Source of the DNA: Alteromonadaceae bacterium UBA2620
GTDB taxonomy: Bacteria > Pseudomonadota > Gammaproteobacteria > Enterobacterales > Alteromonadaceae
Assembly: GCA_002339125.1 (NCBI GenBank)
Contig: DDJQ01000105.1
Location: forward strand, 127-64,126
DNA: 64,000 nt
Direction: 5' to 3'
Part shown: positions 1 through 64,000 of the stretch, one piece after another
Numbering within the stretch: the stretch's first letter is position 1
Layout of the letters: each line of letters begins with the position of its first letter
The notes under the pieces: generated by a model
Databases searched by the model: none
Seen by the model: the letters and a program-made list of their open reading frames with translations, nothing else
What the model was told of the DNA's origin: nothing
Translations under genes and position numbers: made by a program

Positions 1-1
1 T

Positions 2-907
2 TGGCGGTCAGACAATGGGGAGGCGGCCGATGTCAGTGGACTGCCGAACGACCTCATCGAGGTGGTAAAGTCCCTGCATGAGCGGGTACAGCAGATGGCC
101 GACCACCGTATCGAACAAGGTCGCCAGGAATTCGAGACTTTAAAGGAAGAACTCCGCACAGAGTTGACCTATGCCAACAACACCATCGCGCAACTTACTG
201 CCCGACAACGGGACCTTGAGAACCAGATAGCACGAATTACCGAGGAAAAAAGCCTGCAAGACAAGTCCCTGGAAGACGCACGCGTCAGGCTGGCAAAGGC
301 CGAGTCTCAGCGGGACGAAGCTCTTACGCGAGCCAACGACTTGAAGGAGAGTGTCAGTGAACTCAGGCAAGAAAACCGGGATATTCGCGATCATTTCGAA
401 CATTACCAGCAGCGCACTGCCGAAGACCGCCAGCAGGAGCGCGAACAGTTCCGTATAGTTAACCAGGGGTTAAATGATCAGATTCAGGATCTGCAACACC
501 GGCTCGCACAGACTGAGTCGAGAGCGTCCGAGCTATTCGACATCAACGCGCAGTTACAACGAAATGCCGATGAATTAAAACGGGCCAATGCGGCGCTAAA
601 TAGCGACTTGAACGCAAAGATGGAAGATATCCAGAACCTGGAACACGAGTATGAAGAAGCCGTGACAAGGTGCCGGGAATACCAGCATAAAAATGAGCAA
701 TTGTCGGAAAACATGGCCGCGCTCACCACTCAGAAAGCAGATGTCGATAAGCAAGTGGCCGTGTTATCCCACGCACTGGAGACCACCAAAGCCGAACTGA
801 AAACCGCCCAGGATAAAGTGGCATTTCTGACCGATGAGAATAAGGTGATTCTTCAGGAAAAAGCAGTGATCCAAGGGCAGTTTAAACAGCTTCAAAGTTC
901 GCTATAA
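2..907 (+). CDS. Coiled-coil protein, KfrA-like DNA-binding family (5' partial; frame is open to the window edge)
   Basis: The reading frame is open from position 2. The sequence is long, heptad-like and rich in Q/E/R/L, resembling KfrA-type coiled-coil proteins. No catalytic motifs. Confidence 0.45.
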   Translation, partial: WRSDNGEAADVSGLPNDLIEVVKSLHERVQQMADHRIEQGRQEFETLKEELRTELTYANNTIAQLTARQRDLENQIARITEEKSLQDKSLEDARVRLAKAESQRDEALTRANDLKESVSELRQENRDIRDHFEHYQQRTAEDRQQEREQFRIVNQGLNDQIQDLQHRLAQTESRASELFDINAQLQRNADELKRANAALNSDLNAKMEDIQNLEHEYEEAVTRCREYQHKNEQLSENMAALTTQKADVDKQVAVLSHALETTKAELKTAQDKVAFLTDENKVILQEKAVIQGQFKQLQSSL

Positions 908-1170
908 CGATTTAATGGATGTGTTTTGATCGTCTGGCTGCAAATGCAGAAATCGTTGCCAGCCCCTAAACGAGCAAACTTGGCAAATTTGTCGGTTCTT
1001 CCACAAGACCCTGCAGGCCAAGGAGAAGCATCGATTCGACCAACGTCAGGTGGAAAAAGAATATTGATATTCCTACATATTATCAATGTGTTATAGGTTT
1101 TGTGGCTAAATTCAACGCTTTTACCGGCCGAATGCAGCCGAACCTCAAATACAGGGATTAACGGCTATCA

Positions 1171-1226
1171 AACGAAAACCTACGGTTACGAGGGTGCCAC
1201 AGGATTCAAAACCGTAGGTTTTCGTT
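1171..1226. repeat. Perfect 17-bp inverted repeat (AACGAAAACCTACGGTT / AACCGTAGGTTTTCGTT) with a 22-nt spacer
   Basis: Read directly from the sequence. It lies immediately upstream of the DUF1294 ORF and contains an in-frame TAG for that frame. Confidence 0.8.
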
Positions 1227-1229
1227 CAA

Positions 1230-1439
1230 ATGCCCCCGCTGGTCCATTTACACCTGATAGCACTGGTTGGCGGCTGGCCCGGCGCTTATTTAGCTCAGCA
1301 GTGGCTGCGGCATAAATCCGCAAAGCGGGACTTTAAAGCCATGTTCTGGTTTACTGTGGTAATCAACCTTACCGCACTGGGTTACCTGTTAACCCCCAGT
1401 GGTCAGGCATTGTTAACCGGTATTATGGGCTTGCGTTGA
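1230..1439 (+). CDS. DUF1294 domain protein (short, possibly N-terminally truncated)
   Basis: The motif LVGGWPGAYLAQQWLRHKSAKRDF matches the DUF1294 core (GGWPGA..AQ...RHK). No upstream extension is possible because of a TAG at 1215. Confidence 0.55.
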   Translation: MPPLVHLHLIALVGGWPGAYLAQQWLRHKSAKRDFKAMFWFTVVINLTALGYLLTPSGQALLTGIMGLR

Positions 1440-1560
1440 TGAAGTCATTCCTTAACCGACTTAGCGAAGAGCTCGACAGTCTGAAATCAGAGCTCGATAA
1501 CACTGCCACGCTTATCAGGGAACAGGTAGGTAAGCTACCGGTACTGGCCGGTAGGCTCTA
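1438..1560 (+). CDS. Candidate 40-aa small ORF (MKSFLNRLSEELDSLKSELDNTATLIREQVGKLPVLAGRL)
   Basis: TGATG stop/start overlap with the DUF1294 ORF. The peptide is an amphipathic helix. It falls below the length cutoff of the ORF track. Confidence 0.25.
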
Positions 1561-1569
1561 GCGCAACAC

Positions 1570-1815
1570 TTAATAATGGGGCGGCGGGGTCTCTTCTGAC
1601 ATTTTGGCAATATTGGAAGGCTCCATGCCTTTGACCTTATCGATAACATGACGTAACTGAAACTGCATCTTATCGATTTGTATTTGCTGATGGGCCAAAG
1701 CTTCATTGAGTGCATCAATAGTGTGCTCCTGAAAAGCCACCTTGGTTTCCAGCTCGGCAATAGCTTCTTCGGCTTTGGCTAACTCGTTAGCCAGCTTGTC
1801 GTTGTTCGTTGTCAT
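1570..1815 (-). CDS. slyX: SlyX family protein
   Basis: An 81-aa coiled-coil. [33 protein letters not shown] is typical of SlyX, and the gene neighbours an FKBP isomerase as in enterics. Confidence 0.85.
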
Positions 1816-2826
1816 TCAGGGCATACTCCACAGCTCAGCTAATCCGCTACTACTTACCGATAACACGTGTTCGTCATCGAGAAAGCCCACACCGTAAACT
1901 ACGGCAGAGGGCGGTGACATGTTTTCCCGTGGGGCAACTTTCCATTCTCCCACCTGTTCACCCGTTGCAACTTCCCACAAATACAACCTTCGTGAAGGGG
2001 CTCCGGTAAGCAAGTACTTACCATCTTTAGAAAACACGGCATCGGTAAATATCTTCTGGCGCGCAATATACTGCAATTGGCTAATCGGTTCACCTGTTTG
2101 TACATTCCAGATCTGCGATTTTTGCTGACTGTCGGCGGTAAAGGCATAGCGCCCCTCATCATCCAGTGCCACCAGGGTAACGCGGCTGGGATGGGTAAAC
2201 GTATGAATTACCTGCCCGCTATCGGTACTCCAGAGGTAAGCCACGTAGTCGTTTCCACCGGTCAGGGCGTAACGGCCATTCGGCGTAATATCCACACTAT
2301 TGATACGCTCCTGATGACCAAGAAACTCAATTCGACGGCCACTTTCCGGTTCAAAAAACATCACCTTGCCACTGGAACGTCCCACCAACACGCCGCGACC
2401 GCCGTTAGCCAGCGCCACATCGCGGATGGTTGACTCGTCAATACGCCAGAAGCCCACCGGCTCACCGGAAGATAAGCTCCAGATAGCAAAAGCCTCACGG
2501 TCTGATGTTACCGCAAACTGGCTGTCAGCACTGATATGCACATTGGCCACTAAATTATTGCTCTGATCGCCGTCTACGCTTTGGTGGCTCCACTGAAATA
2601 ACGGTTGCGCTTCACCAAAGCGCCACACATGGATGCCATTATTGATACCAGACACCACGCTTAACTGGCCATCCACCGACACGTCTGCCGCGTAAGCGCC
2701 ATCTTCAACAATGCGCCATTGATTGTCCGGCGTGGTATCCGGAACAATACACCCGGCTAAACCAAATCCGGCCAGAAGCGTAACAATCAGTCGAGAAGTG
2801 AACGTTTTCAGTGATGGTGTTGTCAT
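1816..2826 (-). CDS. WD40/beta-propeller repeat lipoprotein
   Basis: N-terminal lipobox LAGC, followed by repeated blades of about 40 aa (..D/S..W..). Confidence 0.7.
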   Translation of the reverse strand: MTTPSLKTFTSRLIVTLLAGFGLAGCIVPDTTPDNQWRIVEDGAYAADVSVDGQLSVVSGINNGIHVWRFGEAQPLFQWSHQSVDGDQSNNLVANVHISADSQFAVTSDREAFAIWSLSSGEPVGFWRIDESTIRDVALANGGRGVLVGRSSGKVMFFEPESGRRIEFLGHQERINSVDITPNGRYALTGGNDYVAYLWSTDSGQVIHTFTHPSRVTLVALDDEGRYAFTADSQQKSQIWNVQTGEPISQLQYIARQKIFTDAVFSKDGKYLLTGAPSRRLYLWEVATGEQVGEWKVAPRENMSPPSAVVYGVGFLDDEHVLSVSSSGLAELWSMP

Positions 2827-3042
2827 AGGCCTTTCTTATTGCGAATGCTCGCATTAACATAGCACGAAATCGTAATATGCGTCGCTTATCCTGGGGATTG
2901 GGCGCAATGTGAAGCCGATATTCGTGATTATCGTATCAGGCGTGTTACAGTAAAGCGTTAATAACCTGGTTTACATTTATAGAATTTGATTTGTCGCAGC
3001 ACTATTAGCGCTGCTACAAGATACCAACTAACGGAGAAGTTT

Positions 3043-3813
3043 ATGCAAAAGTCGCTCGTTGCCCTAACTATTATGGCTACACTGGGTCTGGCAGCATGTC
3101 AGCCTCAACAGGGCACCACTACCGAACCCGCTCAGGACCCAAAGCTGACAAAAGAAGAAATGACCGACGCGCAAAAGCAAGCGTATGCCATGGGTGCCAG
3201 CATGGGCATGTTCGTGTTTACCCGCGACAAGCAAATGCAACAGTTTGGTGAAAGCATCGATAAAGACGCCCTGATGCAGGGTATTAAAGACGGCATGGGT
3301 AACACCCTGATGTTTGAAACAGCTGAAATTCAGCAACTGGCGCAAGCTGGCGAGCAGGCAATGCAAGCCAAGCAACAGGAACTGGCCAGCAAAATGGCGG
3401 AAGAAAATATCGCCAAAGGCGAAGCTTTCCTGGCTGAAAACGGTCAGAAAGAAGGTGTAATTACTACTGAGTCAGGTCTGCAGTACGAAGTAATGGCAGA
3501 AGGTGAAGGCGCCAGCCCGGTTGCCACCGACACAGTTAAGGTTCACTACAAAGGAACCTTACTGGATGGCACCGAGTTTGACTCTTCTTACTCTCGTGGC
3601 GAACCAGCGGTATTCCCACTGAACCGCGTTATCCCAGGCTGGACTGAAGGCGTTCAAACCATGAAAGAAGGCGGTAAAACCCGTTTCTTCATTCCTTCTG
3701 AGTTAGCCTATGGCGAACGTGCTACAGGTAATATCACACCTAACTCAACACTGATCTTTGAAGTTGAGTTACTGGAAGTGGTTAAACCGGCAGAAGAAGA
3801 AGCCGCAGAATAA
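3043..3813 (+). CDS. fkpA: FKBP-type peptidyl-prolyl cis-trans isomerase (FkpA-like, lipoprotein signal)
   Basis: GGAGAA RBS before the ATG at 3043 and an LAAC lipobox. The C-terminal FKBP domain carries [32 protein letters not shown] and [10 protein letters not shown]. Confidence 0.85.
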
Positions 3814-3865
3814 TCTCTGCGCGCGGTGTCTCATGCACCGCCCTGATATTCCATAGAATCAAAAG

Positions 3866-3897
3866 AAAAAGCCGACATTTATTGTCGGCTTTTTATT
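3866..3897. terminator. Rho-independent terminator (bidirectional look)
   Basis: AAAAAGCCGAC-loop-GTCGGCTTTTTATT directly after the fkpA stop. Confidence 0.7.
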
Positions 3898-4175
3898 CAG
3901 CACCTGTCCTTGCTCATCAGTAAGTCCATACTGTCTGCATACTCATGCCAATCAAAACGATAGCAACGCATGCGCCCAAATACTCATTCGGGTAAAGTTT
4001 TGTTTGCTCTGTAAGCTTAGTTTAGATTTACCAGTTTGCACGGCGAACCGCTACTTTTTAAAAAATATTTCGAGCTAGAAGGCGTGGGTTTTATTCCAAT
4101 CTGAACTTAACAGATCAGAGGGCACACTTGTTACTGTGTGCCCAGTGTTGATTTGATAACTACTGATTTGGAAAA

Positions 4176-4463
4176 TTAAGAGATAACGCTGCGGCGGCGA
4201 TTAGGCGGCATTTTGAATTTGCTAACCTGTTGTAGCAAAAACTTTCCGGCCCGGTACATAGCAAGGCAGATCAGTACCGACACCATGGTTTTTGTGCCTT
4301 CATTACTACTAAAAGCATTCACAGTGGTGAGGATAAACATTAAAACGCCGCTTAACAACAGCAGGAAGCCCATTAAACATAAGCCGAGGGCGCTGGCGGT
4401 TGCCGGCTTGTCAGCTCGCTCTTGGTATTGCTCAGTTCGTTCTGTTGGTGAGTATCGATTCAT
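4176..4463 (-). CDS. Hypothetical small membrane protein (2 TM)
   Basis: Two hydrophobic helices in an AT-rich context. No recognisable family. Confidence 0.35.
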   Translation of the reverse strand: MNRYSPTERTEQYQERADKPATASALGLCLMGFLLLLSGVLMFILTTVNAFSSNEGTKTMVSVLICLAMYRAGKFLLQQVSKFKMPPNRRRSVIS

Positions 4464-4756
4464 AATCTCAATTCATTTAATGTAAACGATGTCATTTAAA
4501 AAAGTGACTGCAAAGTTTAGTCACTTGTATGACGAATTCGTTCAATATATTTACATTTTGATTACAATACCTGAGGACCGAGGCTACGGATAGGGATCTT
4601 TAGTATAGATATCAATCATTAATCGCATAGATTATAGGCATAAACTCAAGGTTTGTCGCTAATCTGCTACACAGTTTATCGGCATTTTGTATAAAAATAT
4701 GATTTTATTTATTGCTGCTGGCTACAAGCTGAGTCTATTCAGCGTTTTCGGCAGCC

Positions 4757-5335
4757 CTAATCAAAGGCAATCGCCATAACAGCACTACGCGCAGCTTCAT
4801 AACCGGCAGAGTCTAAATCGGTAAAATCCTGAACATGAAAACTGAGTAGTTGCTGCTGATATATCATGCAGTACATCTCGCCATACAGCTCAACATTGTT
4901 CTCGGTACTGCGCCCGGTCCAGCGGATCCGCACGGCAGGAACTCCGTCAATCGAAACTGTTTCTATGGCAGACGTAGAAAAATTATCCCGGCGACGCTTC
5001 ACGCCCTCTAAAAACTGCATCAGGTATTGTTTGGAAAAAGCGATTTGCCTAGCCTGATTAAGTTCAGGTATACCATCTGGCGGCGTAAACAACGTCAGCT
5101 GTAGCAGCGTGCTCTTGTCACTATCGTCGTGACGGCGGGTAAACCCAACGGCTGAGAAGGCCTCGCTGGGCGCTTTCATTACCGGCCCCTCAAAACCTTC
5201 GGGAACCTTAATATCCCCTGAGCCAAAGTCGTAAGCGCTCGCACTCAGACTAAGCACAAACAGAACACCACACCAAATAAGGCGACACACATGACTTCGC
5301 AGCTTTACCACCGGCTTCAACCTTTTTATTATCAT
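4757..5335 (-). CDS. Hypothetical secreted protein
   Basis: An internal Met gives the signal peptide MIIKRLKPVV..LFVLSLSASAYD. It is the last gene of the activator / REC-GGDEF operon. Confidence 0.5.
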   Translation of the reverse strand: MIIKRLKPVVKLRSHVCRLIWCGVLFVLSLSASAYDFGSGDIKVPEGFEGPVMKAPSEAFSAVGFTRRHDDSDKSTLLQLTLFTPPDGIPELNQARQIAFSKQYLMQFLEGVKRRRDNFSTSAIETVSIDGVPAVRIRWTGRSTENNVELYGEMYCMIYQQQLLSFHVQDFTDLDSAGYEAARSAVMAIAFD

Positions 5336-5397
5336 TGACTTAACGTCAGAGTAGCAGATGTTTCCGGTAAGTTGACCATTTTTGTTCGGCGTATATT

Positions 5398-6444
5398 CTA
5401 CACCCGACCAATCACACAATTTCTGCCACCGTGTTTGGCTTCGTAAAGCAGTCCGTCAGCGCGACCGACCAGGCTGGTGAGGTCATCATTTTTCTGTAGC
5501 TCGGTAACGCCGAAACTCGCCGTAACGTTGCTGTTTAACACTTTGCTGTCAAATTTTATTGCGGCGATGGATTTTCTTAAGCGATCAATTATTGCTTTTG
5601 CATTTTGCAATTTGCATTCGGGCAGTATGATGCAAAACTCCTCGCCGCCAATGCGTCCTACCATATCCACCTTGCGCAACTCCAGTTCCACAACCGCGCA
5701 AACGGCTTGCAGCACCTTATCCCCAGCCTGATGGCCAAAGCTATCGTTAATCCGCTTAAAAAAATCGATATCAAAATAAGCGATGCTCATGGTGCAGTTG
5801 TAACGCCTGCACCGGCTGATCTCGTTTTCAAGTAACGAAAAAATGTGGCGGCGGTTAGCAATACCGGTAAGCTCATCAAAATGTGCCTGCCGGCTTAGCG
5901 TTTCCTGGGTTTTAATCAATCGTCTGCGCATTTCAGCAATCCTTGTCATGGCGCGTACTTTCGCCAGTAAGGTAATGCTGTCGATGGGCTTAGTCAGGTA
6001 GTCGTCAGCGCCACATTCTATCCCCATAGCAATGCTTTCCGGGGCATGCTGGCCACTTAAAAAGATAATAGGCTGCCATTCCAGAAAACTGTCTGACTCC
6101 AGTTCCCGTATTTGTGTCGCCAACTGATATCCATTGATATCAGGCATCTGAATATCCATCAGGATAAGGTCTATACTGTCCTGGGTGGTTTGCAAATAGT
6201 CGAGTGCTGCTTGTGCATCACAAGCCTCGATAACCAGTAAGCCAAACCGTTCCAGCATAGCTTTAAGCAAGGCACGCTCTGTTGCCGAGTCATCCACCAC
6301 CAGTACGTTAAGCGGTTCCGCAAAGGAGATTTTGCTTTGTATACTGGTTAGTGGAGTTTCTATTTGTTTTGTAATGTTCACGCAGACTCCCAAAATGCCA
6401 ACTACCCGTTTAGCCAATATTTCACCGGATTCTGCAAGTAACAT
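5398..6444 (-). CDS. Response regulator receiver + GGDEF diguanylate cyclase
   Basis: REC domain (VLVVDDSATER..LILMDIQMPDINGYQL). GGDEF domain with the active site GGEEF and an RxxD I-site (RKVD) five residues upstream. Confidence 0.85.
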   Translation of the reverse strand: MLLAESGEILAKRVVGILGVCVNITKQIETPLTSIQSKISFAEPLNVLVVDDSATERALLKAMLERFGLLVIEACDAQAALDYLQTTQDSIDLILMDIQMPDINGYQLATQIRELESDSFLEWQPIIFLSGQHAPESIAMGIECGADDYLTKPIDSITLLAKVRAMTRIAEMRRRLIKTQETLSRQAHFDELTGIANRRHIFSLLENEISRCRRYNCTMSIAYFDIDFFKRINDSFGHQAGDKVLQAVCAVVELELRKVDMVGRIGGEEFCIILPECKLQNAKAIIDRLRKSIAAIKFDSKVLNSNVTASFGVTELQKNDDLTSLVGRADGLLYEAKHGGRNCVIGRV

Positions 6445-6478
6445 TCCAGAGAATGTTTTTTATATTTATTTCAATAAC

Positions 6479-7882
6479 CTAACCCGCCGAATCCCAACTC
6501 ACCTTCTTTCTGTATATTGTTGAAGGGCTGACATCCAGCAGTTCAGCCGCTTTAGGAATGTTGCCATTGCAATATGCAATAGCAGACTCGATGGCTTCTC
6601 GCTCGGTCACCGCAAGTGGCTGAATTTTCACTTCTGAGCTGGCAAATACCTGTGGTGTCGGAGGTTCTGCCGCCGGCGAGGTTGCCTTCTGACTAACAGC
6701 GATATTGTTTAAGGGGTGAGGGAGATGCTGGCTTTCAACCATTTTTGCATTATGCAATACCACAATATTCTGAATCACATTTTGCAGTTGCCTTACATTG
6801 CCAGGCCAGTCGTAATCGAGAAACAGCTGTTTAACCTCCTCGCTGAGGCCGACAAACTCTTTATTTTCCTCAGTAGCAAATTGCTTAAGAAAGTATTCTG
6901 CGATGGCCAGTGTATCCTCGCCACGCTCTGCCAGTCGGGGCAGATGGATGGGAATAACCTGTAACCGGTAGTACAGATCTTCGCGAAAACGTCCGGCTTT
7001 AACTTCTTCCAGCGGATTTTTATTGGTGGCACACACAAAACGAATATCAACGCTGATTTCTTTGTCACTGCCCACCGGTTGAAACTTCCCGGTTTGCAAA
7101 AAGCGCAGTAGCTTGGTTTGCAGATCCATGTCCATCTCGGCAATTTCATCGAGGAACAGGGTGCCACCATCCGCCTGGGTAGCCACGCCATCCCGTGCTT
7201 TCTGAGCACCGGTAAACGCCCCTTTAATATGACCAAATATCTCGCTTTCCATTAACTCCCGGGGAATAGCGCCACAGTTAAGTGCGATAAACAGGCCTGG
7301 CTGACGCGGGCTTTGATCGTGGATAGCACGAGCACAAACCTCTTTACCGGTACCACTTTCACCGGTAATAAACACCGTCGCCCGGCTTGGTGCTGCGGCT
7401 TCGATTATTTTATAAATAGCCTGCATAGGCAGGCTGCTGCCAATAAAGCCCTGGTATTCAGAACGGGAAAAGGTATTTTGCAACGTTTGTAGCTGCTGAC
7501 TGAGGGCAATTTGTTTTAGCGCATTTTTTACTGTGGTAATCAAACGTTTACCGTCAAACGGCTTTTCAATAAAGTCCAGCGCGCCCAGGCGCATAACTTC
7601 TACCACAGTATCAATTGCATTTTGCGAAGTGATGATCACCACTTCAATATGTGGGTATTCGCTTTTTATCCATTCCAGTAAATCCATCCCTTTGATATCG
7701 GGGAGTCCCAAATCCAGCAACACCAGGCTCGGCTCATGATTGGCCACTAAATACTTGGTCTCCGCCCCATTGCCTGCAGTCAGTATTTCCACTTTCTCGT
7801 TGCGCAGATACTGCTGATAAAGCGTATTCAGCGACGTGGAATCTTCCACAATCAGCACTTTCTTCACTGACATACTCGCCAT
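6479..7882 (-). CDS. Sigma-54-dependent response regulator (NtrC family, LuxO/SypG-like bEBP)
   Basis: REC domain, then an AAA+ domain with GESGTGKE and GAFTGA, then a C-terminal Fis-type HTH (ELLDVSPSTIYRK). A GGAGGG RBS precedes the ATG. Confidence 0.9.
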   Translation of the reverse strand: MASMSVKKVLIVEDSTSLNTLYQQYLRNEKVEILTAGNGAETKYLVANHEPSLVLLDLGLPDIKGMDLLEWIKSEYPHIEVVIITSQNAIDTVVEVMRLGALDFIEKPFDGKRLITTVKNALKQIALSQQLQTLQNTFSRSEYQGFIGSSLPMQAIYKIIEAAAPSRATVFITGESGTGKEVCARAIHDQSPRQPGLFIALNCGAIPRELMESEIFGHIKGAFTGAQKARDGVATQADGGTLFLDEIAEMDMDLQTKLLRFLQTGKFQPVGSDKEISVDIRFVCATNKNPLEEVKAGRFREDLYYRLQVIPIHLPRLAERGEDTLAIAEYFLKQFATEENKEFVGLSEEVKQLFLDYDWPGNVRQLQNVIQNIVVLHNAKMVESQHLPHPLNNIAVSQKATSPAAEPPTPQVFASSEVKIQPLAVTEREAIESAIAYCNGNIPKAAELLDVSPSTIYRKKVSWDSAG

Positions 7883-7949
7883 TCTTTCCCTCCGGTTAGG
7901 CGTTTCAGGCTGGATAATTACCCGGCCCCTGTATTAACCGTAGTCGATT

Positions 7950-7964
7950 TTTGCAATTTGCAAA
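7950..7964. promoter_or_regulatory. Candidate enhancer site TTTGCA-ATT-TGCAAA
   Basis: A palindrome matching TTGCA-W3-TGCAA, about 125 bp upstream of the sigma-54 promoter at 8082. Confidence 0.5.
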
Positions 7965-8049
7965 GAAACAACCCTAACGCAGCGGTTAAATTCAGTCTAA
8001 TGGATAACGATATCTGGTCGCTGTCCTTCCCGAATCATTAAAAACAAAG

Positions 8050-8062
8050 TAAAACACTGATT
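8050..8062 (-). promoter_or_regulatory. IHF-like site (AATCAGTGTTTTA fits WATCARNNNNTTR)
   Basis: Located between the palindrome and the sigma-54 promoter. Confidence 0.3.
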
Positions 8063-8081
8063 AATAAAGACTTCCACTTGA

Positions 8082-8096
8082 TGGCACCCTACTTGC
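8082..8096 (+). promoter_or_regulatory. Sigma-54 promoter TGGCAC-CCTAC-TTGC(T)
   Basis: Exact -24 GG / -12 GC spacing, 47 bp before the ATG at 8143. Confidence 0.7.
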
Positions 8097-8142
8097 TCTT
8101 ACTTCTGCATTCTAATTAATAGACGTATTCGCAGAGAAGCTT

Positions 8143-9381
8143 ATGACACCCCAGTCACCTCACTCAGAAGCATTTGCCAGTGAAACCGCCGAACGGTGCG
8201 GAAATGTGCTGTTAGTCGATGACAATGCGGCCGACCGGATGCTGTTAAAAGCCATGCTCGAACAGCTTGGCTACCATATCTGGGAGGCCGAAGAACTGCT
8301 CACCCGCAAGCATTTTGATATGGTGCTGAGCGACTGGATGATGCCAGAAATGTCCGGTCTGGAACTGTGCGAACGTATCTCCCGGCGATTTGAAAATAAG
8401 CCTTACATTATCCTTATCACCGGGCGCAACGAGTCCAACGACCTGATCCACGGTATTGAATCCGGTGCTGATGACTTTCTCACCAAACCCTTTAACCGCG
8501 ATGAACTGCGGGTTCGGTTGCAGGCAGGCTCCCGGGTCGCCAGACTGCAACGTAAACTACTTGAGCAAAACCTGATCCTTGTTCGTCACCTGCACAAGCA
8601 AAATAAACTGGTTCAGCAAAACAAACAGGAATTAACACTTGCGGCCAGGGTACTGATGGCCAGTTTGCCGCAAGCTGTGAATGTTTACCGTAATTCGGTG
8701 GAGGTTTACGGCAGGCTGAAACCGGCTAATACACTGGGCGGTGACGTGCTGAATCACTTTATGCTGGACGAACATCATCTGGCGTTTTACCTGATTGATG
8801 TCGTCGGGCACGGCGTCTCAGCGGCACTCAATGCGTTTTTGCTATCGAAAACCCTTATCGTCGACGACGAAAAACAGTCTATTTTGTACAAGGATCAGCA
8901 ATTACGCTCACCAGGCGAGGTAGCGGCGGCGCTGAACGCGCAGTTTTTCGACCCGCAATCCACTTCTCAGTATTTCACCATGGTGTACGGAGTACTAAAT
9001 GTGGAATCGGGAGAAGGCCGGTTCTGTCAGGCAGGTAGTCCGTCGCCAATCATTTGCAGCCCTAATGGTGAGTGCGAAAATGCTGGTAATGGCGGCTTTC
9101 CGGTGGGGTTAATTGATAGCGCCACCTTCGATGAGTACTCGTTCAGGTTACAGCCGGGGCAACGTCTGTTTATTTTTTCCGATGGTTTTGTGGAGCTCGA
9201 TCCGCACAACTGCCCCGGCCAGCAGCATCGCTTCAACGAACTGCTTGGCACCACTGCTAAACAACCGCTGGCTGAGGCCATTTCTACCTGCTACGAACAA
9301 ACTGCTCAATGGATAGAACAAAGCGATCAGCTCGATGATATGTCGATGCTAGCCATTCAGATGCGGGAGGCTTCAGAGTGA
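8143..9381 (+). CDS. Response regulator receiver + PP2C (SpoIIE/RsbU-type) serine phosphatase
   Basis: N-terminal REC domain (VLLVDDNAADR..SDWMMPEMSG..TKP). The C-terminal PP2C features include GGDV..., YLIDVVGHGVSAAL, FSDGF and DDMSMLA. Confidence 0.85.
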   Translation: MTPQSPHSEAFASETAERCGNVLLVDDNAADRMLLKAMLEQLGYHIWEAEELLTRKHFDMVLSDWMMPEMSGLELCERISRRFENKPYIILITGRNESNDLIHGIESGADDFLTKPFNRDELRVRLQAGSRVARLQRKLLEQNLILVRHLHKQNKLVQQNKQELTLAARVLMASLPQAVNVYRNSVEVYGRLKPANTLGGDVLNHFMLDEHHLAFYLIDVVGHGVSAALNAFLLSKTLIVDDEKQSILYKDQQLRSPGEVAAALNAQFFDPQSTSQYFTMVYGVLNVESGEGRFCQAGSPSPIICSPNGECENAGNGGFPVGLIDSATFDEYSFRLQPGQRLFIFSDGFVELDPHNCPGQQHRFNELLGTTAKQPLAEAISTCYEQTAQWIEQSDQLDDMSMLAIQMREASE

Positions 9382-9821
9382 TAAAAGCCCGTGCCCGCAA
9401 CCAGTCCAGTCAGATTTATGCTGATTACACCATCAGCCGCATCGACCGTGAAACCCGCAGCAGCCTGTCTGACCGCCAGCTTAACGCTTTCCGGGATGCC
9501 ATTATTGCCAGTCAGAGTGGCTCTCGCCACCAGATAGACTGCAGGTTCACTGTACCGCTGTTTCTGGCCCGTTTTTATGTGGTTCTGCTGATAGGTCGGG
9601 ATCGCCGTAAACAAACCCGGTTACAGGAACTGCGCCGCAATCAGTGGGGTAACGTACAGCTGGCGCCGGTGCTGTCTTTCATCCTGCTAAGTCTGTTGAT
9701 TAGTCTGTTGTGGTTCGCGCTGTTTCTGGCCATGTACTGGCTTAAGCGCGAACTGGGTATCGACCTGCTTGAAAACTTTCATTTGGCCGACTTACTGCCT
9801 GCAGGACAGTCCAATGAATAG
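9378..9821 (+). CDS. Hypothetical membrane protein
   Basis: GTGA overlap with the upstream stop. Two or three hydrophobic segments. No known motif. Confidence 0.5.
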   Translation: MIKARARNQSSQIYADYTISRIDRETRSSLSDRQLNAFRDAIIASQSGSRHQIDCRFTVPLFLARFYVVLLIGRDRRKQTRLQELRRNQWGNVQLAPVLSFILLSLLISLLWFALFLAMYWLKRELGIDLLENFHLADLLPAGQSNE

Positions 9822-10755
9822 TAAATTGCCGCTGATATTGTTCACTTTGCGTCTGCTGCCTTTCTGGCTGGCAATTTTACTGCTGTATGGCTGCGCCACT
9901 CAGGAACATGTAATTAACGCGCCTTATCAGCCGCACAGCGCTACGCTGGAAAACTATCGCACTCAGCCTCACCAACGGGTACATGATGTATTCAGCCCGG
10001 TGCGTTTACAAACTAAAGCTGCGGAGCAACACCTGCAGGTAAAAATCGACAACCTGCTGGTGTTAATCGATACCAGCCTGGATAAGTTAGCGCCAACGCC
10101 TTATTCGGCGACCTTTTTATCAGCCTATGAAGCCCTGCACCGGTTTATTCACAGCACACCCGCGCTGCCCTTCGAAACCAGCGTGTTTGAATTTGGCGCA
10201 GCCGCCAGTGACCTTGAAAGCCTGAGTTTTGATGCCCAGGCGCAAAACCTGGCGCAGTTGCACCCGCGGTTTGCCTTAAAACCGCTTGATCTGCATCTTG
10301 AAAAACGCCAGCGTTTACCCTCCTTAGGCAAGCGCGATCTGGCCGGCGCCCTGGATACCTTAACCGCTCAGCACTGGCGGTTTGATCAACCACTTACTTT
10401 GCTTATCATCGCGCCCTGGCAGCAATTAAATACACACTCCTTACGCGCACTAAAGATGTTTAAAAAGCGCATGGCAATTCATCAGGGCGTGTGTGTTTAC
10501 CTGGTTGGCATAGGCGCCGAGTACTCTCGCTCACTGGCTGATAATGCTCATGAATGTGGCTTTTCGGTATCAGCGCAGTGGATAGCCCAACCAGCTGAAA
10601 TGGCCCATTTTGTTGAGCGCGTTATGTATACATTTCCGGCCGACAGCGACAACGACGGTATCTACGATTTTGCCGATCGCTGCCCCGCCACACGCCCCGG
10701 CCGGATAGTAAACCGTCATGGCTGTTATCAGTTTGCTGACACAAGGAGACCCTGA
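9814..10755 (+). CDS. Lipoprotein ending in a thrombospondin type-3-like Ca-binding motif (no OmpA_C domain)
   Basis: LLYGC lipobox after the ATG at 9814, which overlaps the upstream stop. The C-terminal DSDNDGIYDFADRCP resembles the TSP3 repeat found in front of OmpA-like domains. Confidence 0.55.
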   Translation: MNSKLPLILFTLRLLPFWLAILLLYGCATQEHVINAPYQPHSATLENYRTQPHQRVHDVFSPVRLQTKAAEQHLQVKIDNLLVLIDTSLDKLAPTPYSATFLSAYEALHRFIHSTPALPFETSVFEFGAAASDLESLSFDAQAQNLAQLHPRFALKPLDLHLEKRQRLPSLGKRDLAGALDTLTAQHWRFDQPLTLLIIAPWQQLNTHSLRALKMFKKRMAIHQGVCVYLVGIGAEYSRSLADNAHECGFSVSAQWIAQPAEMAHFVERVMYTFPADSDNDGIYDFADRCPATRPGRIVNRHGCYQFADTRRP

Positions 10756-13616
10756 TGCTGACATTAAGGTTGCAGATTTTTCAATGGGCAAAACACTCCA
10801 GCAAAATAATAGCGCTGTGGGTGTTTTCGGCATGCACTATGGCTAACGATCCCCGATTAGGCGTGCTGTGGCCCGAAGACGTTCAGCGTCAGCAGGCGGT
10901 GAAAGCCGCCGGGCAGGGTCTGGACGAGCCCTTGTCACAGCCTCCGGTTGCTATTAGTGAGCCTAAACTAACCACAGTTATCGCAGAAGCGCCGTCAGAA
11001 CTGGAAAAAACCGTCTCTGAAACGCTGGAACCCATCACCCTTGAGGAACAGATCCAGCAGCAGGTGGTACAGTCGGCGCTCAGTCAGTTCGGTTACGATA
11101 TTTTTGCCGTCACGCCAACTACTTTTGCCCCGGTTGAGGGGATCCCTGTACCACCGGATTACATCATCGGCCCCGGCGATACATTTGTGTTACAGATCTA
11201 TGGCCCGTCCGATGTGGAATACCGTCTGGTCGTCACCCGTGAAGGCCGCCTGTTAATTCCGGAAATTGGTGATATTCAGGTCGCCGGCCTGTCGTTTGAG
11301 GAGGCGAAGCTCACCTTACAGCAAACCATTTCTAAAATGCGTATCGGCGTTAAAACGGTTATTACGCTGGCCGATCTGCATACCATTCAAATTCTGATGG
11401 TGGGCGATGTCAGCCGCCCGGGCATGTATACCGTGAGCGGATTGTCTTCATTGCTCAATACGCTCATCACTACCGGCGGCATCAAGCGCACCGGTTCGTT
11501 GCGCGATATTCAGGTGCGTCGCCATAATCAGGTGATTGCCCGGATGGATATTTACAATGTGCTGCTTAAAGGGGTGGATGACGACAATATCTACCTGCGG
11601 CAGGGCGATGTTATCTTTGTGCCGCCTATCGGCCCTACCATAAGCGTTGCCGGCGAAGTTCACCGGCCGGCCATTTATGAGCTTAAAACAGAACAAACCG
11701 TCGCCGATATCATCGCTCTCACCGGTGGCCTGCTGCCTACTGCCGATATCGCCAAATCGCATATTGAGCGAATTACGCCGGATGCCCAGCGCACTCTGTT
11801 AACGCTCGGTTCGCGGGAGACCATGGCGGATATGGCGGTTAAAAATGGCGATGTGATGCGGATTTTTCCGGCCGTTAAGCGCATGGACGACGTGGTATTA
11901 CTGGCCGGGCACGTAATGCAGCCAGGCGGTTATCAATGGCAACCGGGCATGCGGGTTTCCAGTGTGATCAATCATGTTTCTATGCTACGTCACAGTACTG
12001 ACTACAGCGTAGCCATGATCCAGCGCGAAGACCGTAACACCAAGCAGATTTCGGCCCTGTATTTTGATCTGGGCGCAGCGCTTAACAGGCCGGGAAGTGA
12101 GGCTGACCAGGTATTACAACCGCGCGACCAGATTGTTATCTTTGATACCCAGGGTACCCGGCAAAATCAGGTTAAAGCCACACTGAATAAAATGACCCGA
12201 CAGGTGGCTGGCGGGCAGCTGGCCAATACCTTTGAGCTGATTGGCCATGTACAGCATCCGGGCGTGTACCCGCTGGAAACCAACCAGCGCCTGATGACAC
12301 TGCTGGCAGCCGGTGGTGGCCTTTTGCCCGGCACAGATATAGCTTACAGCCTGCTGGTAAGAACCCACCCACAAACCAAACAGATTGAATTTATCCGCTT
12401 AAACCTGAATCAGGCTACGGCATCTCCGGCGGGTGACCACAACCCGGTGCTGAAAGCCGGCGACAAAGTGTATTTGTTTGGTCGTCAGACCAACCGCGCT
12501 AAACTGATTGCCGCCGATATTGCGCGGCTCAAGGCACAAACCCGGTTTGGTGAGCTGTCGCCGGTAGTCACGCTCTCTGGTGAAGTCGTGCACGGCGGCG
12601 AATACCCCGTCACACCCGGCATGCGCCTGGAAGACTTGATTGCCGCCGGCGGTGGCATGACAGAAAAAGCCTATGGCGAGTTCGCTACACTTTCCCGCCA
12701 GAGCCTGCTGGACGATGAACAAACTACCACCAGCACCCTTAATGTTGCGCTGTCTACCACCGACCAGTATGGCTACGACAGTAACATGATTGTTCACCCT
12801 TATGACCATCTTACCCTGCGGGTGAAACCAAACTGGGTTTCACAATCCCGACTGGTCAGGGTTGAAGGCGAGGTTACCTATCCTGGTGAGTATCGTGTGG
12901 GTAAGCACGACACACTCTGTTCGGTGGTTCACCGGGCCGGCGGGTTTACCGAAAGAGCCTACTTATTTGGCGCCGTGTTTTTACGGGAAAGCGTAAAACA
13001 ACGGGAACAAAAAGCCCTTGATAAGTTGTTTGATCAACTCGATGACTCGCTGGTTGACGTGCACCTGTCGCCTGGCCACGAGAAAGATCAAAAGCTGCCG
13101 GTAAACAAAGGCGCCACCGATATCTTAAGAGTGATGCAAGGACTTGATCGGCCCCAGGCAGTGGGCAGAATGGTCATCGATCTGGAGGCGGCGGTAAGTC
13201 GCTGCGACGAAGGCCATGATATCGCACTGGAACACGGCGACCGCCTGATTGTACCGGCGCTACAGAATGAAGTGACCGTCGTCGGGCAGGTTTATCAGCC
13301 TTCGTCTCATCATTTCCGTTCCGACCGGGCGCTACTTGATTACGTTAATCTGAGCGGCGGTACCAAACAGTTTGCCGCTATCGAGCACATCTACGTGGTG
13401 CAGGCTAACGGCGAAGTGATTTCGGTACGCTCTTCACAAAGTAGCTGGACCTGGCTGGGCCAGCCCAAAAACCTCCATGTGACGCCCGGCTCCACCATTT
13501 TTGTACCGCTGGACCTGGATCGCATTAATGGCCGGGAGTACACCGAATCCTGGGCAGAGCTGATTTATAAAATGGCCATTTCGGCCGCCGGACTGAAGTT
13601 TATTCTCAATGACTAG
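10755..13616 (+). CDS. Polysaccharide export protein, Wza/SypC-like with multiple SLBB domains (953 aa)
   Basis: The Poly_export signature (YIIGPGDTFVLQIYG...EYRLVVTREGRLLIPEIGDIQVAGLSFEEA) is followed by repeated units of the form PG.Y.l....l.dli..aGG. An AAGGAGA RBS is present. Confidence 0.85.
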   Translation: MLTLRLQIFQWAKHSSKIIALWVFSACTMANDPRLGVLWPEDVQRQQAVKAAGQGLDEPLSQPPVAISEPKLTTVIAEAPSELEKTVSETLEPITLEEQIQQQVVQSALSQFGYDIFAVTPTTFAPVEGIPVPPDYIIGPGDTFVLQIYGPSDVEYRLVVTREGRLLIPEIGDIQVAGLSFEEAKLTLQQTISKMRIGVKTVITLADLHTIQILMVGDVSRPGMYTVSGLSSLLNTLITTGGIKRTGSLRDIQVRRHNQVIARMDIYNVLLKGVDDDNIYLRQGDVIFVPPIGPTISVAGEVHRPAIYELKTEQTVADIIALTGGLLPTADIAKSHIERITPDAQRTLLTLGSRETMADMAVKNGDVMRIFPAVKRMDDVVLLAGHVMQPGGYQWQPGMRVSSVINHVSMLRHSTDYSVAMIQREDRNTKQISALYFDLGAALNRPGSEADQVLQPRDQIVIFDTQGTRQNQVKATLNKMTRQVAGGQLANTFELIGHVQHPGVYPLETNQRLMTLLAAGGGLLPGTDIAYSLLVRTHPQTKQIEFIRLNLNQATASPAGDHNPVLKAGDKVYLFGRQTNRAKLIAADIARLKAQTRFGELSPVVTLSGEVVHGGEYPVTPGMRLEDLIAAGGGMTEKAYGEFATLSRQSLLDDEQTTTSTLNVALSTTDQYGYDSNMIVHPYDHLTLRVKPNWVSQSRLVRVEGEVTYPGEYRVGKHDTLCSVVHRAGGFTERAYLFGAVFLRESVKQREQKALDKLFDQLDDSLVDVHLSPGHEKDQKLPVNKGATDILRVMQGLDRPQAVGRMVIDLEAAVSRCDEGHDIALEHGDRLIVPALQNEVTVVGQVYQPSSHHFRSDRALLDYVNLSGGTKQFAAIEHIYVVQANGEVISVRSSQSSWTWLGQPKNLHVTPGSTIFVPLDLDRINGREYTESWAELIYKMAISAAGLKFILND

Positions 13617-14640
13617 GCCAACACAGGATCCATCAAATATGCCGTTTGGGGTCGACGACGACGTCGATCTCATCGAGTACCTGCAGGCTATTTTACGCTA
13701 CAAATACCGCATCGTGCTCTCGGCAGTGGCGATTGCCGGCGTGGTGTTCGGGCTTTCTCTGCTGGTCGACAACCAGTACATGTCCACTGCGGTGGTAGCA
13801 GTCAATATTAAAGAAAAGGCTGGCGGCGTATCACCCAAGGAATACCGGGCCAGCGACGCACTGGGGCTGCTGGAACACGATTTCATTATTGAAGGCGTAC
13901 ACTCCAACGAGCTGGACCGGCTGTTAGCCCGTATGCGCTCAATGAAGTTCAGCCAGCAGTTTATCGAACAAAACAAGTTGTTACCCTATATCTTTCATAA
14001 CCACTGGGATCCGCAGCAAGAAGCGTGGCTGGAAGGGTTCCAACCCGATTTACGGGAAGCGGGAATGACCTTTATGACCCGTTTACGAGGCGTTGAGCTG
14101 GACGAAGCCAGCGGATTACTCAGGATCAACTTTACTACCCGCGATCCGCAATTTTCAGCCGCTCTGGCAAATGCTTTCGTTACTCAGTTTAACCAGTTTA
14201 TCCGCGACGCCGAGGCCGGTGAGCTGGAAGCGCGTCGCGATTATCTGACCAAGCGGCTTGAAGAAGTGGACAACATTGAACTGCATAAGTCCATTTACCG
14301 GTTGATGGAAACCCAGCTGGCGGCCGAATCGCTATTGTACGCGCGCTCAGAGTACCCTCTTGAACTCATTCAACCGGCGTTTCCGGCCCTTTATAAAACC
14401 TATCCGTTACGCAAAAAATGGGCAGTGATGGCCATGCTCGCCACCATCATGCTGGGCATTATGTTCGCCATCGGCATGGTCTTACTGAGTAAAATTAAAC
14501 AAGCCATTGCAGCCTATCAAACAAAACAGCTGACCGAGCTGCAAGCCAGCACCTCTGCCACCCCGGCTAATCCGGCCACCAGCGATAGAGCGCCTGATGA
14601 CGACCAGTACAACGGCGACGACTGGATAGATGACGATTAA
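13609..14640 (+). CDS. Wzz-type chain-length determinant protein (no kinase domain)
   Basis: DLIEYLQAILRYKYRIV followed by a TM helix, a long periplasmic coiled region and a C-terminal TM helix. Confidence 0.75.
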   Translation: MTRPTQDPSNMPFGVDDDVDLIEYLQAILRYKYRIVLSAVAIAGVVFGLSLLVDNQYMSTAVVAVNIKEKAGGVSPKEYRASDALGLLEHDFIIEGVHSNELDRLLARMRSMKFSQQFIEQNKLLPYIFHNHWDPQQEAWLEGFQPDLREAGMTFMTRLRGVELDEASGLLRINFTTRDPQFSAALANAFVTQFNQFIRDAEAGELEARRDYLTKRLEEVDNIELHKSIYRLMETQLAAESLLYARSEYPLELIQPAFPALYKTYPLRKKWAVMAMLATIMLGIMFAIGMVLLSKIKQAIAAYQTKQLTELQASTSATPANPATSDRAPDDDQYNGDDWIDDD

Positions 14641-14662
14641 TTCGCGCATCAGCCGGGTTAAC

Positions 14663-14677
14663 TGGCACTGTGTTTGC
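14663..14677 (+). promoter_or_regulatory. Sigma-54 promoter TGGCAC-TGTGT-TTGC(T)
   Basis: Exact -24/-12 spacing, 23 bp after the wzz stop and 97 bp before the flippase ATG. Confidence 0.65.
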
Positions 14678-14734
14678 TCTGTTAAGTCTAAGACTGAACA
14701 GGGCCAACCGATTGATGCTGAAACCGGGCATTAA

Positions 14735-14749
14735 TTTGCAATATGCAAA
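14735..14749. promoter_or_regulatory. Palindrome TTTGCA-ATA-TGCAAA
   Basis: Same motif as at 7950, but here it lies downstream of the sigma-54 promoter, in the leader. Confidence 0.45.
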
Positions 14750-14773
14750 GGCCCACTCAACGAGTGTTGAATT

Positions 14774-16099
14774 ATGCAAATGCTCCCCATGCTGAAAGTG
14801 CTGTTTACCCGCTCCGTTGGCCTTGGCTTACAGCTGCTGCTAACGCTGGTAATGGGTCGCTACCTTGGTGCCGCCGGGGTAGGGCAATTTACCCTGTACA
14901 ATACCTGGATGGTCACCCTGGGCTGTGTGGGCGATATGGGCCTGCCAACAGTGGCCCTGCGGAATGTGTCGGTAAGCGAAGAGCGCAGACAGTACAAGCA
15001 AATATTTGCCTATATTACCCAGGCACTCGCCAGACTGCTTATTTACGGCGCTCTGGCCGCTGTAGTACTTATTACGGCTGCCGATTACTTTGCCCATTTA
15101 GCCACTGCTGATGCTACGCTGCTGTCGCTTTTTCAACTGGCGGTTGGCGCAGCGGTTGTCTTCATCCTGATGCGGGTGTTGTCTGAAACCTTGAAAGGGC
15201 TGGGCTACATCAACCTCGCCTTTACCATCGACACCTCACTGCTGCCACTGCTGTTACTGCTGGTAATGGGCGTAAGCTGGCTATTTGATTCGTCGCTTTC
15301 GGTGTTTCAACTGATCGCTTCACACATTACCTTTACGGTGCTGATAGTCGTCCTGCTGGCCACCGTTTTCTTTGTTATTCTGCGCCGAGCACTGGCAGCC
15401 TCCCCCACGACGTTGCCAACCAGTTCATCGCCTCATCAGCCAGACAGTTTGTTTTCACGACGTCTGGTACCGGTCTGGATTGGTGGTTGTTTGGGGATGT
15501 TAAGTCTGAACCTGCCAGTGCTGTTTTTACCGCTGTATGCCGACGCCGAGGAAATCGGCATTTTTGGCGTCAGTTACCGACTGATGCTTGCCGGGACATC
15601 GGTACTCACAACCCTCGCATCCTATTACGGCCCTGTATTTGCCAGAGCTTATGCCAATCAGGATTGTGCCCGGTTAAAGCAAAGTCTCAAGCATTCACAA
15701 AAAGTCTCGTTACTGGTTTACCTGCCGTTTTTCCTGCTTTTTACATTGTTCTCTGAGCCACTGCTGGCGTTATTTGGCGATGAATTTACCGCCGGCGCCT
15801 CGCTGTTAACCATCATGGTGTTTGGCCAGCTGATTAATACATCCACCGGACTGGTAGGCATCATGCTAAATATGATCCATCGCGAGAAAGAAGAATTTAT
15901 TATTCAGCTCAGTAACCTGGTGATTACCGTGGTGCTGATTAATGTCCTCGGCACCCTGTACGGCGTGGCCGGCATTGCCGCCGCCTGTGCAATCAGCATT
16001 GGTCTGAAAAACGTGATGTCGTATATCGCGGCCCAGCACTATCTGAGCCTGTCTGACTACCCTTTACCTGTGAAGGAAGCTAACCATGAAACCGCTTGA
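14774..16099 (+). CDS. Polysaccharide flippase (Wzx/MOP superfamily)
   Basis: Multi-pass membrane protein of 441 aa with Wzx-like topology, positioned inside the EPS cluster. Confidence 0.8.
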   Translation: MQMLPMLKVLFTRSVGLGLQLLLTLVMGRYLGAAGVGQFTLYNTWMVTLGCVGDMGLPTVALRNVSVSEERRQYKQIFAYITQALARLLIYGALAAVVLITAADYFAHLATADATLLSLFQLAVGAAVVFILMRVLSETLKGLGYINLAFTIDTSLLPLLLLLVMGVSWLFDSSLSVFQLIASHITFTVLIVVLLATVFFVILRRALAASPTTLPTSSSPHQPDSLFSRRLVPVWIGGCLGMLSLNLPVLFLPLYADAEEIGIFGVSYRLMLAGTSVLTTLASYYGPVFARAYANQDCARLKQSLKHSQKVSLLVYLPFFLLFTLFSEPLLALFGDEFTAGASLLTIMVFGQLINTSTGLVGIMLNMIHREKEEFIIQLSNLVITVVLINVLGTLYGVAGIAAACAISIGLKNVMSYIAAQHYLSLSDYPLPVKEANHETA

Positions 16100-17012
16100 T
16101 TTCCTGATTATCGGCGCGCAAAAATCCGGTACCACCTCGTTGTTTAAATACCTTAATCAGCACCCGGATATTGCCATGCCGGCGGATAAAGAAGCGCCCT
16201 ATTTTACTAATGACGAGCTCTACAGCGCTGGCTGGCAACATTACCTGGGCAACTATTTTACCGGCTATGACCAAGAGCTGCTCTGGGGTACAGCCAGCCC
16301 TCAATACATGAGTGACCTGCGCGCAGCAGAGCGCATAACCCGGGACCTGCCGAACACCCGGCTGATTGCCATTTTACGCAACCCTATTGAGCGCGCTTAT
16401 TCACACTATTTAATGCAAAAAAGGCGAGGCCTGGAAGAGCGCTCCTTCGACTCAGCGCTCGACACGCTGTTGCTTCAGCAAAGCCTGAATCATGCCCGCG
16501 CCAACCAGCCGGTGTTTAATGCCACCATGAACTATGAGGATGAATCCGGACATTACCTTGTGCTTGGCGAATACGGTCGAATCCTTAAAGCCTACCGCCA
16601 TTACTTTGAGCGCGGGCAAATGCTGGTGATATTTATGGATGAACTCACCGGTCAGCCCCATCAAACCGTCGCCAGAGTGCTGGAATTTATTGGCGCCAAC
16701 GATGAAAGCCTGCCGGATAATGTTGGTAAGGTTTACCACCAGGGTGGCAGTAAGCAGTTTATTCCTAACGCCTGGCGCAATGTGCTGAAAACTAATAGTG
16801 CTTTCCGGGCAGTCTGGGATTGCGTTCCCGAACGCACTAAAAGCAGTATCCGCTACTGGTACGATCAAAAAAACGTCCGCAAAGCCAGTGGGCAGGAAGG
16901 CCCGTCAGAAATCGCTAAGCAACGGCTGGCAGACTTCTATCGCAATGATATGGTTCAACTGCAAAGTCTGACTAATCAGGCCGTGCCCTGGAGCGAATTT
17001 AGCGGCGGATAA
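16086..17012 (+). CDS. PAPS-dependent sulfotransferase family protein
   Basis: A 5'-PSB loop (IIGAQKSGTTSL) and a 3'-PB motif (RLIAILRNPIERAYSHY). Confidence 0.8.
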   Translation: MKPLDFLIIGAQKSGTTSLFKYLNQHPDIAMPADKEAPYFTNDELYSAGWQHYLGNYFTGYDQELLWGTASPQYMSDLRAAERITRDLPNTRLIAILRNPIERAYSHYLMQKRRGLEERSFDSALDTLLLQQSLNHARANQPVFNATMNYEDESGHYLVLGEYGRILKAYRHYFERGQMLVIFMDELTGQPHQTVARVLEFIGANDESLPDNVGKVYHQGGSKQFIPNAWRNVLKTNSAFRAVWDCVPERTKSSIRYWYDQKNVRKASGQEGPSEIAKQRLADFYRNDMVQLQSLTNQAVPWSEFSGG

Positions 17013-18268
17013 TGCCGTGCCTGCGTCAGTTGCTGCTGCATTTTATGTTGCCAGGCTGACGTCAGGCCAATACTAAAGGCCGCCAGGGTTAACCCGGGGA
17101 TATACACCAGCGCCGGGTTAAGCAGAATATTAATGAATAAAGCAATAAACACCACGCAAATGGCCACCATCAGGGCATGATTGTGCCCGTAAACCCGGCG
17201 GTAGAGCCAGATGGTTCTGACCAGTCGCTGGATAATAAAAACACTAAAGAAGATGTACAAACTGGCGCCAATCAGCCCGTATTTAAACGCGGTGCCAATA
17301 AGCCCCAGATCTGAAGAGTAAAACTTGTACCAGAAGATATCCTGTTCAGTTTTACTGTAACCACTTTGCTGGCCAAACCCCAGAAACGGATGTTTGGCGA
17401 TAGAGTCCAGCGCAATAGAGTAAGATTTCAGCCGCACTCCATCCCCTTCAGACGAGGCATTATCAAGCTTGCCGGCTACGGTTGCCGTAACGGTAACCAC
17501 CAGCATTATCATTACCGGGAGTGATAAAAAGAACATGCCGAGTCTTTGCTTACGCAGAAAAAACAGTACATAGACCAGCCCGGCCAGTATTAGCGATGCC
17601 GCCATGGAACGGGCTTTTACTAAAAACCAGATGTAGCCCACCACTATCACTACCAGCAGCCATACCATGGTTTTTAACGCGCCACGACTGGAGAACAGTT
17701 TTATCAGGGCCATCACCGACAAGGTAAATAACGCGATAGAAGAAGGCTTTAACCGATAGCCTCGCCAGGGATCAAATGTCACCAGTCCGGCAATTGTCGG
17801 GTCGGTTGAGAAATAGGCCGAGACCAGGTCCATGCGCACAAAATGAAAGAGGTAATTAAACGCCAGAAACACCAGCGCAAAGGTAAAGATACGTTCAATG
17901 CTAAGCAGGTCGTAACCCATACGATAAAGAAAATAGATTGCTGGCGCGAAGAAAATAATCAGAAATTCCCGGGAGGCCATAATACTGGGTAATACCGGTA
18001 CATTGGCATTTTGCGAAAACAGCCAGGCCGGCAGGAAAAAGGTATAGGCAATAAACGCCAGCGTAGCAAAGAACCACCAGTTCCAGCGCAGATCTCGTGC
18101 TCTTACCTGTAGCGCGCTCAACAAGGCGCTGTAAACAAACAGCCCCAGTGACAGCAACAGTCCCAGCTCCTGAATGCGGTTGGCCAGAAAGTACCGGCCG
18201 CCCTGAAAGCCGGTGTAAAAAATAATAAAAAATGACAGGCCAATCAGGGCGCTGACTTTGAGTTTCAT
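16976..18268 (-). CDS. O-antigen ligase/polymerase-like membrane protein (Wzy/SypL-like)
   Basis: About 10-12 TM helices with one larger loop. Position in the EPS cluster supports the call. Confidence 0.7.
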   Translation of the reverse strand: MKLKVSALIGLSFFIIFYTGFQGGRYFLANRIQELGLLLSLGLFVYSALLSALQVRARDLRWNWWFFATLAFIAYTFFLPAWLFSQNANVPVLPSIMASREFLIIFFAPAIYFLYRMGYDLLSIERIFTFALVFLAFNYLFHFVRMDLVSAYFSTDPTIAGLVTFDPWRGYRLKPSSIALFTLSVMALIKLFSSRGALKTMVWLLVVIVVGYIWFLVKARSMAASLILAGLVYVLFFLRKQRLGMFFLSLPVMIMLVVTVTATVAGKLDNASSEGDGVRLKSYSIALDSIAKHPFLGFGQQSGYSKTEQDIFWYKFYSSDLGLIGTAFKYGLIGASLYIFFSVFIIQRLVRTIWLYRRVYGHNHALMVAICVVFIALFINILLNPALVYIPGLTLAAFSIGLTSAWQHKMQQQLTQARHYPPLNSLQGTA

Positions 18269-18278
18269 CAGCTCAGGC

Positions 18279-19334
18279 TCATGGGTAGTGCTGTTTACCC
18301 AGCATCACTTTGGTTAGCAGCAGTGCTTTTTTCAGATAGCCTTGCTTAATACGATTAACGACCTGCAAAAACGTTGAAAAATACACGACAGGCAAGGCCC
18401 AGGGCATAAACTTTTTGGCCAGCAAAAACTTGTTTCGCGCCAGGTAAAAATCCGATAGCAAAGACGAGGGGCGATTTAATGATTTGGACCCAATACTGCT
18501 CCCTTCTTTGTGATACACCTTGGCATCAGGTGCATAAGTCAGCATATACTGCGACTTACTGCGCAGCACCCAGTCAATTTCTTCGTAATAGAGAAAGTAT
18601 TTCTCCTCCATTAAGCCAATGGTTTGCAAGAAATCCCGGGGAATTAGCCATGAACAGCCGGTGATGTAATCGAGGCGCTGCTCGTAATGGCCATGGTCGA
18701 TGCCCTCATCCTGCTTAAGGAAACGCCCCAGGGTTTGCGAAGCAATGCCAGTCCAGCGGTTAAAGCTGGCACCCCCAAGGGCCTGAATAACCTCCGGATC
18801 ATCATAGAAGTGTACCCGGCTACCGCAGGTATTTTTAACCCCTCGGGCCGTCAGCGAAGACGAGTGAGCCACCATCTGGCTCAACGTATCCGGTTCCACC
18901 AGGGTATCGTTGTTAAGCAACCAGATATAATCACAGCCCTGTTGCAACGCAAAACGGATCCCGACATTATTCCCGCCAGCAAAGCCCAGATTGCCCTGCG
19001 TCTGAATCATCACCAGCCGGCTGACATCATTAGCATCACTCACGCCTTGCTCAATTTCCTCCCGCGAATAGCAGCGGTGGGCAAGCGGCTTGGTTACTGC
19101 TGGCATCACCAGATGTAGCAGCGGATGGTCGATTTCAGGAATCACCGGATTTTGCCCGCGGGCCCATTCCTTAATATGCATTTCAGACTGATCCTCGGAG
19201 GCATTGTCACACACAATAACCTGAAAATTATCGTAGTTAAGGCGGAACACTGACTCCAGACATTCTGTGGTATCACGCCAGCCATTCCAATTGAGGATCA
19301 CAATGCCGACTTTTGGTGTATCAGACTGTTTCAT
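18279..19334 (-). CDS. Family 2 glycosyltransferase
   Basis: VGIVILNWNG..T..CL.S.., QVIVCDNAS.D and NLGFAGGNN motifs. A strong GGAGG RBS precedes the ATG at 19334. Confidence 0.8.
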   Translation of the reverse strand: MKQSDTPKVGIVILNWNGWRDTTECLESVFRLNYDNFQVIVCDNASEDQSEMHIKEWARGQNPVIPEIDHPLLHLVMPAVTKPLAHRCYSREEIEQGVSDANDVSRLVMIQTQGNLGFAGGNNVGIRFALQQGCDYIWLLNNDTLVEPDTLSQMVAHSSSLTARGVKNTCGSRVHFYDDPEVIQALGGASFNRWTGIASQTLGRFLKQDEGIDHGHYEQRLDYITGCSWLIPRDFLQTIGLMEEKYFLYYEEIDWVLRSKSQYMLTYAPDAKVYHKEGSSIGSKSLNRPSSLLSDFYLARNKFLLAKKFMPWALPVVYFSTFLQVVNRIKQGYLKKALLLTKVMLGKQHYP

Positions 19335-20532
19335 GTTCCCTCCCGACGCACAGGTTGATTTCACTGACCATGTCTCCGAGCACCTTATTCCAGGTATAGT
19401 GCTGGGCTACAAGGCTACGGGAGCATTGCTCCATGCGTTCCCAGACCGCTCGATCGCGCAACACCACATCCATGTACGCCACCATCTTCATCGCACAGTC
19501 GGTGACTGCAAGATGTTCAAGATTGGTGTAATCGATGCCCTCTGCACCAACCGGCGTGGTAACCACCGGCAGACCCCGGCTCATGGCGTTAAGCACTTTC
19601 ACTTTAATCCCGGAGCCGAAGCGCAGTGGCGAAACAAACACTCTGGCCCGTTTAAAGTAATCCTCCAGATCCTCAACAAAACCAGTCAGTTCTACGCCAT
19701 CCAGGTTGTCCACCAGCGCCACCAGGCGATCATCGGGATTGGCACCGACAATATAAAAATGCAGATCCGGATGGATGCTCTTTATTACGGGCCAGGCTTC
19801 CTGCAGAAACCAGATAAGACCGTCGACGTTGGCTTCCCAGTTGAGCGTTCCCACATAAAGCAGCGCTTTATCAGAGGTTTCGAATTGCAATGCAGGTAAG
19901 CTTAGCTGTGAGTCATCGCCTAAGTGGTAAGTAACCCGGCATTTGTCTTTCACAGCGCCGATCTTTACCAGACTATCGATATCATTCGGCGCGGCAAACA
20001 CCAGGCTGGCCTGACTCGTGGTTTGCTGCTCGTAGTGCCTGACACGTCTGGCTTCAATCGCCGAGGCTACGCGATGCAACAGGTTAGAGCAGGATTTGGC
20101 AAAGCGCTCCCACATCAGATAAGTGGCATTATGGGTATGAAAGATCACCCGGCCCTGGTAGTTGGCCGGCACATACTGATACGCCTCGTAATGGTCGAGC
20201 AGAATAATGTCGTAGTGATGAGCAATGCGGGCTATCTTTTCCGCGAGCTTTTCAGAGCGCGAGCGATACACATTAATCGGGATCCCTTGCATATAGCTTT
20301 TCAGCAGAACCCCCAGCGAACGCGGGCGCTGCACCTCATCGGTCAAAAATGTACCTAATGGTACCTGCTGCTGAAACTCACTGACTTTGTCGGTGCCGTA
20401 CTTAAGCGGGCAGGCCAGACCCACATCAAAATGGCGACACAGAAACTTCAGCATGTTCCAGCTTTTCATTCTGCCGCCACTGGTGGGTGGGTAAGGTAAT
20501 TCAATGGAAATCATCAGTAGCGAGCTTTTCAT
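19321..20532 (-). CDS. GT-B glycosyltransferase (family 4/1)
   Basis: N-terminal PYPPTSGG and the C-terminal FVSPLRFGSGIKVKVLNAMSRGLPVVTT (E-x7-E region type). Confidence 0.85.
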   Translation of the reverse strand: MKSSLLMISIELPYPPTSGGRMKSWNMLKFLCRHFDVGLACPLKYGTDKVSEFQQQVPLGTFLTDEVQRPRSLGVLLKSYMQGIPINVYRSRSEKLAEKIARIAHHYDIILLDHYEAYQYVPANYQGRVIFHTHNATYLMWERFAKSCSNLLHRVASAIEARRVRHYEQQTTSQASLVFAAPNDIDSLVKIGAVKDKCRVTYHLGDDSQLSLPALQFETSDKALLYVGTLNWEANVDGLIWFLQEAWPVIKSIHPDLHFYIVGANPDDRLVALVDNLDGVELTGFVEDLEDYFKRARVFVSPLRFGSGIKVKVLNAMSRGLPVVTTPVGAEGIDYTNLEHLAVTDCAMKMVAYMDVVLRDRAVWERMEQCSRSLVAQHYTWNKVLGDMVSEINLCVGREHETV

Positions 20533-21416
20533 GCGACCTCCGATGACCGTTGAGCAATTTTAGCTATCCAGCGCTGATACTGCTCCGGACTGAAACCCAG
20601 GTTAGACTGCACGTGCACAGCCACATGCTCGTTGCCCAGATGATTGAGATAGTCCTGAACATCACCAGGAGACTGGATGTCATAAAACCACGAGCTATGA
20701 GTGAGCTGCTGAAAATCCTGCCAGTGGCCTCTGCCTTGCTGTACATGCTCGACAAAAGCGCCGTACAAAATAAATTCGGAGAGATCGAGCTCGCGGGCCA
20801 ACACCCGGTGCCAGGGGCGCCAGAAAGTGCAGGTGAGATGCTCCAGCAACGCCAGGCAGGTATCCCGCCGAAATGCATTCAACTGTGCAATATAGCCGTG
20901 TTTGATTGTTTGCTGACTATCGATACCAAACAGTCTGGCGGCCAGAGAATACCAGTTGAGATAGCGCCGATCATTTCGTAACACCGGGCCACGCGGCTTA
21001 ACCGATGTCCGCAGGTTATCCCCCCGCCATAACTGATTAAGACTAAACGGCCGAATAAACTCAACGTCGGAGTCGGCAAACACAATGGCATCGCACTGTA
21101 CTTTTTCAGCAATCGCAAATTTGCACAATTGTTGAAAAATCCAACCGCGCACCGGCAGCACTTTTTCCCCCCACCACCACTTGCGTAGCAGCGGCAGGTT
21201 AAAGTTGCGGTAAGGAAGAAGAGACTCCTTGGTTACCAACACGACTTTCTCGCTGGCCAGGTGTTCAAACAACGACCATTCTTTTTCGTCGATGATCAGA
21301 TAGTGTTTTTCATATCCGGATAAAAAAGCCTGTGCTGTGGCCACCAGCCTCTCACAACGCTGTAAGTCGTCTTTAAAGGTCGGTGTGACCAGAATATTGC
21401 GTTTTGGCATATTCAC
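20529..21416 (-). CDS. Hypothetical protein, possibly a GT-A-like transferase (DSD motif)
   Basis: First gene of the minus-strand glycosyltransferase operon. It contains IVFADSDVEF (DxD-like). There is no confident family match by eye. Confidence 0.45.
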   Translation of the reverse strand: MNMPKRNILVTPTFKDDLQRCERLVATAQAFLSGYEKHYLIIDEKEWSLFEHLASEKVVLVTKESLLPYRNFNLPLLRKWWWGEKVLPVRGWIFQQLCKFAIAEKVQCDAIVFADSDVEFIRPFSLNQLWRGDNLRTSVKPRGPVLRNDRRYLNWYSLAARLFGIDSQQTIKHGYIAQLNAFRRDTCLALLEHLTCTFWRPWHRVLARELDLSEFILYGAFVEHVQQGRGHWQDFQQLTHSSWFYDIQSPGDVQDYLNHLGNEHVAVHVQSNLGFSPEQYQRWIAKIAQRSSEVA

Positions 21417-21461
21417 ATTGATACCTCAAATGCATAATAACTTGCTGTAACAAGCGAGATA

Positions 21462-21476
21462 GCAACCAACATGCCA
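21462..21476 (-). promoter_or_regulatory. Sigma-54 promoter (minus strand) TGGCAT-GTTGG-TTGC(T)
   Basis: The reverse complement of GCAACCAACATGCCA has exact spacing. It lies 46 bp upstream of the ATG at 21416. Confidence 0.65.
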
Positions 21477-21494
21477 TAGAATTAAATTCATACT

Positions 21495-21507
21495 TATCAA
21501 ACACTTA
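21495..21507 (+). promoter_or_regulatory. IHF-like site TATCAAACACTTA (fits WATCAANNNNTTR)
   Basis: It lies between the sigma-54 promoter and the palindrome at 21569, flanked by the 10-bp direct repeat AATTAAATTC (21480-21489 and 21511-21520). Confidence 0.35.
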
Positions 21508-21568
21508 AATAATTAAATTCGATTTCAAGATGAGCTTTACGGCTGAAAAAAAGCAAAATGAGAATGCC

Positions 21569-21583
21569 TTAGCAAAATGCAAA
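21569..21583. promoter_or_regulatory. Candidate enhancer site TTAGCA-AAA-TGCAAA
   Basis: One mismatch to the TTGCA-W3-TGCAA palindrome. It is about 100 bp upstream of the minus-strand sigma-54 promoter. Confidence 0.4.
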
Positions 21584-21698
21584 TGCCCTGACCACCTCCG
21601 CACTGGCGCAGTTATTGAATACCACACCAGCATGACTCGCACCGGCATAACCGGTGTTGCTGATCAGCGTTTATCGTTCACCATCGCGGAGACAAGTT

Positions 21699-22274
21699 AT
21701 GACTGAGAGTTTTGCACGCATACTCTGGCTTACCGGCTATGTGCTGTTAATCGGCCCGCCTCGCATTTTTGCTATCAGAGCCAAAGCCCACCGGGCAGGC
21801 AGTGAGTTGTCTAACTTACCCTTTGCCGTTCTTACAGGGATTGAAGTGATGGTGAGAGGCGGCCTGCTGCTATTATTAATGGTGGCTGTAGAAGGGTTGC
21901 TGGGTAAGGCACTCTATGAATATTTGCTGCTAGATTACTTTTTTCTCGCCCTGGTTTTCACCGGTGGCATGCACTTACTCATCTATCTCTATTGCTTTTC
22001 ATCCCGTGGGAACAGGCCGCCCCCTATGCGCACTTATCGAATAGGCAGAAACGCTTGTTATGCCGTGGCACCGGCGCTGGCGGCGAGCTTTATTGGCTTA
22101 CTCTGGCAGCACTACCATCAGCAGCCCCTACTCGGCGGTAATCTAATCCCTACGCTCTTTGCGTTATGCTGGACAGCCGGATTGATTGCCGGTTGCATCG
22201 AAGCATTGATAATAAGGCGTAAGCCCAAAGGCCTCGATGCCGTTCTGTCAGCCAGGATCTCACCAGAGCAATAA
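21699..22274 (+). CDS. Hypothetical multi-pass membrane protein
   Basis: Four or five hydrophobic helices. The ATG at 21699 is preferred over the GTG at 21654. No known motif. Confidence 0.45.
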   Translation: MTESFARILWLTGYVLLIGPPRIFAIRAKAHRAGSELSNLPFAVLTGIEVMVRGGLLLLLMVAVEGLLGKALYEYLLLDYFFLALVFTGGMHLLIYLYCFSSRGNRPPPMRTYRIGRNACYAVAPALAASFIGLLWQHYHQQPLLGGNLIPTLFALCWTAGLIAGCIEALIIRRKPKGLDAVLSARISPEQ

Positions 22275-22287
22275 TTGCAATTCGCAT

Positions 22288-22302
22288 TTTGCAAAATGCA
22301 AA
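22288..22302. promoter_or_regulatory. Candidate enhancer site TTTGCA-AAA-TGCAAA (inside the 16-bp perfect palindrome GCATTTTGCAAAATGC)
   Basis: About 95 bp upstream of the sigma-54-like promoter at 22388. A degenerate second copy (TTGCA-ATT-CGCA) sits at 22275-22286. Confidence 0.5.
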
Positions 22303-22387
22303 ACAACAGCAAAGTGCATCGCCGTACCGCAGTACTTACCGCAAAACAATAGCACTACAAATATGATTTATAAGGCTTTTATGACAT

Positions 22388-22402
22388 TGGTTTAATATTT
22401 GC
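22388..22402 (+). promoter_or_regulatory. Sigma-54-like promoter TGGTTT-AATAT-TTGC(T)
   Basis: Correct GG/GC spacing and the same TTGCT -12 element as the other three. The -24 element is weaker. Confidence 0.5.
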
Positions 22403-22438
22403 TCTTATGTGGTTAATCCCTTTTTATCGAGAATAACC

Positions 22439-23203
22439 ATGTCACAGCAATGCCACACTAAAGAAAGCCATGAGCATCATCAGCGGCTTGCTGAAAAAAA
22501 GTTCATTGAGCAATACAAAGCTCACCACAGCTTTTTGCGTCGCACTGTTAAACACCTGCGTATTCATTACAAGCGTGCCATCTGGCGTATTGTTATTCAG
22601 TCATCCCGGCTGGTTAAACGCTGCCTGGATATCAGTTTGAGCCTGATAGCTATTTTGCTGCTACTGCCGGTATATATAATAACCGCGCTGGCGATTCAGT
22701 TGGATGCACCCGGCCCGGTTATCTTTAAACAGCAACGGGCTGGCCGCTTTGGCAAGGCTTTCACCATGTACAAATTCCGCTCGATGGTGGTCACGGCAGA
22801 GCACGACAAGCAAGCTTTGCTGGCCAGTAATGAGTCGGCTGCCGGGGTGATTTTTAAAATGAAACAGGACCCCAGAATCACCCGGGTAGGGCGCTTTATC
22901 AGAAAGTACTCCATCGATGAACTGCCTCAACTATTTAATGTTTTGCTCGGTGACATGTCGCTGGTCGGCCCACGGCCGCCCACGCTCAATGAAGTTGCTC
23001 AATACAGCCTGTCTGATCGTAAACGCCTGTATGTAGCCCCCGGTATCACCTGTATCTGGCAGGTGAGCGGGCGCTCTGAGATCGACTTTGCCGGGCAGGT
23101 AAAACTGGATGTGGCTTATATTCAAAGCCAGAGCTTATGGACAGATATCAGCATTTTACTAAAAACCATCCCGGCCGTACTGCTGGGTAAAGGAGCCTAC
23201 TGA
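22439..23203 (+). CDS. Polyprenyl-phosphate sugar phosphotransferase (bacterial sugar transferase, priming enzyme, SypR/WbaP C-terminal type)
   Basis: KR.LD + TM helix, GPVIFKQQR.G, KFRSM, DELPQLFNVLLGDMSLVGPRPP and PGITCIWQVSGRS. The ATG at 22439 is chosen because the promoter at 22388 would place the transcription start after the GTG at 22409. Confidence 0.85.
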   Translation: MSQQCHTKESHEHHQRLAEKKFIEQYKAHHSFLRRTVKHLRIHYKRAIWRIVIQSSRLVKRCLDISLSLIAILLLLPVYIITALAIQLDAPGPVIFKQQRAGRFGKAFTMYKFRSMVVTAEHDKQALLASNESAAGVIFKMKQDPRITRVGRFIRKYSIDELPQLFNVLLGDMSLVGPRPPTLNEVAQYSLSDRKRLYVAPGITCIWQVSGRSEIDFAGQVKLDVAYIQSQSLWTDISILLKTIPAVLLGKGAY

Positions 23204-24657
23204 TGTCAGCTAATTTTGTGCCTGTTTCCCACGCGGTACTCATTGAACCGCCCCTCGCTGCGCAGTTGCAGCCCTTGTTGGTAAGGCGTTCACTGGCAAT
23301 GCTTCCGGTTGCTGGTAAACCGATTATCCAGCTTTGGCTGGAGCATATAAACCTGATGGGCTTTACCTCGGTAAGCATTGGTGTACGCGACTTTCCACAG
23401 GCACTACGCAACCTGGTAGGCGACGGCTCACGCTGGGGGCTATCAATACAGGTTCATGCTCTCACCGATGCCATGACCTCAGAGGACGCCGTGCGGCACA
23501 TCGGGATGAATGGCCCGCAACTGGTAGCCAGCTTAAATGCTATTCCAACTCAGAATCTGTCATTTTTGCTGAGCCGGCTGACTCACCAAGACCCGGCAGA
23601 GCATGCGTCACTGAATAACGAGACCGCTGAACAACCACTGGTGTACCTGAGCAAAGATACTTCGGGTGAGTCGACTGTCGCAACCAGTAACAGTGCAGCA
23701 AGATTGCCATTGGCCAATCACCTGTTTCTTACCATAGACAGTGTGAAATCACTCTGGACAGTGAATGAGGCCCTGCTCAAACGCGAGATTTTTGATCCTC
23801 TGCATGCAGGGTTTGAGGTAGACCCGGGGATCTTTATGGAAACCGGTGTTCAGGTTAAGCCGGGGGTGAATATTCAGGGGCCGGTCAAGGTTGGTCAAAA
23901 CAGTTACATCGGCAAAAACGTTAAAATCAGAAAAAATGTCGTCATCGGCGCCGGTGTAATCATTGAAAGCGGCTGTGAACTGGAAAACACGGTTCTGCTG
24001 GATAATACCCATGTGGGTGCTGAGTCCAACCTGAGTAACGTGATCATCGATGGCGCATCGGTGTATTCACTGCAAGGCGATACCTTTACCTGGATTAACG
24101 ATCCCTCCATCCTCGGCTGGACCAATGCCGCAGAGGCAAGGGTATCACCACTGGAACGCCTGACAGCAGTATGCCTGCTAGTGGCTTTTATGCCGGCTCT
24201 GTTGGCTTTCGCCCTGCTGCAATGGGCTCGCCGCCGGCCGGTTTATCACAGCCACGATGGCTACGTGCCTGATGGCGTAAGCATCACCGGCCAGCAAAAA
24301 CACCAAAACCTTAAACTTAAAACCTTAACCAGTCTTAACGACCGGTTTAACAAACTGCCATGGCTGACTGAAGTCATTAAAGGCAATCTGCATCTGGTCG
24401 GAATCGGCCTGCCGTCGTCTTCGAACAGTACTTTTCCTGAGTGGGCCTACGAGTTACAAAACCGCCGCCCGGGGGTAATTAATCTGCACGACAGCCACCG
24501 CACCGCGTTAGCCGCAGAAACCAATTATGTTGAAGACCTTTATTATCTGAATCATCGCAATCGCCCGCGCAATCTGCTCATTCTGGTGCGTTGGGTATTT
24601 CAGCTTTGCACCGCAAGATTCAGTATTTCTAACCGCAAACATGAGGCAAGACTATGA
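23203..24657 (+). CDS. Three-domain protein: nucleotidyltransferase-like N-terminus (degenerate), left-handed beta-helix hexapeptide repeats, degenerate sugar-transferase-like C-terminus
   Basis: The N-terminus has MLPVAGKPIIQ but lacks the GxGTRL loop. The middle has hexapeptide repeats (VGQNSYIGKNVKIRKNVVIGAGVIIESGCELENTVL). The C-terminus has a TM helix, then LKLKTL, NKLPWLTEVIKGNLHLVGIGLP and PGVINLHDS in place of the KFRTM, DELPQL..G.MSLVGPRP and PGITG motifs. An ATGA overlap links it to the upstream transferase. Confidence 0.7.
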   Translation: MSANFVPVSHAVLIEPPLAAQLQPLLVRRSLAMLPVAGKPIIQLWLEHINLMGFTSVSIGVRDFPQALRNLVGDGSRWGLSIQVHALTDAMTSEDAVRHIGMNGPQLVASLNAIPTQNLSFLLSRLTHQDPAEHASLNNETAEQPLVYLSKDTSGESTVATSNSAARLPLANHLFLTIDSVKSLWTVNEALLKREIFDPLHAGFEVDPGIFMETGVQVKPGVNIQGPVKVGQNSYIGKNVKIRKNVVIGAGVIIESGCELENTVLLDNTHVGAESNLSNVIIDGASVYSLQGDTFTWINDPSILGWTNAAEARVSPLERLTAVCLLVAFMPALLAFALLQWARRRPVYHSHDGYVPDGVSITGQQKHQNLKLKTLTSLNDRFNKLPWLTEVIKGNLHLVGIGLPSSSNSTFPEWAYELQNRRPGVINLHDSHRTALAAETNYVEDLYYLNHRNRPRNLLILVRWVFQLCTARFSISNRKHEARL

Positions 24658-24989
24658 ATATTTCAGAAGTCGTCATTGAAGATACCGTGGTATTACGCTT
24701 AACCGGCAAGCTCGACGGCAGCGCCGTGGAACAATTATCGAATCAGGTGAAAGACGCCATCTGGTCGCGTCACAGCGCCGTTTTGATCAATATGCAGGGG
24801 GTTGAGTTTGTAGACTCCACCGGGCTTGGCCTGCTGGTGTTCTTATTCCGTCAGGCTAAGGAACAAAATACCGACTTCGCAATTTGTGCGCTATCGGCAC
24901 AGGCCCAGATGGTGTTTGAGATTACCCGTATGACCAAAATTTTTGTTGTCCACCCCAGTGAATCCGCTGCGTTGGCAGTATCGGCTTAA
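24654..24989 (+). CDS. STAS-domain anti-sigma-factor-antagonist-like protein (SypA/SpoIIAA-like)
   Basis: 111 aa. The motif VEFVDSTGLGLLV places the conserved phosphorylatable Ser at residue 55. ATGA overlap with the upstream gene. Confidence 0.85.
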   Translation: MNISEVVIEDTVVLRLTGKLDGSAVEQLSNQVKDAIWSRHSAVLINMQGVEFVDSTGLGLLVFLFRQAKEQNTDFAICALSAQAQMVFEITRMTKIFVVHPSESAALAVSA

Positions 24990-25022
24990 TTATTTTTCAG
25001 CACATGCACAGGCAGGTGACTT

Positions 25023-26618
25023 ATGACCAGCAAAGCCCTACTTACTCCTACCGTAATTAAGGACAACTACACGCCCATCCTTGGTATCCCCATCGATAAT
25101 CTGGATCTTGAGGAAACCACAGATGCCATTTTTGCCCTGTTGCAACAATATCCCCTGACTCAACGAGCGGGTTTTGTTGCCACCGTGAATGTCGATTTCC
25201 TGGTTAATGCCCATGCCTGGCTACCAGGGCAGTTACCCCGGCACCCGGAACTGCTCGATATTTTACGCAACGCCGACATCGTTACTGCCGATGGCATGCC
25301 GCTAGTGTGGCTTAGCCGGCTGCTGGGTAAATCTCTTAAACAGCGGGTCACCGGAGCTGACCTGGTGCCGGCACTGTGTAAGCGCGCGGCCAAAGAAAAC
25401 GCCTCTGTGTATTTACTGGGCGGGCGCGAGGAAATTGCGATCCAGGCTGCACAGAAGCTTCAGACCCAAAATCCCGGCCTTAACATAGCTGGCGTCAGCT
25501 CTCCCTTTGTGACCACAGAAGGCATTAATATCGACGATGAAGCCCAGGACCAGCTGGTTGTTGATGCGATTAACCAGGCAAAGCCCGACATTCTGTTTAT
25601 TGGCTTTGGCAATCCAAAACAGGAAATCTGGTTTCAGCGCAATAAACATAAGCTTCAGGTGCCGGTGTCTCTGGGAGTAGGCGGTACATTTGAATTTATC
25701 GTTGGCTCGGTGAGTCGGGCGCCGGTCTGGATGCAGCGCAGCGGTCTGGAATGGTTTTACCGTATAACGCAGGATCCTAAACGGCTCATCGGGCGTTATC
25801 TTACCGGCATTGCGAAACTCGGTGTAATGGCCGTGCCCATGCTGCTAAACAGCCGTATTGTTTTGCGCCAGGCACCGGGCAAGGATAATACCATTGCCGC
25901 TACGCAGGATAGCGATCACCCTATTGCCTATCCGGATATCTGCGCACTGAGTGCAGACCATTACAACCTTATTTGCTTACCGCAACACATTGATCGCTCC
26001 TGGGTACAGCGCAACGCTATTTTTATAGCCCAGATGCTCGACCAACAGCGTCCTCTGTTACTGGATTTCGCAGACGTCGAATACTTTGAACCCTGCACAG
26101 AGCACCTGTTCCTGCAGATGTTTCGCCACACCACTAATAACCATCAGCAAGTCTATATTGCCGGACTTAACCACCCACAACTTATCAGGCAGCTTAAGTC
26201 TTTCCGGGTTTATGACATGTTCCGTTTCAAGGTGTTTTCCTCTTTCGAGAAAATCCTGTTTTTGCTGGGTGATGAACAGGAAACCAGCTCTGTGCAATAC
26301 CAGAGTCGTGGCGGTATTTTCCATATTACCTTAACCGGAAGTGTGGAGGCGGATAGCGGTAATCTGCTGGACATTGAGACAATCACTAACACCGCTAAGG
26401 GAAGACCTTTATTGGTAAACTTCTCCAGAGTCAGCGCTATCGACAACCGCGGCCTGGCACTACTGGCCAAACTCAATAAACTGTGTGGTGATAAGCACCA
26501 ACAAATGCTGTTATTGGGCGTTAATGCCGGTATTCAACAGCGCTTCCAGGCGGCCGGCTTATTAAACGCCTTTAGCTTTGCCGAAACCCACGAGCAGGCT
26601 ATGTATTTACTGCGCTAA
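25023..26618 (+). CDS. WecB/TagA/CpsF-family (GT26) glycosyltransferase fused to two C-terminal STAS-like domains
   Basis: The GT26 core covers about aa 1-275 (VATVNVDF, TADGMPLVW, FGNPKQE.W, GVGGTFEF..G...RAP.WMQ..GLEW.YR). The C-terminal part contains LLVNFSRVSAIDNRGLALLAKLNKL...LLGVNAGIQQRF.AAGL, which is STAS-like with Asn in place of the phospho-Ser. Confidence 0.8.
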   Translation: MTSKALLTPTVIKDNYTPILGIPIDNLDLEETTDAIFALLQQYPLTQRAGFVATVNVDFLVNAHAWLPGQLPRHPELLDILRNADIVTADGMPLVWLSRLLGKSLKQRVTGADLVPALCKRAAKENASVYLLGGREEIAIQAAQKLQTQNPGLNIAGVSSPFVTTEGINIDDEAQDQLVVDAINQAKPDILFIGFGNPKQEIWFQRNKHKLQVPVSLGVGGTFEFIVGSVSRAPVWMQRSGLEWFYRITQDPKRLIGRYLTGIAKLGVMAVPMLLNSRIVLRQAPGKDNTIAATQDSDHPIAYPDICALSADHYNLICLPQHIDRSWVQRNAIFIAQMLDQQRPLLLDFADVEYFEPCTEHLFLQMFRHTTNNHQQVYIAGLNHPQLIRQLKSFRVYDMFRFKVFSSFEKILFLLGDEQETSSVQYQSRGGIFHITLTGSVEADSGNLLDIETITNTAKGRPLLVNFSRVSAIDNRGLALLAKLNKLCGDKHQQMLLLGVNAGIQQRFQAAGLLNAFSFAETHEQAMYLLR

Positions 26619-26638
26619 TCATGGTATCACCGGTGCGC

Positions 26639-29416
26639 TTAGCGCACCGGGGTAGCCTGTTCCGCACAATCCACCGCAGACTCATTCATTTCATCAAGCA
26701 CCTGCTGCGTTACCCGCAAGGAATCTTCGGTAATTCCCTCAAACAAGCCGACCAGAAAGGCAACTTCATCAGCCTTACCGGTAGCACATAAACTCTCAAT
26801 CGCTTTGGAGACTTCGTGCAGGCGCATATTGGCATGCGAGGCTGAAGAGCTCTTAATACTGTGCGCAGCAAATTCAATTTTTTCCAGATCACCCTGCTCA
26901 TTAGCCGCCAAAATCGTGTCGGCAATTTTGCGGGTTTCGCTGAGATACACTTCCAGTAATCTTGGCACAACTTCACGACTGGTATCGTAAATCAGTCGGT
27001 TGAGTACTTCATGGTCAAACAGCTTGTAACAATCAAACTCTTTACTCTCAACTACCGGTGTAACAACCGGACGTTCCACATTTAAACTACTTTGTGGTGA
27101 CATTTCAGCGGTCTCTTCCTGGTTAATGGGTACGCCAAGGCACCACTTGTTTATTTTTTCGAACAGGCATTTTTTAGTACAGGGTTTGCTCAGGTGATCG
27201 CGCATTCCTGATGCCAGAAAACGATTAATCTCGTTTTCCATGGAATGCGCAGTGAGCGCAACAATGGGGGTTTCGGCATTTAAGCCGCCAGCGCCGATAA
27301 TTTGCTGAGTCGCCGCAATACCATCCATTTCGGGCATCGAAATATCCATCAGAATGACATCAAACTGTTGCTCCTGACAAAGGTCACAGGCCTGCTTGCC
27401 ATTTTCGGCAAACACCAGTTGGATATCTTCTCTGATAAGCTGATTTTCTGCGATCAACCGGTTCGACTCGTTGTCTTCTGCCACCAGAACGCGACAGCCT
27501 TTAGGTAAGTGTAAATTGTCGTGTTTACTGACAGTGCGTAATGCGGCAATTTCGTCATCAGAGCAGTAGTTCAGCCGAATACTAAAGGAGAATTGCGCGC
27601 CTCCGCCGGAGCGATTGTTGCGGGCCGTAATGTGCCCTGACATTTTCTTAACCAGATTTTTGCAAATACTCAGACCTAATCCAGCCCCCGACCGCTGCCT
27701 GGAGGACGAATTGTCAGCCATGCTGAACTCGTCAAATAGTTGATCCTTAAAGGACTCGTCTATACCAATACCGCTATCGGTAACATCGCAAAGCAATTCA
27801 AAGGTTTCGTTATTGTGAGAAACCGCCGACAGCGAAATAGCAATACTGCCTTTATCGGTAAATTTAATCGCATTGTCTATCAGGTTGATAAGGATCTGAC
27901 GGATGCGCGTAAAGTCTCCGCAGATGTGCGCCGGCAACGCTGGTGAAACCTGGAACTGCAACGCAAGATTTTTCTCACTCGCTGCGGTTTGCATGATTCC
28001 GCGGGTACTGTCGATTAAGGATGCAGTACAAAACGGCTTTGGTGAAATCGTAAAGGTTCCGGCATTCATTCTGGACAAGTCCAGAATGCTGTTAATAATT
28101 TCCATTAACTGCGTGCCCGATGACATAGCCAGATGAATCAGCTTAAGTTGCTCCGGGTGAACATTATCTTCTTCCAGTAACTCAAGGATCCCCAGAACCG
28201 CATTCATCGGGGTACGAATTTCGTGACTCATAGTGGCCAGAAAACGCCCTTTGGCCTCACTGGCCTGCTCAGCCAGCACTCTGGCCTCTTTTAACTTGTT
28301 CACGTATTCCCTGCGCTCGCTGATGTCATTGAGCTCACAAACGTAAAGGTTTTCTTTTGCCTGTTCGCCTTTAATAACCGACGCATGGGCGTGGGCAGGA
28401 AAGTGACTATCATCGGCTTTAACAATGGTAACTTCTTTTGCCCAGTCACCCTTTGCATCCAGCGCATTCCACATCTGTTCCCTCACAGACTTGTCTTCAT
28501 CGTAGAACAGCCGCGTTGCCTTGAAGTTTTCCGGTAAGCCCTCATCAAAGCCCAGCGTAGATAAAAAAGCAGCATTAGCCTTAACGATTTTGGCTTCATG
28601 ATCGGCCACAAACATAGGAATATTAATGTTAAACACGCAACTGGCCAGCAGCGAGTCCATTTGCAAGCGCTTTTGTTCGGTGATGTCTCGGATAAACGCC
28701 GCAAAAAACACATCATTACCATTTTCTACCGTACAAATCGCTATTTCTATATTAAATTCATGGCCCTGCTTATGCAGGGCTACCAGCTCAATGCGCCGGT
28801 TAAGCAATTTGCTTTCTTTATTTTTATCAAACCGCCCCATGGCCGAATTGTGCATATGCCGGTAACGTTCAGGAATAATGGTGTCGCTAAGCTGTTTGCC
28901 GAGAATCTCTGCTTTCTGCCAGCCAAAAATTGCCTCGGCGTGAGTGTTAAAATCAATAATCTCACCGTCACTATTAGCGGTAACAATGGCATCGAGTGAT
29001 GAGTTCAGCAGCGCCCTGGACTTGGCTTCGCTGGAGGTATTGATCTCCAGAAGCTGCTTGTTTTGCTGACGGTTATACTCAGAAGTTTCACGACTCTCGC
29101 GTAATTGGTTTAGCACATCGTTATAACGCTCAACCAACAGGTCAGTGCGGGCATCGCCCACTTTGCTCAGCGGATGCAATCCCTCGATTCCGACACCAGA
29201 GAACTGTTCGTTAATTTTCTGCAGAGGCGAAAAACGGAGATAGCGGTAAACAAAAAATAAGGCCAAATTCATGGCCGCAGCAATCAAGCCCATTAACAAT
29301 AACCCGGTAAAATCCGTAGTTCCTCCTGTCATGGGTACAATCCAGGCCAGTAACGCCATGAAAACAACCAGGTTGAACAAAAATAGCGGGACTTTTATTT
29401 TGAATAAAGAAGACAC
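26639..29416 (-). CDS. Hybrid sensor histidine kinase (2 TM, PAS x2, HisKA, HATPase_c, REC, Hpt; SypF-like)
   Basis: H-box SHEIRTPMN, G-boxes DSGIGI and GAGLGLSI, REC domain VLVAEDNESNR..DVILMDISMPEMDG, and a C-terminal Hpt domain HSIKSSSASH. Confidence 0.9.
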   Translation of the reverse strand: MSSLFKIKVPLFLFNLVVFMALLAWIVPMTGGTTDFTGLLLMGLIAAAMNLALFFVYRYLRFSPLQKINEQFSGVGIEGLHPLSKVGDARTDLLVERYNDVLNQLRESRETSEYNRQQNKQLLEINTSSEAKSRALLNSSLDAIVTANSDGEIIDFNTHAEAIFGWQKAEILGKQLSDTIIPERYRHMHNSAMGRFDKNKESKLLNRRIELVALHKQGHEFNIEIAICTVENGNDVFFAAFIRDITEQKRLQMDSLLASCVFNINIPMFVADHEAKIVKANAAFLSTLGFDEGLPENFKATRLFYDEDKSVREQMWNALDAKGDWAKEVTIVKADDSHFPAHAHASVIKGEQAKENLYVCELNDISERREYVNKLKEARVLAEQASEAKGRFLATMSHEIRTPMNAVLGILELLEEDNVHPEQLKLIHLAMSSGTQLMEIINSILDLSRMNAGTFTISPKPFCTASLIDSTRGIMQTAASEKNLALQFQVSPALPAHICGDFTRIRQILINLIDNAIKFTDKGSIAISLSAVSHNNETFELLCDVTDSGIGIDESFKDQLFDEFSMADNSSSRQRSGAGLGLSICKNLVKKMSGHITARNNRSGGGAQFSFSIRLNYCSDDEIAALRTVSKHDNLHLPKGCRVLVAEDNESNRLIAENQLIREDIQLVFAENGKQACDLCQEQQFDVILMDISMPEMDGIAATQQIIGAGGLNAETPIVALTAHSMENEINRFLASGMRDHLSKPCTKKCLFEKINKWCLGVPINQEETAEMSPQSSLNVERPVVTPVVESKEFDCYKLFDHEVLNRLIYDTSREVVPRLLEVYLSETRKIADTILAANEQGDLEKIEFAAHSIKSSSASHANMRLHEVSKAIESLCATGKADEVAFLVGLFEGITEDSLRVTQQVLDEMNESAVDCAEQATPVR

Positions 29417-29627
29417 AGGCGGTCACTCCCAAACAACGAGAAGTATCCGGCGGTTGCCGGCATTGTCTATTAAGCGTAGTAGGGGAATGCCAAATCACCC
29501 ATTATCAAATAGGTTAATTTTTCATCCGAGGCAAAAGATATCAGCTATGATAGTAGTTGCAGAGCACAAACCTGTAAAAACACCCACCTCAAGGGGAAAG
29601 GCTATACAAGCATAGATAAGTATAAAA

Positions 29628-30101
29628 CTAGCCTTCGTAGCTAATCCGGTTGATATACCAGACTCTGATGCCTTCGGGTGTTTTTACATCTACCTGATCA
29701 TCTTCTTCTTTTTTTAGCAGCGCTCGTGCCATCGGTGAATCGATGGAGATATAGTCTTTACGATCGTAAATCTCATCCGGCCCGACAATGCGAAAGGTCT
29801 TGGTGTCACCATCGTCATTTTCAATTTCTACCCAGGCACCAAAGAACACCCGGCCGGCCTGCTCCGGCGCAAAATCCACCACTTTGAGAATTTCCAGGCG
29901 CTTTCTTAAAAACCGGATCCGGGAATCGATTTTACGCAACAAACGCTTGTTTTCCTTATAATCGGCGTTTTCTGACCGATCGCCCAGGCTGGCAGCCCAG
30001 GTAACCTTGGCCGTAATTTCCGGCCGGTACTCACGCCACAGATAATTCAGTTCGTTACGCAGTTTGTCATACCCTTCCCGGGTCACCAGGTTTGTACGCA
30101 A
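29628..30101 (-). CDS. greB: Transcription elongation factor GreB
   Basis: Near-identity of motif blocks to E. coli GreB (LVTREGY.KL..EL.YLWRE.RPE.T.KV.WAASLGDRSENADY, FFGAWVEIENDDG, ISIDSPMARALLKK). A TTG start at 30101 gives the canonical length. The ORF track extends to 30149. Confidence 0.9.
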   Translation of the reverse strand: MRTNLVTREGYDKLRNELNYLWREYRPEITAKVTWAASLGDRSENADYKENKRLLRKIDSRIRFLRKRLEILKVVDFAPEQAGRVFFGAWVEIENDDGDTKTFRIVGPDEIYDRKDYISIDSPMARALLKKEEDDQVDVKTPEGIRVWYINRISYEG

Positions 30102-30349
30102 TTTGCCAGACCCTTTAAAATTGATGCTAAAAGTAAATTGTATCGGCAATTAACTATGCCAGCCAGGGATTATCTCTGTCACCGGTTTGCAGCCCAAAAT
30201 GAGGTTAGCAAACCCATATGACACGGCGGGTAGAGGTGCTATACTCTGGACCCATTAAAAGCGTGGGTAACGCTTACCGATTGCAAATCAATAGTAGGTA
30301 GGAAGGGACACTTCCAATCATTAAATTCACTACCGCCTGAATCTCATAC

Positions 30350-32683
30350 ATGATGATAATTAATACCATTGCCAACGAACTCGCCGTTAAACCTGCTCAG
30401 GTCGAAGCGGCTGTAAAACTGCTCGACGAAGGTTCAACCGTACCTTTTATCGCCCGTTACCGTAAAGAAGTCACCCAGGGACTGGATGATACCCAGTTAC
30501 GTAACCTGGAACAGCGGTTAGGTTATTTACGTGAATTAGAAGACCGCCGCCAGGTGATTTTAAAATCTATCGGTGAGCAGGAAAAACTCACGCCTGAACT
30601 GCAGCAACAAATTCTTGCTGCCGACAACAAGACCACGCTGGAAGACTTATATCTGCCGTATAAACCGCGTCGTCGCACCAAGGGGCAAATTGCGATTGAA
30701 GCAGGCCTCGAGCCGCTGGCCGATGCGCTGTTTGCTGATCCAACTCTGACTCCGGAAACCGTGGCTGCAGAATATATCAGTGCTGAAAACGGCGTGGCAG
30801 ATACCAAGGCAGCGCTGGAAGGCGCGCGTTATATCCTGATGGAGCGGTTTGCCGAAGACGCCGGCTTACTGGCGAAGATTCGTCGTTATCTCAACGAAAA
30901 TGCCCACATTCGCAGTCGTGTTGTGGAAGGCCAGGAAAAAGCAGCGGTGAAATACAGTGATTACTTCGACCACTCAGAAAAACTTGCCTCTGTGCCTTCG
31001 CACCGTGCCCTGGCAATGTTTCGTGGCCGTAACGAAAACATGCTGCACATTCAGATGGTCGCCGATCCTGGTCAGGAAGACTCGCCGGCTCAGGCCTCCC
31101 ATTGCGAGCAAATTATTGCTGAGCATTTTGAACTGCGTAATCAGGGTCGACCTGCCGATGCATGGCTCGCTCAGGTAGTTACCTGGACCTGGAAAATCAA
31201 AATTGGCCTGCACATGGAAACCGAACTGTTTGGCCAGCTTCGCGAAAAAGCCGAAGAAGAAGCCATTAACGTGTTTGCCAAAAACCTTAACGACCTGCTG
31301 ATGGCTGCCCCAGCCGGTGCGAAAGTCACCATGGGTCTGGATCCGGGTCTGCGTACCGGGGTTAAGGTCGCCATTGTAGATAATACCGGTAAGGTGGTTG
31401 GCACCACAACCATCTTCCCTCACGCACCGCAAAATCAGTGGGATAAATCCCAGCGCACCCTGGCGAATCTGTGCAAACAGCACAAGGTAGAGCTGATCAG
31501 CATCGGTAACGGCACCGGCTCGCGGGAAACCGACAAGCTGGTAGGTGAAATGCTCAAAGCCAACAGCGAGCTGCAGGCCCAGAAAATTATGGTCAGCGAA
31601 GCCGGCGCGTCGGTTTATTCTGCTTCCGAGCTAGCCTCAAAAGAGCTGCCGGGTCTGGATGTATCATTACGCGGCGCAGTGTCTATTGCCCGTCGCTTGC
31701 AGGATCCGCTGGCAGAACTGGTAAAAATTGAGCCAAAAGCCATTGGTGTAGGTCAGTATCAGCATGATGTCAGTCAGAGTTTACTTGGCAAGTCGCTGGA
31801 CCAGGTGATTGAAGACTGTGTTAACGCCGTTGGCGTTGATTTAAATACCGCTTCGCCGGCCTTGCTCAGCTATGTATCCGGATTAAACAAAACCCTTGCG
31901 CACAACATTGTTAGCTACCGTGATACCCATGGTGCCTTTGCCCGTCGTCAGGATTTAAAATCTGTAGAACGTTTGGGGCCCAAAGCCTTCGAACAGGCCG
32001 CAGGATTCCTGCGCATCGTGGATGGTTCTAACCCGCTGGACAGCTCAGCGGTGCATCCGGAAGCCTACCCGGTAATAGATAGCATTGTGAGTCGCACCGA
32101 TGTGGCGGTAAATGACCTTATTGGTAATACCGACTTACTGCGTAAGCTTAATCCGGAAGATTTTGTCAGTGACAACTTTGGTATTCCAACTGTTAAGGAC
32201 ATTCTTAAAGAGCTGGATAAACCTGGCCGGGATCCGCGTCCGGAGTTTAAAACCGCCGCCTTTAAAGAGGGCGTGGAAACCATGGCAGATCTTAAGCCAG
32301 GCATGATCCTCGAGGGCGTTGTCAGTAACGTAGCCAACTTTGGTGCCTTTGTGGATGTAGGGGTTCATCAGGACGGTCTGGTGCACATTTCAGCACTGAC
32401 CAATAAGTTTATCTCCGATCCACGTGAGGTAGTGAAAGCCGGTGATATCGTTAAGGTAAAAGTGCTGGAAGTCGATGTAGATCGCAAACGCATCTCGTTT
32501 ACCATGCGTCTGGATGACACCCCGGCTCCGCAAAGTAAAGGGCCGAAGGGGAGTGGCAAACCGCAAAACAAAGGCGGCAGTAACCGCAATCAGAAAGGCC
32601 AGCAAGGACGCCAGAGTGCACCTGCTAATGCAGCAATGGGTAATGCGTTCGCCGATGCTTTTGCCAAAGCAAAGAAAAACTGA
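30350..32683 (+). CDS. tex: Transcription accessory protein Tex (YhgF), S1 RNA-binding domain
   Basis: [37 protein letters not shown], YqgF/HhH regions and a C-terminal S1 domain. greB-tex synteny as in E. coli. Confidence 0.95.
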
Positions 32684-32703
32684 TTAAACAGCTCAGCTAA
32701 CTA

Positions 32704-32738
32704 AAAAAGCCCCGCTCGCAAGAGACGGGGCTTTTTTG
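32704..32738. terminator. Bidirectional rho-independent terminator
   Basis: AAAAAAGCCCCG-loop-CGGGGCTTTTTT between convergent genes. Confidence 0.75.
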
Positions 32739-32751
32739 TATATCTGCTCGT

Positions 32752-33684
32752 TTACGCCGAGGCGCTGAAACCACCTTCAAAAGGCACTGCGACATTTTTA
32801 TAAAATGAGGCAATCACGGTATTTCGTTGCTGCATTTGCTCACTGTCTATTTGCAGCGAGCGACGGCCACTGCTTTGCTGACTGTACCTGTCTTCGTCGG
32901 CGGCCAGCTCGTCGAGTTTACGGGTTGGAATTTGCGGCTGATTATTCGCAACAATTTCTTCCAGCGTAGGGACTTCAGATGCTACTCGCGAGGGAGAATC
33001 GCCTTCTTCCGGGCTCACTGCCGACGCTTCTTTGCGCTCTTCGGCCAGTTTACTGCGTGCTTCAAATGCTATGCGCGAAGCTTCTGCGGCAACCTGTAAA
33101 TCCTGCGGTGATGGCTCAGCGGGCGCCAGCGCAGCGGCACGAACCTGCTGCATTTTGCGAATAGTTTGCTGCGGTGTATTTTCGGTAGAAACATCAATAG
33201 ACACCTCTCCGTCAATAGCGTAACGCTGGCCGTCCGGACCGCGTTGAAAATCATACTGAGGCGAACCGGCGTACTGACCACCAATGGTGGCGTGAGCCTG
33301 TTCGTGGGTGCGCACTTCCTGATCGCGCTCTTTCATTGATTCAACCTGACGCTGTTCGGCCTGCTCCTGCTGGCGCTCCCGGGCGTCTTCTTTGCCGGCA
33401 CTTTCTTCGCTGGCATCGTTGAACTGTTGTTGACTGTCGCCGGTTACCTGCGCCGCGCTACCCTGATTCGACTGTGGTCGTTCATAGGTGAGCGGCTGAT
33501 TGCCTTTAACCGAAGATTTTAATTTGTCTGATTCGGAGCCCAGGCCCTGTTCAGCACTGCCTTGTTTGGCATCTGATGGCTGGGGAATGGACTCACGGGC
33601 AAGATTATCACGCCGGGCCGCTTCCACGCTGAGATTAGCAGTTGGAATGGCAAAGGACGTTGGGATGGGCGTGACAATATTCAT
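32752..33684 (-). CDS. SprA-related putative metalloprotease family protein
   Basis: HEQAH motif followed by GGQYAGSPQYDFQRGPDGQRYAIDGEVSID. The N-terminal half is low-complexity and rich in Q/E/S. Confidence 0.6.
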   Translation of the reverse strand: MNIVTPIPTSFAIPTANLSVEAARRDNLARESIPQPSDAKQGSAEQGLGSESDKLKSSVKGNQPLTYERPQSNQGSAAQVTGDSQQQFNDASEESAGKEDARERQQEQAEQRQVESMKERDQEVRTHEQAHATIGGQYAGSPQYDFQRGPDGQRYAIDGEVSIDVSTENTPQQTIRKMQQVRAAALAPAEPSPQDLQVAAEASRIAFEARSKLAEERKEASAVSPEEGDSPSRVASEVPTLEEIVANNQPQIPTRKLDELAADEDRYSQQSSGRRSLQIDSEQMQQRNTVIASFYKNVAVPFEGGFSASA

Positions 33685-33700
33685 AACGGGTTACCTGCGA

Positions 33701-34027
33701 TCAGGCAATCGTGTCGATGATGCGGCCAACCGTATCGTTAGCAACATCTATAACCTTGGCCGACGCCAGGGCATTATTGGTATACATCTGCATCGACAGT
33801 AAATCAGATGTCATGCTGTCGCCGCCGGATGGCAGCAAATCAGATGTGGTGGACAAACTGCGCAACGAAGCATCGGCCAGAAAATTGCCGGTACCATTTT
33901 GCGCCACGTCCTGCTGGGCCGTCCGCTGTGCAATGTTCATCGCTGACTGGGTCATACCCTCAAACGACTGTTGCAAACCGAACTGACCAGCAACTATCGC
34001 AGAATTTACGTTGTTGCTTATCACCAT
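33701..34027 (-). CDS. Hypothetical 108-aa protein
   Basis: Coding-like composition, 16 bp upstream of the SprA-like gene. No recognised motif. Confidence 0.4.
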   Translation of the reverse strand: MVISNNVNSAIVAGQFGLQQSFEGMTQSAMNIAQRTAQQDVAQNGTGNFLADASLRSLSTTSDLLPSGGDSMTSDLLSMQMYTNNALASAKVIDVANDTVGRIIDTIA

Positions 34028-34232
34028 ACACTACCTCTACACTCTCATGTTCAATTATTAACCAAAACGGTTAAAAAATAAAGTCTGAGTTAGGCACAGG
34101 CGTGGTGTTAAATCGTTACACAAGCCAGTCATGGCGGGCGATTTTGCGTATGAGGCATTGATCAAGTCAGCAATTCAATTACCGCAAAGCAGCCCCACTC
34201 AGGTGCAGTACTTTGCGGTACGGCATCACAGG

Positions 34233-35048
34233 CTAGCTGTAATAACGGTCAATGCGGGTCAGGTTATTGATGAAATTCAACAGGATATCGGCGGTCTGTT
34301 GCGGATGAGAAATAAACGGCGCATGGGCAGCATGGGGCATTACCACGGTATCCGCACCGGGATGCAGTTCGTGAATACGGTCGATGCTACTGGTAGGAAC
34401 CAGGCTATCCAGGCGACCATACAAACGCAGCGTAGGTTGATTTATCCGCCCAATCATACTTCGCAGATCCACTGTTTCCAGCAAGGAAAGGCCGGCAGCC
34501 AGTGCGACTTCGGCAGGTGAGGGCAAAGCGCCCAGTTGCTGGCGTATAGTTTTTACATCCTGCCTGGCGGATGCACTACCCATAGCCTGAATAGCTAAAA
34601 AACGATCCAGGGTTTTCTCGTAATCTCGCGCCAGCTGGCGCTGAAAACCACTCAGCACTTCTGGCTCAATGCCTTTCCAGCAACCGTTAGAGATAAAACA
34701 GGGACTGGAAGCCAGGGTAATTAAACCGGCAATCTTATCCGGGTAAGACAGCGCCAGCTGTTGCGCTACTAAACCACCTAGCGACCAACCTGCTACCACA
34801 GAGCCCTCGGGAACGGATTCATTAACCAATGCCGTAATGGTATCGAGTGAGTAGTCTTCCGGCAGTTTGTCGCTATTCATGCCAAAGCCTGGCAAACAAA
34901 TGCGAATCACTTCAAGATCGGCGGTCAGAAACGGTAAAAACTCACTAAAAACGGCGCTGTTCATGCCCCAGCCATGGAGCAAAACCAACGTCCTTCCCGA
35001 TCCCTGAGACAGGCTTTTTAATACTGTATTAGTGTTATTGTCACCCAC
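34233..35048 (-). CDS. bioH: Pimeloyl-ACP methyl ester carboxylesterase BioH (alpha/beta hydrolase)
   Basis: LVLLHGWGMN and the nucleophile elbow GWSLGG. bioH-comF-nfuA synteny supports the call. GTG start. Confidence 0.8.
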   Translation of the reverse strand: MGDNNTNTVLKSLSQGSGRTLVLLHGWGMNSAVFSEFLPFLTADLEVIRICLPGFGMNSDKLPEDYSLDTITALVNESVPEGSVVAGWSLGGLVAQQLALSYPDKIAGLITLASSPCFISNGCWKGIEPEVLSGFQRQLARDYEKTLDRFLAIQAMGSASARQDVKTIRQQLGALPSPAEVALAAGLSLLETVDLRSMIGRINQPTLRLYGRLDSLVPTSSIDRIHELHPGADTVVMPHAAHAPFISHPQQTADILLNFINNLTRIDRYYS

Positions 35049-35084
35049 GTAATCACTTCCTGACAGAACGTAGCAAAAGTTTAC

Positions 35085-35852
35085 ATGAGCATTGTAAAAA
35101 CCCCAATAGTGAAATGCGTGGAACGTCTCAAAGGCGCGACGAAATTCCGTCCCGCAGGGTTATGTTATTTGTGTCAACAACACTGCAATGCCGCTGTGTG
35201 CGAGGTTTGTGAACAAGACTGCTTGTTCTTTAATGACCAGAAGGTGGCCGGCAATCTGCTAAACTGGCCTAACATTAAGCAGGGGCTGACGCCCGGCCGC
35301 TACCAGCAAATGTGTGCGCTAGGTTACTTTCAGTGGCCGTTAGATCATTTGATTCGCCACTTTAAGTACGGCCATCCGCTGCTGGCGGAGCCATTAGCGC
35401 AATGGTTCTTGCGATATTCTGCGGCTTTATCCGGCCCGTTACCCGACTGCCTGCTACCCGTACCGATTAGTCCCTGGCGTTTCGCTAAGCGACAGTATCA
35501 TCAGACCCTGCTGTTAGCCGACTATCTTGGAAAGCACCTGGATATCCCGGTGATGCCAAAATGGGCTCACAGAAGAGGCTGGCAACGCAGTCAGCAATCC
35601 CTTGGCAGGCGCGAGCGACTGCGCAACCTTAAACAGGCATATGAGCTGGGAAGCGGCGACTTTCCCGCCCGGGTAGCCCTGATTGACGACGTGGTAACGA
35701 CTGGTGCCACTATCGCCACTCTGAGCAGGCTCATCCATCAGGTAGCACCGCACACAGAAATCACAGTCTGGGCGTTGGCTGTTACACCCAATAAGGCCGA
35801 CCAGGCGCTACTGCTGCCTGGTCGTCAAATCCTTGGTCACCGCGAGGCTTAA
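35085..35852 (+). CDS. comF: ComF/GntX family phosphoribosyltransferase-like competence protein
   Basis: N-terminal Cys pairs (CYLCQQ, CEVCEQ) and the C-terminal PRTase motif VALIDDVVTTGATI. Confidence 0.8.
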   Translation: MSIVKTPIVKCVERLKGATKFRPAGLCYLCQQHCNAAVCEVCEQDCLFFNDQKVAGNLLNWPNIKQGLTPGRYQQMCALGYFQWPLDHLIRHFKYGHPLLAEPLAQWFLRYSAALSGPLPDCLLPVPISPWRFAKRQYHQTLLLADYLGKHLDIPVMPKWAHRRGWQRSQQSLGRRERLRNLKQAYELGSGDFPARVALIDDVVTTGATIATLSRLIHQVAPHTEITVWALAVTPNKADQALLLPGRQILGHREA

Positions 35853-38509
35853 TTAATCGCCTCAGCCATAAACAGTGCATTGCTCATCAGCTTATTGGTG
35901 CCATACCAGAACCCGCGAAATTGCGGATCGTCGGTAAAGCCAATCACCCGGCCACGTCCCATGGCTTCGGCTACTACCGCTACCGAACCGGCTATTTCGT
36001 TTGCCACCGGGTCGGCACTGAAACCAGCGACCAGCGGTGAGTCAGTGTAGCGGGCCGGAACCACTGTTGGCGAGGCATTGCTGAACACCATCATATTACT
36101 GGTTTTAAACAGGTTTAACTGCGGCGCGTCATAGCCGTAAAACAGCGGGTGGGAGGTATCGATGCTGGCCTGATAAACCGCCCCGGCTACCAGTTGCTGC
36201 GCATTATGCGCGGAACGATCGGCAAAGGTCAGGTTCTTGTCGCTGAACAGGTCGGCGACGTCCTGCCTTGAGCTCAGTTTGATATCCAGCCAGTTGTGCC
36301 GGGCAAATAATCGCAATGCCGAGGTCTGGCCTACCAGGGTCCCGCCGGCACGAACCCAGTCGGTCAACGTTTCATCAACGCCTTCAGGTAAGTCATAGCG
36401 GCCACCAACAAATACAACGTGAGTGTAATCATGCAGAGAAACGTTATCGAGATGACGTTGTTCCACCAGAGTGACCGGCATGCCTACCTGTGTATCCAGG
36501 TAATGCCACACTTCACCGGCCTGATACGGACTGACGCCCTCGCCACCTACCAGCAAAGCTTTGGGCGCTTTTACCGGCACCATACTGCGGCTGCCAATGT
36601 CGATACCGGTACGGGTAAAGCCGCTGCTGAGGGATAACACCTGCACACCGACATCAACCGCCGCCGCATTAACCAGCTCAATAAGCGCCTGTGGCTGAGG
36701 CACGCCCCGCGGGATCACGATGGTACCCGCCGCCAGCGATAGGTTGCCCTGTGTAGTGGCTGCGGTAAAAGGCTGGGTGGCAATACGCGCTGCCACGCCT
36801 TTATCTAGCAGTTCCTGTAACAATGCCGGTGCTTTGTAGTGATGCCACTCAAACGCATAGGCATAAGCGTCGCTGTCAACCGGCACTATCGGAGCGGGTG
36901 ACGGGCTGTTGTCGGTGAATTTGGCACGGCGCAACTCACGGCTGCTCATGGGAGCAAAGGTTAAATCAAATGCCAGTGGCAGGTTAAAGTTAGATACGTC
37001 GTAAAAGGTGTTATCCGCAAAATCCTGCTGAGTGGAGAATAACGACTTGATTAAGCGGTACTGTGGTTGCGCCAGCGGCACTACCAGCGTGCTGTTTGCT
37101 TTATACACGGTGTCGTTAACTTCAATATCTTCGCGCGGTTGCTGATAACGGATATTGTGCTGGGTGAGCACCCAGCGCGCTTTTTCCAGGCGCCAGCTGT
37201 CCTGCGGCTCATGAATTAAATAGGCTGCATTGTCATCCTGACTGGCAAGCTCTGCGGTTTCTTTATAAAAGTTATGCTGATAGTCGAGCAGCGCCGCTTT
37301 GTTTGCCATGGCGCCATCAAATACCGCCACTGACATGGTGAACTGGTTCTGGATAGTTTGTGGGAACGCCAGCGGGCCATTAATAGAATCCTGCAGGTGG
37401 CCACGACTACTGGCCTGCTCGAACAACACACCAATACTGCCCTGGGCATCCGGATAGGACGAGCCTTTACCGTAGTAAAAGTCATCAAAGCCTTCCTGAC
37501 TGAAATACAGTTGTTTCTGACTGTCGAAGGCGCTGACATAATATTCTGCCAGCGCGTTGGTCAGGCGTACGTTACCTTCCGGCGTAAATGGGTTTTTGCG
37601 ACTCGGCACACCCGGCTGGAAAAAGTAAGAACTATTGGTACCCATTTCGTGGAAGTCTGTTAACACGTGGGGGCGCCAGTGCTGAAACTTGCTGATACGC
37701 GCCTGAGACTCAGGGTGCACCATCATTAACCAGTCCCGGTTAAGATCAAACCAGTAATGGTTGGTGCGCCCGTTGGGCCAGCCTTCCTGGTGCTCCCGAT
37801 GCGCCGGGTCGGCATTGAGTACCTTGCCCTTGTGCATATTCGCCCAGTGCGCAAACCGCGATAGCCCATCCGGGTTGTAGGAGGGGTCCAGCAGCACCAC
37901 GTTTTCCTGCAGCAAACGAGTTACCCTTTCGTCCTGGGCCGCGGCAAGATAATAAGCCACTAGCAGCGATGCATTAGCACCGGAAGGCTCATTACCGTGC
38001 ACGCTGTAGCCCATGTAAAATAACAGTGGCGCATCCGCCGGTGTTTTCTTACCTTGTTGAACCTGAGCCATATGCGCGGTACGCCAGTCTTCCAGCTTAC
38101 TGCGATTTTGAGGTGCCGTGATAGTTAACAGCAGCAGCGGGCGTTGCTCATGGGTATAGCCGGTAACTTCCAGGGTTATCCGATCAGAAGCCGCCGCGAG
38201 GCTGCGCATATAAGTGACCAGCAAATCATGGCGTACGTGCCAGTCGCCAACATTATATCCAAGCACCGATTCGGGAGTGGGTATAGCGGGATCAAGCTCA
38301 ACATTGTCAGGTAAGTAGGCTCTGGCCGGCTTGCCCCCGGCAGTAGCCATAGCGCTGAAGCAAAGCGATAACGCAACAATCAGAACAGTATATAGCTTGG
38401 CAAGACATGAGCGTAAAGGGGTGGAATTTGTCGTTATTGGCGCTGATAGCATTTTACGGACACCATAATTAGTTTTATTTGATGGTCTTGAAACCTGTGA
38501 CTTCGGCAT
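35849..38509 (-). CDS. M14-family zinc carboxypeptidase-like protein (large, secreted)
   Basis: Signal/TM region followed by the zinc motif context HGNEPSG and DFHEMG. Confidence 0.8.
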   Translation of the reverse strand: MPKSQVSRPSNKTNYGVRKMLSAPITTNSTPLRSCLAKLYTVLIVALSLCFSAMATAGGKPARAYLPDNVELDPAIPTPESVLGYNVGDWHVRHDLLVTYMRSLAAASDRITLEVTGYTHEQRPLLLLTITAPQNRSKLEDWRTAHMAQVQQGKKTPADAPLLFYMGYSVHGNEPSGANASLLVAYYLAAAQDERVTRLLQENVVLLDPSYNPDGLSRFAHWANMHKGKVLNADPAHREHQEGWPNGRTNHYWFDLNRDWLMMVHPESQARISKFQHWRPHVLTDFHEMGTNSSYFFQPGVPSRKNPFTPEGNVRLTNALAEYYVSAFDSQKQLYFSQEGFDDFYYGKGSSYPDAQGSIGVLFEQASSRGHLQDSINGPLAFPQTIQNQFTMSVAVFDGAMANKAALLDYQHNFYKETAELASQDDNAAYLIHEPQDSWRLEKARWVLTQHNIRYQQPREDIEVNDTVYKANSTLVVPLAQPQYRLIKSLFSTQQDFADNTFYDVSNFNLPLAFDLTFAPMSSRELRRAKFTDNSPSPAPIVPVDSDAYAYAFEWHHYKAPALLQELLDKGVAARIATQPFTAATTQGNLSLAAGTIVIPRGVPQPQALIELVNAAAVDVGVQVLSLSSGFTRTGIDIGSRSMVPVKAPKALLVGGEGVSPYQAGEVWHYLDTQVGMPVTLVEQRHLDNVSLHDYTHVVFVGGRYDLPEGVDETLTDWVRAGGTLVGQTSALRLFARHNWLDIKLSSRQDVADLFSDKNLTFADRSAHNAQQLVAGAVYQASIDTSHPLFYGYDAPQLNLFKTSNMMVFSNASPTVVPARYTDSPLVAGFSADPVANEIAGSVAVVAEAMGRGRVIGFTDDPQFRGFWYGTNKLMSNALFMAEAIN

Positions 38510-38591
38510 AATATATTTTCAATACCTGACTGTTTTACTCAGGTTAATTTGTTATCATATGCGATAGTTATTGATTATGCAGGACTCTACA

Positions 38592-39170
38592 ATGATCTCA
38601 ATATCAAAAGAGGCCCAGGGACACTTTGTTAAGTTACTGGCTAAACAGGAAGAAGGCACAAACATTCGTGTTTTCGTGGTGAATCCGGGAACCTCAAGTG
38701 CTGAATGCGGTGTTTCTTATTGTCCACCCGATGCGGTGGAGCCTTCCGACACCCGTTTACCCTTCGACGGCTTTGATGCCGTGGTTGACGAAGAGAGCGC
38801 GCCTTATCTCGAAGAAGCCGAAATCGATTATGTCACCGATCAGATGGGTTCACAGCTAACGCTGAAAGCGCCAAATGCCAAGGCTCGTAAAGTGGCAGAC
38901 GATGCGCCAATAGTAGAACGTCTGAACTATATGATTGAGTCTGAAATTAACCCGCAACTGGCCAACCACGGCGGCCAGGTTGTACTGCTGGAAATTACTG
39001 ATGACGGTTACGCCGTGCTGCAGTTTGGCGGTGGTTGTAACGGTTGCTCTATGGTCGATGTGACGCTTAAAGAAGGTATCGAAAAGCAAATGCTCGAAGA
39101 ATTCGCCGGCGAAATCAAAGGCGTTCGCGATGCCACAGAGCATCAGTCGGGTGAGCACTCTTACTACTAA
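38592..39170 (+). CDS. nfuA: Fe-S biogenesis protein NfuA
   Basis: Collinear with E. coli NfuA ([56 protein letters not shown]). Confidence 0.9.
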
Positions 39171-39193
39171 GCTCACAGCCGGAACATGGCGCT

Positions 39194-39409
39194 ATGCTGC
39201 CTTTTAGCCACTGGCAACGCTTTATTCAGGGCCTCAGCGTTTTTGCCGTAGGCCTTTGCGTTATGGTGGCGGGCGCCTGGTGGTTAGAACCGCTTTATTA
39301 TATGGGGTTAGTAGTGTTGCTCAGCGGCTTTGGCTGGGCAATGTCTGGTTATCTCGGCCTGCTCTGGCATCGCCTCACAAAGTCGATTAATCCAAACCGG
39401 CACAAGTAA
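39194..39409 (+). CDS. Hypothetical small membrane protein (2 TM)
   Basis: Two clear hydrophobic helices directly after nfuA. Confidence 0.4.
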   Translation: MLPFSHWQRFIQGLSVFAVGLCVMVAGAWWLEPLYYMGLVVLLSGFGWAMSGYLGLLWHRLTKSINPNRHK

Positions 39410-39411
39410 AC

Positions 39412-40743
39412 TCAGGTGCTAACAATGAGTTTATCCCTGCGCCAGTAAAACACCGCACCCAGCGTTACTCCACGGGCGAGTAAAAAGGCCAGCAACGCCC
39501 ACCATAGGGCCGGGTTACCCTCAGATTGAGTCACATACCACACCGGAAAATACACCAGTAATGCGCTGATGATCATGGTATCTCGCATGGCTTTGGCCTG
39601 AGTAAGACCAACAAACACCCCATCATATAAAAAGCACCAGTGAGCCACTAATGGCAACACGGTCATCATGCCGAGGTAGGCATATGCTGCCTGCTGCAAA
39701 GACTCGATATCCGTGAGTAAGCGAATAATTTGCGGCCCGAAAAACCAGAATATCACCGCATAGCCAACGGCAAACAGCCCTGACCACAGTAATCCTCGCT
39801 GCGTCTGGCGCATAACCCCTTTGCTACTTCTAGCGCCTGCTGCCTCACCAACGGTGGCCTCCACAGCATAGGCAATGCCATCGAGCCCCAGCGCAATCAA
39901 CACAAAGAACTGCATCAGGATGGCATTTACGGCCGTAGCAGTCTGGCCATACCGAGCGCCCTGAATGGTTAAAAAAGCCAGACAAGCCTGCAACGCCAGA
40001 TTACGCAGCAGCATGTCACCGTTTAGCTTCATTAAAAATTTACGCGCCGTTTTATTAAACCATTCCAGCGCCGGCGGCTGCCATTGAATATGTTTTAGGG
40101 CAATCAGCATCGCCATGATCATCATAGTGTATTCGGCGACCACACTGGCCAGCGCCACGCCGCTTACGCCCCAGTCCCACCACCAGACCAGCAGGATATC
40201 GAGGCCGGCATTAAGCAGGTTACCGACAATCTGCACCAGTAACACACTGGTGGTTTTTTGCTGTCCCACCAGCCAGCCAATCAAAGCCAGATTTAGCAGA
40301 GCAGCCGGTGCTCCCCACACCCGGATATTAAAGTATTCACGGCTGTAAACCGCCACATCGGCAGCCGGGGCCGCCAGCCATAAGCCGGCTTGCAGAATAG
40401 CCTGTTGGGTTAGCCAGATAAGCAGGCCAATAGTGATGGCAATAACCGCGGTTTGATAAAATGACCTGGCCATCACGGTGAGGTCGCCCTCGCCCCTGGC
40501 CTGTGCACTCATACCGGTGGCCGACATTCGAATAAAACCGCACACCCAGTAAATTTGGGTAAGAATTAACGCGCCAATGGATGCGCCGGCGAGTTGCGCC
40601 GATGAATCCATATGCCCCATTACCGCCGTATCAACTAGTCCAAGTAAGGGAGTGGTGATATTCGCCAGGATCATCGGCAGGGCCAGCTTTAATAACTGAA
40701 TGTGGGCAGCACTGCCGCGTAACTGATAGGATAGGGTTGTCAC
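39412..40743 (-). CDS. dinF: MATE family efflux transporter (DinF-like)
   Basis: LALPMILANITTPLLGLVDTAVMGH aligns with the E. coli DinF N-terminus. Twelve TM helices. GTG start. Confidence 0.8.
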   Translation of the reverse strand: MTTLSYQLRGSAAHIQLLKLALPMILANITTPLLGLVDTAVMGHMDSSAQLAGASIGALILTQIYWVCGFIRMSATGMSAQARGEGDLTVMARSFYQTAVIAITIGLLIWLTQQAILQAGLWLAAPAADVAVYSREYFNIRVWGAPAALLNLALIGWLVGQQKTTSVLLVQIVGNLLNAGLDILLVWWWDWGVSGVALASVVAEYTMMIMAMLIALKHIQWQPPALEWFNKTARKFLMKLNGDMLLRNLALQACLAFLTIQGARYGQTATAVNAILMQFFVLIALGLDGIAYAVEATVGEAAGARSSKGVMRQTQRGLLWSGLFAVGYAVIFWFFGPQIIRLLTDIESLQQAAYAYLGMMTVLPLVAHWCFLYDGVFVGLTQAKAMRDTMIISALLVYFPVWYVTQSEGNPALWWALLAFLLARGVTLGAVFYWRRDKLIVST

Positions 40744-40784
40744 CGGAACCTTTGCGAGTTTTGTATTAATATCAAGGAGAATGC

Positions 40785-41873
40785 ATGCAGTTTATCATGA
40801 CACGCCGATTTATCCCGCTGTTACTGAGCCTGTTATTTTTGCACAGCACGGCAAGTCAGGCCGAGGCCGGTCCAGCCCATTCCAGCGGCGTGATCTTACT
40901 GTATCACCACGTGGCGGAAGATACCCCGCGCAGCACCTCAGTAACCCCCGAAGAGTTTGCCCAACACCTCGACTACATTGCAGAAAACTATACGGTAGTG
41001 CCCTTAAAGCAGCTGGTTGAAGCCGCGAAAGGCAAGGGCAGCGTACCGGATAACGCGCTGGCCATTACCTTTGATGATGGCTACGAGAATATACTCACCA
41101 ATGGGCATCCGTTACTGCGCAAGCATGACTTCCCTTACACCATTTTTATTAACCCTGAAGTGATTGGCAAGCAGGGCAATCAGCTTAGCTGGGAACAGGT
41201 AAAGCAAATGCAAAAACAGGGAGTGACCTTCGCCAATCACACCATGGACCATTTGCACCTGCTGGAAAAACAGCCCGGGGAGAGTGAACAGGCCTGGCTT
41301 AAGCGTGTTTGGCAGAACATCACCAGTGCCGAAACAATCATTCAGCAACACACCGGTGAATCGCTTAAGTACCTTGCCTACCCTTTCGGCGAATACAATC
41401 ACACGCTGGCTAAGCGTCTGGCCGAGCATGGTTATACCGGGTTTGGACAGCACTCCGGCGCCTTCGGTAAATTTACCGATATGACGGCGATCCCGCGCTT
41501 TCCTGCTGCCGGGCCCTATGCCAAGCTGAGCACTCTTAAGACCAAAATGGCCAGTTTAGCGATGCCTGTAGTAAGTGCTTCGCTCGACGATCCGCAGATG
41601 ACCAGCCTTCAGCTTGATGACACCATTACCATTACTCTGGACGAGACTGGCGCTAAAGATGTGAGATTATCGCAGCTGGCCTGTTACTATCAGGGCGGTA
41701 CGCTTGACGTAGCAAACACAGCCAGTGAGTTTAATTTTACCCTGGATGCAAAGTTACCAATTGGACGTTCACGGGTGAATTGTACTGCGCCATCAGAGTC
41801 GGCTGGCGGTCGTTTTTACTGGTATTCGATGCCGTTTTTTGTGGCCAATGAGAAGGGTCAGTATCCTGATTAA
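40785..41873 (+). CDS. Polysaccharide deacetylase family protein (NodB domain, secreted)
   Basis: Signal peptide. LLYHHV..., ITFDDGYEN and H..H motifs typical of NodB/PgaB-like deacetylases. Confidence 0.8.
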   Translation: MQFIMTRRFIPLLLSLLFLHSTASQAEAGPAHSSGVILLYHHVAEDTPRSTSVTPEEFAQHLDYIAENYTVVPLKQLVEAAKGKGSVPDNALAITFDDGYENILTNGHPLLRKHDFPYTIFINPEVIGKQGNQLSWEQVKQMQKQGVTFANHTMDHLHLLEKQPGESEQAWLKRVWQNITSAETIIQQHTGESLKYLAYPFGEYNHTLAKRLAEHGYTGFGQHSGAFGKFTDMTAIPRFPAAGPYAKLSTLKTKMASLAMPVVSASLDDPQMTSLQLDDTITITLDETGAKDVRLSQLACYYQGGTLDVANTASEFNFTLDAKLPIGRSRVNCTAPSESAGGRFYWYSMPFFVANEKGQYPD

Positions 41874-41883
41874 GCGAAACAGC

Positions 41884-41923
41884 GGCTATTGCTGACGCGA
41901 GTACATCGCGGCTGGCAATAGCC
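41884..41923. terminator. Compound hairpin between convergent genes
   Basis: GGCTATTGC ... GCAATAGCC encloses the inner hairpin CGCGA-GTACA-TCGCG. Confidence 0.45.
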
Positions 41924-41929
41924 CACTGG

Positions 41930-42538
41930 TTATTGCGTTTCGATATGCAGCGCTTTGATCATTTGGACAAACTGGTCGTTGGTCCGGTGTTCACCAAACC
42001 CTAATCGCTGATAAAAAGCAATCGCGCCTTTATTAGCAATTTCACAGTTTAAAACTAGCGCATTTTTCTTCATCGCACGGGCTTTTACTTCCATAAACTC
42101 GATAAGGGCAGAGCCCGTACCCTGACGACGAGCGTCAGGCGATACGGCCAGGTGGCCAATACCGAGTTCGGTAAATAAAGGCGCCTCTAACACGGCCAGG
42201 TATTGCTGAGAGCGCATGACGATCTCAAGCGCGTCATCGATACCATAGTGCTCGACGATAGAAGACAGGGTTTCTCTGTCGAAGTTTTCAGGCAAGCGAT
42301 CATGCCAGCAACTAACCAGGCCGGTCACTTCGCCGTTATACTCGGCAACCCAATGATTTTCAAAACCGTACTGTCCACCACCTTTCTTCCAGGCTGATAA
42401 CAGGTAGTCCAGGGCGACTTGTTGGTCACCTTGGCCAAAGACCTCGGTAAGCAAGTGCTTACCAGCGTTAAACAGCAGGGGAACAGCTATACTACCATCA
42501 TCCTTTTTGGCATTTCGGATAATACTACAACATGGCAT
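41930..42538 (-). CDS. GNAT family N-acetyltransferase
   Basis: The acetyl-CoA site is RRQGTGSALI (Q/R-x-x-G-x-G/A). A GNAT fold pattern follows it. Confidence 0.8.
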   Translation of the reverse strand: MPCCSIIRNAKKDDGSIAVPLLFNAGKHLLTEVFGQGDQQVALDYLLSAWKKGGGQYGFENHWVAEYNGEVTGLVSCWHDRLPENFDRETLSSIVEHYGIDDALEIVMRSQQYLAVLEAPLFTELGIGHLAVSPDARRQGTGSALIEFMEVKARAMKKNALVLNCEIANKGAIAFYQRLGFGEHRTNDQFVQMIKALHIETQ

Positions 42539-43186
42539 TTATTGTTCTTTGGTAATAACAGGCATATCAGTAAGTATTTGAACACTGTCACTTACTGCAA
42601 GTTCACCAGGATTATACTTAGGCTTAAACCTTCCGATGGCTAAACCATTCGGATCGACCACAACCACAGAAGCACTGTGATCAACAAGATAATTGGGGTT
42701 ATCTGTACTTTCAGCAATGGCATACATCAGCCCCAGCGATCTGGCAAACGGGAACAACATTTTATGCTCACCCGTTAAAGCAACAAACTCCGGGTTGAAG
42801 TACTCAACGTAAGAGGCGAGCCTTTCAGGTGTATCCCGCTTTGGATCCACGGAGACAAACACTACCTGAATCGGCGAGTTGGTGGAAATATTTTTTAGTT
42901 CTGGATAAATTTTTCCTAATGCCGCCATAGTAGTAGGGCACACATCCGGGCAGAAGGTATAGCCTAAAAATAACAGGCTCCAATGCCCTTTAAACAGTTC
43001 GTTAGTTACCGTTTCACCGTGTTGATTGACCAGCGTTACCTCGGCCAGCTGGCGAGGCTCAGGAAAGGTTTGCAGATACTGAGGCGTATCGTTTTCGGTG
43101 CTTTGCGTGGTGAACCACCACGCCATACCCACGCCGGCCACCAGGGCCAGCGCTGCCACCAGGGTTAACAACAATTTTTGATTCAT
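42539..43186 (-). CDS. SCO1/SenC family copper chaperone
   Basis: TM anchor, the CPDVCP (CxxxC) motif and a downstream DHS histidine. Confidence 0.85.
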
Positions 43187-44118
43187 AAAGCCATCGGAAC
43201 ATAGTGATCAACCAACAATACAACAAATAATACCATCAGATGGACAATAGAGTATTTAAAGGTGGTCATGGCGGTTTGCTCATCGGCCGCATATTTAAGT
43301 TTTAACGCATAGTATAAAAAGCCGGCATTGAGCAGTGACGAACCCACCAGATAAATAAGGTGCGCTTTACCAATCAGGTAAGGCAGCAGGCACACCAGGC
43401 ACAGTAAAATGGTGTATAGCAGTACGCAGGTTTTGGTAAAAGCAATGCCGTGGGTCACCGGCAGCATAGGTACCTTGGCTTTGGCGTAGTCTTTCTCGCG
43501 ATGGATGGCCAGCGCCCAGAAATGCGGTGGTGTCCAGGTAAATACAATCAGCACCAACAGCAATGCGTAGGCGTGAACTTCTCCGGTGACAGCCGTCCAG
43601 CCCAGTAAAGGCGGCGCAGCGCCGGCCAAACCGCCAATCACAATATTTTGTGGTGTGGCACGTTTTAGAAACATGGTGTAAACCACTGCATAGCCCACCA
43701 GGCTGGCTAACGTGAGCATGGCAGTTAAGCGATTCACCCAGATTTCAAGCAACGCATAACCGACTACCGCCAGCACAAAGGAAAATATCAGCGCCTGTTG
43801 AATACTTACCTTACCTTTCACCACCGGGCGATTAAAAGTGCGTGCCATCTGGCTGTCTATCTTATGATCCACTATATGATTAAGAACGGCTGCCGCACTG
43901 GCCAGCAAACCAATGCCCAGTAACCCGGCAATTAAGCGATCGGCGGGTACCCAGCCCGGCGTGGCCAGACACATCCCCACCAGGGCAGTGAGCAGTAATA
44001 GCATCACCACCCGAGGCTTGGTCATTTCGTAATAGTAGCGCCAGTTTGCCCGCCAGCCGCTTAACGGGCGGCTTTTAGAGGCTGACAGCGGTGCATTAAT
44101 CGGTTGCGATTTTGCCAT
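43183..44118 (-). CDS. cyoE: Protoheme IX farnesyltransferase (heme O synthase)
   Basis: UbiA-family motifs ([21 protein letters not shown]) in a cox-cluster context. Confidence 0.9.
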
Positions 44119-44127
44119 GAGGATCTC

Positions 44128-45105
44128 CTACACTTTTCGATACAGTGTGTAAGTAATAAGAACGAGCACCAGTAATAAACATGCCGCTACGGCATTGTGT
44201 AAAACGGCAACCTGCAGAGGTAAGCTGAATACAACATTACTGATACCCAGGCCAACCTGAGCCAGTAATACCAGAACTAATACCACCGACGCGTTGCGCA
44301 GATGCTGAGAAGCGGAGCGACGATACAGGCTGATAGCCAGCCACCCCAGATACAGAAAAGTAATCACCGCGCCCAGACGATGAACGATATGCATAGTCAT
44401 GCGTTCGGCGTAATCGTGAGCGCCATATTCGTAATTAGCGGCTTCGGGCACGCTATACGCGCCGGCCATATCAATGCGGTTTAGCCAGTCACCTTCGCAA
44501 ACCGGAAACTCAGTACAGGCCAGCGCAGCATAATTAGCTGAGGTCCAGCCGCCCAGTGCGATTTGGCCAACCAGCACCACAATACCGAGCGCGGCAAACG
44601 TGGCGTAGCGTTTAATCCGCATATCCACAAAACCAATCCGGTAACGGGATAATCGTAAATACAGTAAGAACAGGCAGGTCAGTACACTAAAACCACCCAG
44701 CAGATGGCCCATCACTACGACCGGAAGCAGATTAAGCGTGACTGTCCACATACCGAGCAGGGCCTGAAAGGACACCAGCGCCAGCAAAATGAGCGGCAGT
44801 TTTATGGGTACCTCAGCAGATCGTTTGCTCACTGCCCAAACGGCGATAGCTAAAATACACAGGCCCAGGGTGCCGGCAAAATAGCGGTGGATCATCTCGT
44901 TCCAGGCTTTCTGTGTTTCTACCGGCCGCTCAGGATAAGCGGCATTAGCCGCCTCAATATGCATGTCAGATTCCGGCACCGTAAGATGCCCGTAACAGCC
45001 CGGCCAATCCGGACAGCCTAAGCCTGCATCGGTTAAACGGGTGTAGGCACCCAGCACAATGACTACGACGGCCAGGAGAATACTAAAACCAACCAACTTC
45101 CGCAT
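44128..45105 (-). CDS. ctaA: Heme A synthase (COX15/CtaA)
   Basis: GLGCPDWPGCYG, conserved His residues in the TM helices (HR..A, HL.GG) and eight TM helices. Confidence 0.85.
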   Translation of the reverse strand: MRKLVGFSILLAVVVIVLGAYTRLTDAGLGCPDWPGCYGHLTVPESDMHIEAANAAYPERPVETQKAWNEMIHRYFAGTLGLCILAIAVWAVSKRSAEVPIKLPLILLALVSFQALLGMWTVTLNLLPVVVMGHLLGGFSVLTCLFLLYLRLSRYRIGFVDMRIKRYATFAALGIVVLVGQIALGGWTSANYAALACTEFPVCEGDWLNRIDMAGAYSVPEAANYEYGAHDYAERMTMHIVHRLGAVITFLYLGWLAISLYRRSASQHLRNASVVLVLVLLAQVGLGISNVVFSLPLQVAVLHNAVAACLLLVLVLITYTLYRKV

Positions 45106-45114
45106 AGTGTCGCC

Positions 45115-45687
45115 TCAACCAATACGTGACAGTTTAAGTAATTTACGTAGATCAGACAGCACGTCGCGGCTGCCCATTACGGCATCCTGACGAAGCTGAT
45201 AAAGGGGATAACGCAACATCGCATTGCCCTGGGTATCGACCAGAAAAATATGCTCGTTAACCTGGCTGGCTTCCAGTTGCTGCATTTGCGACTGATTGAG
45301 CGTAACCGCATTGATATGTTCGTAATCATGCAGGATATTCATGGCTTTGCTGTCGCTGGTTGCGGTTAAAAATACCGCCGGCTGGGCCCGGTCGGACTCT
45401 TTGCCCAGTGCCAGCCAGACTTGCTGGATGGCGTAAATCGCATTTTCACATTCGTTACCGCACTGCGCGGGAACGATATACATAACCCGCCACTTCGGCG
45501 ACTGCTCGCTAAGTAATGGCTGCAGGTTCTCTACCGGTTGCAGCAGTTCCCCCTTATTGGTTGCACCTTGCTCAAACCAGTTAAAGTCGAGGGCCAGCTT
45601 AGCCAGCACCACCGGAATAATAAATGCCGCCATTAAAATCAGCAGCGAACGTTTGGGTTTAGCCTGAGGATTAATTGCGGTCGCCAT
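45115..45687 (-). CDS. Membrane-anchored thioredoxin/Sco-like protein of the cox cluster (CGNEC)
   Basis: TM anchor. The pattern W.VMYIVPAQCGNEC...FLT...EHIFLVDTQGN parallels the Sco fold pattern (CxxxC plus a distal His). Confidence 0.5.
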   Translation of the reverse strand: MATAINPQAKPKRSLLILMAAFIIPVVLAKLALDFNWFEQGATNKGELLQPVENLQPLLSEQSPKWRVMYIVPAQCGNECENAIYAIQQVWLALGKESDRAQPAVFLTATSDSKAMNILHDYEHINAVTLNQSQMQQLEASQVNEHIFLVDTQGNAMLRYPLYQLRQDAVMGSRDVLSDLRKLLKLSRIG

Positions 45688-45688
45688 A

Positions 45689-46438
45689 TTATTTGGTTCT
45701 CCTGATGAGCACGATAATGAAAATAACTACTGCAGCAATGGCCAGGCCAAACCACTGAATGGCATAACCGAGGTGTTTTTGCGGTGACATCACAACCGGT
45801 TGCCAGTTAGTAACAAACCGGCTCATCTGAGGTTGCGACGACAGCCGCTCAACGACCATATCTGGCAGTCGCGATGCCCATTGCTGATTAAACAGAGGAA
45901 TATCTATTTGCTGCACCCGCAGCGGAAAATCATTGAATTGTTGCTGGGTTTCCTTGATTAGCGGATTAAGACCGGGCTGGGTTATTACGCCTTCGATTAC
46001 CACCGGCCCGGTGGGAAGCTCAACTGTTGGCAGCTCAGCCCGGGAAGCAGTGGCTGCTATCCAACCAAGGTTAAACAGTACCGGCCGGCCGCGGGTAATT
46101 ACCGGCACTAACACGTCATAACCGCTGGAACCATTGGTGATCTGGTTGTCCAGAAAGATAAGCTGTGTTGCCTGCAACTCACCGCGAAACTGCACCGGTA
46201 CATCACGCACATCCTGCCATTGATCGGCAACGTCGAAGGGATGCATTGGCGCAGTGGTGTATTTTTGCGCTATGCTGTCGAGACGCTGTTGTTTTTGCTC
46301 CATGCGATCAAGCTGCCAGACACCCAAAAACACCATAACTACAACCGCCATCAGCGTTAAGCAGCTTGCCAGTACCGGCCATTTATTAGGGCCGGAGCCA
46401 TTCGCCACGGAGTACTGAGGAGTTTTACTCATGGTCAT
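45689..46438 (-). CDS. SURF1 family cytochrome oxidase biogenesis protein
   Basis: GVWQL.R...K, a long periplasmic domain and a C-terminal TM helix after H.GYA.QWF. The start is taken at the ATG at 46438, upstream of which the opposite strand codes. Confidence 0.8.
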   Translation of the reverse strand: MTMSKTPQYSVANGSGPNKWPVLASCLTLMAVVVMVFLGVWQLDRMEQKQQRLDSIAQKYTTAPMHPFDVADQWQDVRDVPVQFRGELQATQLIFLDNQITNGSSGYDVLVPVITRGRPVLFNLGWIAATASRAELPTVELPTGPVVIEGVITQPGLNPLIKETQQQFNDFPLRVQQIDIPLFNQQWASRLPDMVVERLSSQPQMSRFVTNWQPVVMSPQKHLGYAIQWFGLAIAAVVIFIIVLIRRTK

Positions 46439-46640
46439 CAAAGTGATTATTGTTGGTTTACTGATTTTTATGATCATTAACCTGTTTTTAGCGATGAAAG
46501 TGATGCTGGGTAACAACTCAGGTAAAGCCCCGATGAGTAAATATATTGGCCGGCGGGTTATGACGTCGGCCCTGATTGTGGTGATCATCCTGATAGCCAT
46601 GGCCACCGGGCTGATCACGCCCAATCCGAGTCCTTATTAG
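46431..46640 (+). CDS. DUF2909-like twin-TM small protein
   Basis: 69 aa with two hydrophobic helices separated by a basic loop. This is the position typical of this family between coxC and surf1. Confidence 0.55.
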   Translation: MVIKVIIVGLLIFMIINLFLAMKVMLGNNSGKAPMSKYIGRRVMTSALIVVIILIAMATGLITPNPSPY

Positions 46641-46642
46641 CC

Positions 46643-47521
46643 TTACAACACGTAAACAAACACAAACAACATTACCCACACTACGTCGACGAAGTGCCAG
46701 TACCAGCTGCCTGCCTGAAAGGCAAAGTGATTGTCGGGGGTGAAATGACCTTTGATTACGCGCAGGAATAACACCATTAAAATGATGGTACCCAGCGTAA
46801 CGTGCATGCCGTGAAAACCGGTTAACAGGAAGAAGGTATTGCCATACACGCCGGATTGCAGGGTAAGACCCAGCTCCTGATAGGCATGAATGTATTCTTC
46901 CACCTGCAGAAACAGAAACACGCAGCCCAGCAAAATGGTGGCACCCAGCATAGTGGTAAGTTGTTTGCGTTTACCCTGTTCCAGGCCCACGTGAGCAAAG
47001 TGCAGGGTAACCGACGATATCAACAGAATAATGGTGTTGATGGTGGGCAGGCCCGCCCAGCTCATTGGCGTGGTATTAATGCCTCCCGGAGTTTCCACCA
47101 GCGGCCACATAGCCTGAAAACCCGGCCACAACACTTCGTTAGTCATGGCGTTATTCGACGAACCGCCAAGCCATGGCACTGCAATCATGCGGGCATAAAA
47201 CAGTGCACCAAAGAATGCCGCAAAAAACATCACCTCAGAGAAAATAAACCAGCTCATTCCCTGTCGGTAGGAACGACCTAACTGGTCGCTGTACAAGCCG
47301 CTCATGGACTCGTTAATCTGATCCTTAAACCAGCCAAACAGCATCACCAGTAGCATAACGATGCCTGCGCCCAGTACGTTATCGCCCCAGCCGCTCTCAC
47401 CGCGAGTGGCTTCTATAACAAAATTACCGGCCCCTACCGCAATTAAAAACAGAGCAATGGCACCCACAATAGGCCAGTAGCTCTGCGCCGGAACATAGTA
47501 TTTCTGATACTCTTGTTGCAT
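46643..47521 (-). CDS. coxC: Cytochrome c oxidase subunit III
   Basis: GFHG.HV..G and WYWHFVDVVW motifs. Confidence 0.9.
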   Translation of the reverse strand: MQQEYQKYYVPAQSYWPIVGAIALFLIAVGAGNFVIEATRGESGWGDNVLGAGIVMLLVMLFGWFKDQINESMSGLYSDQLGRSYRQGMSWFIFSEVMFFAAFFGALFYARMIAVPWLGGSSNNAMTNEVLWPGFQAMWPLVETPGGINTTPMSWAGLPTINTIILLISSVTLHFAHVGLEQGKRKQLTTMLGATILLGCVFLFLQVEEYIHAYQELGLTLQSGVYGNTFFLLTGFHGMHVTLGTIILMVLFLRVIKGHFTPDNHFAFQAGSWYWHFVDVVWVMLFVFVYVL

Positions 47522-47537
47522 TACTTTCTCCTTAGAC

Positions 47538-48113
47538 TCAGTTATCGCTAAATGAAGTCAGGAAAGGGTTATTAAGTTGTTTGTCATCGGTACCATTACC
47601 GGTGACGTCAAAAAGGGTGTATTGCACGGTAAAAAAGTGAATGTCTTCGGGCAGCTGTGGATCCACATAGAACCGCATGGGCATAAGCGACTCGCCGCCG
47701 GCTGCCAGTGGCTGACTGTTAAAACAAAAGCATTCGGTTTTGTTCAGGTACAACGCCGCCTGACCCGGTGTAACCGATGGAATGGCCTGCGCAACCATCG
47801 ACTTGTTAGCCGGGTTGCGCACATAAAATTCCACCATGTTCATTTCACCAGGATGCACTTTTACCTTTTTGGTTTGTGCTCTGAATTCCCACGGCATGCC
47901 GGTATGAGTTCGCGTAATAAACTCCACCGTAACGGTGCGCGACTCATCCACCTGCCCATCGTAGTAAACCGCGGCTGTTTCGTTGGTTTTGCCGTTGATA
48001 CCGGTGATGTCGCAAAACACGTCATACAACGGGACCAGAGCAAAACCAAAGCCGAACATACCCACTACAATCAGCAGTAATTTGGTTACCAGTGCCGAAT
48101 TGGAATTGGCCAT
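47538..48113 (-). CDS. ctaG: Cytochrome c oxidase assembly protein CtaG/Cox11
   Basis: VPLYDVFC..TG..G, the copper site CFCF and the F.V.P.. pattern. Confidence 0.9.
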   Translation of the reverse strand: MANSNSALVTKLLLIVVGMFGFGFALVPLYDVFCDITGINGKTNETAAVYYDGQVDESRTVTVEFITRTHTGMPWEFRAQTKKVKVHPGEMNMVEFYVRNPANKSMVAQAIPSVTPGQAALYLNKTECFCFNSQPLAAGGESLMPMRFYVDPQLPEDIHFFTVQYTLFDVTGNGTDDKQLNNPFLTSFSDN

Positions 48114-48123
48114 GGTTGTGCCC

Positions 48124-49740
48124 TTACTTCACAACCGGTGGCGTTTCAAAAGTGTGATAAGGCGCCGGTGAGGGGATTTCCCACTCCAGACCTTCCGCAC
48201 CGTCCCAAACCTGATCAGACACCGGCTCACCCTGTTTACGACAGGCTTTAATCATCACCGCCAGGAAGATGAGCTGCGAGAGACCAAAGGCAAAACCGCC
48301 CAGGCTAATCCACTTGTTGAAGTCAGCAAATTGCAGAGCGTAGTCCGGGATCCGTCGCGGCATACCCGCCAGCCCTACAAAGTGCATTGGGAAAAACAGC
48401 ACGTTAACCGAAATCAGCGAGCACCAGAAATGCCATTTCGCCAGGGTGATATCGAACATGCGGCCGGTCCATTTCGGGATCCAGTAATACACCGCCGCCA
48501 TAATCGAGAACACCGCGCCGGTTACCAGCACATAGTGGAAGTGCGCCACCACAAAGTAGGTATCATGGTATTGGAAATCCACCGGCGTAATCGCCAGCAT
48601 CAGGCCCGACAAACCACCAATGGTGAACAACACAATAAAGGCAATAGCAAACATCATAGGGATTTCGAAGGTCATGGACCCACGCCACATGGTGGCTACC
48701 CAGTTAAATACTTTCACCCCGGTGGGTACCGATATCAGCATGGTGGCAAACATAAAGAACATCTCTGCCGCCACCGGCATTCCCGTAGTAAACATATGGT
48801 GAGCCCACACAATAAAGCTCAACAGCGCAATGGAGGCCGTGGCATAAACCATGGAGGCGTAACCAAACAAACGCTTACGGGCAAAGGTAGGAATAATCTG
48901 CGAGATAATACCGAAGGCCGGTAAAATCATGATGTACACCTCAGGATGACCGAAGAACCAGAAGATATGCTGGAACATCACCGGATCGCCACCACCGGCA
49001 GCATCAAAGAAGCTGGTACCAAAGAACTTATCGGTAAGCACCATGGTCACCGCACCTGCCAGTACCGGCATAACGGCAATCAACAGGAATGCAGTGATCA
49101 GCCAGGTCCACACAAACAGCGGCATTTTCATCCAGGTCATGCCCGGCGCCCGCATGTTAAAGATGGTCACAATCACGTTTATCGCGCCCATAATGGATGA
49201 AATACCCATGATGTGCACCGAGAACACGAACAATGCCGTACTGTCGCCACTATAGGTAGTAGACAGCGGTGCATAGAACGTCCAGCCAAAAGCCGGGCCA
49301 CCGCCCTCAACAAACAGTGAGGCCAGTAAAATAGTAAAGGCGAACGGCAGGATCCAGAAACTCCAGTTGTTCATCCGCGGCAACGCCATATCCGGCGCAC
49401 CGATCATCATGGGGATCAGCCAGTTAGCCAAACCGGTAAAGGCCGGCATAACTGCCCCGAACACCATGATAAGACCATGCACGGTGGTCATCTGGTTAAA
49501 GAAATTAGGTTCCACAATTTGTAACCCGGGCTGAAACAGTTCGGCCCGGATCACCATAGCCATGGCGCCGCCCACTAAAAACATAATGAAGGCAAACCAC
49601 AGGTACAGTGTGCCGATGTCTTTATGGTTGGTAGTCAGTACCCAGCGCATTAAGCCTTTGGGAATATGATGCTCGTGATGGTCGTCGTGTGCATCTGCCT
49701 CCCCGTGGGCGGGGCTGATAATCTCAGTTGCTTTGCTCAT
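48124..49740 (-). CDS. ctaD: Cytochrome c oxidase subunit I
   Basis: [20 protein letters not shown] and HHMF..G motifs. Confidence 0.95.
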
Positions 49741-49749
49741 GTTCTGCTC

Positions 49750-50910
49750 CTATTCCCCGCTGGCCACAGCGTTAACATCTTTGGCCTGCACCATATCACC
49801 GGTGTTATTGCCCCAGGCGTTACGCTCATAGGTAATCACCGCAGCCAGTTCTTTAAGGCTCAGCATTTTGCCAAACGCCTGCATGGCGGTGCCGGTTTTA
49901 CCGTTTAATACAATGTCGATATGCCCTTGCATGTCGTTGAGTGCCATGGGGCTGCCTTTCAGGGCCGGGAATACGCCAGGTAAGCCTTCGCCGTTAGGCA
50001 TATGGCAGGCTGCGCAGGTAGCGTTGTACACGCGCTCGCCCTCGGTCATCAGCTCTTCCATCGACATATTCATCGCCAGTAAGCGCTGTTCTTCCTCGCG
50101 GGCTTGCTGACGAATGGACTCCTGCTCACTAACCCAGGCTTCATAAGCAGCCGGCTCTTTGGCAATCACCACTACCGGCATAAACCCATGGTCTTTACCG
50201 CACAGTTCAGCGCACTGACCACGATAAATCCCCGGCTCATCTACCCGTGTCCAGGCTTCATTAATAAAGCCCGGGTTAGCATCTTTTTTCACTGCGAAAT
50301 CAGGCACCCACCACGAGTGGATCACGTCGTCAGAGGTGATCAGAAAGCGTACTTTCTGCCCGGTTGGGATTACCAAAGGGCGGTCGACTTCCAGCAAGTA
50401 GTTTTCGCCCTTGGCGTAGCGGTTATCGATTTGTTCACGCTGAGTCGCCAGCAGTGAATAAAACTCCACGTCGCGATCCATATACTTGTAATGCCATTTC
50501 CACTGCGAACCGGTTACCAGCACGGTCATATCCGGTTCGGTAGTATCTTCCATTGCTAGCAGTGTTTTGGCGGCTGGTACAGCCATAAAGATAAGAATTA
50601 AGAAGGGTAAAACGGTCCAGGCTATTTCGACTTTCACACTCTCGTGAAAGTTAGCTGGTTTTGCACCCCGTGATTTGCGATGCAAATACATAGAAACAAA
50701 CATGATCCCAAACACGACTACTGCGATCCCCACACAAATGGAGAACATCAGCATGTGCAGATCGTAAACCTGGCCACTGATCTCTGTCGCACCACGCCGC
50801 AGATTCAGTGCCGACACTTCGCCGCTTCCTGCTGCTACCGCTGTCGCGCCAGCTACCAACAGAACGAGTGCTGTCCAGGCTTTCAGTACACATATCCCGA
50901 GTTGTTTCAC
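49750..50910 (-). CDS. coxB: Cytochrome c oxidase subunit II with fused C-terminal cytochrome c domain
   Basis: The CuA site is DVIHSWWVP...CAELCG..H..M. A C-terminal CAACH heme-binding motif is present. Confidence 0.9.
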   Translation of the reverse strand: MKQLGICVLKAWTALVLLVAGATAVAAGSGEVSALNLRRGATEISGQVYDLHMLMFSICVGIAVVVFGIMFVSMYLHRKSRGAKPANFHESVKVEIAWTVLPFLILIFMAVPAAKTLLAMEDTTEPDMTVLVTGSQWKWHYKYMDRDVEFYSLLATQREQIDNRYAKGENYLLEVDRPLVIPTGQKVRFLITSDDVIHSWWVPDFAVKKDANPGFINEAWTRVDEPGIYRGQCAELCGKDHGFMPVVVIAKEPAAYEAWVSEQESIRQQAREEEQRLLAMNMSMEELMTEGERVYNATCAACHMPNGEGLPGVFPALKGSPMALNDMQGHIDIVLNGKTGTAMQAFGKMLSLKELAAVITYERNAWGNNTGDMVQAKDVNAVASGE

Positions 50911-51240
50911 TCGACACCTCCGTTAGACCGGTAGCCACTCGCGAAACGCCCCAATGCGAAAAAGCCTGACTGGTCTGTATTGGTTGTTATTTGAACTGCC
51001 TTTTTAATATTTTGTGCTTACTTTGTTATTTTATTGTTAAGCACTGTATAAGAATTACTCATTGTGACTATAACGTCCAGCTATTTTTGTCTAAAATTCG
51101 GATAAATGGTTATTTTTTGTGCGAGGAGGGTAATCGGCGTGAATTTTGTTAGTGAGCTTTTACTAACTTAATAAGCAGACCTGAACAGGCAAAAAGTACC
51201 GGGAAAGCGTGGCTTAAGGGAAATAAAACCCTAAAAGCAA

Positions 51241-51264
51241 GAAAACCGGCGAATGCCGGTTTTC
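51241..51264 (-). terminator. Rho-independent terminator after lexA
   Basis: On the minus strand, GAAAACCGGC-ATTC-GCCGGTTTTC is followed by a T-rich run. Confidence 0.6.
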
Positions 51265-51299
51265 AAATTCATAGATTTAAAAAATAATGCCTGGTGTTC

Positions 51300-51923
51300 T
51301 TACATCCAGTCGGCATTACGGATTACGCCTACAGCGATACCTTCGATATTAAACGGCTGATCAGCCAAATCGACCTTAATGGGTGAGAATTCTTCATTTT
51401 CTGCATGCAGCAGTACTTCACGACCACGCTTTTCCAAACGCTTTACGGTAACGTCTTCATCTACCCGGGCCACCACTACCTGTCCATTGTGGACATCGCT
51501 GGTGCGGTGCACTGCTAACAAATCGCCGTCCAGTATGCCTATGTCTTTCATACTCATACCGTTTACACGCAGCAGGAAATCGGCTTTTGGATGGAATAAC
51601 GCCGGATCCACTTTATAGTGCATTTCCACATGTTCCTGAGCCAGAATCGGCTCGCCAGCCGCAACCCGGCCAATCAGCGGTAAGCCTTCTTCTTCCACTT
51701 CGTCATCCAGCGGAATATTAAGCTTAATCCCCCGCGAAGTACCCGGAAGTATTTCAATCACGCCTTTTTTCGCCAACGCCTTTAAATGCTCTTCTGCAGC
51801 ATTAGCAGAGCGAAAGCCTAACTGACGGGCAATCTCAGCACGCGTGGGCGGCATACCAGTATCCAGCATAGTGGATTTGATCAGATCGAGTACTTCTTGT
51901 TGTCGGGGGGTTAGTGGACGCAT
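51300..51923 (-). CDS. lexA: LexA repressor
   Basis: LT.RQQEV.DLI, the [11 protein letters not shown] cleavage site AG, and the SM.D.GI..GDL...K catalytic Ser/Lys. Confidence 0.95.
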
Positions 51924-51930
51924 AAACAGC

Positions 51931-51946
51931 CTGTTATTCCATACAG
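51931..51946. promoter_or_regulatory. SOS box CTGT-TATTCCAT-ACAG
   Basis: CTGT-N8-ACAG lies 8 bp upstream of the lexA start codon. Confidence 0.75.
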
Positions 51947-52078
51947 TTGTTAGCAGTATAACGACTAAAACTTAAAACACAACGATTTTTGCTGGATCCA
52001 ATTTAAGGCTCAACTAATCCATAGTACGATTTATTCAGCCGATAACAGGATGAAATAATCAAAAAGGATATTGCGATT

Positions 52079-52516
52079 GTGTCCAGCCATCGTGAAAGTA
52101 TTTTTAAGAGAAATAATGTTTTAGCTCGAATTTATATTGTCATATTTCTTATAGGACTCTGGTTATACCAATATGTTGTTAGGGATCCAGCAAGCATCGA
52201 CCCAGAAACGCTAGCTAAGTATGAACTTGGCCTTTATGGCACGCCGATAATTGTCATGTATTGTATTTTCGAGCTTTGGCGCACGTTTAATTATCCGTAT
52301 AAGTTAATTATCAATGACGAAAAGAAAACGCTGACTGAAATCTACCTGATGAGTCAAAATACACTTACCTATCTGAGTATAGAGAAGGCACAAGTACGTG
52401 CTGGATTAGTTTTCCTGGTTGCCCTGCGTATTTCGGTGAATTCGATCAGGCGTTTCGGAGTTATCCGATCACTTTTTCATCTTCTTTTTCGTCCCTGCCA
52501 GTTTTACCTTAAGTGA
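52079..52516 (+). CDS. Hypothetical membrane protein, probably disrupted (3' part reads into IS-derived sequence)
   Basis: AT-rich. The N-terminus has two TM helices. The C-terminal approx. 30 codons overlap the putative IS end and look non-native. Confidence 0.3.
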   Translation: MSSHRESIFKRNNVLARIYIVIFLIGLWLYQYVVRDPASIDPETLAKYELGLYGTPIIVMYCIFELWRTFNYPYKLIINDEKKTLTEIYLMSQNTLTYLSIEKAQVRAGLVFLVALRISVNSIRRFGVIRSLFHLLFRPCQFYLK

Positions 52517-53178
52517 TCGGATTGGTCTAGTTTTCTCATCGACTCTCCCGTGAGTTCAATGCGATGACTATTGTGTAATAATCGGTCGAGTAAGGCATCG
52601 GCTACGGTGGGATTGGTCATCAACTTGTACCACTCAGCAACCGGTAATTGACTGGCAATGATGGTGCTGGCGTTTTGGTATCGCTCCTCCATCACATCGA
52701 GCAGGTCATTTGCTTGTCGTGCGTTGAGTTTTTCCATTCCCCAGTCATCCAGGATGAGTAGCTTTTTCTTAGCAATTTGGGCCAGTTGCTGACGGTAGCT
52801 GCCATCGGCGTGGCCGATGTTTAGCTCATCAAGGAGTTGCCCTAAGCGGTAATAGCGGACGGTTTGGTGTTGCTCACAGGCTTGTTTGGCTAATGCGCAG
52901 GCAAGGTAGGTTTTGCCGCAGCCAGTGGCCCCCGTGATGATTATATTGTGCGCGTGGTGCAGGTATTGTCCGCTGAGTAGCGAGCCGATTTTATCTTTAC
53001 GTAACCCACGTTCACTGCGGTACTTCAAGCGGCTGGCATGTGCATCAAGGCGCAGTGATGCTTGCTTTAGCAGTCGCTTCACCTTAGTAGACTGACGGCA
53101 GTGAATTTCGTGCTGGGCTAATAACCCCAGCCGTTCCTCGAAGCTCATATCCTCGTAAGTAGTGGCTTGACCATTCAA
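52430..53178 (-). mobile_element. IS21-family remnant (istB only; istA absent)
   Basis: Contains an IstB-type ORF lacking its N-terminus. Three copies of a (A/T)(T/C)CGATCA motif lie at or near the 3' end (52444-52451, 52463-52472, inverted at 52513-52522), reminiscent of the multiple terminal repeats of IS21-family ends. Confidence 0.55.
52504..53178 (-). pseudogene. istB: IstB-like AAA+ transposition helper, 5'-truncated by about 30 codons
   Basis: SFEERLGLL, Walker A GATGCGKTYLACA, Walker B LLILDDWG and ADALLDRLLHNSHRIELTGESMRK. The usual N-terminal helix (LKL.GM...) is missing and no ATG start exists. Confidence 0.7.
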
Positions 53179-53789
53179 TCGCAGTATTGAATATCACTAA
53201 TTTCTTCTATGCAGTAAGGATTAACGTGCCACTTTATTATCTGAAATTCGTCAAAGTGAATTCTGTGCGAACTTGTAAGAGACAAATAAATCTCGAAATA
53301 ATCCATGACAGGATTGTGCGATAGGATTTGCATAATGTGAATAAAATGCTGGTCATGTCGCCGGGGTTGCATCATCTCCACAATACTATTTATCCGTAAA
53401 TTGTCCTTATCTATTCTCATTGTGGGGCGATTAATATTAAGGACTACAGCGTCTTTCTCTGGCAGAAAATCTATAGACACTTCAAATTCGACGTCCATTG
53501 GAAGTTGTAAACGCTGAGTCACAGACTCGTTAAAATTATCGCTATGGAATCCCAAATCAGTTCGATTAGTAAGACGCCGATGGAACTTAGTGTAAATCTT
53601 GAAGCGCACATTTGCTGTCAGGTCGTTACTAATGGTCAGCGTGTTTGGCCGGCCAATCCTGCGAAACCAATCATAAAATCTCTGTGAAAACTGGGGGAGA
53701 GGTTTTCAGACCATTTCATATAGCCAAGCCAAGGCACTACTTCACGAGTGGCCAAATATTCATCCTCTGTATCAATCATCTGAAAGACC
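53175..53789 (-). pseudogene. Unknown gene, apparently frameshifted at a C5 run and ending exactly at the IS remnant junction
   Basis: The ATG at 53789 opens a 47-codon frame ending at a TGA at 53646. A second frame is open from about 53713 to 53175. The two overlap around GGGGG (53694-53698, plus strand). Confidence 0.35.
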
Positions 53790-53910
53790 GTATCTGGATC
53801 ACAAGATAATGGATCTTAATTTGTTTTTTCTTTGGTGGATACGTATTTTAATCCGCCGTCAAAATCATGCTCTTTGTTTCATCTTTTTCAAAAAATCACT
53901 TGCCAGAAAA

Positions 53911-53926
53911 GATTACACATGTAATC
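53911..53926. promoter_or_regulatory. BlaI/MecI-type operator GATTACA-CA-TGTAATC
   Basis: Perfect 7-bp inverted arms containing TACA/TGTA, 59 bp upstream of the BlaI-family gene. Confidence 0.6.
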
Positions 53927-53939
53927 TTAAAAACAGATC

Positions 53940-53955
53940 GACTACAAATGTAATC
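53940..53955. promoter_or_regulatory. Second operator GACTACA-AA-TGTAATC
   Basis: One mismatch to the first operator, 30 bp upstream of the start codon. Confidence 0.55.
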
Positions 53956-53984
53956 ATCAAATTGAATTTGGGAAGAGGTGATCG

Positions 53985-54377
53985 ATGAGTAACGACAATC
54001 CAAAAGCGGATATCTCCAACGCCGAATTTGAAGTGCTCGATGTACTGTGGGATGACTACCCCGCCACATCCAGCGATATTGTTGAACGTTTAAATCAAAA
54101 AAAGCCGTGGCACGATAAAACCGTAAAAACCCTGCTCAGCCGATTAGTTAAGAAGGGCGTAGTGGACTTTGATAAGGCCCAGCGTCAGTACCTATACCGC
54201 CCGCTGATTGCCAGGGAAGACTACACCAAAAAAGAAGCCTCCAGCTTTGTGAGCCGAATATTTAAAGGCAAGGTAGCGCCTCTGGTAGCCGGGTTTGCCA
54301 ACCAGAATTCGCTGTCTCAACAGGACGTGGATGAGCTTAAGGCGCTGATTAAACAGTGGGAGCAAAACAATGACTGA
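53985..54377 (+). CDS. BlaI/MecI/CopY family transcriptional repressor
   Basis: Winged-helix N-terminus (E.EVL.VLW.....T..DIV..L......W..KTV.TLL.RL..KG). Confidence 0.9.
   Translation: MSNDNPKADISNAEFEVLDVLWDDYPATSSDIVERLNQKKPWHDKTVKTLLSRLVKKGVVDFDKAQRQYLYRPLIAREDYTKKEASSFVSRIFKGKVAPLVAGFANQNSLSQQDVDELKALIKQWEQNND

Positions 54378-64000: not shown

Follow-up and report, generated by a model that had tools for sequence, protein, structure and literature searches.

The gene that follows the initiating phosphoglycosyl transferase (PGT) gene in the window (the whole 64-kb stretch of DNA analysed here) encodes a double pseudoenzyme that, with a probability that we put at roughly 55%, serves as a membrane-held adaptor subunit of a polysaccharide-initiation complex. 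Our best reading is that this non-catalytic adaptor couples a partner-switching signal to polysaccharide initiation; its contacts and the direction of regulation are what we infer. The features of the gene and its surroundings are collected in Table 1.

Table 1. Features of the pseudoenzyme gene and its neighbours in the window (residues are those of the pseudoenzyme).
Feature	Coordinates	Strand	Basis
Sigma-54-dependent response regulator	6479..7882	-	Response_reg, Sigma54_activat, HTH_8
Response regulator fused to PP2C (SpoIIE) phosphatase	8143..9381	+	Response_reg and SpoIIE
Multi-pass membrane protein, first gene of same-strand run	21654..22274	+	Conserved
Small, catalytically intact monotopic PGT	22409..23203	+	Bac_transf E 3e-68; EPS_sugtrans 302.7 bits, above cut-off
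AAGGAG Shine-Dalgarno of pseudoenzyme gene	23190..23195	+	Read from sequence; 7 nt before ATG 23203
Double-pseudoenzyme gene (NT-like, LbH, pseudo-PGT)	23203..24657	+	ORF, 484 aa
Shortened, catalytically dead nucleotidyltransferase (NT)-like Rossmann domain, residues 1-195	23203..23787	+	4y7t and 8x7s matches
EPPLAAQ, residues 15-21, in place of the A-G-G-x-G-T-R pyrophosphorylase loop	23245..23265	+	Alignment to 4y7t
Left-handed beta-helix (LbH), eIF2B-epsilon/GMPPB type, residues 196-310	23788..24132	+	Hexapep 45.5 bits (cut-off 27); LbH_EIF2B E 6e-10
Pseudo-PGT domain, full PglC-like fold, residues 311-484	24133..24654	+	Profile vs PglC 8e37/8g1n
Re-entrant helix-break-helix, residues 316-342	24148..24228	+	Model helices 316-328 and 330-342, Pro331
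Asn383-Lys384 codons, aligned with the Asp-Glu dyad that is catalytic in monotopic PGTs	24349..24354	+	Aligned to window PGT and PglC
Single-domain STAS protein, anti-sigma-antagonist type	24654..24989	+	STAS E 9e-18; ant_ant_sig 76.5 bits, above cut-off
WecG/TagA/CpsF-family glycosyltransferase with two C-terminal STAS domains	25023..26618	+	Glyco_tran_WecG E 3e-64
PAS hybrid histidine kinase with receiver and Hpt domains	26639..29416	-	Domain search

Three domains and their replaced motifs

An earlier note on this DNA, made from the letters and an open reading frame list, had described a three-part product of this length, which agrees exactly with the open reading frame, and every motif that it quoted is present in the translations: IEPPLAAQLQPL at residues 14-25, MLPVAGKPIIQ at 33-43, LKLKTL at 370-375, NKLPWLTEVIKGNLHLVGIGLP at 383-404 and PGVINLHD at 423-430 of the pseudoenzyme, and KFRSM, DELPQLFNVLLGDMSLVGPRPP and PGITCIWQ in the upstream PGT. 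An exhaustive search for the family, which is uncharacterised and spread across several bacterial phyla, returned 2802 matches at E<=1e-3; of the best 150 cluster representatives, 146 have all three domains at full length, and all 146-sequence counts given here rest on these best 150, a list skewed towards the relatives of the query. The AlphaFold model of the window protein, built from a 77-sequence family alignment, is confident (pLDDT 90.4, pTM 0.87).

The N-terminal domain has a Rossmann-like nucleotidyltransferase fold, as judged by the match of residues 11-83 of the window protein to the nucleotidyltransferase MurU (4y7t; E 3e-7), by the family profile over residues 1-289, which matched NT+LbH structures (8x7s, E 2e-50), and by the top Foldseek matches, which are NT+LbH enzymes. 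The proposal that MLPVAGKPIIQ is kept while the GxGTRL loop is replaced was borne out by the 4y7t alignment and the family columns: EPPLAAQ stands opposite AAGKGER of 4y7t (LAAGKGERMRPL), with the GxGTR position reading PPLAAQ, and PKP of 4y7t stands opposite SLA, the PK lysine being gone. By column counts, neither the loop nor the lysine is conserved across the family, with GxG[TS]R kept in only 2 of the 146 representatives. The domain is about 40 residues short as well, since 195 aa precede the LbH (family median, 193.5 aa), compared with 245 positions in the Pfam NTP_transferase model and about 233 aa in the intact member P0049; two variable loops (residues 129-146 and 151-166) are of low confidence in the model and lie where the sugar-binding lobe should be. 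The window protein had no match to Pfam NTP_transferase at E<=1 and scored 43.6 bits with NCBIfam rmlA_long against a cut-off of 320. We have thus rejected its membership among the sugar-1-phosphate nucleotidyltransferases (RmlA/GlmU/GMPPB), as the fold is present, the signature loop is lost and the curated cut-off is not reached. Among the 77 aligned family members, 56 matched NTP_transferase at E<=0.01, and the two of the 146 representatives that keep GxG[TS]R, P0049 and P0056, matched the whole Pfam model (E 4e-56 and 6e-55) and share the gene context of the family; given these apparently intact domains, the family may have begun as a tethered enzyme.

The middle of the protein is a hexapeptide-repeat beta-helix, as had been proposed, with the Hexapep score above its cut-off and short modelled beta-strands at residues 204-306 (pLDDT ~98). 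This is the most constrained part of the pseudoenzyme (dN/dS 0.04-0.08). In Pfam it is best matched by LbH_EIF2B and GMPPB_C, both of them non-catalytic, and in the 77-sequence alignment the invariant or near-invariant LbH columns are glycines only, with no invariant His, Asp or Glu. An LbH acyl- or acetyltransferase (GlmU C-terminal domain, LpxA, PglD) was rejected on the same ground, there being no conserved catalytic His or general base.

The C-terminal domain retains the fold of a PGT: the family profile over residues ~315-478 matched PglC (8e37/8g1n; E 3e-22 to 1e-22) across positions 8-187 of its 205. Bac_transf matched 67 of 77 relatives at E<=0.01, and the match to the window protein is partial (residues 381-467) at 20.8 bits, below the cut-off of 27. 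The earlier note had read this region as a TM helix plus a sugar-transferase-like C-terminus; the latter part stands, while the helix is, in the model, a re-entrant helix-break-helix which aligns to the N-terminal helix of PglC and whose Pro331 is found in 120 of 146 family representatives. Re-entrant membrane helices are typical of monotopic PGTs, and judging from the model, residues 316-342 would give monotopic membrane anchoring.

The catalytic dyad of this fold is replaced throughout. With hhalign, IDELPQL of the window PGT fell on FNKLPWL of the pseudoenzyme (probability 97.4), and with HMMER the family consensus 'rk' fell on the D-E of SLSLDELPQLF in PglC; D-E occurs in 0 of 146 representatives, the pairs at this position being mostly R-K, R-R or S-R, with the first two the commonest. 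In the pseudoenzyme, other residues also stand in for the Lys and Arg of KFRSM and for the WQ of PGITxxWQ. What had been seen by eye, namely that the catalytic blocks of the upstream paralogue are replaced, is thus upheld by two profile alignments that agree, and the profile searches with inspection of catalytic residues that the earlier note had suggested as a check found these residues conserved in neither the NT nor the PGT alignments. Conservation in the domain peaks at the LPxLxxVxxGxLxLVG and PG motifs, which surround the active site of genuine PGTs, and residues Gly394, Gly400, Gly424 and Pro386 hardly vary within the family; the PR(P) arginine is kept in 72 of 146 representatives, comprising most of the more distant members, and is missing from the window's own clade (LVGIGLP). 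Because the dyad, KFRSM and WQ are lost and the score lies below the Pfam cut-off, the pseudo-PGT is not a functional member of Bac_transf, and assignment to the monotopic PGTs (Bac_transf; PglC/WbaP) was rejected on the dyad and the gathering cut-off, the fold itself being present. We found no description of a pseudo-PGT in the literature.

Selection and conserved gene order

Loss of the NT signature and of the PGT dyad is family-wide among the best 150 representatives, and all three domains are under purifying selection, as evidenced by dN/dS of 0.26 (NT-like), 0.08 (LbH) and 0.16 (pseudo-PGT) against a 92%-identical relative and of 0.11, 0.04 and 0.12, respectively, against Alteromonas lipolytica. 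The overall range was 0.04-0.31 per domain and 0.10-0.23 for the whole gene, and architecture and synteny are held across phyla at 21-38% identity.

The pseudoenzyme gene is tightly joined to its neighbours. Of the ATGA overlaps that had been claimed on both sides, the downstream one with the STAS gene is there (4 nt, 24654-24657), while the upstream junction reads TGATG, with position 23203 shared as the last letter of the PGT stop codon TGA and the first of the pseudoenzyme ATG, an overlap of 1 nt. The AAGGAG upstream of this ATG lies inside the conserved C-terminal codons of the PGT (…GKGAY, then stop), and the STAS gene has GAGG at 24643-24646, 7 nt upstream of its start. For the PGT itself the candidate starts are GTG 22409 and ATG 22439; the latter is probably the start, being favoured by the gene calls of close relatives, which give 254 aa.

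The window STAS protein carries VDSTGLG, an instance of the phosphorylatable DS(S/T)GLG motif, and the WecG-STAS fusion protein is likely the second-step enzyme. The multi-pass membrane protein matched no Pfam or NCBIfam family. As would befit a partner-switching module, a PP2C/SpoIIE phosphatase is encoded in the locus, the response regulator-SpoIIE product (RR-PP2C) being a candidate to dephosphorylate the STAS domains; near its gene, at 8082-8096, is a perfect match to the sigma-54 consensus. The hybrid kinase, which is syntenic in Alteromonas lipolytica and in L023, is a candidate upstream sensor, and the sigma-54-dependent response regulator is a candidate transcriptional activator of the locus. 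A tblastn search for an RsbW-type serine kinase (HATPase_c_2) gave no match within the 64-kb window. The locus also encodes a sulfotransferase.

In all 16 loci examined, the family gene is preceded by a small, intact PGT whose motifs and GKGAY tail match those of the window PGT; the two genes overlap by 1 nt or are 1 to about 50 nt apart. A STAS gene follows immediately downstream in 11 loci, and the (F/I)DS(S/T)GLG motif is found in 7 of 9 STAS proteins aligned from related loci; loci from Gammaproteobacteria to Planctomycetota share the order small PGT, family gene, STAS. The vicinity of the family gene often includes genes for a PP2C phosphatase, an RsbW-type kinase and a WecG-family transferase. 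Beside the module, an RsbW-type kinase is encoded in L016, L018, L020 and one JGI contig, and SpoIIE domains occur in L016 and L018. Homologues of the multi-pass membrane protein are found upstream of the PGT in L001, L004, L005, L024, L026 and L027. The fusion of WecG to two STAS domains is shared by the window and L020, with at least one STAS-like stretch at the end of the WecG homologue in L004, and in L015, L018 and L019 WecG is fused to a degenerate PGT domain. An Acidobacteria variant (L006/L028) has the NT-like domain and LbH beside a PGT and a STAS-like gene but no pseudo-PGT domain, so this domain is not essential to the module.

A proposed adaptor for the initiation step and its rivals

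In the mechanism that we propose, the re-entrant helix of the dead PGT fold would hold the pseudoenzyme at the cytoplasmic face of the membrane, and the pseudo-PGT domain would bring it next to the small PGT, and probably to the WecG transferase too, within the membrane plane. The beta-helix may oligomerise the assembly, as in eIF2B and the GMPPA/GMPPB complex, and the NT-like and beta-helix head would be a docking surface for the STAS protein. We surmise that the phosphorylation state of the latter, which the RR-PP2C of this locus and a kinase encoded elsewhere would determine, would turn PGT activity on or off after transcription, and would thereby control the commitment of undecaprenyl phosphate (Und-P) to this exopolysaccharide. 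The idea of a regulatory or scaffolding subunit, put forward in the earlier note, gains indirect support from the family-wide dead motifs, the purifying selection in all domains and the kept gene order; the physical interaction and the regulatory effect are postulated. Fusions that join WecG to STAS or to a degenerate PGT domain, and STAS to an active PGT in cyanobacteria, speak for the proposed mechanism too. Counting against an adaptor role are 1) the absence of an RsbW-type kinase from the window; 2) the L006/L028 variant that does without the pseudo-PGT domain; 3) the apparently intact nucleotidyltransferase in P0049 and P0056.

From the alignments, the conserved basic residues in place of the dyad could mean ligand binding rather than protein docking. 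In one such scheme, which we consider unlikely, the pseudo-PGT binds the lipid carrier, with the pocket kept and Arg/Lys substituting for the metal-binding Asp-Glu, and Und-P or Und-PP-sugar is passed from the small PGT to WecG, leaving the head as an oligomerisation scaffold only. The non-random make-up of the dyad position, the pocket motifs being the best conserved, the PR(P) arginine in about half of the representatives and the degenerate PGT-WecG fusions, which would place the module on an enzyme that uses Und-PP-sugar, are all consistent with carrier binding, but the arginine is lost in the window's own clade, and both the constant STAS neighbour and the L006 variant are left unexplained. 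It is quite improbable that the protein is instead a membrane-tethered supplier of NDP-sugar, a nucleotidyltransferase anchored by the dead PGT fold beside the PGT so that the sugar is made where it is used, with the window protein still binding or making a nucleotide sugar. Although P0049 and P0056, in the same gene context, and the widespread NTP_transferase matches in the family point this way, in the window protein the PK lysine and the Gly-rich loop with its Arg are replaced, the domain is shortened, with two variable, low-confidence loops at the expected place of the sugar-binding lobe, and Pfam gives no match of this type; the signature is absent in 144 of 146 representatives.

An active enzyme with unconventional catalytic residues, e.g. 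a PGT-like transferase with another nucleophile, would account for the strongly conserved motifs framing the pocket and for the purifying selection; we give it very little credence, as the dyad, the KFRSM lysine and arginine and the WQ are all replaced together and an intact canonical PGT is always encoded adjacent. Least credible of all is the view that the protein is the functionless remnant of a fused enzyme in decay, as the loss of catalytic motifs from two domains might suggest, since it is contradicted by low dN/dS in every domain, an intact reading frame, architecture and synteny that persist across phyla and a confident model. A regulatory adaptor for the first step is the most likely role, based on the dead enzyme parts and the constant place of the gene between those of the PGT and STAS proteins.

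Small PGTs such as PglC are not known to pair through their catalytic fold. WbaP dimerises via its DUF and not via its PGT domain (PMC10942596), and docking of a pseudo-PGT on a PGT would thus be without precedent. Extending the adaptor reading, we tentatively raise the possibility that the dead PGT fold is a reusable docking module, carrying an NT/beta-helix head that takes a phospho-STAS signal here and WecG in sister loci, and that together with the small PGT and the multi-pass membrane protein it forms a split, phospho-regulated initiation complex comparable to a large PGT. If true, this complex would be the missing output through which STAS partner switching controls exopolysaccharides after transcription in many phyla.

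Comparison with known systems

The resemblance of the head to eIF2B and GlmU, pointed out in the earlier note, is in agreement with the Pfam LbH_EIF2B match and with the profile and Foldseek neighbours. The latter comprise tlr0611 (an NT+LbH protein deposited as UDP-glucose pyrophosphorylase), VTC1 in VTC1-KJC2, GMPPB and GMPPA in their complex, and eIF2B epsilon/gamma; the eIF2B, GMPPA/GMPPB and VTC1-KJC2 complexes are among the best structural and profile matches. GMPPA (partner of GMPPB), plant KONJAC (partner of VTC1), eIF2B gamma/epsilon and GlgD are paralogues without catalytic activity whose role in their complexes is regulatory or scaffolding, and the window protein shares with them a nucleotidyltransferase fold followed by an LbH, together with the loss of catalytic residues that marks a non-catalytic subunit. 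Unlike GMPPA-type subunits, the head here is fused to a membrane-embedded pseudo-PGT, and its presumed catalytic partner is a PGT and not a nucleotidyltransferase; GMPPA also keeps the Gly-rich loop and binds GDP-mannose, whereas the loop is lost here. With the small monotopic PGTs of the PglC type, the likeness extends over the whole domain and takes in the Pro-containing re-entrant helix as well as the LPxLxxVxxGxxxLVG and PG motifs, but Asp-Glu has become Asn-Lys here (Arg-Lys in the family consensus) and KFRSM and WQ are lost.

The regulators of the window locus are of the same kind as those of the Vibrio fischeri syp locus (SypA STAS, SypE, SypF, SypG): a single-domain STAS protein, an RR-PP2C, a hybrid kinase with Hpt, a sigma-54 activator and sigma-54-type promoters, except that the window RR-PP2C lacks the N-terminal kinase domain of SypE. 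SypA acts by an unknown mechanism (PMC4517449).

Precedents for post-translational control of a PGT, via a nucleotide-binding domain or a phospho-dependent partner, are WbaP, whose DUF senses nucleotide (PMC10942596), and EpsW-EpsZ of Myxococcus, in which phosphorylated EpsW activates EpsZ (PMC12802240). Like a large PGT such as WbaP with its 4-TM bundle, the window module comprises multi-pass membrane, Rossmann-like and PGT catalytic parts, but on separate polypeptides, and its Rossmann-like domain is of the NTP_transferase fold family and not PF13727; in contrast to EpsW-EpsZ, the input here would be STAS partner switching rather than a response regulator.

Cyanobacteria are known to link a STAS domain to the sugar transferase that starts an exopolysaccharide pathway. 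In All4160 of Anabaena, STAS is fused to an active PGT and its phosphorylation, set by a SpoIIE-type phosphatase and a serine kinase, switches the enzyme, and such fusions are reported as rare outside cyanobacteria (PMC13555669). Synechocystis XssP, another STAS-PGT fusion, belongs to a sulfated-EPS pathway (PMC13555669), a likeness that extends to the sulfotransferase of the window locus. Membership of the STAS-Bac_transf fusion PGTs was rejected, as STAS, PGT and pseudo-PGT are separate genes in the window. Compared with All4160 and XssP, the Acidobacteria variant of the module does without a pseudo-PGT domain, and in Proteobacteria and Planctomycetota a separate STAS protein and a separate intact PGT are encoded with the pseudoenzyme gene between them.

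Domain structure and lost catalytic residues

The gene at 23203-24657 of the window encodes a double pseudoenzyme that is anchored in the membrane, conserved and kept under selection. An earlier note, made from the sequence alone, had described a three-domain protein with degenerate catalytic motifs; its open reading frame is confirmed, and the peptide motifs it quoted were all found in the translations of this gene and the upstream one. We ran the profile searches proposed in that note, and on the single sequence only the beta-helix, among the three domains, passed a curated threshold: Hexapep scored 45.5 bits vs. a cut-off of 27 and LbH_EIF2B gave E 6e-10, Bac_transf (the Pfam family of phosphoglycosyl transferases, PGTs) scored 20.8 bits vs. 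27 over the second half of the domain only, and Pfam NTP_transferase had no match. Residues 11-83 of the nucleotidyltransferase-like (NT-like) domain matched MurU (4y7t; E 3e-7). With a family profile of 77 sequences (A2), residues 1-289 matched proteins with a nucleotidyltransferase plus left-handed beta-helix (NT+LbH), 8x7s being best (E 2e-50), followed by Leishmania GDP-mannose pyrophosphorylase, eIF2B epsilon and GMPPB, with GMPPA lower down (E 8e-17); residues ~315-478 matched PglC nearly end to end (8-187 of 205; E 1e-22), as did a C-terminal-only profile at E 3e-22. Homology between the pseudo-PGT domain and the neighbouring PGT needed profile methods; direct BLASTP was not significant (E 0.085).

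As AlphaFold with a 5-sequence alignment was unusable (pLDDT 37), the 77-sequence alignment was used instead, yielding a confident model (pLDDT 90.4, pTM 0.87) in which a reduced Rossmann domain, whose two variable loops (129-146 and 151-166) are floppy, is followed by the beta-helix and then by a PGT core at the C-terminus. The helix-break-helix at 316-342 around Pro331 is, in this model, the predicted re-entrant membrane helix of monotopic PGTs. Foldseek neighbours were tlr0611, VTC1 (in the VTC1-KJC2 complex), GMPPB and GMPPA (in their complex) and eIF2B epsilon/gamma. An acetyltransferase function of the beta-helix was rejected, with no conserved catalytic residue in the family alignment.

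That the catalytic blocks of both enzyme parts are replaced, as the earlier note had read, was borne out by alignment: hhalign of the family with the neighbouring real PGT sets IDELPQL over FNKLPWL (probability 97.4), HMMER sets the family consensus 'rk' over the D-E of PglC SLSLDELPQLF, and EPPLAAQ of the window protein falls under AAGKGER of 4y7t. From the hhalign and HMMER alignments, the catalytic Asp-Glu (D-E) dyad of monotopic PGTs is therefore Asn383-Lys384 in the window protein. Other residues have also taken the place of the KFRSM lysine and arginine and of the WQ in PGITxxWQ, and the window's own clade has lost the PR(P) arginine too; the N-terminal domain shows no conservation of the second Gly, the Thr and the Arg of GxGTR, nor of the lysine in the P-K that follows.

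Family members, annotation and selection

A word-indexed search gave only 4 close relatives, including an Alteromonas lipolytica 'NDP-sugar synthase' (67% identical), and its profile versions added little; an exhaustive profile search returned 2802 proteins at E<=1e-3. The list of the best 150 cluster representatives is biased towards the query, and members further away could depart from it. Nearly all of the 150 are 410-560 aa long and aligned over ~residues 10-470, with 146 being full-length in a MAFFT alignment. None of these 146 retains the D-E dyad (0/146), the commonest pairs being R-K (24), R-R (13), R-V (10) and S-R (9); the re-entrant helix keeps its Pro331 in 120, and Gly394, Gly400 and Gly424 are nearly invariant across the alignment. 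GxG[TS]R is kept in 2/146 only, namely the representatives P0049 and P0056, both of which match NTP_transferase at about 1e-55 over the whole Pfam model. P0056 (781 aa) comprises an apparently intact nucleotidyltransferase plus an N-terminal GT2 domain.

In public records the members go under no other names than 'NDP-sugar synthase', 'pyrophosphorylase family' or 'nucleotidyltransferase', with Alteromonas, Mariprofundaceae and the planctomycete Candidatus Uabimicrobium amorphum among the named sources; no NCBIfam model reached its cut-off on the window protein. The label 'NDP-sugar synthase' or 'nucleotidyltransferase' is very probably wrong for nearly all members examined. Because the pseudoenzyme lacks the catalytic features that define the two enzyme families and stays below the curated cut-offs of both, we have filed it in neither.

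For the NT-like, LbH and pseudo-PGT domains respectively, dN/dS was 0.26, 0.08 and 0.16 vs. a 92%-identical metagenomic relative (L023), 0.27, 0.08 and 0.31 vs. an 86%-identical relative (L022), and 0.11, 0.04 and 0.12 vs. A. lipolytica (L001), for which dS is saturated. These sequence comparisons indicate that the pseudoenzyme is maintained by selection. Pseudogene decay is contradicted by the same ratios.

Gene neighborhood and partner-switching enzymes

Judging from its junctions, the pseudoenzyme gene is translationally coupled on both sides, to that of an active small PGT upstream and to that of a phosphorylatable STAS protein downstream (see table). Of the ATGA overlaps previously claimed on both sides, the downstream one stands (4 nt, with the STAS gene), and the upstream junction is TGATG, a 1-nt overlap. 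The AAGGAG of the pseudoenzyme gene falls within the PGT C-terminal tail codons (23186-23203). The upstream PGT, with intact KFRSM, DELPQ, PRPP and PGITCIWQ, scored 302.7 bits with NCBIfam EPS_sugtrans, above cut-off, and the small PGTs of the module form a tight group with common motifs and a common C-terminus ...IPAVLLGKGAY. This tail, followed directly by the stop codon, is shared across phyla by the PGTs of the window, L001, L015, L018, L019 and L020.

The close-clade alignment and one restrictive peptide pattern gave 13 loci from genomes and 13 from metagenomes, about half of the pattern-found loci being irrelevant N-terminal matches. Because this pattern returned few relevant loci, our context statistics rest on 16: the window, L001, L003, L004, L005, L006/L028, L015, L016, L018, L019, L020, L024 (with close relatives L022 and L023), L025, L026, L027 and one JGI contig. 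An intact small PGT lies upstream of the family gene in 16/16 loci with upstream sequence, usually with an overlap or at a distance of no more than about 25-50 nt; in L018 the two are separated by a gene in which a degenerate PGT domain is joined to WecG. The variant from Acidobacteria (Candidatus Acidoferrum; L006 = L028) comprises NT-like and LbH domains without the pseudo-PGT, and is still flanked by a small PGT on one side and a STAS-like ORF on the other.

A STAS gene of 107-115 aa is directly downstream in the window, L001, L004, L015, L018, L019, L020, L021, L024 and the JGI contig, its place in L006 being taken by a longer STAS-like ORF; (F/I)DS(S/T)GLG is kept in 7 of 9 aligned STAS proteins, the L021 and L006 versions being divergent. 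These loci carry partner-switching enzymes, as exemplified by an RR-SpoIIE-HATPase_c_2-STAS fusion in L016, HNOBA-SpoIIE-HATPase_c_2 in L018, stand-alone HATPase_c_2 kinases in L020 and the JGI contig, and a response regulator fused to a SpoIIE phosphatase (RR-PP2C) in the window, where tblastn found no match to an RsbW-type kinase within the 64 kb. A WecG/TagA-family transferase gene is likewise a recurrent part of the module. The WecG homologue gene of L004 ends in STAS-like sequence, and in L015, L018 and L019 WecG is fused to a degenerate PGT domain (dyad Y-R or H-R, with YQFRIF or YKFKLP in place of KFRSM), a further type of pseudo-PGT fusion in the module. In the TARA contig L023, WecG-STAS was called as two genes (243 and 266 aa), which may be a frameshift or assembly error.

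A Wzx/Wzy-type exopolysaccharide cluster (Wza-like, Wzz, Wzx, sulfotransferase, Wzy, GT2, GT1 and DUF6492) makes up the window locus, which is fully syntenic in A. lipolytica JW12 and has further genes for a sigma-54 activator, an RR-GGDEF protein and a hybrid kinase. Given the sulfotransferase, its product may be a sulfated exopolysaccharide. Perfect sigma-54 matches number 2 vs. ~0.1 expected by chance in 64 kb (our own estimate), weaker ones flank the divergent region before the operon with the pseudoenzyme gene, and these predicted sites would fit the activator at 6479-7882. Homologues (~190-206 aa) of the multi-pass membrane protein lie directly 5' of the PGT in the gammaproteobacterial L001, L004, L005, L024, L026 and L027. 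EpsH genes nearby suggest a link of the module to PEP-CTERM/exosortase-type exopolysaccharide systems.

Features of the window and of related loci
Feature	Location	Strand	Remarks
Sigma-54 consensus TGGCAC-N5-TTGC	8082-8096	+	perfect; just upstream of RR-PP2C gene
RR-PP2C gene	8143-9381		partner switching
Sigma-54 consensus TGGCAC-N5-TTGC	14663-14677	+	perfect; just upstream of Wzx gene
Sulfotransferase	16086-17012	+	inside cluster; syntenic in A. lipolytica
DUF6492 protein	20529-21416	-	in glycosyltransferase block; kept in A. lipolytica and L023
Weaker sigma-54 match	21462-21476	-	1 mismatch
Weaker sigma-54 match	21604-21618	+	2 mismatches
Multi-pass membrane protein	21654-22274	+	no known family; directly upstream of PGT
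Canonical small monotopic PGT	22409 or 22439 to 23203	+	Bac_transf E 3e-68
Shine-Dalgarno AAGGAG, pseudoenzyme gene	23190-23195		7 nt before start
Pseudoenzyme gene	23203-24657	+	484 aa
Shine-Dalgarno GAGG, STAS gene	24643-24646		7 nt before start
Single-domain STAS gene	24654-24989		directly downstream of pseudoenzyme gene
WecG-family glycosyltransferase with two C-terminal STAS domains	25023-26618		same fusion in L020
P0049	L020:3340-4893		517 aa; apparently intact nucleotidyltransferase
NT-like + LbH variant	L006:7174-9157		Candidatus Acidoferrum
N-terminal Bac_transf-like domain on WecG	L015:4800-6239; L018:6643-8004; L019:5828-7093
Exosortase (EpsH) genes	L016:13661-14476; L018:14650-16464		few kb downstream of module; two distant loci

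Proposed function and comparison with known systems

Polysaccharide assembly commits undecaprenyl phosphate, which is scarce, at its first membrane step. We surmise, with a probability of about 0.55, that the pseudoenzyme is an adaptor or regulator, which would carry the phosphorylation state of STAS to the initiating PGT and perhaps also to the WecG step. The pseudo-PGT would set membrane placement beside the PGT, the beta-helix would oligomerise by analogy with eIF2B and GMPPA/GMPPB, and the NT-like and LbH head may serve as a docking surface for STAS. That these parts work together physically is argued by domain fusions, linking STAS to WecG, a degenerate PGT domain to WecG, the NT-like/LbH head to the pseudo-PGT and, in cyanobacteria, STAS to an active PGT. 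Counting against an adaptor are the missing kinase in the window and the L006 variant that lacks the pseudo-PGT; in addition, we know of no precedent for small PGTs pairing through the catalytic fold.

The main rival, in which undecaprenyl phosphate or Und-PP-sugar would bind in the pseudo-PGT pocket and pass from there to WecG, draws on the conserved basic residues in the pocket where the acidic dyad would be, and we consider it rather improbable. P0049 and P0056 suggest a membrane-tethered active enzyme as the origin of the family. For these two, and perhaps for the ancestor, a tethered active pyrophosphorylase is plausible; for the window protein it is unlikely.

Gating of the first membrane step is only now emerging, from EpsW/EpsZ, where the PGT EpsZ is activated by phosphorylated EpsW (2025, PMC12802240), from WbaP, whose regulatory DUF senses nucleotides (2024, PMC10942596), and from cyanobacterial STAS-PGT fusions (2026, PMC13555669). 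Anabaena All4160 is such a STAS-Bac_transf fusion, with its switch set by the HenR phosphatase and the Alr3423 kinase, and its authors regard the arrangement as largely cyanobacterial (PMC13555669); the pseudoenzyme family is found well outside cyanobacteria. If true, the adaptor reading would provide a third route of gating, in which a dedicated pseudoenzyme adaptor leads from a partner-switching signal to a small PGT, as well as a testable target for STAS proteins with unknown output, e.g. Vibrio SypA, a regulator of biofilm polysaccharide whose mode of action is not known (PMC4517449). No description of a pseudo-PGT or of the three-domain family was found in the literature searched, a 2021 PNAS paper on the sequence network of monotopic PGT fusions excepted, and a 2024 PNAS survey of monotopic PGTs mentions neither fusions nor inactive members nor STAS; ours would be the first pseudo-PGT described. 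Specialists in bacterial glycoconjugates would find in it an unanticipated component of the committed step that can be tested directly, and the family analysis corrects a widespread annotation.

Among known kinds, the pseudoenzyme adds to pseudoenzyme regulators and to partner-switching control of polysaccharide enzymes. It carries the fold of PGT enzymes but fails their catalytic features and cut-off. The multi-pass membrane protein, the Rossmann-like domain and the small PGT together recall large PGTs (4-TM bundle, DUF and catalytic domain), and the window product is perhaps sulfated like that of the cyanobacterial synechan system, in which the PGT XssP is STAS-fused. The pseudoenzyme would function in the manner of the non-catalytic NT+LbH subunits GMPPA, KONJAC and eIF2B gamma/epsilon.

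Follow-up and report, generated by a model that had tools for sequence, protein, structure and literature searches.

The window, by which we mean the entire 64 kb stretch of DNA analysed here, contains an exopolysaccharide gene cluster that includes an ATG-initiated open reading frame preceded, 6 nt 5' of the ATG, by the sequence AGGTGA. The protein that it encodes consists of a GT26 glycosyltransferase of the TagA type with a catalytic C-terminal appendage, a disordered linker, and two tandem STAS modules, STAS1 (residues ~305-418) and STAS2 (~419-531). Immediately upstream lies a gene for a free, single-domain STAS protein. The start of this gene overlaps the stop of the preceding gene by 4 nt, and its end is separated from the GT26 gene by 33 bp (24990-25022), a distance that a first-pass annotation of this DNA had put at 34 bp. 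The cluster also encodes a REC-PP2C phosphatase whose catalytic motifs are intact and which has no kinase domain, a hybrid sensor histidine kinase of a kind that is a recurrent neighbor in related loci, and, judging from domain content, a sigma-54 regulator. Two perfect sigma-54 boxes are found in the window, where 0.15 would be expected. Sulfotransferases are encoded in the cluster and in its relatives, one of which (locus L005) also carries ATP sulfurylase/APS kinase. The coordinates of these features are collected below.

Table. Features of the GT26-STAS-STAS locus, in window coordinates
Feature	Coordinates	Strand	Basis
Listed locus part	6479..7882	-	
Perfect sigma-54 -24/-12 box TGGCACCCTACTTGCT, 5' of REC-PP2C gene	8082..8097	+	
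REC + PP2C/SpoIIE serine phosphatase, 412 aa	8143..9381	+	E 2.8e-33; DVVGHG, FSDG, DD motifs
Perfect sigma-54 -24/-12 box TGGCACTGTGTTTGCT, 5' of flippase gene	14663..14678	+	
Small phosphoglycosyl transferase (Bac_transf), 264 aa	22409..23203	+	Pfam E 2.6e-68, TIGR03025 E 5.7e-90
NTP-transferase-like / left-handed beta-helix (LbH) / partial Bac_transf fusion, 484 aa	23203..24657	+	Pfam/profile matches
Free single-domain STAS, 111 aa, canonical D54-S55-T-G	24654..24989	+	Pfam STAS E 8.7e-18, TIGR00377 E 1.3e-21
GT26-STAS-STAS protein, 531 aa	25023..26618	+	ORF, Pfam, TIGRFAM-type profiles, AlphaFold2 model
GT26 (TagA-like) catalytic core, residues 15-251	25065..25775	+	PF03808, 7mpk alignment, Foldseek
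Long helix, end of TagA C-terminal appendage, residues 252-285	25776..25877	+	Aligned to TagA ~220-243
Disordered linker, residues 286-304	25878..25934	+	pLDDT <50 at residues 286-302
STAS1, degenerate, residues 305-418; phospho-site position Pro357 (codon 26091-26093)	25935..26276	+	Profiles, fold
STAS2, residues 419-531; phospho-site position Asn475 (codon 26445-26447)	26277..26615	+	Pfam STAS
Hybrid sensor histidine kinase, PAS-HisKA-HATPase-REC-Hpt, convergent with GT26 gene	26639..29416	-	Domain matches

The identity of the N-terminal half is clear. Pfam Glyco_tran_WecG (PF03808) matches residues 84-259 with an E-value of 2.8e-64 (216.4 bits against a cut-off of 27.4), and TIGR00696 matches the GT26 domain with an E-value of 6e-49 (166.1 bits against a cut-off of 69). 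Full-length TagA (7mpk) aligns end to end, with residues 18-281 of the window protein paired with residues 5-243 of the 244-residue chain (E 5e-36), and a Foldseek comparison of the AlphaFold2 model with the TagA/TarA structures 7mpk and 5wb4 gives a target-normalised TM-score of 0.93 (E 5e-17, rmsd 1.6-1.9). In the 7mpk alignment, TagA residues T37, N39, D65, R83, Q167 and E168 correspond to T54, N56, D90, R108, Q200 and E201. The appendage arginines R214 and R221 correspond to R247 and R254, and R224 corresponds to Y259, which adjoins an invariant arginine, R258. These TagA-equivalent active-site positions are invariant or nearly so in an alignment of the GT26-STAS-STAS family. Roles have been described for the active-site residues and appendage arginines of TagA, whose appendage contributes arginines to catalysis and attaches to the membrane (PMC6493773).

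In the window protein, AlphaFold2 predicts a helix at residues 252-283 as the end of this appendage. It contains R254, R258 and a hydrophobic stretch, and the family alignment reveals that P272 is invariant and K265 nearly so. The highest Kyte-Doolittle 19-residue mean in the protein, 1.55 at residue 263, is that of a borderline membrane segment. In view of the topology puzzle noted for All4160 (discussed below), we considered a transmembrane helix between the GT26 and STAS domains and rejected it: the stretch at residues 260-281 peaks at 1.55, contains K265, and aligns with the peripheral appendage of TagA. We treat this stretch provisionally as an interfacial helix. The nearby phosphoglycosyl transferase gene is consistent with inverting sugar transfer by the GT26 enzyme to a lipid-diphosphate-linked acceptor. 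Sugar addition by TagA is the first committed step.

The C-terminal half adopts the STAS fold in both of its modules according to profile searches and structure prediction. STAS2 is matched by Pfam STAS (PF01740) over residues 425-526 with an E-value of 1.2e-13 (51.1 bits against a curated cut-off of 22.6). STAS1 on its own scores 20.4 bits, slightly under the same cut-off (E 4.6e-4). Its counterparts elsewhere in the family match Pfam STAS in 27 of 33 cases, the best of them at 1e-18, and comparison of a STAS1 profile with a STAS2 profile using hhalign gives a probability of 99.3% (E 7.8e-21). The STAS1 profile also finds SpoIIAA-type PDB structures with E-values of 1e-13 to 1e-11. When modelled alone, STAS1 reaches a pLDDT of 90.9 and matches 4hyl (TM 0.85), RsbV (6m36) and SpoIIAA (1th8, TM 0.81). 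STAS structures likewise fit the full-length AlphaFold2 model with target-normalised TM-scores of 0.80-0.85 by Foldseek, and STAS domains of SLC26 transporters are among the structural matches. The first-pass annotation had read the protein as a GT26 domain followed by two tandem STAS-like modules, the last of them clear and neither of them phosphorylatable, and the Pfam matches, profile alignments and AlphaFold2 folds bear out this reading. All of the domain E-values are far under chance and the architecture is repeated in hundreds of genomes, confirming that it did not arise from chance matches; that the architecture is real is hardly in doubt.

The phospho-site motif of both modules in the family is F-I/V-D-S-S-G-L. 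The corresponding regions of the window protein are YFE-P357-CTEH in STAS1 and AID-N475-RGL in STAS2, so that the serine position is occupied by proline and asparagine, respectively; D474, which immediately precedes Asn475, is invariant in the family. A Ser or Thr at the D-S-x-G position is thus present in the free STAS protein (Ser55) and absent from both fused modules. Between the window and its relative Alteromonas lipolytica, amino acid identity is 86% for the GT26 core, 82% for STAS1, 53% for STAS2 and 90% for the free STAS. The linker is weakly conserved, with 37% identity to that of A. lipolytica and ~5% to those of other family members. The 82% identity of STAS1 across the clade indicates that the serine-less module is strongly constrained, which excludes decay.

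A search for homologs of the free STAS with a word-index method, which is poor for short divergent proteins, returned two near-identical proteins only. By phmmer, the free STAS matches the canonical fused STAS modules of other family members with E-values of 1e-18 to 1e-13, which is as good as matches between free STAS proteins. The same comparison with the window's own fused modules revealed no resemblance, an outcome that does not favor docking of the free STAS on these modules over their divergence once function had been lost.

The architecture extends far beyond the window. All 120 of the top 120 protein matches have it, as do 71 of the best 80 loci in species-representative genomes, and the family spans Gammaproteobacteria, Desulfobacterota, Chloroflexota, Nitrospirota, Verrucomicrobiota and Calditrichota. 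We found no published description of a GT26-STAS protein in our literature searches, and in this respect the initial statement that no such architecture has been described holds. Its rarity is confined to the literature, and databases already label these proteins 'WecB/TagA/CpsF family ... /anti-anti-sigma factor'. The GT26-STAS-STAS protein is common in nature and in databases, yet absent from the literature that we found.

Among the 71 loci, a serine occupies the phospho-site of STAS1 in 58 and of STAS2 in 65, and 55 have Ser/Thr in both modules. Both serines are missing only in A. lipolytica, which represents the window's clade, and in one Verrucomicrobiaceae genome. Since most members keep the serine in both modules, direct phosphorylation of the fused STAS is probably the norm for the family. 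The gene neighborhoods point in the same direction. Partner-switch genes (free STAS, PP2C phosphatase or RsbW-type kinase) occur within 10 kb in 28 of the 47 loci with long flanks (at least one) and are all present in 18 of the 47, while ~40% of family loci have none within that distance. RsbW-type kinase genes lie beside GT26-STAS-STAS genes in 20 of the 47. Such a kinase accompanies 20 of the 37 loci that retain both serines, versus 0 of 7 that lack the STAS1 serine. Two clades dominate these counts and the loci are not phylogenetically independent, so the apparent tracking of serine retention by kinase presence is only suggestive. In a Desulfobacter locus (L003), the gene order is hybrid kinase, Hpt, REC-PP2C, RsbW, STAS, phosphoglycosyl transferase, GT26-STAS-STAS and NTP/LbH; the operon of Thiorhodovibrio (L004) resembles it, and all Chloroflexus-type loci combine GT26-STAS-STAS with partner-switch genes. 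The small phosphoglycosyl transferase gene is no farther than 300 bp from the GT26 gene in 26 of the 71 loci, and the NTP-transferase/LbH fusion gene in 28. We are fairly confident that the family is functionally linked to partner-switch signaling. These neighborhoods lend comparative support to the earlier proposal that the partner switch has the sugar transferase as its target instead of transcription, and All4160, discussed below, is a published precedent.

The window departs from this norm. Four RsbW-type proteins from related loci, used as tblastn queries, detected no RsbW-type kinase in the 64 kb. Neither did an iterated HMM search (--max) of all ORFs of at least 60 aa, in which the best match was the hybrid kinase (E 0.011), and HATPase_c_2 is absent from Pfam scans of 30 larger ORFs. 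Because no such kinase is encoded there, the partner switch is incomplete within the window: the PP2C phosphatase is present and the RsbW/SpoIIAB-type kinase is not. Only in the window and in A. lipolytica (1 of the 71 other loci) does a free STAS gene lie no more than 300 bp from the GT26 gene. The Alteromonas-like lineage of the window is therefore a derived form of the family, in which both serines have been lost, no local RsbW-type kinase is encoded, and the free STAS has moved next to the transferase gene.

We propose that the window protein acts as the glycosyltransferase of the second step in making a syp-like exopolysaccharide, which is probably sulfated. The small phosphoglycosyl transferase would place the first sugar on the lipid carrier, generating the acceptor to which the GT26 enzyme would then add the next sugar. 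Family-wide, the STAS pair directly behind the appendage may serve as a built-in partner-switch receiver. Given that the serines are kept and that genes for RsbW-type kinases, PP2C phosphatases and free STAS proteins lie close by, the activity of the family enzymes is probably set post-translationally by serine phosphorylation, a mode of control demonstrated by genetics for All4160. In the window, where we assume that Ser55 of the free STAS is phosphorylated, the REC-PP2C phosphatase would be controlled by the hybrid histidine kinase and would dephosphorylate the free STAS. The unphosphorylated free STAS would then dock on the tandem, non-phosphorylatable STAS modules, altering the engagement of the appendage with the active site or with the membrane and thereby switching the transferase on. 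Transcription of the cluster would be governed separately from the sigma-54 promoters. We assign docking of the free STAS on the serine-less modules a probability of roughly 0.38. Whereas the domain architecture, the absence of both serines, the intact catalytic residues and the conserved neighborhood are observed, we infer control by phosphorylation, binding of the free STAS to the fused modules, and an effect on activity. The broader proposition, that the serine-less tandem modules are docking receivers and that SypA-like output consists of STAS-to-STAS binding on a committed-step glycosyltransferase, is more tentative and in our view rather doubtful.

Phosphorylation of a fused STAS inhibits All4160, and its S74A variant, which bypasses the phosphatase HenR, is constitutively functional (PMC13555669). 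By analogy, loss of the serine might do no more than lock a module 'on', a point against docking. On this account, regulation of the transferase has been lost: the tandem STAS, permanently unphosphorylated, would have become a mere structural or assembly module, mediating oligomerisation, say, or joining a membrane complex that also contains the phosphoglycosyl transferase and the NTP/LbH protein. Control would rest with sigma-54 transcription, and the free STAS would act elsewhere, as SypA does. The disappearance of both serines together with the local kinase gene speaks for this account, and the rapid evolution of STAS2 (53% identity), the perfect sigma-54 boxes and sigma-54 regulator in the cluster, and the many family loci without nearby partner-switch genes are also in keeping with it. 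It is harder to reconcile with the conservation of STAS1 (82%) and of the free STAS (90%) between the two species, with the relocation of the free STAS gene to a position directly 5' of the GT26 gene in the window's clade only, or with the retention of a REC-PP2C gene with intact motifs. We consider loss of regulation less likely than docking, and on balance unlikely.

The adjacency of RsbW-type kinase genes in 20 of the 47 long-flank loci raises another possibility, that an RsbW-type kinase encoded at an unlinked site holds the fused STAS tightly and keeps the transferase off until the free STAS, once dephosphorylated, draws the kinase away by competition and so releases the transferase. The hold would be tight because phosphorylation could not release the fused STAS, and the transferase would occupy the place of the classical sigma factor. 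By phmmer, canonical fused STAS modules are of the same subtype as the free STAS, so that both could bind one and the same partner, and observations on SypA S56A suggest that a non-phosphorylatable STAS remains kinase-bound (PMC4517449). Yet the 64 kb contain no gene for such a kinase, STAS1 has a rewritten phospho-site loop (YFEPCTEH), and the fused modules of the window no longer resemble the free STAS, so that we regard this arrangement as improbable. More improbable by far is a role of the STAS pair in ligand sensing, in which it would bind a nucleotide, a nucleotide sugar or an anion related to sulfur donors and adjust transferase activity to the supply of precursors, with no part played by the free STAS. 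The SLC26 transporter domains among the structural matches, the sulfotransferases of the cluster and its relatives with the ATP sulfurylase/APS kinase of L005, and a report of GTP binding by SpoIIAA, to which PMC8256260 refers, would suit such a sensor. Nevertheless, we identified no ligand-binding motif in the STAS pair, and phospho-control is what the evidence favors instead, given that the phospho-serine is conserved across the family and that kinase and phosphatase genes are among the neighbors.

Docking of the free STAS, our preferred reading, bears on how bacteria switch exopolysaccharide and biofilm production post-transcriptionally, which is poorly understood; what SypA-type STAS proteins act on has been an open question for more than 10 years. 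The first partner-switch-like module shown to act on a sugar transferase was reported in 2026, in cyanobacteria and for another enzyme class. GT26-STAS-STAS proteins would constitute a second such family, phyletically much wider, in which a committed-step enzyme carries two STAS domains, and the position of the pair right behind a catalytic, membrane-binding appendage suggests a concrete structural mechanism. The window's clade represents a natural 'experiment' in which both phospho-sites have been lost and the free STAS has moved adjacent, and the choice between direct phosphorylation and STAS-STAS docking is open to trial in the culturable Alteromonas lipolytica JW12, genome assembly GCA_001758465.1. 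If docking holds true, the family would trace how an enzyme that is itself phosphorylated evolved into one ruled by a separate STAS messenger.

Among known systems, TagA/TarA and WecG (PMC6493773) have the fold, active-site residues and arginine-bearing appendage in common with the window protein, and probably the lipid-diphosphate-sugar acceptor as well. TagA stops at the appendage (244 aa), whereas the window protein goes on with a linker and two STAS modules, and the contexts are teichoic acid and enterobacterial common antigen synthesis for TagA and WecG rather than an exopolysaccharide cluster. MlaB, as described in PMC7367683, regulates an enzyme, MlaF, by binding alone and without phosphorylation. 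Its partner is an unrelated ABC ATPase, its STAS is free rather than fused, and partner-switch genes are not involved. SpoIIAA/SpoIIAB and RsbV/RsbW share the STAS fold (TM 0.8-0.85), and the GT26-STAS-STAS family is tied to RsbW-type kinases and PP2C phosphatases; unlike SpoIIAA and RsbV, the window system has no sigma factor, and its STAS modules are fused to an enzyme and non-phosphorylatable at the canonical site.

To our knowledge, the syp locus of Vibrio fischeri lacks a GT26-STAS protein although it encodes SypA, which is a free STAS. Free STAS proteins of the SypA kind therefore have other targets, a point that counts against docking. A link between SypA output and GT26-STAS proteins would thus be by analogy only. 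Read by domains, the window has syp-type content, namely the regulator, promoters, a hybrid kinase, a free STAS, and export and glycosyltransferase genes. In common with the SypA/SypE/SypF/SypG system (PMC4517449, PMC12369376) it has a free STAS whose serine lies at almost the same position (Ser55 versus Ser56), a hybrid kinase, a response regulator with a PP2C domain, and sigma-54 promoters along with a sigma-54 regulator. The N-terminal kinase domain of SypE is missing from the window phosphatase. In Vibrio, the output of the SypA STAS lies below transcription (PMC4517449, PMC12369376). The RtmR paper, which we also considered, has no bearing on the SypA target.

The closest parallel is provided by All4160 of Anabaena PCC 7120 and XssP of Synechocystis, STAS-fused phosphoglycosyl transferases under the control of HenR, a REC-PP2C protein, and the kinase Alr3423 (PMC13555669; bioRxiv 10.64898/2026.04.08.717354). 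As in the window, a STAS domain is fused to a sugar transferase of polysaccharide synthesis, a REC-PP2C protein is part of the system, and control is exerted below transcription, which for the window would be our interpretation. XssP is part of a pathway for a sulfated polysaccharide, and a sulfotransferase is encoded in the window cluster. The window enzyme is a GT26 protein acting at the second step, whereas All4160 and XssP are Bac_transf proteins acting at the first. Its STAS modules are C-terminal, duplicated and serine-less, whereas theirs is N-terminal, single and carries a phosphorylatable serine. The window also differs from All4160 in having a separate free STAS and no RsbW-type kinase in its 64 kb. 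Direct action of a partner switch on a sugar transferase, published in 2026 and shown genetically for All4160 (PMC13555669), had therefore been described before the GT26 double-STAS version.

A Pfam scan of the GT26-STAS-STAS protein places a Glyco_tran_WecG domain at residues 84-259 (E 2.8e-64), the NCBIfam model for the WecB/TagA/CpsF superfamily matches it with an E value of 6e-49, and residues 5-243 of the 244-residue Thermoanaerobacter TagA chain align in sequence with its residues 18-281 (E 5e-36). The TagA active site comprises Thr37, Asn39, Asp65, Arg83, Gln167 and Glu168, of which Asp65 is the proposed base, and a C-terminal appendage contributes Arg214, Arg221 and Arg224 (PMC6493773). 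Their aligned counterparts are T54, N56, D90, R108, Q200, E201, R247 and R254, while TagA R224 pairs with Y259, the neighbor of R258. Since the counterparts of the catalytic residues are invariant or nearly so among 111 aligned family members, the transferase looks catalytically competent. A full-length AlphaFold2 model built on the 111-member family alignment (mean pLDDT 84.8, pTM 0.72) predicts a TagA-like core, a long helix (252-283), a disordered segment (286-302) and two alpha/beta modules (about 307-416 and 423-530). When this model was compared with the PDB using Foldseek, TagA/TarA ranked first (target-normalised TM 0.93), ahead of SpoIIAA, RsbV and further STAS structures (TM 0.80-0.85). 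Judged by sequence and model, the enzyme is a GT26 member, and every testable GT26 feature was found in it.

The first-pass annotation had proposed two tandem STAS modules fused to the GT26 part, and Pfam, profile and model evidence agree on both. The last module (STAS2) scores above the Pfam STAS cut-off (E 1.2e-13), and the middle module (STAS1) taken alone falls slightly below it, at 20.4 versus 22.6 bits. STAS is matched by 27 of 33 relatives' segments equivalent to STAS1 (best 1e-18), and a STAS1 profile aligns with the STAS2 profile at 99.3% probability (E 7.8e-21) and retrieves structures of the SpoIIAA type (E 1e-13 to 1e-11). Modelled alone, STAS1 (pLDDT 90.9) matches 4hyl (TM 0.85), RsbV and SpoIIAA. 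Models and profiles alike indicate that the C-terminal half consists of two modules with a STAS fold. The canonical motif across the family is F-I/V-D-S-S-G-L in both modules. In the window protein the STAS1 site reads YFE-P357-CTEH and the STAS2 site AID-N475-RGL, which bears out the earlier reading that neither carries a phospho-serine; both are predicted STAS modules, yet they lack the phosphorylatable serine of SpoIIAA/RsbV/SypA-type antagonists. A free phosphorylatable STAS gene had also been placed upstream; it is adjacent and carries Ser55, although the gap to the GT26 start codon is 33 bp rather than 34.

All 120 best database matches combine PF03808 with PF01740, some with an added NUDIX domain, and one database source already uses the label 'WecB/TagA/CpsF family protein/anti-anti-sigma factor'. 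A scan with one genome per species yielded at least 580 relatives, and in 71 of the 80 best loci two STAS matches accompany GT26. The Alteromonas lipolytica protein is 75% identical to that of the window and its locus is syntenic; other hosts are Halieaceae, Chromatiaceae, Contendobacter, many Desulfobacterota, Nitrospira, Verrucomicrobiota, Chloroflexota and Calditrichota. A literature search for the GT26-STAS architecture found no paper describing such proteins. Thus, the architecture is undescribed in the literature, as the annotation had supposed, but far from rare, being common in the domain survey and already labelled in databases. Members with a NUDIX hydrolase domain besides GT26 and STAS, e.g. 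in Candidatus Contendobacter, are about 685-700 aa long. Large and hitherto unstudied, the family also lends itself to experiment, and its interest rests on these three properties.

The biosynthetic genes adjoining GT26-STAS-STAS are strikingly conserved. Within 300 bp of the GT26 gene, 26 of the 71 loci (from the best 80 of at least 580) have a small phosphoglycosyl transferase (Bac_transf) and 28, across phyla, an NTP-transferase-like/left-handed beta-helix/partial Bac_transf fusion (NTP/LbH). In the window this unusual fusion is a 484-aa protein whose N-terminal residues 18-85 are NTP-transferase-like; residues from about 200 to 290 correspond to a left-handed beta-helix, and residues 381-467 match the C-terminal half only of Bac_transf (profile positions 87-176 of 179). 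We sought partner-switch genes within 10 kb in the 47 loci whose flanks each reach at least 8 kb, and observed a free STAS gene in 26, a PP2C gene in 25 and an RsbW-type kinase gene in 20; at least one is present in 28 loci and all three in 18. The Desulfobacter vibrioformis order is hybrid kinase, Hpt, REC-PP2C, RsbW, STAS, phosphoglycosyl transferase, GT26-STAS-STAS, NTP/LbH, flippase, glycosyltransferases and Wza, and Thiorhodovibrio and Chloroflexus-type loci are equivalent. Of the 71 loci, 58 keep the STAS1 serine and 65 the STAS2 serine. In Anabaena, the STAS-fused phosphoglycosyl transferase All4160 is inhibited when its STAS is phosphorylated and activated by the REC-PP2C HenR, a requirement bypassed by S74A (PMC13555669). 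With this work taken into account, the simplest reading of serine retention and nearby partner-switch genes is that, as the family norm, the enzyme is controlled directly by serine phosphorylation of the STAS domains it carries. In a Halieaceae clade of six loci (L032, L039, L046, L050, L054 and L057; Congregibacter/NOR5-3), the STAS1 motif is degenerate (e.g. HIALNAQQ), STAS2 has E-S instead of D-S, and no partner-switch genes were detected within 10 kb; phospho-control may have been relaxed or altered independently in this clade.

Among the best loci surveyed, serine is lost from both modules only in the window/A. lipolytica clade and one Verrucomicrobiaceae genome. The locus is without the kinase by which a complete partner switch is defined: no RsbW-type kinase was detectable across the whole 64-kb window. 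Direct placement of the free STAS gene before the GT26 gene occurs in the window clade only (1 of the 71 other loci, from the best 80). In the sister gammaproteobacterial clade (L002 and L009), STAS1 is degenerate, the STAS2 serine is intact, and the two genes are separated by a Metallophos (PF00149) phosphoesterase gene, which could encode another phosphatase acting on the STAS protein. Between window and A. lipolytica, free STAS is 90% identical, the GT26 core 86%, STAS1 82%, STAS2 53% and the linker 37%; the STAS1 value indicates that this serine-less module is under strong constraint. The window REC-PP2C keeps its DxxGHG, DG and DD motifs.

In predicted gene content the window locus resembles a syp locus. 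The cluster encodes a sigma-54 response regulator, REC-GGDEF and REC-PP2C proteins; Wza-like and Wzz proteins, a flippase, a sulfotransferase and a Wzy-like protein; GT2, GT1 and DUF6492 proteins and a phosphoglycosyl transferase; and the NTP/LbH fusion, free STAS, GT26-STAS-STAS and a convergent hybrid kinase. Two perfect sigma-54 -24/-12 boxes (TGGCAC-N5-TTGCT) precede two operons, versus 0.15 expected by chance, consistent with regulation by the sigma-54 response regulator. The REC-GGDEF diguanylate cyclase gene adjoins that regulator's. Pfam searches gave no match for three cluster ORFs (220, 328 and 206 aa); ORFs in the position equivalent to that of the 328-aa ORF precede the Wza-like gene in L004 (Thiorhodovibrio) and L007, another relative, and A. 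lipolytica has a positional counterpart of the 206-aa ORF. Related clusters contain one or two sulfotransferases, and one (L005) also a fused ATP sulfurylase/APS kinase. The sulfotransferase genes here and in relatives suggest that the exopolysaccharide is sulfated, like the product of the cyanobacterial synechan (xss) cluster with its STAS-fused XssP. The 20-bp gap between the convergent GT26 and hybrid kinase genes contains a GC-rich inverted repeat, CACCGGTGCGC-TTA-GCGCACCGG, that overlaps their ends and may be a bidirectional terminator.

Coordinates of features in the window and in loci of relatives (L numbers; P numbers are protein matches)
Feature	Locus	Position	Strand	Remark
GT26-STAS-STAS ORF	window	25023-26618	+	531 aa
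Free STAS	window	24654-24989	+	111 aa; VD-S55-TG motif
NTP/LbH fusion	window	23203-24657	+	
NTP/LbH fusion	L003 (D. vibrioformis)	11575-13089		
NTP/LbH fusion	L006	11612-13105		
NTP/LbH fusion	L007	18439-19914		
GT26 + STAS + NUDIX members	L007	10001-12094		also P0013, P0017, P0018, P0046, P0053, P0057, P0081
Sigma-54 response regulator	window	6479-7882		
Perfect sigma-54 box	window	8082-8097	+	just upstream of REC-PP2C gene
Perfect sigma-54 box	window	14663-14678	+	just upstream of flippase gene
One-mismatch sigma-54 box	window	21461-21476	-	before DUF6492/GT1/GT2 operon
Sulfotransferase gene	window	16086-17012	+	
Sulfation genes (sulfotransferase, fused ATP sulfurylase/APS kinase)	L005	4434-7109, 9003-10004		
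Sulfotransferase gene	L004	9040-9987		
REC-GGDEF gene and three ORFs with no Pfam match	window	5398-6444 (-), 4757-5419 (-), 9769-10755 (+), 21654-22274 (+)		
Counterpart of 206-aa ORF	L001 (A. lipolytica)	6679-7251		
Metallophos gene	L002	3248-4210		
Inverted repeat	window	26621-26651		

TagA is tethered to the membrane by its appendage, which completes the active site only when the enzyme is monomeric and membrane-bound (PMC6493773). Given that the STAS pair starts about 20 residues past the segment homologous to this appendage, a STAS module would, by analogy, be in a good position to control how the appendage docks, the oligomeric state or the contact with the membrane. In our preferred model for this lineage, every step of which beyond the gene inventory we infer, the hybrid kinase would control the REC-PP2C phosphatase, which would dephosphorylate Ser55 of free STAS; free STAS would then dock on the non-phosphorylatable tandem STAS and switch on the committed-step transferase. 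Alternatively, one unlinked kinase could be common to the free and fused STAS domains, the latter serving as its decoy; the fused pair could be a remnant locked on while free STAS acts elsewhere; or the pair could sense a small molecule. Free STAS is as similar to other members' canonical fused modules as to other free STAS proteins, and the window's own fused modules no longer resemble it, a pattern that does not discriminate docking from any of these three rivals.

The Vibrio syp locus is not known to encode a GT26-STAS protein, and the present finding therefore offers an analogy, not an answer, for the target of SypA, the free STAS of the Vibrio fischeri locus. That target is still described as unknown (PMC4517449, PMC12369376). 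The closest functional precedent is All4160 and its Synechocystis counterpart XssP, which differ from the window protein in enzyme class and in STAS position and number, and which are directly phosphorylated, whereas the fused STAS modules of the window protein have no phospho-serine.
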